Source: Eledone cirrhosa (taxonomy: Eukaryota). From it: 64,000 nucleotides of DNA. The stretch's first letter is position 1; the number at the start of each line of letters is the position of its first letter. The stretch is from assembly GCA_964016885.1 (NCBI GenBank), contig OZ024742.1:153202001-153266000 (forward strand), in the 5' to 3' direction. Below, piece by piece: positions 1-64,000 of the stretch. A program made the position numbers and the translations under genes. Under the pieces are notes generated by a model that saw nothing but the letters and a program-made list of their open reading frames with translations, was not told the origin of the DNA and made no database searches.

Positions 1-230
1 AAAAATTCTCACTCCAGGGACTTGCTAAATATAGCAGAATCCACGTTTGAAAATGAAGGTATTCTATGCTGAATCATTTGGCGCATATCTATGCTTGACG
101 ATAAATAATATGCCTTCATCGTTTTCAGTAGCGGCGACTTATATATCATGAGCAGCATTTATGCATATGCCTGATGGACTACTGTAGTATTTATTTCTTA
201 TTGTAAAGAATATATGCTAGATCCCGTTCC

Positions 231-506
231 TCATCTGATATACCCCTCCAACATCGAAACATTGGCAAATATCTGAAAACGATTGCCGCATCTTAGCATG
301 ATAATACATCCTTCACCAACCTCTCCACCATCCATGAGAACTGATAGAACTTGCGTGTTTTTCATACTTAATTGTTTCGTCCTCGACATCATTCCATTAC
401 AAACACTAGCAGAAAAACTACCTTTCGGGTGGTTTTCTGCTAGCATGTGTAGTGTGCATATTGATATTATACGCAAATATAAATACATATAGATATGATA
501 CATCAA
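231..506 (-). pseudogene. Possible decayed Helitron/PIF1-helicase fragment
   Basis: Translation GEGCIIMLRCGNRFQIFANV resembles PIF1 motif III (GGKxVxLxGDFRQILPV); 266-320 recurs nearly identically at 24579-24634. Confidence 0.35.
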
Positions 507-734
507 ATGAAATCATAGTTGACACTATGCACAGAAATTGAACGAAGTCTGCGTTACCCTCTTCTGTAATCAGTAAAGTAATCCATGATACTTTAAAAAA
601 AGACGATATTATAAATGTGAATTACTCCTCTTTAACACCTAGGGTTTTTTTATGATGGCTAAATATTGATCTTACGAGATATTCACATACACAAGTCAAT
701 ACGTACCTACACATTCGTATATATACACACACAC

Positions 735-788
<54 letters not shown>

Positions 789-883
789 TTTTACACATTC
801 TGAATCCATCCGCCAAAACCGGGGTTACCTCCCTGCAGAGTAAACACGCTGGGTAATGACTCCAAAATTACTATTGCATTGGA

Positions 884-1020
884 ACCCGCTCGCCGAAGTG
901 GAGCCTTGTTCGATCCTTATACCAAAAACGTACAATGATAGTAGGCAGTATAATTGATTTAGGTGTCACAGAAACCTCCCACTGGATTATATCCCACATC
1001 AATTTCCAGGAGGTTCGGGT
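884..1020 (+). ncRNA. Degenerate type I hammerhead ribozyme with long stems II and III
   Basis: Stem I ACCCG(884-888)/CGGGT(1016-1020); decayed core CTCGCCGA; stem II GTGGAGCCT/AGGTGTCAC; GAAA(971-974); stem III CCTCC/GGAGG then TT. Confidence 0.5.
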
Positions 1021-1037
1021 AAATTCTTTTGTTTAAT

Positions 1038-1194
1038 CTGTTTAGCTTACTTCGTTCTTTTTGGCCCCGGTGGCTTATAGCTTCATGACCGCCGTTTTCA
1101 GTTTGTTTGGCCTATATAACGTATGTTAATTGCTCTGGTCTTCCTTTAGTCCATTGAACGCTTGCCGCATATCTAGAAAGTTGCGTTTCGCTTT
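1038..1194. repeat. Dispersed repeat, second diverged copy at 40854-41012
   Basis: Colinear similarity, e.g. atgttaattgctctggtc vs atgtttattgctctcgtc; tgaccgcc..tcagtttgt.tggcct.tataac in both. Confidence 0.7.
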
Positions 1195-1342
1195 GCAGAC
1201 ACTAATGTTTCTGGTTTCAACATCTGTATTTCTATTCGCATGGCAACACAAGAGCAAGAATGAACTGTTCATTCTACTGACATGGCTATAAAATTGAGGC
1301 TTGTTTGCATAATTGCAAACGAATCGAATGTTATTATTAATA

Positions 1343-1520
1343 GAATTGGCAGTATCGATAGAAGGTTAGATGCCATCCTTTCTAGCATAGTTACGTCTCT
1401 TTACGGTCTGAGTTCAAATTCCTTCGAGGTTAACTTTGCCTTTCATCCTTACGGGGTCGATAAAAGAAAGTACCAGTAATGTAGTGGGTAATTGCTGGTC
1501 TTGTGCCAAAAGTAGAAACA
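1343..1520 (+). mobile_element. tRNA-derived SINE (MetaSINE-type), 10-bp TSD
   Basis: B-box-like GAGTTCAAATTCC; core TTTGCCTTTCATCCTTACGGGGTCGATAAAAGAAAGTACCAG; TSD ATTATTAATA at 1333-1342 and 1521-1530; empty paralogous site at ~1961-1975. Confidence 0.85.
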
Positions 1521-1639
1521 ATTATTAATATTCGAAGAACTCAGATTACATTTATTGTACTCAGCCATGTAGAGCGAAATTTTCTTTTTTATTTAAATTT
1601 GGCAAAGCCGGCTATTGATGGCACGTATACAGGAAACCG

Positions 1640-1730
1640 ACTGGCCAGTCTGCTGATATGTCAATATGGCTGATCAGTGGATCTGCTAATATGCAGATAT
1701 GACTGATCAGCTAGTCTGCTAATATGCAAA
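1640..1730 (+). repeat. Short tandem repeat, ~3 units of ~34 bp
   Basis: Unit approx. ATATG(G/A)CTGATCAGnnnnTCTGCTAATATGCAG. Confidence 0.7.
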
Positions 1731-1809
1731 TCACGCCGAACAGTCACTGTGTATTTTTGAAAATAGCATATATTTTCACTAGCTCTGACAGTTTGGCATG
1801 TGAACAGTG

Positions 1810-1857
1810 AGCTGTACTGATGAAGGATGATACCCAGAAACATTAGTGTCTGTAGTT
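1810..1857 (+). ncRNA. Type I hammerhead ribozyme motif (stem II eroded)
   Basis: AGCTGTA-CTGATGA-AGGATGATACCCA-GAAA-CATTAGTG-TC-TGTAGTT; GUC site at 1850; stem III one base from palindrome CACTAGTG. Confidence 0.65.
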
Positions 1858-2043
1858 ATGTCTGCATGCAAGTTCTGTCTGCATGCAAGAATGAAGTGTT
1901 CATCCTACTGACATGGGTATACAATTGTGGCTTGTTTGCATAATTGCAAACGAATCGAATGTTATTATTGATATTCGAAACACTCAGATTGTATTTATTG
2001 TAATCAGCTATGTAGAGCGAAATATTCTTTTATATATATATAT

Positions 2044-2249
2044 ATAAAGAATGAATAATAACAGGTAGACATCATAAAAATACTGCTCTGAGGAAACAGT
2101 GGTAACAGCATTTGATAATTGAGTTTTGCAAATAATTATAAATTTGCACATAGCATAACTAGGCTGTATAACAACCGTGGAAACATTTGTAAGCACACGG
2201 AATAAATTACCTTTTTTATGATGTCTACCTGTTATTATTCATTCTTTAT
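2044..2249 (+). mobile_element. ORF-less fold-back mini-element with internal hammerhead
   Basis: Perfect 37-bp inverted repeat 2044-2080/2213-2249 enclosing the HHR; follows a (TA)n tract. Confidence 0.75.
2084..2195 (+). ncRNA. Type I hammerhead ribozyme with long stem II
   Basis: TGCT-CTGAGGA-[stem II with ACAGC/GCTGT and TGCAAAT/ATTTGCA]-GAAA-CATTTG-TA-AGCA; GUA site at 2191. Confidence 0.7.
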
Positions 2250-2369
2250 CTGCACTCCGGAATACAGAAGGATCAGGAACTGAGTTTCTTCAACTATTTT
2301 TCCATAACTCGTTGAGTAACCCCTCACCGTACATCAACCCTATCCAGTGTAATAATTAACCATTATTGC

Positions 2370-3076
2370 ATTCAGGATAATCCTAAACATTTCTTGCATA
2401 ACATAATATATATTAACAACTCCCTGACAGCATCCAATAGTGTTGGCAACGGCATCCGCAGACGCAACCAGAATGACCGCGAAGTGACTGGGGAGCATGC
2501 AAAACATGGCGTGCGGAATAACAATCGCACCATCCCGCGTGCTGTGGGTTGTAATTGTGCTAACGACAGCTGCGGTAGCGCAGCTAACAACGTAGGCAGC
2601 AACAATGATAGCCTTATCGTGGGAAATAGACGGAACAGCGACAGAAATTGCAACTGCCGCGACAGAGGACGGTGCCCCTTAGAGGATACTGCTTGACCGA
2701 TAGGGTTATATATAGATGCACTATTACTAGCCACAATATCGTTAAACATTATATAGGGGCCACCTCCGGCCCGTTCAAAATTAGGTTTCGAACACATCTC
2801 CACTCTTTCACAAATAGAAAACTAAGGCACTCCACCTCGCTCGTGGACTACATCACATCACTAAAGGACTTAAACATTAGCTTCTCCACGCACTGGGAGA
2901 TTGTCGACAGGGCTGCACCGTACAACTTCAAGAGGAAATGCGATCTTTGCCTCATGGAGCTCTACCGCATCATAACTGCACCCCACGAGCTCATCAACAG
3001 CAGAGCTGAAACAGCGATAAGTTGTACACATCGCTTAAAAATATCCTTCTTTAGATGGGTTAAGAATGGAGAGTGA
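2370..3076 (+). pseudogene. 5'-truncated Naiad-type PLE: linker zinc motif plus GIY-YIG endonuclease, frameshifted
   Basis: CNCRDRGRCPL / GYCL across a frameshift near 2685; VIYRC...HYIGATSGPFKIRFRTH; C-terminal CDLC and CTH. Confidence 0.85.
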
Positions 3077-3324
3077 AATAACACACTGGATCTCCCTGCA
3101 ACAAGTCTTAACACCCCGGCGGGCAGGCGCAGCAAAACAACACCCAGAAAACGATCCCTGCATACCAAAAATTATCCGGGAAAGACTGCCCTAACACCGG
3201 CCAAAGTTACCTCCCTTGACCTGCTGCAAAATCAAAACAAGATATTTTTGCTAACAATGAATCTTGATGTCGATTTAACCCCCAAATCTCTTTCCAAACT
3301 ATATAAGGAACACTTGTGACTGTT

Positions 3325-3369
3325 TATGCCCTTGAGACGCCCAACTGGGCGAAACGTACGTAGGTGATA
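3325..3369 (+). ncRNA. Minimal hammerhead in PLE 3' end, variant core TTGAGAC
   Basis: TATGCCC-TTGAGAC-GCCC AACT GGGC-GAAA-CGTACG-TA-GGTGATA, followed by AATAAA at 3375; ~250 nt after the GIY-YIG stop. Confidence 0.65.
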
Positions 3370-3581
3370 TTTTCAATAAACATGTTTTAACGGTCTATTC
3401 TCCGATTTTTCACTTTCCCACGTGCTTACGCTCTGCTCACTCTCTAGCCCACTAAATATTAACACTTCGAATATTTAATACTGCCGGCACTAGTATCGAG
3501 CACCTTTGGCATACGCTACTTGGCAAATAACTATATGTATCACCTATCCCTCCTTTTGTTCTCTCTTTCTCAATACGTTAA

Positions 3582-3622
<41 letters not shown>

Positions 3623-3750
3623 AAGTTATATTTAAAATTGTTGGGTTACAACTAGTAAATATTTATAACTGATATAAAAGCACTCGACAAATACTTGGAG
3701 TATATTTACAATATTAAATAAATGGAAAACTATATTTATAAAACCATATT

Positions 3751-3816
3751 TATTTCATTATATATATTTCGGGGATATCATATTAACAATATGCTATGCC
3801 TTCATCAGACAAAATA
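3751..3816 (-). ncRNA. Type I hammerhead ribozyme, intact core
   Basis: Reverse complement of the 10075-10140 motif. Confidence 0.9.
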
Positions 3817-4187
3817 CAATATAAACAGTTTTATAGATAAATATATTCGACATACCGTAATAAACATCAACTTCATTTGAAGAGGTTCACTCTAGCAGTG
3901 AAAATACAGAGAGAAAGAAAGAGAGAGAGAAAAGAGGGAAATAGGAAAGAAAGAAAGACAAAACGAAGAAAAGGAAGAAAAAGAAGAAAAAGAAAAAGAA
4001 GAAATGCATGGGACAAAATAGAGAGATGGAAAAATAGATAAAGCGAAGAGCTTCATGTAAAGAGACAGAAAGAGATATATATATATATAGAGAGAGAGAG
4101 GAAGTAGAGATAGATACATATATAAATATAGATATAGAAAAATTAGGTAGTGGGAGGTCATTTTGAGTAAGTGTATCAATGATGCAT

Positions 4188-4222
<35 letters not shown>

Positions 4223-4879
4223 GCTCAAGTATTAATGTAAGGGAGATATATAGAGAGATATAGAGAGATATAGAGAGAGAAAAAAATTTAAAAATAGCCA
4301 GACATATTCGAGGCGTAGAGAACCCTATGTTTTAATGTATTAGTATTTATAAAACTTACACTATATTGTAAATATCAGTATTCCTGAATGAAACAAGTAT
4401 TCACAATGCGTGAAAATTCATTATCTTATGTTTAGTTGTTTAAAAAATTCATATGTCTATGTGAATCCAACTGATTCACTCCGCAAATTCAAAGTTACCG
4501 GAAAACATTCTCAATGTGGTATAAAAATTTGAGCGTATTATTATTCTTGCGATTACTCTACAAGATTATCTATCAAGCAGAAATAGAGAGCAGATTTCAA
4601 TATACTAATCGAAAATATATATTATATTATAAGCAGAGATAACAATAATAATGATAATAAGTAAAAATATATAAAAATATAAAAATATAGAATAGAAAAC
4701 TAAAAAAGAATATTACGAAAGAATATTACATAATAAAAATATTGCATATTAAAAATACTACGTATTAAAAATATTACGTATTAAAACTTTACATATAAAA
4801 ATATACATATAAAAATATTAAAAATAAAAATAAAATAAAATAAAAAATAAAAATATTATAGAATACTACAATACTAAAA

Positions 4880-5340
4880 GAATAAAAATAAAAATAAAAA
4901 TAAAAATAAAAATAAAAATAAAAAAAAAAATAAAAATAAAAATAAAAATAAAAATAAAAATAAAAATAAAAATAAAAATAAAAATAAAAATAAAAATAAA
5001 AATAAAAATGAAAATAAAAATAAACCACAAAGAACAACCCTTCAAAGTTAATTGACAATATATTGCCAAGTTCACTACAAGACAAAGCCAAAAATTATCT
5101 ATCAAATCACATCTAGCAAGGAATATCGCAAAAAAAGATTATGATGTCCAATAATGTCTACATATGTTCCTATATTTAATATATAAGTTTATCAAGTGTA
5201 AGGTTAATTCAAAAAATTTGGAGCATCGGCTTTTAGGGTAGCTTAATTTTTCATGAGGAATGTTTAGATAAAAATAAAAATAAAAATAAAAATAAAAATA
5301 AAAATAAAAATAAAAATAAAAACAAATAAAATAAAATAAA
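4880..5340 (-). repeat. (TTTTTA)n arrays in PLE 3' UTR, mirrored at ~8520-8592 and ~8840-9010
   Basis: Hexamer arrays; copy number differs between the two arms. Confidence 0.9.
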
Positions 5341-5432
5341 CAATAAAAAGAGTAAAAAGAGGGAATCAAAGATTTAGGAAACAAAAGATTTATCGGCTAG
5401 TTCTCATATAAATATAAATCAAACTAAATATA

Positions 5433-7490
5433 CTACATTTTAAATTTAAATTTATATTTAAACGTTGAGTTTAATCTATCTTTGCAACAACTGAATACAT
5501 TTGTCCGTAGGTTAAGGGAATTTTTAGATTTTAGTATAAAGAATATCTCCTCTGCGCAAAGGTCACATGTCTCAGAGGATTAATTAAAAGGAATCCCTCT
5601 TGAGACTATATTCCAAGCCGTCGAATATCTAACGTTATCTAGCTTAAGTTGCCAGAGTACACCTGATAGTGCCGTTAAAGATTTTTTATTTGGATCTGTG
5701 AAAGAATTCTTGTGGTTATTATAGCGAAGTTTAAATTCCGTCGATGTGGAACCGACGTAGTTAAAAGAATTAGAGTCAGTATTAACATTACAATTGTATA
5801 CTATATTTTTAACTAAGCAGTTGTTATTTAACGGACATTTAGATCTATCTCTACAGTTACATTTGTTAACTTGTATATTATTTATGCTATTATCAGTAGG
5901 TTTTAAGTTCCTATTATTTATTCTATTAATATTTTGTGCTAAATTTTTGGTGGATGAGTAGGTTAATTTAATTGTATGCCTATTGAAGATTGAGTGGTAC
6001 CTATGTGTTCTAGGGAAGCGATTATCAAGAGCTTTGAAAAATAATTTAGCGATGTGGGTTTTAATGTTTAGTGAGAAAGGGGGGGCAAACCAAATTATGT
6101 TCCTAGTTCTATTTCTTTTTTGTCCTTTGGAATTATTGTAATGCTTTCTATTATAGTTGTTAATGTTGTTGCCGCCATTAAAAAAGTTGTTACTTTGTTT
6201 AGTTTGTTTATCATTATCTATGTACACAATCTTATCAGCATACCCTGCCCTAGCTAGTGCATCATTATAGTATTGGGCCTTTTCGTCAAAAATCTTTCTA
6301 TTCGACGAGATCCTAGAGATACGTTTTTGGACTGAGTTTACTATAGTGTTTTTGACAGATCTGGGGTGGTTAGAGTTAAAGTTGACATAGTTTAAGTTTT
6401 CATTCAACTTGTGAAAAGGATAGTGGAGACATGTGTTGAGATTTAATGTTATATCTAGGAAATTGACTATTCTATGGTTGTTCTCAATTTCTATTTTAAG
6501 GTTAAAGTAATTAAAACATTTTGTAATTTGTTTACATTTTCTATTTAGTTCAGGGTTATTATTATTAATAAGTAAAAGCATGTCATCCCTATATAAACCT
6601 CCGGTAGTACCAGGTATTTTCCTATGTAGCGAATTGATTAAAAATAAGCCCACAAGGTCAGTTACCTGAGCTGAGTCGGAAGATCCCATAGTTATGTCAA
6701 AATTGCTATCTCTATCTGCTCTGGTCCATAATTTGTCATCAAATTCTATCAAAGTTTTCCTAGCCGATAATATAATATGCATTTCTTTGCTAGTTAGGTC
6801 CGTATGTTTGAATGCATAATTTAGTGCCTTATTTAGTAGACTAGGGGTAATAGAAGAATAATAGTTAGCTATATCAAGTTGAATAAACCTATTATTATTG
6901 TCATATTTAATTTGCCTAAACCACTCAACAACCTCTCCAGTTCCCTTCCACAAGCTCAGGTTAGATACATAATCCAAGTTCTTAATTTGCAGTATCACCC
7001 TGTCAAGAATGTTTTTGCTTAATTTGCCCAGGTCCGATTTTGAAGGTGCGATCAATCTAACTGGCAGGTCAATCTCAAAATTCCTCTTGTGGTCCTTCAT
7101 ATTGATCTTCGGTTTCCTGGGCACGAAAGGTTGTGTTCTGTTCTCAATTTCCAACTCATGCATTATACAAGATGCTTCAACATTCATTTTCACAAGTTCG
7201 GTCTTATCTGCTACCTTGTATTTTTTCCTCAACTCTTTCAGTATGAGGCCATTATACATGTCTTTCTGCACTCCATAGAGGTTGTTGGTCTTGTCAGATT
7301 TCACCAAGATCTTCTCAGTTTTCTCTAAGCTCTCAATGTTGTCCTTAATGCCTTTCAGATATTCCTGGCCTTTAAAGTTTCTCTTGAATTTGACCCCTTG
7401 TATGATAGAAATTATATCGTTTTCAAAGTCAGATAAAAGTTTGTTAGGGGGTGGATTTCTTTTAGATTTGAAAACTTTGTTTAAGTCCGT
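5433..7490 (-). pseudogene. PLE (Naiad) reverse transcriptase + GIY-YIG endonuclease, 5'-truncated, one premature TAA at 5580-5582
   Basis: Frame open from ~7490 (FKSKRNPPPNKLLSDFEND...KSDKTNNLY); QLDIANYYSSI, MGSSDSAQVTDLVG, GLYRDD, VNFLDITLNL; CNCRDRSKCPLNNNC; IVY...YVG; after the stop the frame continues SSETCDLCAEE to TAG at 5433. Confidence 0.93.
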
Positions 7491-7497
7491 TTAACTT

Positions 7498-8423
7498 TGT
7501 CAAAAACACTATAGTAAACTCAGTCCAAAAACGTATCTCTAGGATCTCGTCGAATAGAAAGATTTTTGACGAAAAGGCCCAATACTATAATGATGCACTA
7601 GCTAGGGCAGGGTATGCTGATAAGATTGTGTACATAGATAATGATAAACAAACTAAACAAAGTAACAACTTTTTTAATGGCGGCAACAAGATTAACAACT
7701 ATAATAGAAAGCATTACAATAATTCCAAAGGACAAAAAAGAAATAGAACTAGGAACATAATTTGGTTTGCCCCCCCTTTCTCACTAAACATTAAAACCCA
7801 CATCGCTAAATTATTTTTCAAAGCTCTTGATAATCGCTTCCCTAGAACACATAGGTACCACTCAATCTTCAATAGGCATACAATTAAATTAACCTACTCA
7901 TCCACCAAAAATTTAGCACAAAATATTAATAGAATAAATAATAGGACCCTTAAAACCTACTGATAATAGCATAAATAATATACAAGTTAACAAATGTAAC
8001 TGTAGAGATAGATCTAAATGTCCGTTAAATAACAACTGCTTAGTTAAAAATATAGTATACAATTGTAATGTTAATACTGACTCTAATTCTTTTAACTACG
8101 TCGGTTCCACATCGACGGAATTTAAACTTCGCTATAATAACCACAAGAATTCTTTCACAGATCCAAATAAAAAATCTTCAACGGCACTATCAGGTGTACT
8201 CTGGCAACTTAAGCTAGATAACGTTAGATATTCGACGGCTTGGAATATAGTCTCAAGAGGGATTCCTTTTAATTAATCCTCTGAGACATGTGACCTCTGC
8301 GCAGAGGAGATATTCTTTATACTAAAATCTAAAAATTCCCTTAACCTACGGACAAATTTATTCAGTTGTTGCAAAGATAGATTAAACTCAACGTTTAAAT
8401 ATAAATTTAAATTTAAAATGTAG
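7498..8423 (+). pseudogene. Inverted duplicate of the PLE ORF 3' part, with +1 frameshift near 7948
   Basis: ORF 7628-7963 matches the minus-strand protein; gaactt->gaccctt; same TAA at ~8274. Confidence 0.92.
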
Positions 8424-9670
8424 TATATTTAGTTTGATTTATATTTATATGAGAACTAGCCGATAAATCTTTTGTTTCCTAAATCTTTGATTCCCTCTTT
8501 TTACTCTTTTTATTGTTTATTTTATTTTATTTATTTTTATTTTTATTTTTATTTTTATTTTTATTTTTATTTTTATTTTTATTTTTATTTTTATCTAAAC
8601 ATTCCTCATGAAAAATTAAGCTACCCTAAAAGCCGATGCTCCAAATTTTTTGAATTAACCTTACACTTGATAAACTTATATATTAAATATAGGAACATAT
8701 GTAGACATTATTGGACATCATAATCTTTTTTTGCGATATTCCTTGCTAGATGTGATTTGATAGATAATTTTTGGCTTTGTCTTGTAGTGAACTTGGCAAT
8801 ATATTGTCAATTAACTTTGAAGGGTTGTTCTTTGTGGTTTATTTTTATTTTCATTTTTATTTTTATTTTTATTTTTATTTTTATTTTTATTTTTATTTTT
8901 ATTTTTATTTTTATTTTTATTTTTATTTTTATTTTTATTTTTATTTTTATTTTTATTTTTATTTTTATTTTTATTTTTATTTTTATTTTTATTTTTATTT
9001 TTATTTTTATTCTTTTAGTATTGTAGTATTCTATAATATTTTTATTTTTTATTTTATTTTATTTTTATTTTTAATATTTTTATATGTATATTTTTATATG
9101 TAAAGTTTTAATACGTAATATTTTTAATACGTAGTATTTTTAATATGCAATATTTTTATTATGTAATATTCTTTCGTAATATTCTTTTTTTAGTTTTCTA
9201 TTCTATATTTTTATATTTTTATATATTTTTACTTATTATCATTATTATTGTTATCTCTGCTTATAATATAATATATATTTTCGATTAGTATATTGAAATC
9301 TGCTCTCTATTTCTGCTTGATAGATAATCTTGTAGAGTAATCGCAAGAATAATAATACGCTCAAATTTTTATACCACATTGAGAATGTTTTCCTGTAACT
9401 TTGAATTTGCGGAGTGAATTAGTTGGATTCACATAGACATATGAATTTTTTTAAAAACTAAACATAAGATAATGAATTTTCACGCATTGTGAATACTTGT
9501 TTCATTCAGGAATACTGATATTTACAATATAGTGTAAGTTTTATAAATACTAATACATTAAAACATAGGGTTCTCTACGCCTCGAATATGTCTGGCTATT
9601 TCTTAAATTTTTTCTCTCTCTATATCTCTCTATATCTCTCTATATATCTCCCTTACATTAATACTTGAGC

Positions 9671-9701
<31 letters not shown>

Positions 9702-10074
9702 ATGCATCATTGATACACTTACTCAAAATGACCTCCCACTACCTAATTTTACTATATCTATATTTATATATGTATCTATCTCTACTTCCTCTCTCTCTCT
9801 ATATATATATATATATATCTTTCTGTCTCTTTACATGAAGCTCTTCGCTTTATCTATTTTTCCATCTCTCTATTTTGTCCCATGCATTTCTTCTTTTTCT
9901 TTTTCTTCTTTTTCTTCCTTTTCTTCGTTTTGTCTTTCTTTCTTTCCTATTTCCCTCTTTTCTCTCTCTCTTTCTTTCTCTCTGTATTTCTACTGCTAGA
10001 GTGAACCTCTTCAAATGAAGTTGATGTTTATTACGGTATGTCGAATATATTTATCTATAAAACTGTTTATATTG

Positions 10075-10140
10075 TATTTTGTCTGATGAAGGCATAGCAT
10101 ATTGTTAATATGATATCCCCGAAATATATATAATGAAATA
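10075..10140 (+). ncRNA. Type I hammerhead ribozyme, intact core, palindromic stem III
   Basis: TATTTTGT-CTGATGA-A-GGCATAGCATATT GTT AATATGATATCCCC-GAAA-TATATA-TA-ATGAAATA; 8-bp stem I; predicted cut after A10132. Confidence 0.9.
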
Positions 10141-10178
10141 AATATGGTTTTATAAATATAGTTTTCCATTTATTTAAT

Positions 10179-10314
<136 letters not shown>

Positions 10315-10324
10315 TATTGATACA

Positions 10325-10600
10325 AGGAATTCCAACTTTGTCCGATTTACTCGTTTTATTTACAATCCTTTAAAATTTATTCTAGGTGAGGTGAGAGTTA
10401 AGTTTTCAATTTTCAACCGTTGAAAATTGAAAACTTGACTGTTATCACACAATTTGAACCTGAAGATTGCGAAAGCATGAAAGTACTTGTTCAATTTTCA
10501 CTTAACATTTAATATTCTATCATACTATTTCATTCTAAACCATTATAAATTTTAAAGGATTGTAAATAAAACGATTAAATCAGACAAAGTTGGAATTCCT
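10325..10600 (+). mobile_element. ORF-less fold-back mini-element with internal hammerhead
   Basis: 56-bp inverted arms 10325-10380/10545-10600; internal palindrome ~10391-10448; HHR inside; TA-rich flanks. Confidence 0.8.
10454..10494 (+). ncRNA. Minimal type I hammerhead ribozyme
   Basis: TTGAAC-CTGAAGA-TTGC GAAA GCAT-GAAA-GTAC-TT-GTTCAA; 6-bp stem I, GNRA-capped stem II. Confidence 0.85.
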
Positions 10601-11374
10601 GTTATTAATATAATCTTCTAAACACAATCATACACTCTTGTGTATATTCATCTATATATATATATTTATATATTAGTTTTGCGAGGTTTTTGATTTGAAA
10701 TCGTGTGTCGAAACAAATATTGTTATACCTGGGGAGGGTCATATTTGTGTAATAATATTGCCAGAATTAATAATAGAACACATTCACTGAGTGTGTTCTG
10801 TAAAGAGGTATAAACGTTTGGAGCTAGAAGGCCAACAGACGCAGGTATGGATATAGAATATAAATACAAATGCAAAAGATATGGCTGACAAATAGTCTCT
10901 TACCTTAAATTTATTTGAATAACCGTAATTTTCGAGGTAATATCTCTTCTTCGGAGGGAAGTAAAGGGGTTAATCCAGTGTTCTAATTAGCTTGCCAATT
11001 TATGCTGACAGGAAATGGTATAGAAATTCCATTCTATTTCTAATGTCAAAGAGTGAAGGTTAGCTGGATAAAGAGTTGTTTCCTTTTAAAAAGGGGTTTG
11101 GACATCTATGTTTAAGTGTGTGTGGGAGAATGCGTGAAAGTGTAAGTATGCGTGTGTGTGTGCGTATGTGTGTGTGTGTGAGTTTGAGAGGATATGTTTA
11201 TATGTAAATGTGGGGGCGAGATGCTCTATCATGTGTGTGTATGTGTGAGAGAGAATATGTGGAGGTGTAAGCGTGTGTATGTGTGTGCGTGTGAAAGAGT
11301 GTGTGACTGAGGGTACGTGGAGGTGTAAGTGTGGGGCTATGTGCTCTATCATGTTAAACATTGGGTGTTGAGTT

Positions 11375-12565
11375 CTAGTTTGTTATTGATTGGCGGTTGT
11401 GTTTTGTCTATAATCAGTGCTTCTTTAATTCTAAGATTGCCGAGGTTTCTCTCCTTAGCTTCTATCCTAACTATTATGTTTTTTCGGTGTTTTTGCATTT
11501 CACTAGGTGTTTCTTAAATGAGGAAGCGTTAGTATTGTGGTGTTCTTTTATTCTTATGTGAAGTGGTCTGGTGGTGCTACCTATGTAGAAATTGCTGCAT
11601 TTGTCGCACTCTAATCTGTATACGGCGTAAGCATGGTGGCCTAGGTCTGTGTCGTTGATGGGGCAGTTGGCTAGCCTGCAGCGGCTGTCATGTCTGGTGG
11701 ACTAGAGTTGTTAGGTTAGCTGCCCGCGTAGGGAAGGTCCTGAGTCGGGTAGTTGGATATCTAGTCCCTCTCGTCTGATAGCTCTGCGGATGGCTGTTGT
11801 TGTTTCGTCACTGAAGTGTGGGAGCTTCAAGAAGCAGGTGTTAGTGGCTCGGGTGTGGTTTCCTCTGTTGTTTGTGGCACGGTTCGCGGTGGACGTCGGG
11901 TATCCGTTCAGTTTAAGTACTTCCAGGAAATCTGTGGGGTGTGTGTCTCGGTTTCTTGCGTTGGTGAATTTGTTCCAGATACGTGTAGTTCGTTCCTTAT
12001 GTAACCGAACTTAGCGCTGGCTGGGAGGGCCGATCTGAAATGTACGAACAGGTCCCCGCTGGGGCTTGTTTATAGAAGCAGATGTGTATGTCGCCTTCCT
12101 CTGTTTCCCTGAGTTGGAAGTCAAATAGGGTAGGAATCCGCGGTCATCGGGGTGTTCCATGCTGAACTTTATACTGGCGTCCATGCTGGAGAATGTCGTG
12201 TATAATTTATTCGCTTCTTCACGGGATGATGTAAGGATGAGTATGTCATCTACATATCGTGTGAAGAAAGCATAGGAATGGCAGGTGTTGAGAGCTCGGC
12301 ATTCTAGCTGGTTCATCTAAGCGAAGGCCAGCAGGCCCGATAGGCTGAATCCCACTGTTAATCCTGTTCCCATTAAGTATGTGTGGTGGTGGAAAGTGAA
12401 GTACGTGTTTTCGACTGGCAAGGCCAAAAGCTGGTGTATGTCCGTCGGATGGAGGCCGTAACAGTGGACGTCCTCTGCGACCACGCATTCCGTCAATAAA
12501 TCGACAGCTGGATGAGCGGGGACTGTAGTGTAGAGGGAGAAAACGTCGAGGCTAAAGGCGTATCT
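11375..12565 (-). pseudogene. Degenerate non-Naiad PLE (Penelope/Poseidon-like) RT + GIY-YIG
   Basis: FSLDVFSLYTTVP; FFTRYVDDILIL; IKFSMEHP; AVYRLECDKCSNFYIGSTTRPLHIRIKEH; stops and frameshifts. Confidence 0.85.
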
Positions 12566-12996
12566 ATTTTATTTAGAAAGTGAGAGAGAGAGAGAAAGAG
12601 AAAGAGGGGAGATATAGAAAGAGAGTGAGGAAGAGACATAGATTAATATATAGGGAGAGAGTCAGAGAGATAACGTAGGGTGAGAGCATGAAAGACAGAT
12701 TTCCATGTGTGCTTTTGTGTGAATGCATGTGTCTTCATATGTTTGGCACGCGACATTCAGTGATATAACCTCAATCAAACAAACAAACACACGTTTTTAA
12801 TACAAGTTTCATGTTTTTCAATAATGTTTAATTAGTGTAATTTGTTTGAAATCAAATCAAATTGAAATTTCATTTAGAAAATATTAATAATATTTACAAC
12901 CCGAATGAATAAAACAGAAAATAATTAAACTTATATATGCTAGGTAAGTTCTGATTTCTCTCCACTTCACTCTTTCTCCGTGTATATATATATATG

Positions 12997-13104
<108 letters not shown>

Positions 13105-13384
13105 CCATGCGTGTAAGTGTGTGTGTTTGCTATTTATATAGATTAAAAATTGATGAAACTTTAAAATGTTGCATCTGTTATGCACCAATGTCTTAGTAGT
13201 CGTTTCTCGTAAATGACCTGTTTTAAAAAGCTTTTCAGTCAATAGGTAGATGCATAACGACTTGCATTTATAGAATCGTGGATTTATGGATTTAAATATA
13301 ATTACATGTCACATGTATAGCATACTACTCTATATATATATAAATATAAATGTATATATATATATATATAAATATATGTATATA

Positions 13385-13505
<121 letters not shown>

Positions 13506-13541
13506 GAATATTAACAAAATAGATATTCTTGTGATCAAGTA

Positions 13542-13600
13542 TATTTTATTATACATATTTCAGAGTTGACTTCAACACTACGTCTTCATCAGATAACATA
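13542..13600 (-). ncRNA. Hammerhead, same family as 14851, shortened stem II
   Basis: Revcomp TATGTTAT-CTGATGA-AGACGTAGTGTTGAAGTCAACTCT-GAAA-TATGTA-TA-ATAAAATA. Confidence 0.75.
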
Positions 13601-14850
13601 AGATGATGCATGACTACCCTCACAGAGTAGATGGTTAAGATTCAGACATGGTAGTGAGTAATATATGACAAAATTCAATGTTTATATACCTTAATATTGA
13701 GAACATGAGAAAAACATATAATACACACAGTAGAGAGGGTGCGCGTGAGACAGCTTAAAAAATACTTGATATCAATATAACTGTTAAATAATTTAAATTA
13801 CTGAAGAAAGAGGAAAGAAAAGAAAAAGTATAGAGGAAGACACAGTGAGTAGTTAGTAGGGGCCTAGAAAAACAAAGGAGAGTTGATTACAGAGAGAGAG
13901 AGAGATAAAGAGGAATAACTTATGTTCAAGTCTTTAGACAATTATCCATATATACAATATATATCTAAACATATCGGGTTGACCGTTAATATTCAAAATA
14001 TTTAATTTAAGTTCGTTCAGAGTAATGAATAATATTTTAGGTTTTAAAAGTTAATAAATATCTGTGTTAATATTAATGTATACTATCAAATTTAATTTCT
14101 AAAATAAAATTTTATGAAATCAAATTTAAAGGATTTACAAACACGAGAAAGAAAACATAATGTTTTACAACCTCACGAAGGTAAACTTTACCAGATTTAT
14201 TATATAATATTGACAATAGTTTATATAATATAATTTAGAAAATAATTACAGTTATAATTTTTAAGAATTTATGATTAAACATTTGAGGCGTTATAATTAA
14301 ACTTAAAATGGTCTGAATTTTAAATTACATATGAGTTTATAAAAGAAAATGCATAAAGATTATATTGTCTAAAAACTTAAGATGATACCTTTCACATATA
14401 CATAACATAATACAATATAGTAAATAAGTTACTGAAAATATTGTTAAAAATTTATGTTTTAGATCAATTATTGTAATAGGATCATTTAATATATATATAC
14501 TATAAATATATAAGTCAACACTTCATTAGTCCTAAGTATAAGGACTATATACAAAATAAAAAGTGAAAAAATAATGAATTGTTTGCGAAACATAAAAATG
14601 ACCAATATTAAAAAAATACAGTTTAAAATGCAAGAATGTTTTAATGAATTAATTTCAACTGTACGTCCTCATCAGATAAAATAAGATGATGCATGATATG
14701 CCCTGACATAGTAGATGGTTAAGATTCAGTTATGGTAGTGAGTATGACAAAACTATTAAGGTATATCAATATTGAGTTTTCTCATATACTACTCACTACC
14801 ATGACGGAATGTTAACCATCTACTATGTCAGGGTATGTCATGCATCATCT

Positions 14851-14917
14851 TATTTCATCTGATGAGGACGTACTGTTGAAGTTAACTCAGTACCTCTGAA
14901 ATATGTATAATAAAATA
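14851..14917 (+). ncRNA. Type I hammerhead in 5' pLTR, ~200 nt upstream of the PLE ATG
   Basis: TATTTCAT-CTGATGA-GGACGTACTG..CAGTACCTCT-GAAA-TATGTA-TA-ATAAAATA. Confidence 0.85.
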
Positions 14918-15119
14918 TACTTGATCACAAGAACATCTATTTTGTTAATATTTTGAATTAATATTAATAACTCCGGAAAACCAAACGGTTGAGTGCTTCC
15001 AATCTATTGTAACACTCATTCTTTGATTTATTCATTGAACTTTGTTTAACTTTTAAATATGTCTAGCTCCAAGCAGGTTGCGCGCTTTTCTCTACAATAG
15101 ATTGCATATTTAATAAATA

Positions 15120-17500
15120 ATGGAATTCTTCACCTTCCCGACATCTCTCAAGTATATACCTATACCATCTAATGAAGAATACATGGGGAAACTTATAGAA
15201 CAAACAAACTCTTTTATAAGAAGAGTGAGATGGCGCGCATTTCATTTCGATAATAAAGAAGCTAAAAGAAAAACCAACAACAATTATTTCGAAACTATCT
15301 TTAAATCTAGAAAGAATACACCTTACAACAAACTCCTGGAGGATTTTGAAACTGAAATGCTCAATATACTTAAGAAAAGTAAATTCAGGAAAAAACCCAT
15401 ATATAGGTCACCAATACCTTAGAACTTTAAAAGAAAAAATCTCGGATATAAAAAAAGTTAATAATTTATATGGGATAAATAAAGAAGAATATAATGATTT
15501 GATTTTAAAAGAACTAAGGAAGAATTATAAAAAAGCCCCTGCCGAAGATCTTTCAGACATGAATAATGATGCATATAAATTAATTGCAAAATTAGGAATT
15601 GAAGGAAGAACCGAGCCTCTTATTCCTAGACAGCCGAGGATTAATTTTAAAGATTACAAAAGAAACTTTGAGGAAGACCTGCCAGTTAGACTGATCGCTC
15701 CATCTAAATCGGATATTGGAGTAATCAGTAAGAATATTATTGATAGAATTCTACCAATTTTGAAATTGAAGTCTAAATTGAGCTTATGGAAGGACACCAA
15801 TGAAGTGATTGATTGGTATAAAATATAGATGATAAGAAAAACCATAAATTCATCCAAATGGACATAACAAGCTATTACTCTTCCATTACGCCTAACCTAC
15901 TAAACAAGGCTTTATCCTACGCTTACAAACATACATATCTAACTATGGATGAAATCGATATCATTATTAACTGCTAGAAGAACTCTAATTAATTTCAACA
16001 ATGAGTATTGGACCTGCTCAGACAGAAATAAATACTTTGTCATTACCATGGGATCATCGATCTCAGCTCAAGTCACGGATCTTCTGGGATTTTCAACTTA
16101 AATATGGTAAATAGAAAACTGCCGGAGATTACCGTTGGTTTATATAGGGACGATATTTTATTTACGGTTTTCAAACACAGCAATACAGAACTAAATAGGG
16201 TTAAGAAAAATAAAATTGAATTCTTTAAAAATTACGACTTTAAATTAGTGGTTGAAAGAAGTACCAAAGTAGTTAATTTCCTTGATGTTACCCTTAACTT
16301 AAACTCTAGTTTTTATTACCCTTTCCATAAGCCCAATGAAAACTTAAATTACGTTAGTTATTACTCTAATCACACTAAATCTGTAAAAAAATGCAATGGT
16401 CAATAGTGTACAGAAACGCATAACTGGAATATCTTCTAATAAATCAATATTTGATGAAAAAGCAGGATATTACAATGATGCGCTAAGAAAGGCAGGTTAT
16501 AAAAATAATATAGAATATATAGACAATAATAATTCGAATTTTAATCCTGATAAAAATAATAATAATTGTTTCTACTTTAGGCACAAGGCCAGCAATTATC
16601 CAGTACATTACTGGTACTTTATTTTATCGACCCCGTAAGGATGAAAGGCAAAGTCAACCTCGGCGGGATTTGAACTCAGATCGTAAAGGGACGTAACTAT
16701 ACTGGAAAGCATGGCGTCCGACCCTCTACCGATACTTGGCATGTATAAACGAAATTCTAAAAATTATAATTCAAACACCTGTACTGTGAATAAATCGGGG
16801 AAAAAAAACAAACTAAATCAGTTATATGGTTTGACCGCCCCTGCTTCTGTAGCAGTAAACACACCACTAGCTAATCTATTCTTTAAATCTTTAGATAATT
16901 CCTTCCCTATTCAACATAAAAACCGTTCCATATTTAATAGACACACAATTAAGGTTTCTTATTCTACAACTATGAATATGGCCCAAAACATCGCTAAACT
17001 AAATAGTAGAATTCTAAACCAAAATCAGCATAATAGTGTTAATAATAGTGTTAATATAAATAATAATAAATGGAAATGTAATTGTAGAAATAAACCAGAT
17101 TGCCCTCTGCAAAATAATTGTCTGGATAGAAATTTGGTGTATAAATGCACCGTAAAAGCTAATAACATACAACTACATAGGGGCAATTTCTTCGACATTT
17201 AAATAGAGATTTGCGAATCACAAATACTCGTTTTAGAATCCTAATAGGAAGTCTTCGACTTCTTTATCACAACTTATATGGTCATTAAAAGACAAAAATT
17301 TAAAATACTAATATTTTTGGACGAAGCTTTGTAATAGTAGAATCATATATCAGCTATATCAACTAACTGCAACCTCTGTACTAAAGAAACCCTATTAATA
17401 ATTACTAATTATGAAAACTTAATTAACAAAAAAGTGAATTATTCTCAGACTGCCTTCATAAAGCTTTGTCTACATTCCAAGCCTCGCCAAAAGTCAGGTA
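15120..17500 (+). pseudogene. Naiad PLE ORF (N-terminus, RT, linker, GIY-YIG), multiply frameshifted
   Basis: SLKYIPIPS...FIRRVRWRAFHF; LPVRLIAPSKSDIG; GLYRDD; VNFLDVTLNL; CNCRNKPDCPLQNNC; CNLC. Confidence 0.92.
16565..16740 (-). mobile_element. MetaSINE-type SINE inserted in the PLE ORF
   Basis: Reverse-complement homologue of 1343-1520 (CTGGTACTTTATTTTATCGACCCCGTAAGGATGAAAGGCAAAG...GATTTGAACTCAG). Confidence 0.88.
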
Positions 17501-19286
17501 GAAACACTAAACAAACAGGTTTAAATTTTTGACATCTCTTATTAACTGTTGTACCTAAAACGTTATGACAGTTTATACAACTTTAATAATACTTTATTTT
17601 CTAATCATTTATGATAGAATTAATGTTAGAATGAAGGGTCCTGTTTAGGTATATAAACATATTATTTGTTAACTTGTTCTCTTGATGAATATGCACACCT
17701 TTGGATTATTTTAGATATTTATAATTTAGATTCGGATCCTTATATATATTTGTCTTTGTTTTAAATATATAATTTAGATATATAACTTGTAAGATTACCG
17801 GTTATAATTGAACCGTAAATCATTCATGCATTTATATATTTTACTCATTTTGGGTAAGTTTTGGGACTCAGAAAGGTAGGTTTGCACATATATATTTTTT
17901 ATATATATTTTATACATATTTTAACCATACTAGTCGACAAATATTGGTCTCTCTTTCCACTGAACTGGAAGTAAAACTACAATTATAATATTTCTAATAA
18001 TGATTGTAACTATTTATTTATTATATGTATATCGTTTCACTAATACCTATAATACTCTCTATATATATTTGAAAAAATTTGTTTATCTAGTATAACATGC
18101 ACGTAGTTACATTTATAAGTAATTTAGATACTCAAATGACTCTCTATTGTTATAAGTGTTAGACATTTCCTTAATGTTCGAAATTATATAATGATTATTA
18201 CTTAATTTAATTTAATTTATTTTATTTTAATTAAATTTAGATTACCTTCGGGTCATTCAAATCCTTATCTCTTCTTTCGTGGGCATTTTAGAAGTATCTG
18301 TGGTCTACTCTATAATAAAACTCTCTTGCATTTTAAACTATACTTTTTTAATATTGTGCATTTTTATGTTTCGCAAACAATTCATTATTTTTTCACTTTT
18401 TATTTTGTATCTAGTTCTTATCCTTAGGACTCATGAAGTTTTGACTTATATATTTATAGTATATATCTATTAAATGATCGTATTACAATAATTGATCTAA
18501 AACATTAATTTTTTACAATATTTTCAGTAACTTATTTACTATATTGTATTATGTTATGTATATGTGAAAGGTATCATCTTAAGTTTTTAGACAATATAAT
18601 CTTTATGTATTTTCTTTTATAAACTCATATATGTAATTTAAAATTCAGACCATTTTAAGTTTAATTATAACGCCTCAAATGTTTAATCATAAATTCTTAA
18701 AAATTATAACTGTAATTATTTTCTAAATTATATTATATAAACTGTTGTCAATATTATATAATAAATTTGGTAAAGTTTACCTTCGTGAGGTTGTAAAAAC
18801 ATTATGTTTTCTTTCTCGTGTTTGTAAATCCTTTAAATTTGATTTCATAAAATTTTATTTTAGGAATTAAATTTGATAGTATACTTTAATATTAATACAG
18901 ATACTTATTAACTTTTAAAACCTAAAATATTATTCATTACTCTGAACGAAATTAAATAAAATATTTTGAATATTAACGGTCAACCCGATATGTTTAGATA
19001 TATATTGTATATATGGATAATTGACTAAAGACTTGAACATAAATTATTCCTCTTTATCTCTCTCTCTCTGTAATCAACTCTCCTTTGTTTTTCTAGGCCC
19101 CTATGCTTTTCTTTTCTTTCCTCTTTCTTCAGTAATTTAAATTATTTAACAGTTATTTCGATGCCAAGTATTTTTTAAGCTGTCTCTTTGAAATTAGAAA
19201 TTATAAGCTTTCACCGTATTTTAGACTAAATACATTTCTAGCCTGATAGTGGGGTTTATAACCCTCGGAGAAATATATATATATAG

Positions 19287-19655
19287 AGAGAAAATTGAGT
19301 TTGGTAATGGCACATGGAATATATAAGAGACAGAATACTTTTTTGTGAAAAAACATATAATTTTATAAGATAAGGAAATAATTTAGCAGTCAACGAGCTG
19401 CTAAACGAGCTGCTACCAAGATGAAAAATACTGTGAAATCCCACAATGAATTTTATACTTGAATTTTCAAATCTCAAATGATAACTTTTCTTATTATAAA
19501 TTTTTCTTAATATTAATTAACATTTGAAAATATGGCTTTTGCAGACCCATCGAAACCGGTCATTTTATATACCCTTTATTATTTCCTTACCTTATAAAAT
19601 TATATGTTTTTTCACTTATATATTCCATGTGCCATTACCAACCTCAATTTTCTCT
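19287..19655 (+). mobile_element. ORF-less fold-back mini-element with internal hammerhead
   Basis: Inverted arms 19287-19384/19577-19655 (short indel); HHR just before the right arm. Confidence 0.75.
19518..19567 (+). ncRNA. Minimal hammerhead with U3:A8 core
   Basis: TAACAT-TTGAAAA-TATGGCTTT TGC AGACCCATC-GAAA-CCGG-TC-ATTTTA; GUC site at 19561. Confidence 0.7.
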
Positions 19656-19686
19656 ATAACCTTCGTTTTGTGTAGTAAATTACACT

Positions 19687-19734
<48 letters not shown>

Positions 19735-19828
19735 TGAAGAATGTGTGGTTTAGAAACCATGTGGACCATAACGCACCAGAGTACTCGATAACTTGGGTAA
19801 TAGAATGGGTAATCGGAAAATATTCAGG

Positions 19829-19923
19829 ACCCCGACGGCAGAGCTCAAGCCATTTCGACGACTATTTCTGGACTAAATTAAAATTTTCGCGTGGTAATGA
19901 AATAGCCGATCTTTACAAGGGGT
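19829..19923 (-). ncRNA. Hammerhead with full stem III, U3:A8-type core (TTGTAAA)
   Basis: Revcomp ACCCC-TTGTAAA-GATCGGCTATTTC..GAAATAGTCGTC-GAAA-TGGC..GCCG-TC-GGGGT. Confidence 0.65.
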
Positions 19924-21068
19924 AATTCCATATATGGGCATGCGATAATTAGGTATTTCACAATGATTGGTCGAACTTTCTTATAAACATAGTTAAGTCC
20001 TTCATGTGGAACTTGCATGTAGAACAATAAGGGAGTGGGTGAAGCCGGCCAGGCGTTAAAAGTAAAATCTATACACAAAATTCTAAGGAGTGTGGGTGAA
20101 ATAGGCTACCTAGAAAGCAAGCGAAAATAGAATTATACAGGAATCTGAAAATTATAAAATTAAAAAACGAAAGCCTATATAGGATTAACCGTCTGTGACT
20201 TTAAGACCCGGCTCTACCAACACCGACATACGTTCTGAAACCCGGCCCGGCAACGTGCCATTACACTTTCGGCCACATCTGGCACCTCCAAGATAATAAC
20301 ATCACACACCATCTTACTTGGAGCTTACTTTCCAGGGCTAACTCCTACTCGGGAGGACGCCGTCCGTGTAACTTATGCTCGGAGGAAACAATACAAATGT
20401 TGTTTACGAAGGAACAACTCCTAAACAAAAAAGATGAATTTGTAAACCCATGTAAACACCGATTGCGTAGGACTTACCTTGACTTCAAACCCCCTCATGA
20501 CCCGGGGGTGGTAGTGACAGTGGCTGTAATATCCTTCATTTCCCCACATGCCGAACAAGATATGGGAAACCAAAACATACATAGGTAGATGCAATTATTT
20601 TCTTTTTTCCCTTTATCCCTTCCTCTCACTTGCCTCACTACCTCTCCTCTTCCTTTTCCTTTTTCCTCTTTCCCTTACCCCGAAGCAGTCCATCGGGCTT
20701 TTGTAGCCTCAGTACCCCCATCCCCGCGAATTCTATATAACATTGGCTGAAAACGCAACACCAGCTACAAATATAACAGTTGTTTTAGACTCTAGTTTTT
20801 TAAATTTTATAATTTTCAGATTCCTGTAGAATTCTTTTTTCGCGTGCTTTCTAGCTAGCCTATTTTATTCACATTCCTTATAATTTCGTGTATAGATTTT
20901 TCTTTTAACGATTGACCGGCTTCACCCAAACTTGGACTACAGGTAAGTTCACCCCCAAAAAACCAACCCCACCCCTAACGACCGCCATGTAAGACTTAAC
21001 TGTGTTTACAAGAAAGTTCGATCACTACTTTTCAAATACCTGATTATCACATGCCCATATATGAAATT

Positions 21069-21163
21069 ACCCCTCGAAAAGCTCGGTTATGTCATCCCCA
21101 CAGTAAAATTTGAATTTAGTCCAGAAATCACCGTCGAAACGGCTTGAACTCTGCCGTCGGGAT
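21069..21163 (+). ncRNA. Hammerhead, partner of 19829 (core TCGAAAA)
   Basis: ACCCC-TCGAAAA-G..CGTC-GAAA-CGGC TTGAACTCT GCCG-TC-GGGAT. Confidence 0.65.
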
Positions 21164-21175
21164 CCTGAATGTTTT

Positions 21176-21215
<40 letters not shown>

Positions 21216-21231
21216 AGAGCCCCGGGTTCAG

Positions 21232-21314
<83 letters not shown>

Positions 21315-21376
21315 AATATGTTGATTTAAAACTGCACTATCCACAAGTGTTTTTTAGCCTTCATATCATGTTCTCC

Positions 21377-21447
21377 TGTTTTATCTGATGAAAACACAAA
21401 TATTATTGCATGATGATGTTTGTTTTTGAAATGCGCATAATAAAATA
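21377..21447 (+). ncRNA. Type I hammerhead in a solo ~175-bp unit between two (TA)n tracts
   Basis: TGTTTTAT-CTGATGA-AAACACAAATATTATT GCAT GATGATGTTTGTTTTT-GAAA-TGCGCA-TA-ATAAAATA. Confidence 0.88.
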
Positions 21448-21477
21448 TATGGAACTCCTTTAACCATCTTTTGATCT

Positions 21478-21571
<94 letters not shown>

Positions 21572-21749
21572 ATGCATACATGCATAAATGTATTCACTTA
21601 TATATATATATATACTCAACTATACACACATGGATACATGAATTCGTATATAGCAGCTAATTTAGAAAGTAAAAATCTGTATTTTGCAAATTGAATAACA
21701 CAAGGCCGCAGCAATATCATTACCAAATATGGGAAACATTTTTATTGAA

Positions 21750-23400
21750 TGCCCCTTAGGTAAAAGCATCGAAGTTCATTTGTGAAAAAAACGTTCAGAG
21801 AAATCAAGCAGAATAGAATCATAGAAAATATTCCATGCCGGATCAAATTAATTGCATTGGTTCTCTCATCTAAACAATATCAGTAATTCTCTCTAAAATC
21901 CCAGTTGAATGCCTTAGAAATATGCACATACAGCTTTGATCATTTTGTGTAAACAAAAAAGAATGTTGTCTGCTATTCTGCTATTTACATTAGGTAATCT
22001 CTCTCATACTTAGCCTGGGAAACAACCTCAACAATAAATGCAGTAACAGGGACATTCCTCCCTATCGTCTACACACACATTCTACTTGCATATGTATATG
22101 TATATATGGAGACGTAACACATTGTAGGGTAGTACGGGTGTCACTGTACCAAAAGGTGTGTCATGGTCATTTAAATCCGGTGGGACCCAAACACGTCCGG
22201 GGCTGAACAAAACCATTTCTATCAGAGAAGATGAAATACTGACATAGTGATGATTGAAAAAGTGGTAAACAGAATGAATCGGCACGACACAGGACCTGTG
22301 CACTTTCTATCGACTTCGTAATACTGAAATCAGATTTTAGGTCGGCTCCATTTGATATCAAACCATAGAGATCTGGAACGAATAACGCAAAGCATTCCAT
22401 CCAACGTTCTAAAGACTCTTTGAATTTTCGCGCTGCTTACATACAAGTATCATTATATAGAAGATTTGTAGCTGATGTTTCTTTGCCTCTCTCTAAATCG
22501 ACCTTGCTTTAGTAGTCGTATTACACGCACGTGGGTGGTCAAATGACTAGTGCTGTCACACACTGACTAGATGAGACCCATGCCGGCTTATTTTGGATGC
22601 AGTTATGTATCTAATAACATACGGTATGAATAATTTGACTGTACACACTTCTTCACTGTGTATTCCATTCCTGTAAGACTGACGGAGGTTATAGTTGGTG
22701 TGAACATTTGTGATGTTGCAATATATCCTGGAACATTGTTCTGTGTCATTATATCTACAGTGATCCTGTATATATAATGTACAGATGATTGTTATATTGT
22801 CAGGACTGCGTACTCGTGATAGGATTTTGGTGCGGGTGTTGTATTTGTTTTAGATGCTTTATCTTTGTAATTTGTGGAGTTGATTTTCCTCGTAGTGACA
22901 GGGAATGTAGTCTGCAATACACTTACGATATTTCTGTCCTTTTCTGTTGAGTACATTTACGATCTTGCTTCTAAGCCAATATAGTAATTAACTATATCAT
23001 TCTGCAAAATGTTTCTAATGATTTCCATTTGCATATGTATCATGGGACTAGTTTGTTCTGCAACATCTTGTATTATTTGTCTTACTTATCGGTACTTATT
23101 GGAGGATTTGTGACATATATATACGTCTCAGCAATAATTCAATTCCATATTTCCCCCACATTTGAATACGATCCTACGAGATATATCATATTACAATAGA
23201 ACTGAAATTATTTTCTTTCTCATTATTCATCTTCTATTAGTTTGATATTCTCAATCTGAGTGCACCATTACGTATTTCGTATATAATCAAATTTCTCTAA
23301 ATAACTATATTATTCAGCAGAATAACCTGGATGATTTTCGTTGATGGTTTCGCACGTTTTAACATCGTCCATCCCATAATAAACCCAGAGAAAATAATAC
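21750..23400 (-). mobile_element. Possible ancient Helitron Rep-region relic
   Basis: Scattered translated bits (IRYITASK...HLTTHV resembling RYISxxEA...HLAVHL); very decayed. Confidence 0.3.
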
Positions 23401-25346
23401 TGAAGAAAATAATAAATTACAGTTAAGCATATATTAATAGTAACGAGAAAATCTGTTCCTCTTTAGGAGTGAACGAAATGCGAAGTCGTTGAGCAAATAT
23501 TATTACTGGAAGATCAGCTTATAGTTACACTAGACTGATTCAGTCTCTGCACACGAAAATAAAAATCCTCAAAATTATTTCCGCGCCTGCAGTGTTTATC
23601 CACAACCCTCTACAGTAGCAATGTGAGGGAGAGATATTTCTTGAAATATTACCCGTGTAAGGAGCAATCCAGCTTAGATTGTTGTTTTACATTGGTTTTT
23701 AGTATTTCTTCGAAAAGGTTTTTCCAACTTAGAATGCATGCGTGTGGGAAATGCAGATTTTATTACTTGACTTCTAATAGCCTATAGGGAATGCACATGG
23801 CTTATCGGGTAGGGTGTAGCAAGTTTGATAAACGGAGGGAGGGATTAGCAGAACATGGAGCTTGGAAGTAGAGATCAAATATGAAAGACTTCTATCTGTT
23901 TAGATAAAAAAAGCGGCAAGTATATGAAAATATGAATGATCAATTTTGATGATCTCAGGGGAATGAGCCTCAGTAGATGATAAACATATACCCGCAAAGA
24001 CTGCCAATAATGAGAAATGTATCCGTTTAATGTAAGTAAAAACATTAAAAAAATAAATAAAACGAAACCTTGTTTAAAAGTAATCTAAGTAACCGGACTT
24101 AATAATGTCATTTGTATACCTCTGACGGTAATATTTCTAGCTAGCATATATTAGTATGAAAAGCAAGCTGAAAGATTACATAATTAAAAGAAGACAAACA
24201 CAGTAAGCATAATATATATACCGTACATTCTTTTTTTGTGAAAGGAATTAAAGAAATTTAAAAGATGAAATCACATATACAATGAAGGAACCTCTATGAT
24301 TTTACTCGAAATGCTAGGAGTAACTGATTATCCCCCAAACCGCAACCATTTGTCTGAAACATACTAGAAGTTTCGATAGAAAATTGACTTCTAGGTGGCA
24401 CTTAATCACAAGTGGTGCGCATGGTTCGAATGCCATTGATCTTAAACATCTTGCATCACCGTTGCTTTGAGGCTTAATAACTAAGCCAAATATTTTGATA
24501 TATATCATATAACATGTTATAAGGTTTATAGCGGACAGAAAAGCACTAGGACATAATAGTGAAGTCAATAAAGAATTAGCAAATATTTGAAAACGATTGC
24601 CACATATTAGTATGATAATACGTTCTTCACCAACTTTAAAAGAATATAACTGGAATTAAACTAAATAAAACTGAAATTTACGGAGATAGCGTTTTTATAT
24701 AACGATGTGAAAATAGCATATCCATAACACAGGACGAATAGATAAATGGAGACGTAATATACAATACTCCTTTCCAAATGGAAAATGATGCAGTGTTTGA
24801 ATTCATTGAAAACGTTCCGTTAACAATCAAAGGTAAAGGAAAGCATGCGTTTGATCAATGTATTTAAAACATACCAGCGACATTTCTTTCAGTGGTAAAT
24901 CTACTTTCGTCGAAAATATTACATCTGAAAATGTGTTCCCTTTTGGTGTATTCAGCATAGGAAAAGAATAGATGACCAATACACGAACGTCTATTTTAAC
25001 AAAGTAGATACAGTTATATCAGACTTCATAACTTAATATGTATTAGCAAAAAAACATTTGAAGATTGAACACAAATTTGTCAATTTTGTCACCTCAGTAA
25101 TTATAAGCATACATTGGATTATGTCATGTTATTTTTACCGAACCACAAATTCTAGTGACTAACCATATTGGTAAATATTAAACCCCGAGGAATACCAAAC
25201 CAGCTATGAAAACAGATAATATCCTACATGTTTAATATCATTGTTATGTAAATAAATAACTCTTCCAATAATACATGTGTAAATATATATCTATCTATAC
25301 GTATATATGAATACACACACACACACACACACACATACACACACAT

Positions 25347-25378
<32 letters not shown>

Positions 25379-25594
25379 GTGTGTGTGTGTATGTATACTG
25401 TCTTCGTCACCTAGTAAATATGGAGAGGGTAAAGGGGGCACGTTACTCAAACAGGCCTTCTAGAAGCAACCCTCTAGTATAGCACTTGTGAAGAATGACG
25501 GGGTGTATAGTAACATATTACTTAATTTTATAATTCGTTAATGACAGCATTTTATGAGAAGTTTTCAGCAATCTGTTGCTACTGCTATCACTTC

Positions 25595-25633
25595 TCGTTG
25601 TTGTCGTTTTTGTTGCTGTTTTTGTTGTTGTTT

Positions 25634-25665
<32 letters not shown>

Positions 25666-26280
25666 CTTCTTCTTCTTCTTCTTCTTCTTCTTCTTCTTCT
25701 TCTTCTTCTTCTTCTTCTTCTTCTTCTTCTTCTTCTTCTTCTTCTTCTTCTTCTTCTTCCTGAGAGGATCGTGGGAGCAGAGTCCTCAAACACTTATTTT
25801 CAGTGAGTACAGTTGGAAGCAACCGTCTCCAATTGATCTGGCTGGATCCCTACACGAGACAGCCAACTTCATGGAAATATCCAGCCATCTTGCTCGGGGT
25901 CTACACCTAGGAATCCTGCTTGTTGTCTTTGTTCATCGAATCTATCCATCGATTTATTCATGAGACATTCCAATTACATGTCCGTGGTATCACGACTGAC
26001 GGGTGTAAAATCTGTCGGCTGGAATATGCAGACCACATGGTGTTATTTAACTCGACAGAAGGTGATCACCGACTTCCATTTGATAGGTTTGTTCCCAAGT
26101 GCTGCATCGCTGGAATTAAATCCAGTGCTACGAAAACTGAAACAATCTTCCTGTGCATAGAAACCTGTGCAATGCACTCTGCATGTGAATGAAATTCCAA
26201 TGAAGCAGGTGGAACATGTTAATTATCTCGGAGACGTCTTCAAGATTAATGGAAACCAGGAGACTAAATTAAATGCAAGT
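25595..26280 (-). mobile_element. RTE-clade LINE 3' end with (GAA)n(CAA)n tail and inverted RT fragment
   Basis: Minus 25760-25925 reads RPRARWLD...TLLPRSSQE into the triplet tail; plus 25926-26280 reads LEYADHMVL...DRF...KTET, QVEHVNYLG. Confidence 0.75.
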
Positions 26281-26289
26281 CCATCTGAG

Positions 26290-28200
26290 CTAACGGATGA
26301 TATTAAGCCATCTCGCTCGGGACTCCTGCTGGATAGCATTGGCCGTAAAATCTGTCCAGCGATTAATTGAGGAGGTATTCTAACTGCACGTCTTTAGTAT
26401 CGGTCCTAAGGTCTCTCAATTCGAAGAAGTAGTGGCTCTACCTGAAATTAATTTTTGATCTCCGAGCTTTGCCCTCATTTTGTAACGTTACTCTAAACAC
26501 TCTTAGGACGAAGCATACTGGGTCGCTTGCATTAAATGCACGTTCGTATTTTTCGTTCATTACCCAAAATAGATGACAATAGGTAACAGTTTGCACGTAT
26601 ACCAAATTGAAGGTAGCGTGGGTGGCTTTTGATCCCTTCTTTTGATGTTCGAAATCTGAAGCTGGCGCATTACTGCACATGTTACTACAACTCTTGCACT
26701 TAATTCAGTCTCCTGCTCTCCCATCACGCATGAACACGGTCTCAAAATACTTGAATTTCTCCACCAGCCGAAGTGGAACTCCACTGACATGTCGTTTGCA
26801 CTGCAAATGCTTCCTTGAGAGGAGGAATATCTCGGTCTTCGCAGCACAGATTTCCAATCCTAATATGCATCGCTCGCAGCAAACTATTCAAGCGCCTACT
26901 GGAGACTACCTTCTTTCAAGTTAAGAATTACATTTCCATTCACAAATTCCATCAGCTTGATCATACACCTACCACTCATCATATTACTGGCAACTCGGCT
27001 GTGCCTGTCAATCCTGTTATGACTATCTTAGTTGAGAGTATGCACCATGGTGCGGTCCGACACCCACATTGACTCATATCAAAATAGTACCATTCATTCG
27101 AACACAAATACTAGGGCATCCGAGGAGACATTAAGTAAAAAAACTGTTCTCCGATCCCATACTAGTGCAGTACCTTCCAGAACAGGTCCTGTAGAATGGA
27201 GCCGTATACCTTTCCATTGTCTACAAAATAAGCATACATCTCTTTCCAATACTCCCACGATTTCTCAAAGAGCTGCCACACAGTAAATATTTAGTCGGCT
27301 GTGCTGCTTCTGGGGTGGAAATTGCACTGATCTTCAGCTACCATTGACTCGACAATACCTTTACATCTCTTCACTAGCCACTTAGCATAGCATTTACCGG
27401 GGAGCCATCACAAGGAGATCCCCCAATAATTGGAGCAATACCAATGTGTCAGAACACGGAAGTGCCGAACTCCCACTCTCATCGACTCCATCTGTCTCGC
27501 CCTCCTCATCTCTCTGTATTATGAGCAAATGGGCTCCCGCGTGCTGGCCGCCCTACGGTCCTGGCGGACAGAGTGGAGAAGCCATTACCCCGGAGGATGA
27601 TAAGAGAGATGCGCAGGAAAAGCCAATCCATCTCGCGAGGCTCACACCTGCTGTTAGCCAGCTAGGCGCCTAGGGGGGTAAGTAGGAAGCAAACTATCTT
27701 CTCTCCCTTTTTCAAAATTGGGAATATCACTCTCGTTTCCCATTGCTTAGGTGACTTTCTAGAGACCCAGGACACTCAGCACACGTGATTCAGAGAGAGA
27801 ACACGTTCGCTATATTGGGCCGAACTTCATTTTTCCTAGGTCTTGCCACATTTGATTTCTTAATTGCTCTTGTAACCTCAGGCTCCGAGAGCTTAGTTAT
27901 CGTTCACTGATGCATCTCATGTACAACATGAGATGCTCTTTTAACCTAATTTAATAGTCAGTTAAGTATTCTCTCCACTTCCCGAAGCGAGGAGATTCTC
28001 AATCACGTTCCTAATAGTAGGCCTGGAGGAGGACTTCTTATCATATAGTTTGCGCATGATTTTCCAGAATAATTTATTTGCTGATCTGAAGTCGGCTTCC
28101 AGCCCCAGTCTTCCCAAGTCCTAATTTTATAACACCTTTACTGTATCTACTGAGAAATTTTGTGCCTACTTTCCAAGCCAAGATTTCTAAGCTTTATTTT
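26290..28200 (-). mobile_element. Degenerate RTE-clade LINE RT, interrupted at ~27440-27690
   Basis: FRSANKLFWK; VIFPILKKG; CSNYWGISL..PGKCYAK; FEKSWEY..FVD; VEKFKY; TVTYCHLFWVM; EPLLLRIE. Confidence 0.8.
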
Positions 28201-29364
28201 TGCTCAAGTGATGGGGCTGTCACCGAACTGTCATTTTTTTTATCTGTATATACAGTGTGTACCCCAAAAATGTATTACTTGTGCAGACATGTTTATACAT
28301 TTTTGGCTACATCCTATATATAATATTACAGACAGAAGGATAGACATAGAAAGAGAAGGTATCATTATATACACATATAATATTTCATATATCTAAATGT
28401 AATGAATTTACTAACAGTTTATGATATCCAATATTCGAGTAAGAGCAGCTGTATCATGTCACTGAAAACAAAACATTCAATGTATACAACTTTAATGTCT
28501 AGACACAATATTAGTAGCTGTACTTGAAATTATTCTCCTTTACATAAGTATACTTCTAAAGAGAAGAAAAAAGACTATGCTAGCGTTTATTTAATCAGAA
28601 GTTATTTCTATATTGTTTTAATTTGATTTACAAAATTTGATTTCAATCATTTATCGTTCCATCTTAGCTATCAAGCGTACATCATTCTCCTTCTTAATCT
28701 TTTTCAATACACACCTTTTTCTTCATTTGTTTTCTGTTTCAGGTGTTTTGTCATTTAAGAAAATCATAGTGCACATACCTCCCTCTCAAAATATAAACCT
28801 TTTATTTTTTGTTTCCGTGTACTTTCGGATATACCCACACATTTCTGCTTTCAATTATCTTTCATATTTGTCTGTGGATATACTGTATTTCATATGTACA
28901 CATTCATATAACATTTTCACGATTTTATTCTCCACATATTTTTTGTGTTTCATTTTCATATTCACTCCTATCTTATTTTTTTCTTTCCCTTTCAATAGTT
29001 CCGCACATATTTTTACTGTTCTAACAATAAATTATTTCAGGCTTGTTTATAGAACGACTATCATTCTTCCATAAACGACCTTCCGATATAATCAATAAAT
29101 TTAGGTTTGTCGATATATCATATAAATATAACTATAGACTCTTTCACATATATATCTTAATTCACGACTAATAGTAGCATTGCTGACTATTGAGGTGAGT
29201 TGTATCTTCATATAGTTTTGAATAATTTTAAGAATATATAGTGTTCTTCAACATTTTGATATCAATTCTTATCATTAAGTAGTTATGCTGTCAATTGTAC
29301 AAGAAAATGCATGATGTCACGCGAACAATATTCAATATTATTTTAACGCACAAAACAGAAAAAC

Positions 29365-29428
<64 letters not shown>

Positions 29429-29596
29429 GGTTCGTTGGTTCACCACTGAAATGGTCATTCCGTATGATTAATCTCGATGTAATTTTAGGGAGAGCACTCA
29501 ACGTAATGCAACTCACCCGTCTTCGTTTGTGTATTTGGTGGTGCGAGTATAAAATAACAGGTGGCTGGACTGGTGTAAATCCTTGAAAGGTTTATT

Positions 29597-29654
29597 ATAC
29601 TATGATTACTGCAATGACCGGGTTCAGTGTGAATCCCGTTATATCATCAGGTAT
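29597..29654 (-). ncRNA. Degenerate hammerhead (GAAA->GCAG)
   Basis: Revcomp ATAC-CTGATGA-long stem II-GCAG-TAATCA-TA-GTAT. Confidence 0.55.
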
Positions 29655-30883
29655 TCAAAATATAACAAAGGAATATAACAGATAAAATCCATGGGCTGAA
29701 AATCAGTTTATCTTTATTCACTCCCCCTACCCACCCAAGAACCGCACTACTTATAACCCGGACTAACTGGGGACTAAATATAGTCTATTTTGCGCATTTC
29801 ATCGGGTTTTACCACTTTCAACCTCACATCACGGGTGTGAATATATAATAACCGTTTGGTAACACGCGATGATCCGACGGATGTGGCGTTTTTCCCGACT
29901 GCACGCCAGGCACTCGGGTGGATAAGCCTTCCTTGAGTGCTTGGAAAAATAAATTTCCCCTTCTTTCGGTAAACGAAATTACTTGGAACGGCTGCTTCGC
30001 CCCGGGGCCCAATCGGACTTGGAACCCGCCGCGCCGCCGGCTTTGACCGCCAAATAGTACCTTTAAATTATAGGCTTAATCATAACAATTAGCTGTATCA
30101 TGCCTCCCTCTACTGGCACGTAACTAAATCCCCCTCTGAGTGTATTAATAGTATTCGTTTGGTATAGACGATGGCCTGACGGCGATGGCGGATACTCGCC
30201 AACACACCCAACGCCTAAGATAGTTATATTCCTGGAGTGCTCGGAACAATTAATTTCCATTTCTTTCGCTAGACGATATTACTCGAAACGACTGACACGT
30301 GGTTAGGAAGGGCTGGCTGGGATCTACACTAGTCGCTGGTTATTGACTGCTAACAAAGGGCTTAATTTTACTATATATCCTACCCTGAAAACTTATCGAG
30401 ACTGACTATAATACACTTAAAAGTTTTCATAAAAGACTCTTTCTGTAAGTTCTTTAACTAAATCTCACAACCCAAACCTTAAACCTTATTTTTCTAATTT
30501 CATCCTATAACTCTAAACTTAAGTTTAACTTTTCTAATTGCTAACCGAAATTGCTGTCCACACATTATACCATACAAACGCCCACTACATATGCCTTTGT
30601 TAAAGATATATGTTCTTTGGAAAAAATATTTTTCGCGGCAATTTCTAGCATGCATAGTCAGCCTGGTTGTGGCGTGACCTCAACGCTGATATTTCTCTTT
30701 GACAACGAGGTAGTAGCACATTATAAGCTTACGCCCCCTCACCAGATAGTCATAAGTAGACTTAATAATCAACACTCGAGGACGGCCGACCGAGGTAGAA
30801 GCTGCTAAATAGTCGGTCGTCCTCTTGTCTCTGATTTTCAGCCCCATGGATTTTATCTGTTATATTCCTTTCTTATATTTTGA

Positions 30884-30941
30884 ATAACTGATGATATCAC
30901 CGGATTCATACTGAACCCGGTCATTGAAGTGATCATAGTAT
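30884..30941 (+). ncRNA. Degenerate hammerhead (GAAA->GAAG)
   Basis: CTGATGA-TATCACCGGATTCA TAC TGAACCCGGTCATT-GAAG-TGATCA-TA-GTAT. Confidence 0.6.
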
Positions 30942-31559
30942 AATAAACCTTTCAAGGATTTACACCAGTCCAGCCTCCTGTTATTTTATAATATATATAT
31001 ATATATATAAACAGTTTCGTACATTTTTGTTGTAGCTGGACATGTAGATATTTGCCCAAGGAAGATGAACCGCAGATGGAACTAGGAACTAGTTTGGTAC
31101 ATAGTTTCTTAAAACAGTGTTGGTCCCAGAGACTATTTAAGACGATAGGTGTCATATAATAGATTCCATTGCCACTAAAGTAAACGGAATTATGCACAAG
31201 TCTTACCTACTGACGTACATATATGTACTGAAAACTAAAAAAAAAAATCGTTCTAGAAGTGAAATGGGAATATGCTTATTACACAATTCTCGTGATTTCT
31301 CAGTCTTTCCTTTATAGATTCTCGCAGTAATATAATAATTCTCGCAGTAATATAATAATTCTCAGAGATATATAATTTTACGTGGTCATAATAACAATAT
31401 AGCAACGTACACACACAGACTGGTACGCACATATCAATATAAGTAGGTGAAATTCGAGCAGTTACTCACAGTGGAAATATAATTAAGGGAAGATAAAAGA
31501 AAAAAAGATATTTATAGAAGAGTAATGCATTTCTTATAATTGAAATCGAAGATAAATTG

Positions 31560-33480
<1,921 letters not shown>

Positions 33481-34839
33481 ACTACGAAACGATACAGGTC
33501 ATTGTTTTTCGTTTTTGTTGACAGGGAAACAAGAAGAAACATTTGCATACGAATAATAGTAAGATACGTAGAATCATACGCATATCTGCCAAAGATGAGG
33601 ATAGTTTTTTTTTCTTCTGATTTTAATTACTTGACATTCTTTCGTTTCATCTTATTCTCAATTCTGTCATACTTGTCTACGTTTAGGTTTATTTAAAGAT
33701 ATTTCACTAATGCTTAACTCAAAAGGTTAATGTTTTCTCCAATATGTTTTGACAAAATTATAGAGCTCTGCTTAATATATATTGTTATCATTTGGTTTAT
33801 TCTTATTAGCAGGCCATTAATATCATAGCAGTTTCGTAAGTATTATTAAATGTAATGTTAAGTAAATATACGAAATATACGAAAACAATTAACTGTTTTA
33901 GTCTAGTTAGCATCGGTAACAAGTTAACAACATTGCCGTGGATTTCTTCTGCTTCAGAACACATTTTAAAACTGACATTGTAACACTAGAACAAACTACA
34001 TTGTTGTATGAAGTTACTGTTCATAACAATAATGATTGGTAATCTAAATTTCTTATTTACATAGATATATACAAACAAAGATACAATCACTGATACGTTT
34101 CGATACATAAATGGCAAATAATTAGGAAGTGTAGAATAATAACAAAAGCTACATTTTAAAATAATGAATATTATTATCAGGAAGATTACAATTATAATTA
34201 GTGCGTATTTTCAAGTATTGGTTCAAAATTCGACTCATAATTATCAATACATTAACGTGATCGATTCAGTCGACACTTCTGCTTCAAATTAAAACGTGTA
34301 GACTTCTGCCAATGTTAGAATTTCATATTGCCTCATTTCGAATAGGGAAAACACTTATAAGCAGACTTTGCATTTTAAGAGGAAGATGTCAATAGCAGTA
34401 TAAAATCATTGTATCGTAATTGATTTGCTTTTATATATGTATATATAAATATGTGTATATATATATATGTGTATGTATATGTATGTCTGTGTATATGTAC
34501 GTCTGTATGCATGTATATGTACGTATGTTTATGTGTGTGAGTATAACTATATGCGTGGGTAGTTGCTTATATATACATGTGTATATTTATATATATATAT
34601 ATATACGTATTTATTATTTTTCCCCATTTCATCACGTCCGTTATTTTAATTAATATGAGAGACGCTTTCAATTGTTTTCGCCTTTGTTTTGAAATCCATA
34701 TCTCGCATCCACTTAATTAAAATGTCGTTTTGATGAACGATTTCTGACGTCTGTATCGAGCTCATCTGTCTCCGTGAAACCTCTCGTAAATGGAATAATT
34801 ATCTTTTGTTGTGTATTACATAACTATATATATAATATA

Positions 34840-34896
<57 letters not shown>

Positions 34897-35069
34897 GGGC
34901 GTGTGTGTAGGTGTATGTGTGTACACACACATACACACATAGAGTACATATACCATCAAATGGGCTAGCAGCCGGAGTGTATAAAATTATATCTGTATAA
35001 CAGTGTGTAACTGAGACTGCACCAAATCTCTCTCCTCTTTGTGTATATATGTATTTATACATATATATA

Positions 35070-36690
35070 CAGAGACCTTTCAAGGAGAGTTTGCACTCAG
35101 CCCACTTCTGGGTGAGTGCAAACACCTTCACCGTGACCTCGTTCCAGTTCTTGTCCACCTGGAGGTCTGGACCGAATCAGACCCGGAGCAAAACTGTCGG
35201 AAGGCATGGGTTTGGCTCTCCATGTGCCGAGTTTCAAACCGACAGACTTGTTTGGGTTTAGTCTTGCTTCTGTCAACGTTTCGTATTCATGTAATAGGTT
35301 TCCGATTACCCTGATTTCCGAGGGTTTCGACACCATTAGGGTTATTTCGTCGACATAGGCCGACGCTGCTTTCCGCAGTCCTGGTTCGATCAGGATGCCC
35401 TGCAACAGCTCCAACTTCCGTAGTAACAGTTCGAGAGTCAGTACATACATAATGGAGGAGAGAGGGCATCCATGACGGATGGAACGCATGATTTTGAATG
35501 GCTCTGATAGGTAGCCATTCACCTTGATTGCCGAGCAAATGCTGGTGTACATGGCAGTGATCCAGCCGCTGAAGACGGGATCGAAGCCGGCAGCCTTGAG
35601 AACTGCTTCCAGGTATTGATGGTCGACCCTCTCAAATACCTTAGACTGATCTAAATTGATCAGAACCCCACCGAAGCCAGGGTTACACCCAACCCTCTCT
35701 ATGATGTATCGCATGAGGTGGAGGTTGTAGTGTTTGGAGCTGGTCGGGATTGCACACCTTTGGACTTCCCCTACCAGGTTCTAGACGACAAGCACCAGCC
35801 TTCCGGCTAACACCTGTGCCAAAATCTTTAACTCTATGTTGAGCAGAGTTATGGGCCTGCAATTGCGTATCTCATCCCCTTTGTTCTCATGTTTCCTGAT
35901 CAGCGTTACTACCTCTCTGCCTACAGAACTGAGAATCCTCCAGTTCTGCTGCCAGTTGCAGTAACCGCTTCGAGGACGCCAGAGAACAAGTCTGGCATAC
36001 CTATGTAAAACTCATAGGGTAGACCATCTGAACCGGGTCATTTGCGTTTCCCGCAGCGGCCTAGGGCATCTTCTATTTCGCCCGCTGTGATCGGCCTTTC
36101 GCAGCTCTCCGCATCCGTACTCGAGAGTCGCGGTAAGCCGTCGATGTAAGAGCTGAAGTCCATCACCTCGCTCGATGTACCGCTTTGCCCGAACAGTTGT
36201 GCAAAATGCTGCTGGAATGCCTTGCACATCTTGGATTCAATTATAATGCGTCCATCTTTGTCTTGCAAGGACGGAATTGGGGATTTGTTGCCATTTTCGC
36301 CTCTGCCAATCGGGCCCAGCTAACAGCTTTAGCTCCCTCATTTCTTAGAGCACGTGTTCTACTTCTGACAATAAAACCTCCGTGTTTCACGTTGAAGGAC
36401 TGGTCTATTGCCGTTCTCGCCGCTAGCACATCAGCTGTATTGCCATTCCTAAGTGCCTCTTCTATTTTAGCTACCAGTTCCTTTTCAGTTTTTTTTTCTA
36501 GAGCTACTTCCTTGCTAAATGCTATCGATTCTTTTCTAATTGCTCTCTTGAGAGAGCTCCAACACATGTTGTTGGCGATCACCCCCGTCAACTGGCACTT
36601 AACTAAGGTGCTAATCCTTTTACTGTAGGCCCTACTCGCCGGGAGCGACATGTTTAGCTTCCAGTATCCGGGTCCCTGTCTATGTGTTCT
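35070..36690 (-). pseudogene. L1/Tx1-like LINE ORF2 relic (end of APE domain and RT)
   Basis: GPGYWKLN; RPITLLNIxLKILA; LINLDQSKVFERVDHQYL; SIRHGCPLS; SAYVDE; NPNKSVGL. Confidence 0.85.
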
Positions 36691-37921
36691 ATAAAGGTTG
36701 CCTACGCAATAGATAGATAGAGATATAGATATATATTCATAACTGATAGCGGGACTAAAATATGTTTATTATAAATATGTATTCCCTATATGCTTCAATA
36801 TACAAACCATGTTACGTTTAGTGCTAGCTCAGATCGCTAATTCAGCGTAATTAGAATTTGCCAGCTTTTGTTCTATATGCAAATAAGCAACATTAGGCGA
36901 TATTTATATTGAAAAAAGTATGAGCTTAACGAAGGAGTAATCCTTTATGATGACAGAAATGATGGCGTCAGGGTGGTCTCCCGTGTTGCTAAGAATTGCA
37001 TATATATATATATATACAGATATTTCATATTAACACACAGTTGTGAAAGTTTTAATATACCTAGCTTTTATTTCTAAAACGTGGAGAAATAGTATGTCTG
37101 CTGCAGAAAATATTACATTCTGTCTGGTTGCGCTTTGTTCGTATTGTATAGTCTGGCAAACAGTTTTCCATTTAATTGATACTATGAAAAGAGCTTGCGT
37201 GAGGGAATAACAGCAGAAAATGATGACGTTTATGGTCATAAATGTATGTTAATCTAACACATCTCTGTTGGCAGAGAGCAATAAACGTTGACAGCCTGCT
37301 GTTATTGCCCTTAAAGAGAATCTGAAGAAAATAATAAAACAAAATCAAAATACTTGCATTTCCTTTTATATTGGCCTCTGTGACTTTACGTAACCAGCGA
37401 CTCATCTTACTAGTAATTAAATCGCCACAAAGAAACTTTTCAGTTAGATTGTTCTAATTTTAAGTAATAAAATTTTAGAATTGGTAAAGGTTATTCTCCT
37501 ATAAAAAATTTAGTTGATCCATCAAATCTCTTTAGGTAGAGTTGTTTATATGTTTAGAACAACTGTAATTTACTGATTATCATGTTTAATGACTGATTTG
37601 ACTGTTTGTGTCTATGTGTGTCTGTGATAGATTTCTTTGCTTGTGTTCGTTTCTGTTTTTAAACAATTTAATCGAATTAAGCTAGAATTTGAAAATATAA
37701 CCATTAGGTAAACTAAAATCTAGCTCAGTCTTTAATGGCTGCATTGCGATATAATTTAATAATTTATCTGAACATAAAAAATGCTACGACAAAAATATAG
37801 GTTTGTCTGAACGTGAATACTAATCTTACAATAATATATCTACGCAATTATTATATTGTAATTATTATTATACCACACTGAATACATACATACAAACACA
37901 CAAACACACAAATATATACAT

Positions 37922-38068
<147 letters not shown>

Positions 38069-38092
38069 ACTTATATATATGTGTGTGTGTGT

Positions 38093-39705
38093 GTGTATAA
38101 AGTACATATATACACACACCATACATACGTAGGAACCCGCATACTCACACAGACGCAAAACTCACGTAATTGTCGGTGATTAATTTCGACGACTCTATTT
38201 GGATTACAAAATCTAATAGTACCCTATTCGACGTGAGTATGGGCGCCAGCGATTCTGAGGAGGTTACTGATTTAATCGGCCTTTTCCTTCTTTTCTCTAT
38301 CAAGGAAGAATTCCCCAACGTTGGCGGTGGTTTGTAACCTGATGATGGTCTTTTGACCATGACTAAGTGCGAACCACGTGCTTGCGACAGGTTCAGAAAA
38401 GAAATCACACCTTCATTAAAGGCTTCAACCTCTCCATAAAGGTTGAGGTCAACCTCTCGGTCGTTAATTACCTCGACGTTACCCTCAATTTATCGAATGG
38501 CTTGCACTACCCGTATAGAAAGACGAATGATTCGCTTAATTACATAAGTAAGCATTCTAACCATCCTGCCAGCATAACCAAGAACCTGGTAAGAAACGTT
38601 TCTTTGAGGATGTCCCGTCTATCTACTAACGAGCATATTTTCAACGACCATTCCACATATTACAATGAAGCTCTTGCTCGGAGTGGATTTGTCGATCAGG
38701 TAGCATATACAGAGTACGAGAATAGACCTAGAAGAAATAGATCCCGACGCATTATATGTTATAACCCACCATATAATATGGAGGTGGCCACACCATTAGC
38801 TAAGATCTTTCTCTCCCTTATTATGAAGCATTTTCCCCCTACACATAAATATAGTAACATTTTTAATAGAAATACTATTACAATTTCTTACTCTACGACT
38901 CCTAACCTTGCACATAACATCATAGATTCAACTTTAGCTAAACTACCTAGCCGTAGGAACACGTGTAACCCTGTAGTTAGTACTAACTGTAATTGTAGGA
39001 ATCGGATTGACTGCACCCTATCCGGGAAATGCCTCTCTAGTAACATTGTCTACAAATGTAAGATTGAAACACCCACGTCCCGTAGGGCCTATATAGGATT
39101 AACCGCCGATAGATTCAAGCAGCGTCTTTACATGCATACCCATTCTTTTCGTAACCCTTTAAGAAGGAATATGACGTCACTTTCAGCTTATATCTGGAGT
39201 CTAAAAGACAACCACAACCAATATAACTTACACTGGGAGATCCTAGCTAGGGCTAGATCGTATAACGGAAATAAAAGACCATGTGACCTCTGCGCCGCTG
39301 AGGCCCTGGAAATATTCTACGCCAAAGACCGCATATTAAACAAAATATCTGAGGCAATTTCGGCTTGTAAACATAAATTGCACAAACCTTTCCTGTATTA
39401 CAGCCCCACATTATACCCTAACGGATAGTACGAACCATACACTGATATTTTACGTCTTGATGTGTTAGCTAAGTATATGTTATATCTATACCATTACTTA
39501 TTTGTATAGGTAAGAATATATTACCTCTATATTTTGTGAAGGTACGTATACATTCTCGTACGTATATTTGATTGTATATGTTATGGCGTATATATTATAT
39601 ATTCTGGTACATATGCTTTTGGCTATGTTTATACGTGAGTTTTGCGTCTGTGTGAGTATGTGGGTTCGTACGTATGTAGGGTGTGTGCATATATGCACTT
39701 TGTGT
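38093..39705 (+). mobile_element. 5'-truncated Naiad PLE with inverted 3'-UTR copy at the 5' junction
   Basis: 38093-38168 = revcomp of ~39632-39705; body starts at ~38169. Confidence 0.85.
38169..39428 (+). pseudogene. Naiad RT C-half + GIY-YIG (353-aa open stretch 38367-39428)
   Basis: FDVSMGASDSEEVTDLIG; GL*PDDGL (broken YRDD); VNYLDVTLNL; CNCRNRIDCTLSGKC; IVY...YIG; CDLC; CKH. Confidence 0.9.
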
Positions 39706-39843
39706 TTTGGTTGACGTTGGTCACCTAACATATGTGTATTTTCATGTAGGTATGTGTGTGCGCTTGTTATATACGTATTTATTTATTTATATACCTTTTT
39801 TTTAATTATATGTATACACGCACAGACACACACAAACATATAT

Positions 39844-39920
<77 letters not shown>

Positions 39921-40185
39921 TTATCTGTATTTGGTGTATACATTCCTATGCATGCGGGTACATGCGTTGCGTGGGTTCTGTATGTGCATGCGGTTTTTTT
40001 TGTTTTTTCTTTTTGTGTACGTGCGTGGATTTGTATACCTATGGCGAGTGTGTTCGCTTATGCTGTGTATGTACGTTTACGGATGCGTGTATTTATTTAT
40101 TTAATGTCTATTACCTCTGTATATTATTTACTTCATTCTTAACTCTAAAGTCGAGAAGCATACAGTTTCCTAGTTAGAATTTTAG

Positions 40186-40452
40186 TCTACGACTTCAGTT
40201 ATACCATTTACGTGGTTTTATCTTTGCGTGCAATTGTTCTCCGCGCCCTACATATGACGTATTATCTTCGTTTTTTCCTTTCATTGCCAGAGAACGTCTC
40301 TATGAACCACCTAATAGAATATTAGCCTACGACTTCTTTTATACCATAAACGTGGTTTTGTTTTTGCGTGCAATTGTTTTTCGCCGCTCCAAATAATGAC
40401 GTATTATATTCGTTTTTTCCCGTTCTTTGCCAGGGAACGTTTCCACGAACCA
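40186..40452 (+). repeat. Tandem duplication of ~135 bp
   Basis: Two copies of ctacgacttc..ataccat..acgtggtttt..tttgcgtgcaattgtt..atgacgtattat..ttgccag.gaacgt. Confidence 0.8.
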
Positions 40453-40591
40453 AAGTATCGTCTTTCTGTCTTCCTCCGGTTGCAACGTTTTTTGAAATAT
40501 TCACTTCTGTGTTCACATAATTACTTTGTTAGTTTCAGAAGATCCGTTAAAGGTGAAAGCGACGATTCTTTGCTTAAACTTTAATCTGGTA

Positions 40592-40662
<71 letters not shown>

Positions 40663-40796
40663 ATGTATATATATAAAAGTGTGTACGTGTGTGCTTGCAT
40701 GTGTACGTGTGTATATGTCTATATGCGTGTATATATTCACAAACACGCACACACGCACACACACATACACACACACACACACATATATATATATAA

Positions 40797-40827
<31 letters not shown>

Positions 40828-41049
40828 TGATTATGTCATTTATTTTGTCTGACCTGTTTAGCTTGACTTATTTTTTGGCTTAGGTGATTAATGGCTTATT
40901 GACCGCCTTCTCAGTTTGTATGGCCTTTATAACCAATGTTTATTGCTCTCGTCTTATTTAGCCCATGAAGCGTTTGCCAGCAACACTCGGAATTTGCGTT
41001 ACGTTTCGCTTTATCTACTCGCCGACATGCGATTCTCGCTGAATTTATA

Positions 41050-41098
<49 letters not shown>

Positions 41099-41446
41099 CT
41101 TACTTACCAACTTGCATAAATTCCCACAAAACCGAAGTTGTTTTTATTTGCCACATATTTGTCAACTACGGGGAATGCCTTCGAAATGTGACCTTAATAT
41201 CGACTTTGGTTGATAGTCAGAAAAGAAATATAATGCATAATCAACAATGATAAACAAAGTTTAAGGAATTCCTTTAAATAAAGTTTAAAAAGCAAATATG
41301 AAAGCAGTATCTTTTTTAAAATGCAGCTGACCTGATTTTGTTTGGGACCGCACTGCGTTCTCAGATTGACTTTTTTAGTTTCAGAAGATCCCGTTAAGGG
41401 TGAACGCACTGATTCTTTGTTTATACACACACACACACACACACAT

Positions 41447-41485
<39 letters not shown>

Positions 41486-41838
41486 GGCTCTGTTATAGAC
41501 GTAAGCTACTCACCTGTCGCTAATGTGCTAAAGTTTACTTCTTTCCGGTGAAACATGATGTGGAAAGATAGAACGTAATACATTTATGAAGTCGAAATAT
41601 AGAAGAAATCGGGAAGAGAGTATTGAGGATTATGACTGATGCATATTGGTTGAGCCTCAAATAATATAACGTAATCAACCTGCCTGAAGCTATTTTTTGA
41701 AACCACAGATTGAAAATATGGTCTGTTCTGGTGTTTAGCTGTACACTCGATGATTATTTAGTAATATAAATTCAAAAGAAGGACGATATCTGCGGAACAT
41801 TGAAGCGGAGTTACTAGATAATAAGTATGGGAATAAGT

Positions 41839-42155
41839 ATGACATTCACCTTGTCGATATGTACATTCTAAGCAGAATTACAGTTACCTTGGTGGAAAAG
41901 CGGAGATTAGGTGTTGGATTATACATACATTCATAGTGATCGAATATTATTTACATCCCTGTTTACATCCATGTCTTGTTAATACGTCTTCACTTAATCG
42001 AGTCGGAGATCTTTATGAAACAAATTTCTCAACAGGGATGTAAATAATATCCGATATCAATGAATGTATGTATAATCCAACACCTAATCTCCGCTTTTCC
42101 ACCAAGGTAAGTGTAATTCTGCTTAGAATGTACATATCGACAACGTGAATGTCAT
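41839..42155. repeat. Inverted repeat, 125-bp arms, 67-bp spacer
   Basis: 41839-41963 = revcomp of 42031-42155 with few mismatches. Confidence 0.88.
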
Positions 42156-43620
42156 GGGATATTCGAAAATTTCCAAAAATATAAGGATGCCCGAGACCTG
42201 TTATTGCTATAAATGTGCACAGTGTTCGTGCATATTTATAAGATGCTGATATAAGCATATACATTAATACGTCCGCTTTGCTATCACGCCATCCCGTACG
42301 TAATATTACTGCCCTCAACTTTATGCAAATCACTTCTACTAGATGCAAAACAAATTATACTTGTTATAGTATTATTCACCTAATCAATCACGCGGTTTAA
42401 CATCACTATTAGGGCTAAAAGTTATGAAACAAAGTCACCAATCTGCAGAGAACCCGTTGTTTTATTGCATTGCGTTCACATGAACAAATGAATCAAGTGA
42501 TTCATTCGGCCACGCCTCTCATCCTCGGTAGCCTAGCAAATTCGATACTACTTCGCGCATTTCATAAGGCCATAAAGAAAGTAAAATAATTATTGGAAAT
42601 ATTTAGTCAAACACATGAATATATGACTCAGCTGAGTATGGTTTTGAATTCAATGGGACTGCGTTACTTTTTATGGACACAAACACAAAAGCGATTGACT
42701 TCGGCACTGCAGGTTGGAAAAATTGTGATAAGGTTTACAGCACTGCCTGTATTTGGAGAGACTGACCATACTTTCTTGTGTCTTTTGTGCCTCCTCGGCG
42801 ATAATGATCACTTTCTACTTCATTTTTGCTTATTTTATGAGAGTACATCAAACATATTAATATGCAGCATCGTTCGCTGACGACATGAATCGATGTGTGT
42901 CGAGCGATTTCATGTAGCTCTGCATGCACGCCACTTTTCCTGCTTCTAGTATTATCGATTCAGGTTTGTCTCAATATTTTGAAGTCCTCACCAACTGTGA
43001 GGCTATCATCGTGAACCAAAGGAAACGATATTTTAAAACACTTACTGGCTTGATGTCGCTCATCTTCAATGTCATATTCAGCTATTGTTTGAACAACATT
43101 CTTTGTCCACCAACTAAATATTCAGCAGTGTGCAGAAACTTATGTTGGATGTTCCGGAGGTATCGCGCGTAACACAGGTATAATACGTATACCAGTAATG
43201 TCAGCGGATGCATGTAACATGTGAATTCAATTTTGTTGGAGCTAATGCCTAATTCCACCTGGGAACATGACTAAAATAATATCTTGTGTCACTGGATGTT
43301 AAGCACCCGTTCAAACAAAAGGAAATAAAAACTACATTATGCTATGGACGTCGAGATTATTATTTGGGAAATCATTTTTTCTGGAAAAAATACAGAAGCC
43401 TATCTGAAATAGATTTAGATATCCTCGTCGAATGTAGAGTTGTTTGAAAAAGGATGTTGCCTTAGCATTTATGGTAATGCTTTTTTGACGTTGTGCAGTA
43501 TATGTTTGTAGGAGAGAAACAGGGCAGTATTTATCTGTCGGGCGCATTGTTTCATAAGCTGCAACAGCTGCAGGGATGCTAGTCTGCAAAGCTTCTGGGT
43601 TGTGACCTACCAGTAATCAC
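42030..43620 (-). mobile_element. Possible ancient Helitron PIF1-helicase relic
   Basis: Decayed motif-like bits in expected order: MIASQLVRTS, LMYSHK, GGTK..GQSLQIQAV, IAITG..ILSRITL. Confidence 0.35.
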
Positions 43621-44369
43621 TGTAGCTGAATAATCTATATTAATGTGAATGAAACAGTGGCTTGCACGATTCTATTTTGAAATTAAACCACTTAGGGATT
43701 GTGGGAACGTAGTCGTGGCTACTCTCGCATATTTGTCCTTACGTAAAAGCGTGATTTTATTGAACACTACAAGAGCCACAATGTGACCTTGCTCCATTAC
43801 GTATTTTATAATAAATCACCAATATTTCTGCCAAACAAAACACATCCCACCTTCACACTCAATCTCCTACTGCCATTCCCAGACACACGAACACGTATAC
43901 ATACACGAACACACACATATAAATATAAATATACGCGATGATATTTTCTTTAATATCTGTACTCAAAATATCGTTGTTTCCAGTATAATTAAATGTTTAT
44001 CTGTGCATATATTTGTTATTTTATGATATTAACATCCATAAATCAATAAAAAGAATAATATCAGTTTGTATGCATCTAGATTTCATTAAATATTTAACCA
44101 ATTTTAATGTAGAACGATAAATATCAATACTTTATTTATTATTTGATTATGGATATATTAGACTTATTTTTTATGATTCCTTTTGATTCCCGGCGTTCGG
44201 TTCTTTAAGACCCCAAAAAACAACAACAACAAAAATAACACATTACTCGGGGCCAATATAAATTTAGGTATATAATAATTTTCTCCGGTGATGGTTGTGT
44301 TGAATACTTGAAATAGCAAAATATCCATAAGGATATTTAATTTGATATCAGTACATAGCAAGATATATG

Positions 44370-44515
44370 TGCAGAATCGGAGAAGCATGCCAATGCAGTA
44401 TTTGTTCCTTGCCTTCTGAGTTCAAACACTGGCGCAGTTCACTTTACCTTTTTATAGTGTCGATAGAATAAATTTCCAGTCAAGTACTTCCCCGAAATTT
44501 GCTGGCTTTTAGCCA
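44370..44515 (+). mobile_element. Degenerate SINE copy
   Basis: GCAGAATCGG..TTCTGAGTTCAAA..ACTTTACCTTT..GTCGATAGAATAAA..CCAGT..AATTTGCTGGC. Confidence 0.6.
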
Positions 44516-46309
44516 CCCTTTTCTCCTTCTCATTCTACTGTGAAACTAGAGCCCCTTGCCTTTCGGTTTCTTTTCCTTTTTTCCTTATACATTCTCTTAT
44601 TTTACATTCCATTCTTTCTTCTCAATCTATTTTTTCTTTTTCTATTAAATTGTTTTTACTATTATAAACATCAATTTAATACTGTAAATAAAAACACTAT
44701 ATAGTATTTAGAAAATAACATTAGTGCATATAAAAATATTACTCTATACATTTAGATCAAAATACCAATATATACTTTAATTGTTTTCAATATAGAAATA
44801 ATAATAAAAGTTGGAAACAAAAGGAAAGAAAGAATAGGGAACAGTCCCTCAACTGGGCTGTCTTGGGGCAAACTGTTTTTCTCCATGCATTTTCTTCATT
44901 CAGTAATATTTCACAAGGCACCCGTGCTGCCGAGCTCCTTCGCAAGATCGGAGCATCGGGGGCCCGTCTGAGGATGGAGTCACGCGCATGGATGGCTGTT
45001 GCAGCGCGTGCCACTCTCCATCGTCCGGAGGAATGCTTGCCGTCTTGTCAGCGGGGCCCAGCACTTCTGCCATATTGCCCTAGGCCCAAAGCCCAAACCC
45101 CTCCACATTCAGCCTCCCTTCTTATATGTGACACCAGAGTTCTTGCCATCCCCTCCCCTTCCCGTTCTTTTTGTTCTTTCTTTCTCTCTTTTTTTTTCTA
45201 TATTTCCCTTTTCTTTCTTTTCTTTTGCACCCCCCCCCCCTTTATTATTATTCCTATATTAAAAATAAAAATTTCATTTATTCTTTAAATATTCCTACCA
45301 CAAGTGACATTATATTTCAAATGTTCACGTGACATTATCATTGAAATGTTAATAACATATAACGCTGTATACAATCTCACGTAAATCTAGTGGATTCAAT
45401 GTTGGACTCAGAATCGTAGCTCGACAGGCTAAATATCGAATGTTGACAAACTACCGGCTGTTCTCCGATAAGTTTCGTGTAGAACCAATAATAATGAAAA
45501 TGCCTGCTGTCCTCGGTCTCTAACCAAATCATTAATCACTAGTAGACTGCCGTTTCAGCGCATGACACTTGCCCTTTTTTGCCACAACGCATTCGCCTTT
45601 ATGTCCACAAGGAACATGAAGGAATCAGTTAACAAAGCATATTACATACACAAATCTATTTATATTATAGAGCTCTTTTAATTAAGTATCAAACAATAGT
45701 GGAATATGGTTTCACTTTGTTTAATATGAGAGTAGATTTGTCCGATATATTTTAACACTAGGATCGTTCTCATGACTAATCCGATAACTTTGTGCTATCT
45801 TATACAATACAGATGTCTTAAACACTACTGCTTCTCTATCTATATTTCTTCACTGCTGTGTAATATAATGGAATCTAAAGCCACCCAGCCAGTAATTGTG
45901 ATACTTAAACAAAATTGATGATACGTATAACCATAAAAGTCTAGAAACGTTTTGCTTATATCTGAATATTGAAAGTGCATAAATGGTCGAACAGCCGTCA
46001 GACTTGTAGATTGCCGGTGATGAAGATAGTTTCGTATTTTCTATTTATTGTAATAAGATTCAGTTTGTGTTGTACTATATGATGTATCCTATTGCACAGG
46101 CTTTCATAAAATTTGCTATGAAATTAGTATTCATTTGTGCGATTTCTTTTTATCGAAAAGAGTTCCGCCGTCTGTACATATTATGTAGTAGTTCAGTTAA
46201 TATTTTATCATTATAGCTATTTTTGACTGGCCACATTTATCCTATGACATATTACCATTTTTGAAGAAAATCAGAAGGCTCGTCTAAGAAGGAAATAATT
46301 TTATTGTTG

Positions 46310-46340
<31 letters not shown>

Positions 46341-46684
46341 TGTTGTTGTTGTTGTTGTTCTTCTTTTTTTTTATAACTGATAAATGTCTAATACACACAC
46401 ATACACACAGACATATATATATATATACACGCACAGGAATATTAGGCTGGTATATCTGCTTGTCGCTTAAAAATTGCCTGACTTTTTGAAGTTCTAAAAA
46501 TACATAATCGTGGTTATTATATTTTTTAGGAAGCGAATCCTTAAAAGCTTGGCAATTTGCATGTAATGTTTCCGTACCTTTCATCTTACCGCCGTAATAC
46601 ACTTTATCATATTTCCAAAAGTATAGACACATAACCGTGAATTTATTTAGTTATCTATAAACGTAAACATACATTTACAAACAC

Positions 46685-46775
46685 ATATATATATATATAT
46701 CTGCCTGTGTATATATATATATTTATGTGTGTGTGTGTGTATATGTATATATATATATGTGTGTGTGTGTGTATG

Positions 46776-46831
<56 letters not shown>

Positions 46832-46839
46832 TATGTATG

Positions 46840-46870
<31 letters not shown>

Positions 46871-46934
46871 ATACATATATATATATATACATATATGTAT
46901 ACATGTATATATATATATGTATATATATATATAC

Positions 46935-46966
<32 letters not shown>

Positions 46967-46971
46967 ATAAG

Positions 46972-47017
<46 letters not shown>

Positions 47018-47050
47018 TATATATATTTATATATGTATATATATATAACT
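46685..47050. repeat. Compound (TA)n/(TG)n/(CA)n microsatellite, representative of many such tracts
   Basis: Direct inspection; similar tracts at 737-786, 10185-10316, 13330-13500, 21180-21566, 31862-32110, 37915-38098, 51140-51225, 52460-52640. Confidence 0.97.
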
Positions 47051-47705
47051 ACATATTTATACTTACATATGTATGGGAGTATGTATGCGTTTATATCTGT
47101 CAATCTATGAATTTCCCTCTAATATCTCTGTCTCTTTCACTATATATATTGAAAGAGTGAGGGAGTGAGAGAGGGACAGAGAGAGAGAGAGAAAGAGAGT
47201 GAGTGAGAGAGAGAGAGAGAAATAGGTGTATATAGTATAATATTTCTGTTTATATTTTTGTGCGTATGTTTGTTTATCTCAGTATGCGTTTCAATATATT
47301 AGGTTATCTCAATATTTTGATATCAAGCAGAGTTATCAAATCTATACATACATCTATGTAGTGCCAACATTATTCTCTAATATCCAAACTCATCCTTTTC
47401 CTATGCACACCTTCGTTTTCTCTCTGTAATTCACTCCATATCAAGTTTTCCCTATCTTTAATTTGTTTTAAAATATCTGTATCCTTATCAATGTGATATC
47501 AAATCATACCCATGCATCTACATCTTTAGCTAAATGTATCCGTACTGTATATATCACTGTATTCACTATCAACGTTTATATATCAACACCATTATCTTTT
47601 CGTATATATATATATATATATACACACACGCACACATATATATATATATATGTGTGTGTGTGTGTATATATATACATATATATATATATATGTGTGTGTG
47701 TGTTT

Positions 47706-47744
<39 letters not shown>

Positions 47745-47757
47745 GTATAATAAACAA

Positions 47758-47840
47758 TACCATATAATTACCTCATTATCAGAGGTTTCCCGAATAAGAC
47801 GAATACAAGAAACGTCCTCATTCGTTCGTCAGACAAGGCA
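47758..47840 (-). ncRNA. Hammerhead with full stem III, weak stem I
   Basis: Revcomp CTGACGA-A CGAATGAGGACG..CGTCTTATTCG G-GAAA-CCTC TGATAAT GAGG-TA; ~1.4 kb downstream of the minus-strand Naiad at 49190-49626. Confidence 0.65.
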
Positions 47841-48470
47841 ATTCAAAACAATGTGAAATATTTGAAAAATCTCTTCAAAAAAGGCAAAAGTTTAACGGGC
47901 AAAAAGGAAAAAAAAAAAATAAGTAATGCAAGAGATATATCAAAATAAAATAAGGAAAAATAGTAAGGGTGTGTGTATAAATGTGTGTATATGCACCTAC
48001 AAATGTACATATGTGTGTATGTACAAATGCATGTGTATAGTGAAAAAATGTGTGCGTCAGTACATGCATGAGTGCAAGCATATCAGTGTATGTGTGACCA
48101 AAATACGTATATAATATATGTTGAAAAAAGAAATTGTAAGATAATTGAGTTAACGTACATAGAGACTCAGGGACTAAGGATTGAAATGTATACACATAAA
48201 ATTATGAAAGCACGCGTATAAACACACACACACGCGCAACCACATGCATGCAAGTGATATATAGAGGGAAGGGAGTGTATCAGTCAAAGCAGTGTCAGGC
48301 TGAAGGTCGATATATATATAAAAATTATAAAATATGAAAATGAAAATGAAAAAAATATGAGAATAAAAAAATTAAATCAAAGAGAAAGTAAGAGGGAGGG
48401 GGTTATCAATTATAAAGTAACACTAGAAAAAAAAAAAAAAACATACATAGGTTCGTACATACTGACATAT

Positions 48471-48503
<33 letters not shown>

Positions 48504-48639
48504 AACACGTACAGACAAAAGCACATACATGCGTACATACATACAAAAGCGTGGATACATACACACGAATCACATATATATACATACATGTACATCTAAT
48601 CATACGCACGCACGCGACCATACACACACATACACACAT

Positions 48640-48680
<41 letters not shown>

Positions 48681-49189
48681 CTCAAACACACACATATACA
48701 TAAGTATGTAAAAAACATACATATAAAAACACACATACACACACACGTATACACATACACGCGCACATACGAATGCATTCGTACACATATACAGACACGT
48801 ATACACACACATGCACATTCACACGCATAGATACAATATAAAAACCACCCGTATGAATAAATGAGTACAAATTGTACGCAAGTAAACATACATGAAAGCG
48901 GGAAAACATAATATATCTGGTGTTGAAAACGCAAGTGACATGTGTATCAGGTAGTGAAAGGAAAAGGGGAAGTAAAATACGTAAAATTGTGAAGATATAA
49001 AGTAAATGAATCAACAAGCAGGGCGCGAGGGGTGGGGTGGGTGGGGGGCATCACTGGTGGATGTGAGGCAAAAATAAACTTAAAAATAAAAATAAAAGTA
49101 AATCAGAAAGAATAGTCTGTAAAGAGGGTAATTTAAGGAAAGTGAAGAACAAGAGTTTATGGAGGATAAGTATCTAAAAGTGAGTTAAG

Positions 49190-49626
49190 TTTATATGCGC
49201 TGGAAAGCAAGTGTGATTTCATGTGTGGGCAACTGGTTAAAGTATCTGTATTTGCATTAGGCAGGTTTTTGGTGATTTTAGTTCCTGTAAAATACAATAA
49301 TTTTCACTTATGCAGAGTGCGCATCTTCTTGTTCCTCTTGCATAATCTTTAGATTGGTTCAAAATTGACCAATCTAATTTATATTGTATACCTTGGTCTT
49401 TCAAATCCCATATTCTGCTAGCCAGAACTGTTGTAAATCTTTTTTCAGGATGTCGGAAAGAGCGACATGTGAGTAATAACGCGTTTTGAATTTGTCTTGT
49501 GTCATACCCACATATCGTTCGCTGGTGGCTGGTAGGTTGTTGCTGTTGGTTGTCACTTTAGCCGCATATACAATGGCTTTTGTGTTGCATTTACCTTGTA
49601 ATGGGCATTCACTTTTGACTCTACAG
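49190..49626 (-). pseudogene. Naiad PLE GIY-YIG relic
   Basis: CRVKSECPLQGKCNTKAIVY...YVGMTQDKFKTRYYSH; IWDLKDQG; RRCALCISE; CPH. Confidence 0.85.
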
Positions 49627-49812
49627 GAGACACATCAGGGCCGGGACCTTCCTCAAGATATATGGACAGTAGCAACACAATAAGATGTGAACTCCCCTCA
49701 AGCTATAGGGACTTCTACAGAACATGTAGACACCTCCCGGCCAAACCTCCTTCAAGCTATATGGGCAGTAACAACACCATAGGTTGGGAACTCCCCTCAA
49801 GCCATAGGGACC
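49621..49812. repeat. Tandem duplication of ~95-100 bp
   Basis: tcaag.tatatgg.cagta.caacac.ata.g.tg.gaactcccctcaagc.ataggg twice. Confidence 0.75.
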
Positions 49813-50829
49813 AACCCATGGCTGAGCAGACACCATGATGGCCTTGAGATTGATTCTGACACAACCTTTATAATTTGGCCAACATCTTTCTAACACACAC
49901 ACATTTTAATTTACCTGATTTTTGATTTTTCAATTTTGATTTCTCATTATTCATTTGTTATATTTTTTCTGTTTTCTTCACTTTATCACCTTATATTTAT
50001 ATTTAAGTTGAGATTGGTTATAACACACACACATTTTATTTGCTTATCCTATTTTGTTTTATTCTTTTATCATCTTGTTCCTCCAACCAATCTATGCAAC
50101 ATATTTCTGACCTTGAGATTGGTTATAGCACACACACATTTTATCTTATTTTATTCGAATCTTATTTTACTTTTCACTTTTCATTTTCATTTTTCATTTT
50201 CCATATTCACTTTTCATTACTTTTTCATTACCTTTTCATTAATTTTTCATTTATTCTCTATCTATTATTTATTTTCTGTTTATTTCATTTTATTGCCTTC
50301 TATTTCTACATATACATGGCAGACCCCCCCTCCCCCCACACCACCACCACCCACAACCACCAATACGGGAGATAGTGTAGAAACACACACACAGATACTT
50401 CGAAATTGTCAGCAGCAGCAAGACATAAGCTGACCACAACACCAACAACACTACCAAGCTAAGGGTAGAGGTCTGATGAACTTAACAATAGCAAATACAA
50501 ACACTACAGGGAGCCTCACCCCAGAAAGAATTTCTATAGACTTTGGACTGAGGAATGCTCTCAAACCTGAACAATGGGAAGTTTGACCTTACAAATCTTT
50601 AAAACATTGAGATGGGTATAACACTCACATTTTATTCGATTATTTTATTTTGTTCCTTTACCATTTTATTCCTTCTACCACTTTATCACATTTTTTTGAG
50701 CTGACTCCAACAATAACACCACTCCCAACACAAGAATAGAGGTCAGATGTACCTAACAATAACACCGAAATATATATAGCAGTAATACACGAAGCCAAAT
50801 TTTAAAAATTTGACTTATTTATTTTATTT

Positions 50830-50881
<52 letters not shown>

Positions 50882-50954
50882 GTGTATAAGATGGCTGTCA
50901 CCGAAACATATATAGCAGTAATAAACGAATATATATATATATATATTCGTTTAT

Positions 50955-51011
50955 TACTGCTATATATATTTCGGTGACAGCCATCTTTGGCTGTGACCTC
51001 TTCAGGCAGTA
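50955..51011 (-). ncRNA. Type I hammerhead ribozyme, intact
   Basis: Revcomp TACTGC-CTGAAGA-GGTCACAGCCA AAGA TGGCTGTCACC-GAAA-TATATA-TA-GCAGTA. Confidence 0.92.
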
Positions 51012-51136
51012 CGAATTCGTGTGGTATAGACAAGTACATATGTTGTTGAGGTGTATAATTTTGTCAATACTCTGATATGCCCAGTTCCTGGTTGGGTTGT
51101 TATTTCACTGAGGAACTGGAATAATATATATATATG

Positions 51137-51229
<93 letters not shown>

Positions 51230-51272
51230 CACCTCAAAAACATATGTACCTGCCTATACCACACTAATTCGG

Positions 51273-51327
51273 ACTGCCTTAAGAGGTCACAGGCAAAGAT
51301 GGCTGTCACCGAAATATATATAGCAGT
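51273..51327 (+). ncRNA. Hammerhead copy with core mutation (CTTAAGA)
   Basis: Same fold as 50955; G5->T. Confidence 0.75.
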
Positions 51328-51452
51328 AGTAAACGAAGCTAAATTTTAAACATTTGACTTATTTATTTTACTTTGTTTTATATATATATATATATATATA
51401 TAAAATAAAGTAAAATAAATAAGTCGAATGTTTAAAATTTAGCTTCGTTTAT

Positions 51453-51507
51453 TACTGCCATATATATTTCGGTGACATCCATCTTTGGCTGTGACCTCTT
51501 CAGGCTG
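51453..51507 (-). ncRNA. Hammerhead copy with non-cleavable site (H17=G)
   Basis: GAAA-TATATA-TG-GCAGT; stem I 5' strand altered. Confidence 0.7.
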
Positions 51508-51636
51508 ACCGAATTAGTGTGGTATAGACAAGTACATATGTTGTTGAGGTGTATAATTTTGTCAATACTCTGACATGCCCAGTTCCTGGTTGGGCTGTTA
51601 TTTCCCTGAGGAACTGGAATCATATTTATATATATG

Positions 51637-51671
<35 letters not shown>

Positions 51672-51709
51672 ATTAAATAAATGGAAAACTATATTTATAA
51701 AACCATATT

Positions 51710-51775
51710 TATTTCATTATATATATTTCGGGGATATCATATTAACAATATGTTATGCCTTCATCAGAAAAAATA
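51710..51775 (-). ncRNA. Hammerhead, same family as 10075
   Basis: Reverse complement of 51933-51998, two changes in the stem I 5' strand region. Confidence 0.8.
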
Positions 51776-51932
51776 CAATATAAACAGTTTTATAGATAAA
51801 TATATTCGACATACCGTAATAAACATCAACTTCATTTGAAGAGGTTTACTCTAGCAGAGTAAACCTCTTCAAATGAAGTTGATGTTTATTACGGTATGTC
51901 GAATATATTTATCTATAAAACTGTTTATATTG

Positions 51933-51998
51933 TATTTTGTCTGATGAAGGCATAACATATTGTTAATATGATATCCCCGAAATATATATAATGAAATA
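51933..51998 (+). ncRNA. Type I hammerhead ribozyme, intact
   Basis: TATTTTGT-CTGATGA-AGGCATAACATATTGTTAATATGATATCCCC-GAAA-TATATA-TA-ATGAAATA. Confidence 0.9.
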
Positions 51999-52126
51999 AA
52001 TATGGTTTTATAAATATAGTTTTCCATTTATTTAATATTGTAAATATACTCCAAATATTTGTCGAGTGCTTTTATATCAGTTATAAATATTTACTAGTTG
52101 TAACCCAACAATTTTAAATATAACAT

Positions 52127-52168
<42 letters not shown>

Positions 52169-52366
52169 AAGTTATATTTAAAATTGTTGGGTTACAACTA
52201 GTAAATATTTATAACTGATATAAAAGCACTCGACAAATACTTGGAGTATATTTACAATATTACAATATTAATGATGAAGGCATAGCATATTGTTAATATG
52301 ATATCCCCGAAATATATATAATGAAATAGATATGGTTTTATAAATATAGTTTTCCATTTATTTAAT

Positions 52367-52417
<51 letters not shown>

Positions 52418-52453
52418 AGAGAGAATGTGACAGGGTGCAAACAAAATATATGA

Positions 52454-52570
<117 letters not shown>

Positions 52571-52598
52571 TTTATTTCGTTCCCTGTCACATTATTCT

Positions 52599-52646
<48 letters not shown>

Positions 52647-53228
52647 AAGAGAATGTGACAAGGAACGAAATAGATATATGTATATATGTATATATATATA
52701 TACATATATACATATATACATATACGTGTGTGCTTTCCTGCATGTGTGTGTAAGAGAGTGTGTGTGTTTGTGCACATACCTATCTACTTACCTACTTGAC
52801 AACCTATCTATCAATCTATCAGTATTTTTAAAAATATATGATTATTTATCAATACATTGATCGATCGATTGAACAATTGATGGTTCGATAGAGAGCGCTA
52901 CACATATATGATTATTGGCTTCCTGTCAGCAGAATTTAGACATCTTTCGCTGAACACAAAGCCTGGATGTAAATCCTGATTTGGCTGTTTACCAAAATTT
53001 CCTTTACTTCTCATTATTACAGTGAAACGTATGCATTTATAATGCCTCTCAGAACTTTAGTTAAAGGAGCCGACAGAGATAAGAATTTCTCATTAAATGC
53101 ATAACTGAATTTTACCCAAAATGTTTAGTGTGCGTGTATGAATGTATATATTTATGTATGTACGTATGTATATGTGTATGCGTGTATGTATGAATAAATG
53201 TATGAATGCATGTATGTATATGTATATT

Positions 53229-53315
<87 letters not shown>

Positions 53316-53560
53316 AGAGGTTATATTTAATTTGTTGGGATTCAACACGCTTAAAAATTGTTATAAGTGTTTAGTTTAATTAATTGCTTAGTTTAAATAA
53401 ACCGTTATCTTTTCAACCTTTCGGACACTCATTTGCATACTCACTCATAACTTTGTATCACCCTCAATAAATGTACTATCTCCACTATCCAGGAAGCTCC
53501 AACCGTTAAGGTTGTCTTTTTTTTCCGGGTATGTCAATATTTATTTATAAATCAAATCTG

Positions 53561-53626
53561 TATTTTAACTGATGAAAGCGCACCATAATTTGCCTTGGTT
53601 GCCCTTGAAATATGTATAATAAAATA
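53561..53626 (+). ncRNA. Type I hammerhead in a ~340-bp unit between microsatellites
   Basis: TATTTTAA-CTGATGA-AAGCGCACCA..TGGTTGCCCTT-GAAA-TATGTA-TA-ATAAAATA; downstream tail resembles that of the 10075 family. Confidence 0.8.
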
Positions 53627-54509
53627 AATATGGTTTTATAAATATAGTTTCCATTTATTAATATATTGTATATATATATATATATTTTTATTTATTTATT
53701 TATCCAAAATCCAGATCCTTTTCCTTCCTATTGGAGCAACGCCGCCCTGTGTAACCTCCACCGCTACCTATTTCTGGCCATATTGGTCTATGTGGAGCAG
53801 AGGTATGATTATATATATATATATATATATGTTAAGAGGACATGTTTGAAAATAGCATATTTCCTACTTGACCCACATATGAATTAAACCACCAAAACCT
53901 CTTCATGATCTTAAGTAAAACATAAACTATTTTAAATCTAACTTGGTACGTTGAGTGAGAATATAAGTATGCCATAATTGGTGGTGGAGAATATATTCAG
54001 AAACATTAAGCTATATGTGTTGAAAATATTTTGATGTATAATTTTATTTTACAATATGGCAGCTATCGAGCTTGTTTATTCATCTGTAAAGCCCCTAAAA
54101 ACTTAAAACTGTTTCTTCAATGTTACCTCAAATCCCGAGAATGTGCTCCAATATCGCCGCAGCAAAGATACGGGCTTGGGTATTTTGGCTAAGGGCTCTC
54201 TGGCATGCAAAATCAAAGGCGCTGCCTACTTCGTTGTCCCAGCTGACAGACTGGAGCAAGCGTCTCACGGGAGGATTGCAGGGGTGACACGTTGGAGTTA
54301 TCATTCCAAATTGCAAGGCCCGGCCATTTCTAGCTAGATAGGTCAGGGAAGTGATTAGAAAATAAATTAATAGTAGAGCAACCAATATTTCGAGATGTAA
54401 CAATTATTAAAGAAAAAATATCTTCTTTCAATATACCCCGTGCTTTTTGTCATTTCAATTTTTGCCTACAATGTTTGATTTGTATGGAGCATTACCTCTT
54501 TTTTACATA

Positions 54510-54552
<43 letters not shown>

Positions 54553-54849
54553 TCTAAAGCGAAGTTGTCGCAGCAGTATAGCAAATCTCCATATATATAT
54601 ACACACATAACATATAAATAAATAAATAAATATATATATAAATATATATAGATACCTAAATATACCTATATTTATATATATGTATATACATATCTACATG
54701 CACTTACACACACACTAACATACCCCCCCCCACACACATATAATATATATATATATATAAAGTATTTCCTATTTCCCACTTAACTACCCTAAGTATTGAG
54801 TACTCTGGTGCGTTATGGTCCATCCGGTTCCTTACCACAATTCCTTTGT

Positions 54850-54879
<30 letters not shown>

Positions 54880-54881
<2 letters not shown>

Positions 54882-55628
54882 TAAAAGGAAAAGAAACTGC
54901 TGACAAATTGGTCCCAGTGAAAAAATAGTTTAATTAGGAATAAGTAAAAATTAGTAATAAGTATTGGTTAGTATTCAGTTTTAGTTTTAAGTTTTTACCC
55001 GTTGCGCATTTCTAGTGCTTTTTAAAAATAATTTTGAGATAGAGCACCCGTGATGTTTGCTTTAATCTGATTAGTTTTGGAAATTCTACCTGTTTTATGT
55101 GGAAGGGAGTGGCTCCAAGGGTATTAAAATACGTTTCGTGCCAATTCGTGTTGCAAACATTCTTGTGGTCAAAACAATTTTGTTTGGTCGGTAGTGGTCA
55201 CGTGAATGTTAAAAATTGATTTTGCGCCAAATGTAGGTTTGTCGAAGAGCGTCCTTTTTCGCCTGATTGAGAAGTCACTGAAAAATAAGTCTTTTAAGAC
55301 AAATATGTGTGTGTGTGTGTAGTAAAGAGGTTCATTGTTGTGATAATGGTCAGTAGGGATGTGTGTGTGAATTGTAGTCATGTTGAAAGATCAACAGTTC
55401 AGGTGCCTATTAGACAAATATGTGTGTGTGTGTGTGTGTGTGTGTGTAGCAGAGAAATTCGTGGTAGAGAGATCGGTCAGTAGGAATGTGTCTGTACGTG
55501 TGTGGGGACTATTTTAACATGTTGAAAGATATATTTCAGCTCTTGTCTTATACTGAGAAGTGTGTGTGTGTGTATATGTCTCTTTGTATGTTAATGTACG
55601 CGTGTGTATGTGTGTGTGTATATATATA

Positions 55629-55666
<38 letters not shown>

Positions 55667-56834
55667 TATGTGTGTGTGTGTGGGGGTGGACCACTATTTT
55701 TGTGATACTGGTAACAATGGTGTACATTATTCGATATTTTCAGCAAAAACGATTCTCTCAAGAGAACATCAAAAACATTAATAATTAAAGGTGTGAAATG
55801 ATATATAGTATTGTCATAACTCCAATGTGTGTGTGAGTGTTCAGATTGTACGTACTGCAAGGGGAATCCATTAGGCCCTGCCGTATTGGAATACTTGTGT
55901 ACAAATATGTATGTACCCATCAGTGTGCAATGCATGTATGCGTATATGTATGTGTGTGTCTCGGCACGTGTATATCTATAGACATCAAAAGGTATGCAAA
56001 TTTGTGTACATTTGTGTTGCACCATAGAACATGTGTGTTTACGTATGTCATTGTGTTTTTATGTGGATAAAGATGTATGTAGGATGTATGCTGATGTAGG
56101 TATGTATGTTGACGTGTGTATGTTGTGGGTTCTTCTTAGGGAGAAGTGTTTAGACGGGGTCCATATTTGTTAATAACGTGAGATTCCTTGCTGATGCGCT
56201 GGGTGTGGGTGGCATTATCTTTAAATTTGTAGAGGGGAAAGATTATAAAGTTGGGATGATTTTGGGCGGCACAGGTATCAATGTGTTCACTCAGTGGTAT
56301 TTTCCTGTATTGCCGTATTTTAATTAGGTATCTATGGACAGTCATGCGTATAAGACAAGAGCTGAAATATATCTTTCAACATGTTAAAATAGCCCCCACA
56401 CACGTACAGACACATTCCTACTAAGCGATCCCTCTACCACGAATTTCTCTGCTACACACACACACACACACACACACACATATTTGTCTAATAGGCACCT
56501 GAACTGTTGATCTTTCAACATGACTACAATTCACACACACATCCCTACTGACCATTATCACAACAATGAACCTCTTTACTACACACACACACACATATTT
56601 GTCTTAAAAGACTTATTTTTCAGTGACTTCTCAATCAGGCGAAAAAGGACGCTCTTCGACAAACCTACATTTGGCGCAAAATCAATTTTTAACATTCACG
56701 TGACCACTACCGACAAATCAAAATTGTTTTGACCACAAGAACTTTTGCAACACGAATTGGCGCGAAACTTATTTTAATACCTCTGGAACCACTTTTTTCT
56801 CATAAAACAGGTAGAATTTCCAAAACTAATCAGA
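54880..56834 (-). mobile_element. 5'-truncated non-Naiad PLE (GIY-YIG C-terminus 56136-56345) with inverted 3' copy
   Basis: MTVHR..RKIPLSEHIDTCA..PNFIIFPLYK..RISKESHVINKYGPRLN; arms 55066-55553/56348-56834. Confidence 0.82.
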
Positions 56835-57407
56835 AATAAAAAAAAACGGAGTCAAAGTCTCACATTATTCTCCTTTAAATTGATGAGCTCCAGCAGTAGA
56901 TTCGAAGCTCTTCATAAATAAGCATATATAGGGAAGTACACATAGAGATACGTGTTCAATCATAAGGGATCAGAAACCACCAGAGTGACGAACATATTAA
57001 CTACGGAAGTAATGGTAAGCATAAATAAATTAAAAGACTATACTAAAGTGTAATGACCATCCGATTATAACTATAGCACCCGGAAATCCTCAAATTAGAA
57101 TATTATTTGCTCGTCGGCTGGTGCCTGTCACTACGATGAACACTTCTAAAAATATATCAGATGAATAAGAAAACACATATGGTATACAGGAAAGATATGT
57201 GCGTGGTATAGCCCATGGTAGTGTGCATAGACCAAAATATCGCTAAAAACAGCAGCTCAGAACCATTCAACTTTAGGAGCTCTACTAACATACAGAAATT
57301 AAAAAAACCGAGTTAAAGTCTCACATTAATCCCCTATAATTTAATGATCTCAAGGATAGATTCTGGGCTCTTTATAAATCAGCATATAGAGAGATAAGTG
57401 TTCATTC
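56832..57407 (+). repeat. Diverged direct repeat (56832-56960 vs 57294-57407)
   Basis: aaaaaaac.gagt.aaagtctcacatta.tc.cc..gctct..ataaat.agcatata in both. Confidence 0.7.
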
Positions 57408-59399
57408 TATCGGCCTTTCTCTTGGACAACACTGATGGCTTAGAAAGGGGACACTGGCATGCATGCGTTGCTTCTGGTTTTCCGAAGAATCCCCTTGCCT
57501 GCATTTATCCCTCATATGGAAAATTTCATGGTGCTAAACTCATGTCCAATCGCGACCGAAGGGTGGGGGTTCTTTGCCCAATCTGTATACATAGGTACAC
57601 ATAAAAATATATATGTACATATACATAGAGAAATAAATAAAAACATACATACGTACATGCTTACAATCACTGTATTTTTATTGAAATTATATATATTCAC
57701 ATTTTTCATATTACAGTAGATCTATGGATTTCAATATTTAACATGGGATTGAAATTGAGTACTGTTTGGTCTGTTTTTTTTATCACTAATCTACGCACAA
57801 ATAAGAGTACAAACCAGGGATTGTAGGTGCACCATATTTATAGCTACAGTAGTGGATTGTCAGTATCGGTAGAGCGTCAGACAACATGCTTGCCGGTATG
57901 TAGTTACGTCTGTGTACGTTCTGAATACAGACCCATCGGTGTTGGGGTTTCTTTGATCTCTACGGCGTCGATGAAACAGAGCATCACTAACTCACTGGAA
58001 TCGATTTTCTCTTTCACGAAAATTACTGACCTTGTGCCTATATCTAAACTTATTAACAGTGCCTCCTTCGTCGTGTGAATTGCTCACAGGCTGTTTCGTG
58101 ATGAATTCTATGCAATTAAAGATGACTAACAGATTTAAATATATTATATATGGCTTTTAAATTGTTTGTGTAACACGTAGATTTGTCTATTTCCACCCAA
58201 TTTAAAATATGTTTAACACTTTTGTGTGAGTTTTGTTATACATAAATTGGCCCTTGTGACAAATAAATGAAAAGAATAATCATTATTATTATTACTCTCG
58301 TTATGACTGTTGTATTATTGTGTGGTGTTGAATTTAGAACTCGTCACTTCGATAATATTTGTAAAGAGAACATCAAATATGCAAAGAAAACAATATCAAT
58401 GTTGCAATAAATGTCTTGTATAAAACCTCTTTCTTAGAAATTAGAAAATGTTGACTATAAATGACAAAATTGAAAATGCATATATTATATCGCTAGCATG
58501 TTATTATTGGCTTTTATCAGTTTGAAAATTGGAGAAACATATCAAGTTAAAAAAAAAAGCTACGCTCAATCTGAAATTATGCGAGCATATTATTTCAAAA
58601 TTGTGCTGCAAATATTGTAACATTTTTAGAATGGTTCGTGGAGGATTTGCTTTTATATAGTATTAATGTGAGAAAGATTACTGTTATTATTTTTTATGAT
58701 TACTATTATTATTTGTATTTCGACATTTAGTTTTTCAGTTTTTTACCATACCGGATTAGATGCCTAAATCTTTGTAAGTATAGTGAAGTTATATTTTGTG
58801 ACATGTCATATTTCAGTGATGGTAGATGCAGAATGTTAGTATGTATCAGTCGTAACTATTGATTTTATTGTACAGTTCCGTGTGTATTGTTTGTTTACAT
58901 TCGCATCGTTTTCTCTCAAAGTTTAAATTACGATATACATGACATACTTTGCAATATTTGAGAAGAGGAAATGTTATTTAATCTTCGTATTCTTTATCTA
59001 TATATCTTCGTCTATTTCTCCTGCCTATGTAATATCTAAGTCAACACAATTCTTTTCACGACTGTTTTATCGCAATTCTTTTCACCATATGTTTTACACA
59101 TCTTTGTCTCACATCATCCAAACACAATGTGACACTAGTCTGCTCATACAATTTCTTTAGCTGAGTGGAGTGCCTGGTGTGAAATTGTTTCACAGTTTTC
59201 GCCACGTGGCGTAGTTAAGATATACCACTTAAACTAGGGTATTAATTCTACCGATCAATTTTCTCTTTCTCTCACTTTCACTATTGATTATTTCCCCTCT
59301 GTCATCAAATTTTCAGTCAAACATATAATCCAATTGAATGTTGCTGAATAATATATCTTGCTTACAAATATTTCCAGTGGGAAGAAACATTTACACAGA

Positions 59400-59960
59400 T
59401 CCAAAGGTACAAGAAAATATGTTCGATTTTCTTCCATCCATTCGGAATTCACATTTGGCATTATGGCTGGTAGCCACCATACAATCGAGGAATCTGCCAC
59501 AATGGCCAGTTCAAATTAGACTAATGACGGACCGAAAACATATGCCAATAGAAGAGATTGTAGTGACAAGGCAAAATAAATTGGTATTTGGGTTCATGTA
59601 AAGTAGTTCTTGCCTACGATACATATAAAATTTGATACACCTGCTAGATTCAACACGGATCAACAAATTCAACCCTAACATGTGTAACAGAAAGCAAAGG
59701 AAAGAAGTTGGGTTTATCCAAAAAGATACCAAAAGATGGAGATTTGCACAGGACCACTTGAAGGGGAATTGAGCAATATCTGCCGATCACACATACGAGA
59801 TTAAACATTATCCAGAATTCATCACCAAGTCAAAAAACAGATATTGTTCTGTGTCAGATTTAGTCATCGTGATTGAGATTACTGTTCCCTATGAGTGCCG
59901 CGTAGAAGAAAAACACGTTTACTCATTGGCAAACGGCCCATTGAAAGAATACACGTTTTA
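59400..59960 (+). pseudogene. RLE-type non-LTR retrotransposon (HERO/NeSL-like) C-terminal relic
   Basis: MFDFLPS; YPEFIT; DIVL; VIEITVPYECRVEEKH resembling the IELTVPxE restriction-like endonuclease motif. Confidence 0.55.
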
Positions 59961-60297
59961 TTTATTTGGGTAGCTTCAAAATCCAAAAAGATTGTAAGTT
60001 TATCCAAGGCAAACTTCGCTTTGCCGATGCGTGTGTTTCTGTTACATTCTACCACAAGGTGATACCTTGTTTCGGGAGCATGCCTCCAACATAGGTGAAA
60101 TGGTCAACTTCTTTCAGCGGAATATATTTTGAAAATGATATTTTACAAATAATCTTCAACTTTTTCGTGATCGCGAGCAAACTCAGAAAAATATATCCAG
60201 GAGTAAAGCTATATAAAGGCTTGATAATAGATTCTGGTTTAGGAACAAGAGAAATAATTTTGCGGGAAGAGAAAATCAATTAAATCGATTACAGAGG

Positions 60298-60448
60298 GTT
60301 ACTGGTACTGTATTTTATCATCCTGATAAGGATCAAAGGCAAAGCTAACCTCGGGAGCTTGACTGCAGAACAAAACGTAAAGGGACGTAACTCTGTGCCG
60401 CAAAGTATAGTTTCCAATGTCCTACCGACACTGCGACTCCACCACCCT
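60298..60448 (-). mobile_element. Degenerate SINE copy
   Basis: ACTGGTACTGTATTTTATC..AAGGATCAAAGGCAAAG..CGTAAAGGGACGTAACT..CTACCGACACTGC. Confidence 0.7.
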
Positions 60449-61380
60449 GTATCAAAATGTAATAATAAATTATATATTGCATTCATGTAAGAAAACTTCT
60501 ATTTATGCGCCACTGTATGACATCTTACTATCTTACATGAAGTGAATGTTCAAAATACTTCAATTTTCTTTTTAGTTCATGTATGTTTTCATGTTTCCAG
60601 ACGTGTTTTATGTAAGAGGAATAGTTTAGATTCATAAATATAATATACAAAAATTATGATTTTGTGGAGGACAAAACTTGATGTGAAGTGAATTTACTCA
60701 TGACGTATAACTTGCATTCGTTGTCTCGTTTCGCTTGGGTAAAAAATATCTCGGTAAGTATGATTGATAGTCGTTGTCCATCTGATTCAGACAAAATAGA
60801 TGAGATGTCAAGATAATATTCTGTTCATACAGTGTGGTCTGTGATATGCAGTCCTTATTTATTTCCTATTGTTAGATATATTGACTTATCTCGGTATCGA
60901 CAATGTATGTTCTAGCTTTTCAATCACTGGAATATCCAACTCATATATTAACCTGTGTGGCTGAGTGCACGACAGAGAGTATCCCGTTTAAATTTAATCT
61001 CAGAAACATTCTGTCTGAAAAACAATGATATGAATGGCGTTTGCAATTACATGTACAAAAACAAATCCATCCGATGTACTAGTATGAATACGAGCCAAGC
61101 AAAATATTTGCCATGCACAGTGTTTACAACAATAAAGACAATACCACCACACCACGAAAAAAAAAAAAAAAAAAAGACGGCCAGAACAATCTCCCTAAAA
61201 CGAAAGACAAGCAACCAACACATAATGAGGAAATAGAGAATATCAATATAAAGAGTGTGGCATACATTTTTATTAAAGTTTGAGTTAAATTTAAACATTA
61301 AGCTTGGACATAATTTTGCATTAACTAAAAATTCCCTGGCTGTTGATACAACCAGCTCATTCACAGGCGCGAAACAATGA

Positions 61381-61575
61381 TTTCTTGTATAGGCACAAGG
61401 CCAGTAATTTTTTTTTTGAGTCGATGAAACCGACGCTAGTACGTTACTGGTGCTTTATTTTATCGAGCCCCGTAATCTCGGCGCGATTTGAACTCAGACC
61501 TTAAAGGACCGTAACACTATGCTTGCAAAGCATGGTGTCCGGCTCTCTACCGATACTGCCATTCCACCGCCCTAT
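61381..61575 (-). mobile_element. SINE with 16-bp TSD
   Basis: GATTTGAACTCAG (B box revcomp); TSD AGGCGC(G/T)AAACAATGA at 61365-61380 and 61576-61591. Confidence 0.85.
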
Positions 61576-62079
61576 AGGCGCTAAACAATGAGAGGAATTC
61601 GGATCCAACGGTTAGAAGTCATCCGACTTTAACAAAATTCCTTCAATCCCCTTCCATTTATTGATTTATTTATTTATTTATTTATTTATATAAATGGTCA
61701 TACACTTGCTTATATATGTGATTGTGTACAGACGTATACGATTTACTTTGTATGGAAGAATTAGTGAATGCTCACCCATGTGAGTATATATGTGTTCATG
61801 GGTGTATGTGACAGACCTTCAAAGTCCTTTGGCTCACAAATCCCACCCACTGCTGAAGTCGCAGATATAGATATGTCCCATTTTCCTCCATATTTATCTC
61901 ATCAGCTCCCCACCCCACAAGAGTCAAGCTTTTCCACTGGCGTGGCATGTGCGATAAGCGGAAGAACTGAATGAAACCTTCCAACTGTAACAATTTCTTC
62001 AACATTTTGGGTGTTAAATGAAACGGCTATTTGAAGGAGTACATTTTAATTATATAGATGGTTATAGTTGCTGTTCATG

Positions 62080-63790
62080 TGCTTGCTTTGAGCGACACAG
62101 ATACTCCCACACACAGCGTATGTCCTAGATGCTTTCTATCGGAAGCATCCTCACCCGAGTGGCCGACACCAGGGACGTCCCAGCACCTGTCAGTTACATT
62201 GCCTTGACCGTTTTCCCTGGAAACATGATTGAAGATGGTATGTGACCCAGCCACCTAACAGATCTAATATTTTCACATTTCACTGAGTACAATGTCTCCG
62301 GTCTACTGCTGCTCTAAAGAACAATCTTCGCTCTGTAAACATCCTCCGCCATGCCCGTGAACTTTTCTTCTCAGCCAACCTACTGCATTGAAGACGAATT
62401 GTGCCGATTGCACTCAGCAACATCTCCCGGCACTTGCACCAGGATAGCTAGCAGGGCAGTCATCGATGACCGGAGCGAGATACTAATCCATGTCCAGCAT
62501 TGACTGGTAATTAAAGTGCGGGTCTGAGACGACTGTTTATATGACCTGATATTTCATTCAGCACACGCCTCATTTGTTCCCTCACCTCCTAGAAAAGCCT
62601 GACATGCGAAGCGACTTTAAAAGCCTTAGGCCGGGTCATATCTTAGAGTCATGCTCACGTAATACTCAATAATACACACTGCTCCTTTGAGACACCCATC
62701 ACGGATGGCTGCTGGTATCAAAGTGATTTCGTCTGCGCCAGGTATCCAGCAATTGAACCAACTCGGCCTTGTCACCTTCTCACAGATAGCCTCGTGGAAT
62801 TCGATTCCATCATACGACATCGTGGTGAACTAATTTGCAATGTTAACTTTTACATTACCAGCTGGCAACTGGCGAACCACTCCGTTAAATCCATCGGCCT
62901 CGGCCTCTGACTCAATCACATTATCCTCCAGCGTCACTCTCATCAGCGAAACCCTCGGTTCGACGGCAGAAATTGATGCGTCCCGGGTGCTGGTGTTTGC
63001 TCTGGCCGATTGGACCAATTAAAAGCCTCGACGTCCTGCAATATACAGATGTCCAACGTAACTGAGACGACCCCAAGTGCATGTACATCTTCAGGCCGAC
63101 AACGGACCAACAGCATCTCGTCTATGTCCGTTCCGCCTCGCAAACAAACAGAAGGACGGGGATCAATTTGGTGCCCATCAAATGCTACCCTTTTTCATGA
63201 TGAGTGCACTCGCATCAGAGCAGTTCAGTGACTTGAAGTCCGATTGTGTAATCTACTCAAAAACTCTCGGGCAGCTGTTATTGAAAAGCTCGGCCTCCAC
63301 CCATTATTATGCCACTATAGTTCACGCCGGTTTCTCTGACACACCGGCATGATGAGCCTCGACACAGGCGGCTTCCTGTCAGACCTGGAGCCAACAGGAT
63401 TCGACTCTGAATCTAGTAAGCGCCCGAGTGAATAACCCTCCTCCTATTCAAGGGAAGTAAACCCCTAAACCTCGACGCAAATTATGATGACTTCTTCTCC
63501 GCCTGCAACCTTGTCACTTTGGCCGAAACCCAGGGCATCATCACCCGCCATGTAGAAGAGAGGAAGATAACCAAATACTTCCTTTTAGAACTTCTCGCAG
63601 TCGGGACCACAGATGTCCTCAGTTCTTGAACTGCTATTTTCTTAATTACAATCATGACCCGTCAGGTGATGTGTCTGTTGCAGCGGGTATCACTGGCCAT
63701 TCTTTGTGGTAATTTTATGTCATTTTGTCCGCAGGGCGCAGCCGAAGCACTACCCAGACTACCGTGTCACTCTCTCCCTCTCTCCGTTTC
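62080..63790 (-). mobile_element. GC-richer decayed element, possibly LINE ORF1/5' region
   Basis: Compositional shift; PVIDDCPA..WCKC near 62410-62475 may be a decayed zinc knuckle. Confidence 0.3.
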
Positions 63791-64000
63791 TTTCGTTGTT
63801 TAATTCATGTTTTCTTTCTCTTTTTTTCCGTTCGTTTTCTTGTTTCCCTGTGGTCAGCTATATTCTACAGATTTTATCACATTTTCCATTCAGTAAAATA
63901 CTATTTTCCATGAAATATTACTTCTAAGTAATTTATCGTTTCAGGGAACACCCTATATATTTATCGTTTGAGAATGGAACACCCTATATATTTACCATTG

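What the first reader, a model, noticed from the sequence alone, without database searches (positions are those of the whole stretch)
2044..19655. ORF-less MITE-mimicking fold-back mini-elements, each carrying a hammerhead
Seen: three sequence-unrelated 200-370 bp units (2044-2249, 10325-10600, 19287-19655) share one layout: inverted copy of the post-ribozyme tail, then an HHR, then the tail, beside TA-rich tracts. They look like TIR-bearing MITEs, but the TIR is the sequence 3' of the cleavage site. Inference: either extreme 5'-truncated PLE insertions or a non-autonomous ribozyme retroelement class mobilised by PLE RT (retrozyme-like); as RNA each folds into a panhandle with the HHR in the loop.
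Basis: partly seen in the sequence, partly recalled or inferred. Interest (0 to 1): 0.8.

Follow-up and report, generated by a model that had tools for sequence, protein, structure and literature searches.

The report
Head-to-head truncated Penelope retroelement insertions
The three hairpin-shaped pieces are short, head-to-head leftovers of three ordinary Penelope-like jumping genes, not a new class of element; the one fresh detail is that in one family about half of the sampled copies stop at one spot, which is likely where the element's RNA begins.

Summary
The layout is real, but the boundaries were misread and the new-class reading fails. Each unit is the 3' end of a different Penelope-like element (PLE) family with about 900 to over 5,000 motif copies, and longer copies run into reverse-transcriptase ORFs. 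Each unit continues 35-155 nt past its 'TIR'. Of 74 head-to-head pairs, 65 have one long and one short end and only 1 has two long ends, so these are polar retro-insertions, not MITEs. Junctions differ between loci, and short and long copies interleave on a tree. This inverted-copy-plus-tail pattern is published (PMC8557442, PMC3846280, PMC4209133), and this scan met it in other genomes. Unit 2's hammerhead motif is clear, unit 1's has a long stem II, and unit 3's is a damaged U3-A8 variant; cleavage is untested. New detail, family 2 only: 51 of 94 arms start within 12 nt of one base, 31 nt below a TATA box kept in two subfamilies. These arms are likely run-off cDNAs of sense RNA ending at the transcription start.

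The parts
2044..2080 (-). Unit 1: inverted short-end arm (copy of 2213-2249)
   Evidence: short end at the same base in 40 of 75 family arms
2083..2405 (+). Unit 1: direct arm, 3' end of PLE family 1, including about 155 nt beyond the inverted repeat
   Evidence: 91% identical over 317 nt to ORF-bearing copy L324
2084..2195 (+). Unit 1: type I hammerhead-like motif, long stem II, core 2088-2094, GAAA 2180-2183, predicted cut after 2191
   Evidence: sequence; core variation; not matched by Rfam
10313..10417 (-). Unit 2: inverted short-end arm, internally deleted (tail copy, filler, then the copy of the 5' segment at 10396-10417)
10416..10660 (+). Unit 2: direct arm of Neptune-type PLE family 2, from the inferred transcription start (10416) to the long end
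   Evidence: 88.5% identical to full-length copy L144
10454..10494 (+). Unit 2: minimal type I hammerhead motif, predicted cut after 10488
   Evidence: 5,173 exact 37-mer matches in the genome; not matched by Rfam
19284..19382 (-). Unit 3: inverted short-end arm
19385..19692 (+). Unit 3: direct arm of Neptune-type PLE family 3, including about 36 nt beyond the inverted repeat
   Evidence: 89% identical to full-length copy L258
19524..19565 (+). Unit 3: degenerate U3-A8 hammerhead-like motif (core 19524-19530, GAAA 19552-19555; G10.1 changed in this copy)

Best explanation
The three units are ORF-less 3' ends of three different Penelope-like retrotransposon families, each lying head to head with a shorter inverted copy beside (TA)n, and each was likely built anew at insertion by the parent's reverse transcriptase and endonuclease. 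Shown here: the parents, two preferred 3' ends per family, one long plus one short end per pair, and variable junctions. Inferred from the Anolis PLE in vitro work (PMC11167929): the endonuclease cuts AT-rich DNA, and reverse transcription starts inside the RNA at two sites downstream of the hammerhead, which gives the long and short ends. The RNA is mostly uncleaved, so the hammerhead is copied along. The two cDNA ends are then joined by microhomology or filler. In family 2, cDNA most often stops at one base 31 nt below a TATA box; I infer this is the RNA's 5' end, so these arms would be complete run-off copies of the first 170-230 nt of a sense transcript. The products lack the ORF and usually the promoter, and are probably dead ends. 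Whether the second arm comes from a second priming event or from fold-back on the first cDNA is not resolved.
For: Parents. Family 2: direct hammerheads 4,202 and 4,208 nt apart around 476-aa and 775-aa ORFs, with RVT_1 at E 3e-6 (just under the curated cut-off) and GIY-YIG above cut-off. Family 3: a 4,871-nt unit with a 777-aa ORF, RVT_1 above cut-off. Both carry the Cx4CxxC linker. Family 1: 7 of 30 loci have PLE-like ORF matches upstream on the same strand, and L324 holds a 627-aa ORF with YRDD. Two 3' ends. Family 3: +110 to +114 in 35 and +150 to +152 in 35 of 78 arms. Family 2: +131 in 35 of 117, with the long end in most of the rest. Family 1: +50 in 40 of 75. Polarity: long+short in 65 of 74 pairs, long+long in 1 (p = 1.5e-8 against 25%). 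Junctions: spacers of 50-96 nt with varied filler in 25 position-ordered short pairs, 6 of them at 75 nt. The two arms of a locus agree at 91% of polymorphic sites against 73% between loci, and share 26 rare alleles in 52 pairs. Tree of 116 arms: long and short labels need 23 changes (shuffled mean 26.6), and 2 identical sets span both labels. 5' pile-up: 17 of 94 arms at +1, 51 at +1 to +12, none at -2 to 0, 3 at -7 to -3, 21 further upstream. Twelve of the 51 are joined to (TA)n or unrelated DNA (read by eye), so self-complementarity is not the cause. TATAAAA or TATATAA sits at -31 in both subfamilies. Genome-wide, 3,850 copies carry the +1 20-mer and 1,503 also carry the 4 bases upstream.
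Against: No transcript evidence for the start site was obtained. The pile-up is absent in family 3 (3 of 88 arms at its TATA/Inr candidate) and in family 1 (no TATA found, ends spread), so it does not explain units 1 and 3. The 1,503 count misses a subfamily with TATT upstream (L154, L155), so the genome-wide ratio overstates the effect. The family 1 ORF has no Pfam match, and no full-length family 1 copy with two direct pLTRs was found. The exact centre CAAC[A/T]GTTG recurs at many loci. One haplotype is enriched among short arms, 33 of 107 against 1 of 37 long (p = 2e-4). A short arm is strictly closest to its own partner in only 5 of 20 pairs. Samples come from the first 66-254 Mb of one contig and are anchored on exact motifs, so they favour young copies.
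Confidence: 0.85

Rival explanations
1. Non-autonomous ribozyme retroelement class (retrozyme- or SINE-like): the mini-elements themselves are transcribed and re-copied in trans by PLE reverse transcriptase as their own lineages.
For: Recurrent 75-nt centre in 6 of 25 unbiased pairs and 14 of 22 top BLAST pairs. Haplotype ACACATTAT is enriched in short arms. Two family 3 loci with different flanks share one exact palindromic junction. About half of family 2 arms have nearly the same 5' end.
Against: The centre letter is A or T and occurs on several subfamily backgrounds; filler differs between loci. Arms pair within loci, and short and long copies interleave. The enriched haplotype also has upstream-extending copies: 8 of its first 34 matches are in the list (compared by eye). 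Arms that start at +1 have lost the TATA box. A palindrome gives no unit-length monomer by hammerhead cleavage, whereas animal retrozymes are defined as tandem units (10.64898/2026.07.22.740005, part 1). The shared family 3 junction sits on a self-complementary hexamer of the parent.
Confidence: 0.08
2. MITEs: DNA transposons with terminal inverted repeats that happen to carry a hammerhead motif.
For: Inverted repeats and TA flanks; a TA target duplication cannot be seen inside (TA)n.
Against: The element extends past the repeat on one side in 65 of 74 pairs, and the 8 short+short cases are disrupted or misread long ends on inspection. Sizes run from about 200 bp to 8.9 kb with the same termini. 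Parents encode reverse transcriptase. No transposase search was run.
Confidence: 0.02
3. Post-insertion collapse: long inverted PLE pairs lose their middle by hairpin-driven deletion, leaving mini-palindromes.
For: Some short copies, including window unit 2, show internal deletions of one arm with different end points (L001-L005). Long inverted pairs are common.
Against: It does not predict a sharp one-sided edge at +1, solo arms that start there beside (TA)n, or untemplated filler at centres. It probably acts as a secondary step only.
Confidence: 0.05

Closest known systems
Insertion units of endonuclease-positive Penelope-like elements (PMC8557442 passages and section 15; PMC3846280 passages)
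   Same: 5' truncation, adjacent inverted 5'-truncated copy, tail at one end only, hammerhead in the pLTR, (TA)n bias, palindromes at the inverted junction, TATA plus Inr in a pLTR.
   Different: The tail is about 155 nt in family 1 and 40-60 nt in family 2, against the 30-40 bp described. A sharp pile-up of 5' ends at a TATA-positioned base was not in the passages read. PMC3846280 proposes self-priming on an antisense template; the family 2 data fit a sense template better (inference).
Neptune clade PLEs
   Same: RT followed by a CX2-5CxxC linker and a GIY-YIG domain in families 2 and 3.
   Different: No phylogeny against reference Neptune proteins was run. Family 1 lacks this linker; its CNC..CPL linker looks Nematis-like, which is recalled and untested.
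PAc/Poseidon of Anolis carolinensis in vitro (PMC11167929, parts 1-2 of 4)
   Same: Two internal RT start sites that define the tail, both target strands cut and extended, uncleaved RNA as the main template.
   Different: There the two strands showed no difference in start site; here pairs are almost always long+short. It is a different clade.
Minimal hammerheads of metazoan PLEs (PMC4209133, parts 1-2 of 4)
   Same: Small or palindromic helix III, the U3-A8 variant, dual motifs 100-700 bp apart on opposite strands, mostly single motifs ascribed to truncated PLEs.
   Different: Unit 2 has U-U instead of G10.1-C11.1, and unit 1 has an 85-nt stem II.
Animal non-LTR retrozymes (10.64898/2026.07.22.740005, part 1 of 5)
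   Same: ORF-less, type I hammerhead, PLE-derived.
   Different: Retrozymes are head-to-tail tandem units; these are head-to-head or solo ends with ORF-bearing parents.

Membership tests
EN+ Penelope-like element | RT plus C-terminal GIY-YIG endonuclease in the parent | tested here: met
   Family 2: RVT_1 E 3e-6 (under cut-off) and GIY-YIG above cut-off. Family 3: RVT_1 above cut-off, YIGQT motif but no GIY-YIG Pfam hit.
EN+ Penelope-like element | RT plus endonuclease in the family 1 parent | tested here: inconclusive
   627-aa ORF with YRDD and YYIGS, tblastn matches to the window's PLE-like ORFs, weak blastp to family 3 (E 6e-4); no Pfam match.
EN+ Penelope-like element | pLTRs in direct or inverted arrangement with a tail at one end | tested here: met
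   Direct repeats 4.2 and 4.9 kb apart for families 2 and 3; 65 of 74 pairs long+short.
EN+ Penelope-like element | Hammerhead motif in the pLTR | tested here: met
   Core and stems by pattern; no Rfam match.
Hammerhead ribozyme | Self-cleavage activity | not testable with these tools
   Indirect test on insertion ends was inconclusive.
Neptune clade | CX2-5CxxC linker between RT and EN | tested here: met
   CNDNRCGTC and CGRTNCGTC in families 2 and 3; absent in family 1.
Neptune clade | Phylogenetic placement of the RT | not tested
   No reference set was aligned.
MITE | Element bounded by symmetric terminal inverted repeats | tested here: not met
   One end extends past the repeat.
MITE | Fixed-length target site duplication | tested here: inconclusive
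   Flanks are microsatellites.
MITE | Matching transposase-coding partner | not tested
   The longer relatives found encode RT instead.
Non-LTR retrozyme | Tandem units, each with a hammerhead | tested here: not met
   The first 100 matches of each family show solos, inverted pairs, kb-scale direct pairs and one short direct set in family 1; no monomer arrays. Later matches were not listed.
Non-LTR retrozyme | Circular RNA intermediates | not testable with these tools
Independently amplifying non-autonomous family | Shared inherited junction and own clade | tested here: not met
   one haplotype enrichment remains unexplained.

The most novel reading that the evidence does not exclude
Family 2 has a SINE-like side cycle. 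Any copy that keeps the pLTR TATA box, with or without an ORF, makes a sense RNA from a fixed start; the PLE reverse transcriptase starts inside it and runs off its 5' end, and two such cDNAs, sometimes from different source copies, are joined head to head. Thousands of about 380-430 bp palindromes would then be a genome-wide map of a PLE's transcription start and of its two RT start sites. That would argue for sense-template double priming over antisense self-priming, with a minority of templates cut at the hammerhead.
Probability: 0.3. Interest if true: 0.6.

Novelty: new member of a known kind. Interest (0 to 1): 0.36.

Why it matters
As elements these are ordinary PLE debris, worth knowing because repeat pipelines could file them as MITEs. 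The part of value is mechanistic. How PLEs make inverted repeats, which strand is the template and what the hammerhead does are stated as open (PMC8557442 section 15, PMC3846280). Family 2 offers thousands of young insertions with a sharp 5' edge at a TATA-positioned base and strict long+short pairing. These give exact coordinates for 5'-end mapping and for in vitro tests like those done on the Anolis element.

Tried and rejected
Rfam: no hammerhead family matched in the window or in three short stretches. Pfam on seven window ORF fragments: nothing. RNA: no RNA holder listed for the family 2 3' end; no reads were laid. Reference artefacts: the peaks at 147 (family 1), 265 (family 3) and 283-290 (family 1) are where the reference copy diverges, not truncation points. 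L292, taken as a full-length family 1 tandem, is a 5.5-kb duplication with unrelated ORFs. Start-site pile-up as a general rule: rejected for families 1 and 3. In vivo hammerhead cleavage read from arm starts: 7 of 94 arms start at +69 to +78 around the predicted cut (+74), and one full-length arm begins there (L144). (TA)-joined starts number 8 at +43 to +55, 25 at +66 to +78 (23 of them at +72 or later) and at least 27 at +79 to +91, counted as distinct loci by eye. That is a step, not a peak, and AT microhomology could cause it: inconclusive. Extra G opposite a cap: not seen (c 8, a 5, g 4 among 17 arms). Fold-back rule that the long-ended arm always reaches further 5': exceptions in families 2 and 3. 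Pure fold-back also fits poorly with the 23 of 52 pairs that differ at two or more polymorphic sites, some with no private change (L352, L011), though hypermutable sites confound this. A splice-acceptor reading of TTACAG was rejected because arms include those bases. Literature searches for the start-site pile-up and for PLE ends misfiled as MITEs returned no listing that describes it; the library lacks most subscription papers and no supplements were read. PMC13282606 (passages) added nothing. The host was not identified.
Full report
Observation. The window is G000:C3:153202001-153266000 of a 3.0-Gb genome. The three inverted repeats are there, fold into panhandles far better than shuffles, and are unrelated to each other. 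Unit 2 has a minimal type I hammerhead motif. Unit 1 has the core words with an 85-nt stem II and a variable N7 across the family. Unit 3's family has the U3-A8 core, and this copy has also lost G10.1. Rfam recognises none of them and activity is untested.

Parents. Exact motif counts are 874 (family 1), 5,173 (family 2) and 1,883 (family 3). Family 2 copies with direct hammerheads about 4.2 kb apart hold a 476-aa ORF overlapping a 775-aa ORF with RT and GIY-YIG matches. Family 3 has a 4.9-kb unit with a 777-aa RT ORF, 48% identical to that of family 2; both have the Cx4CxxC linker described for Neptune (PMC8557442 passages). For family 1, 7 of 30 loci run upstream into PLE-like ORF matches on the same strand and one more has them in the inverted arm. 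L324 has a 627-aa ORF with RT-type motifs but no Pfam match, so this parent is less firmly classified. The window units match L324, L144 and L258 at 91%, 88.5% and 89%.

Ends and junctions. To avoid BLAST ranking bias I used position-ordered matches from contig C1: the first 100 for family 2, about 80 for family 3 and about 80 for family 1. Each family has two preferred 3' ends. In head-to-head pairs one arm has the long end and the other the short end in 35 of 41, 9 of 9 and 21 of 24 cases. One pair is long+long, and the 8 short+short cases are disrupted or misread on inspection. A cut-and-paste element defined by its inverted repeats would not carry the extension. Spacers between the two hammerheads run from under 40 nt to 8 kb. 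Among 25 short family 2 pairs, spacers are 50-96 nt with deletions, duplications and filler; 6 are 75 nt, with either A or T at the centre. Arms of one locus agree at 91% of polymorphic sites against 73% between loci and share 26 rare alleles in 52 pairs, of which 20 come from the BLAST-ranked set. On a tree of 116 arms, short and long copies interleave and some are identical (support is low on 172 columns). The minis are therefore made repeatedly from ORF-bearing lineages. Against this, one haplotype is enriched in short arms (33 of 107 against 1 of 37), although it also has upstream-extending copies.

The family 2 edge. Anchored on the tail, 51 of 94 arms start at +1 to +12 of one position, 17 exactly at +1 and none at -2 to 0; 21 extend well upstream. 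The hammerhead-anchored set agrees (28 of 117 at the same base). Twelve of the 51 are joined to (TA)n or unrelated DNA, so the edge does not depend on a partner arm. Two subfamilies that differ just upstream both keep a TATA word at -31; that spacing is typical of polymerase II promoters (own knowledge). Genome-wide counts point the same way, 3,850 against 1,503, with a known undercount. I infer a transcription start, but have no transcript evidence. Families 3 and 1 show no such edge (3 of 88; spread).

Mechanism. The Anolis PLE protein cuts and extends both target strands, starts reverse transcription at two sites inside the RNA that bound the tail, and mainly uses uncleaved RNA (PMC11167929, parts 1-2). 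That accounts for two 3' ends and for the hammerhead being copied. Internal starts near the 5' end of a pLTR-initiated RNA would give short run-off cDNAs, which is what family 2 looks like (inference). Centres where both arms reach +1 with one base between them (L178), and young pairs with two different haplotypes (L352), favour joining of two cDNAs. Rare alleles shared by both arms favour one template or later conversion. I leave this open. Evidence for cleaved templates is inconclusive.

Known or new. The inverted truncated copy, the tail at one end and the (TA)n bias are in PMC8557442 (passages, section 15). Palindromic inverted junctions, TATA/Inr in a pLTR and solo pLTRs are in PMC3846280 (passages). 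Opposite-strand hammerhead pairs 100-700 bp apart and the U3-A8 variant are in PMC4209133 (parts 1-2). A TATA-less internal promoter is reported for Drosophila Penelope (PMC2377424, passages). Earlier notes of this scan reached the same verdict in other genomes (unchecked), and none held the start-site words. I found no description of a start-site pile-up; coverage is limited and supplements were not read.

Verdict. These are new members of a known kind, and the proposed new class is not supported. Interest 0.36, mostly for the family 2 edge and the strict long+short pairing, which give testable coordinates for an unresolved transposition cycle.

Noticed in passing
L141, L142, L144 (family 2); L121, L122, L128, L258 (family 3): The upstream ORF overlaps the RT ORF, with a T TTT TTA heptamer at the overlap in all 8 arms listed, which suggests a programmed -1 frameshift (slippery-site reading recalled). 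The Fig. 1 legend of PMC8557442 says ORF1 can be separated by a frameshift in some PLE types.
   Followed up: partly
window 3587-10190: Large head-to-head PLE-like insertion with arms of about 2.7 kb at 99% identity, a 636-aa ORF at 5580-7490 (-) and hammerhead motifs at 3808 (-) and 10083 (+); unit 2 lies in its flanking (TA)n run.
   Followed up: partly
window 13501-19270 and 19739-21430: Further inverted PLE-like insertions with ORF fragments and hammerhead motifs at 13592 (-) and 21385 (+); unit 3 lies between them.
   Followed up: no
window 50763-52405: Cluster of small palindromes with hammerhead motifs at 51005 (-) and 51941 (+); the latter shares sequence with the 3587-10190 element.
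   Followed up: no
window 2410-3560: Another PLE-like fragment (148-aa endonuclease-like ORF at 2630-3076, hammerhead-like words near 3333-3370) directly after unit 1's long end.
   Followed up: partly
G000:C21:2464936-2470010 and beyond: Tandem array of about 54-bp units that contain words of the family 2 tail: a satellite possibly born from a PLE end.
   Followed up: no
L268 and L282: Two family 3 loci with different flanks are perfect palindromes joined at the same self-complementary hexamer of the parent.
   Followed up: partly
L144 (G000:C1:21871700-21881100): An 8.9-kb palindrome of two near full-length family 2 copies; one arm begins at the predicted hammerhead cut site.
   Followed up: partly
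window 35097-36765 (-) and 38367-39428 (+): Fragments of a LINE-like RT (reading by eye) and of another PLE-like ORF of 353 aa.
   Followed up: no
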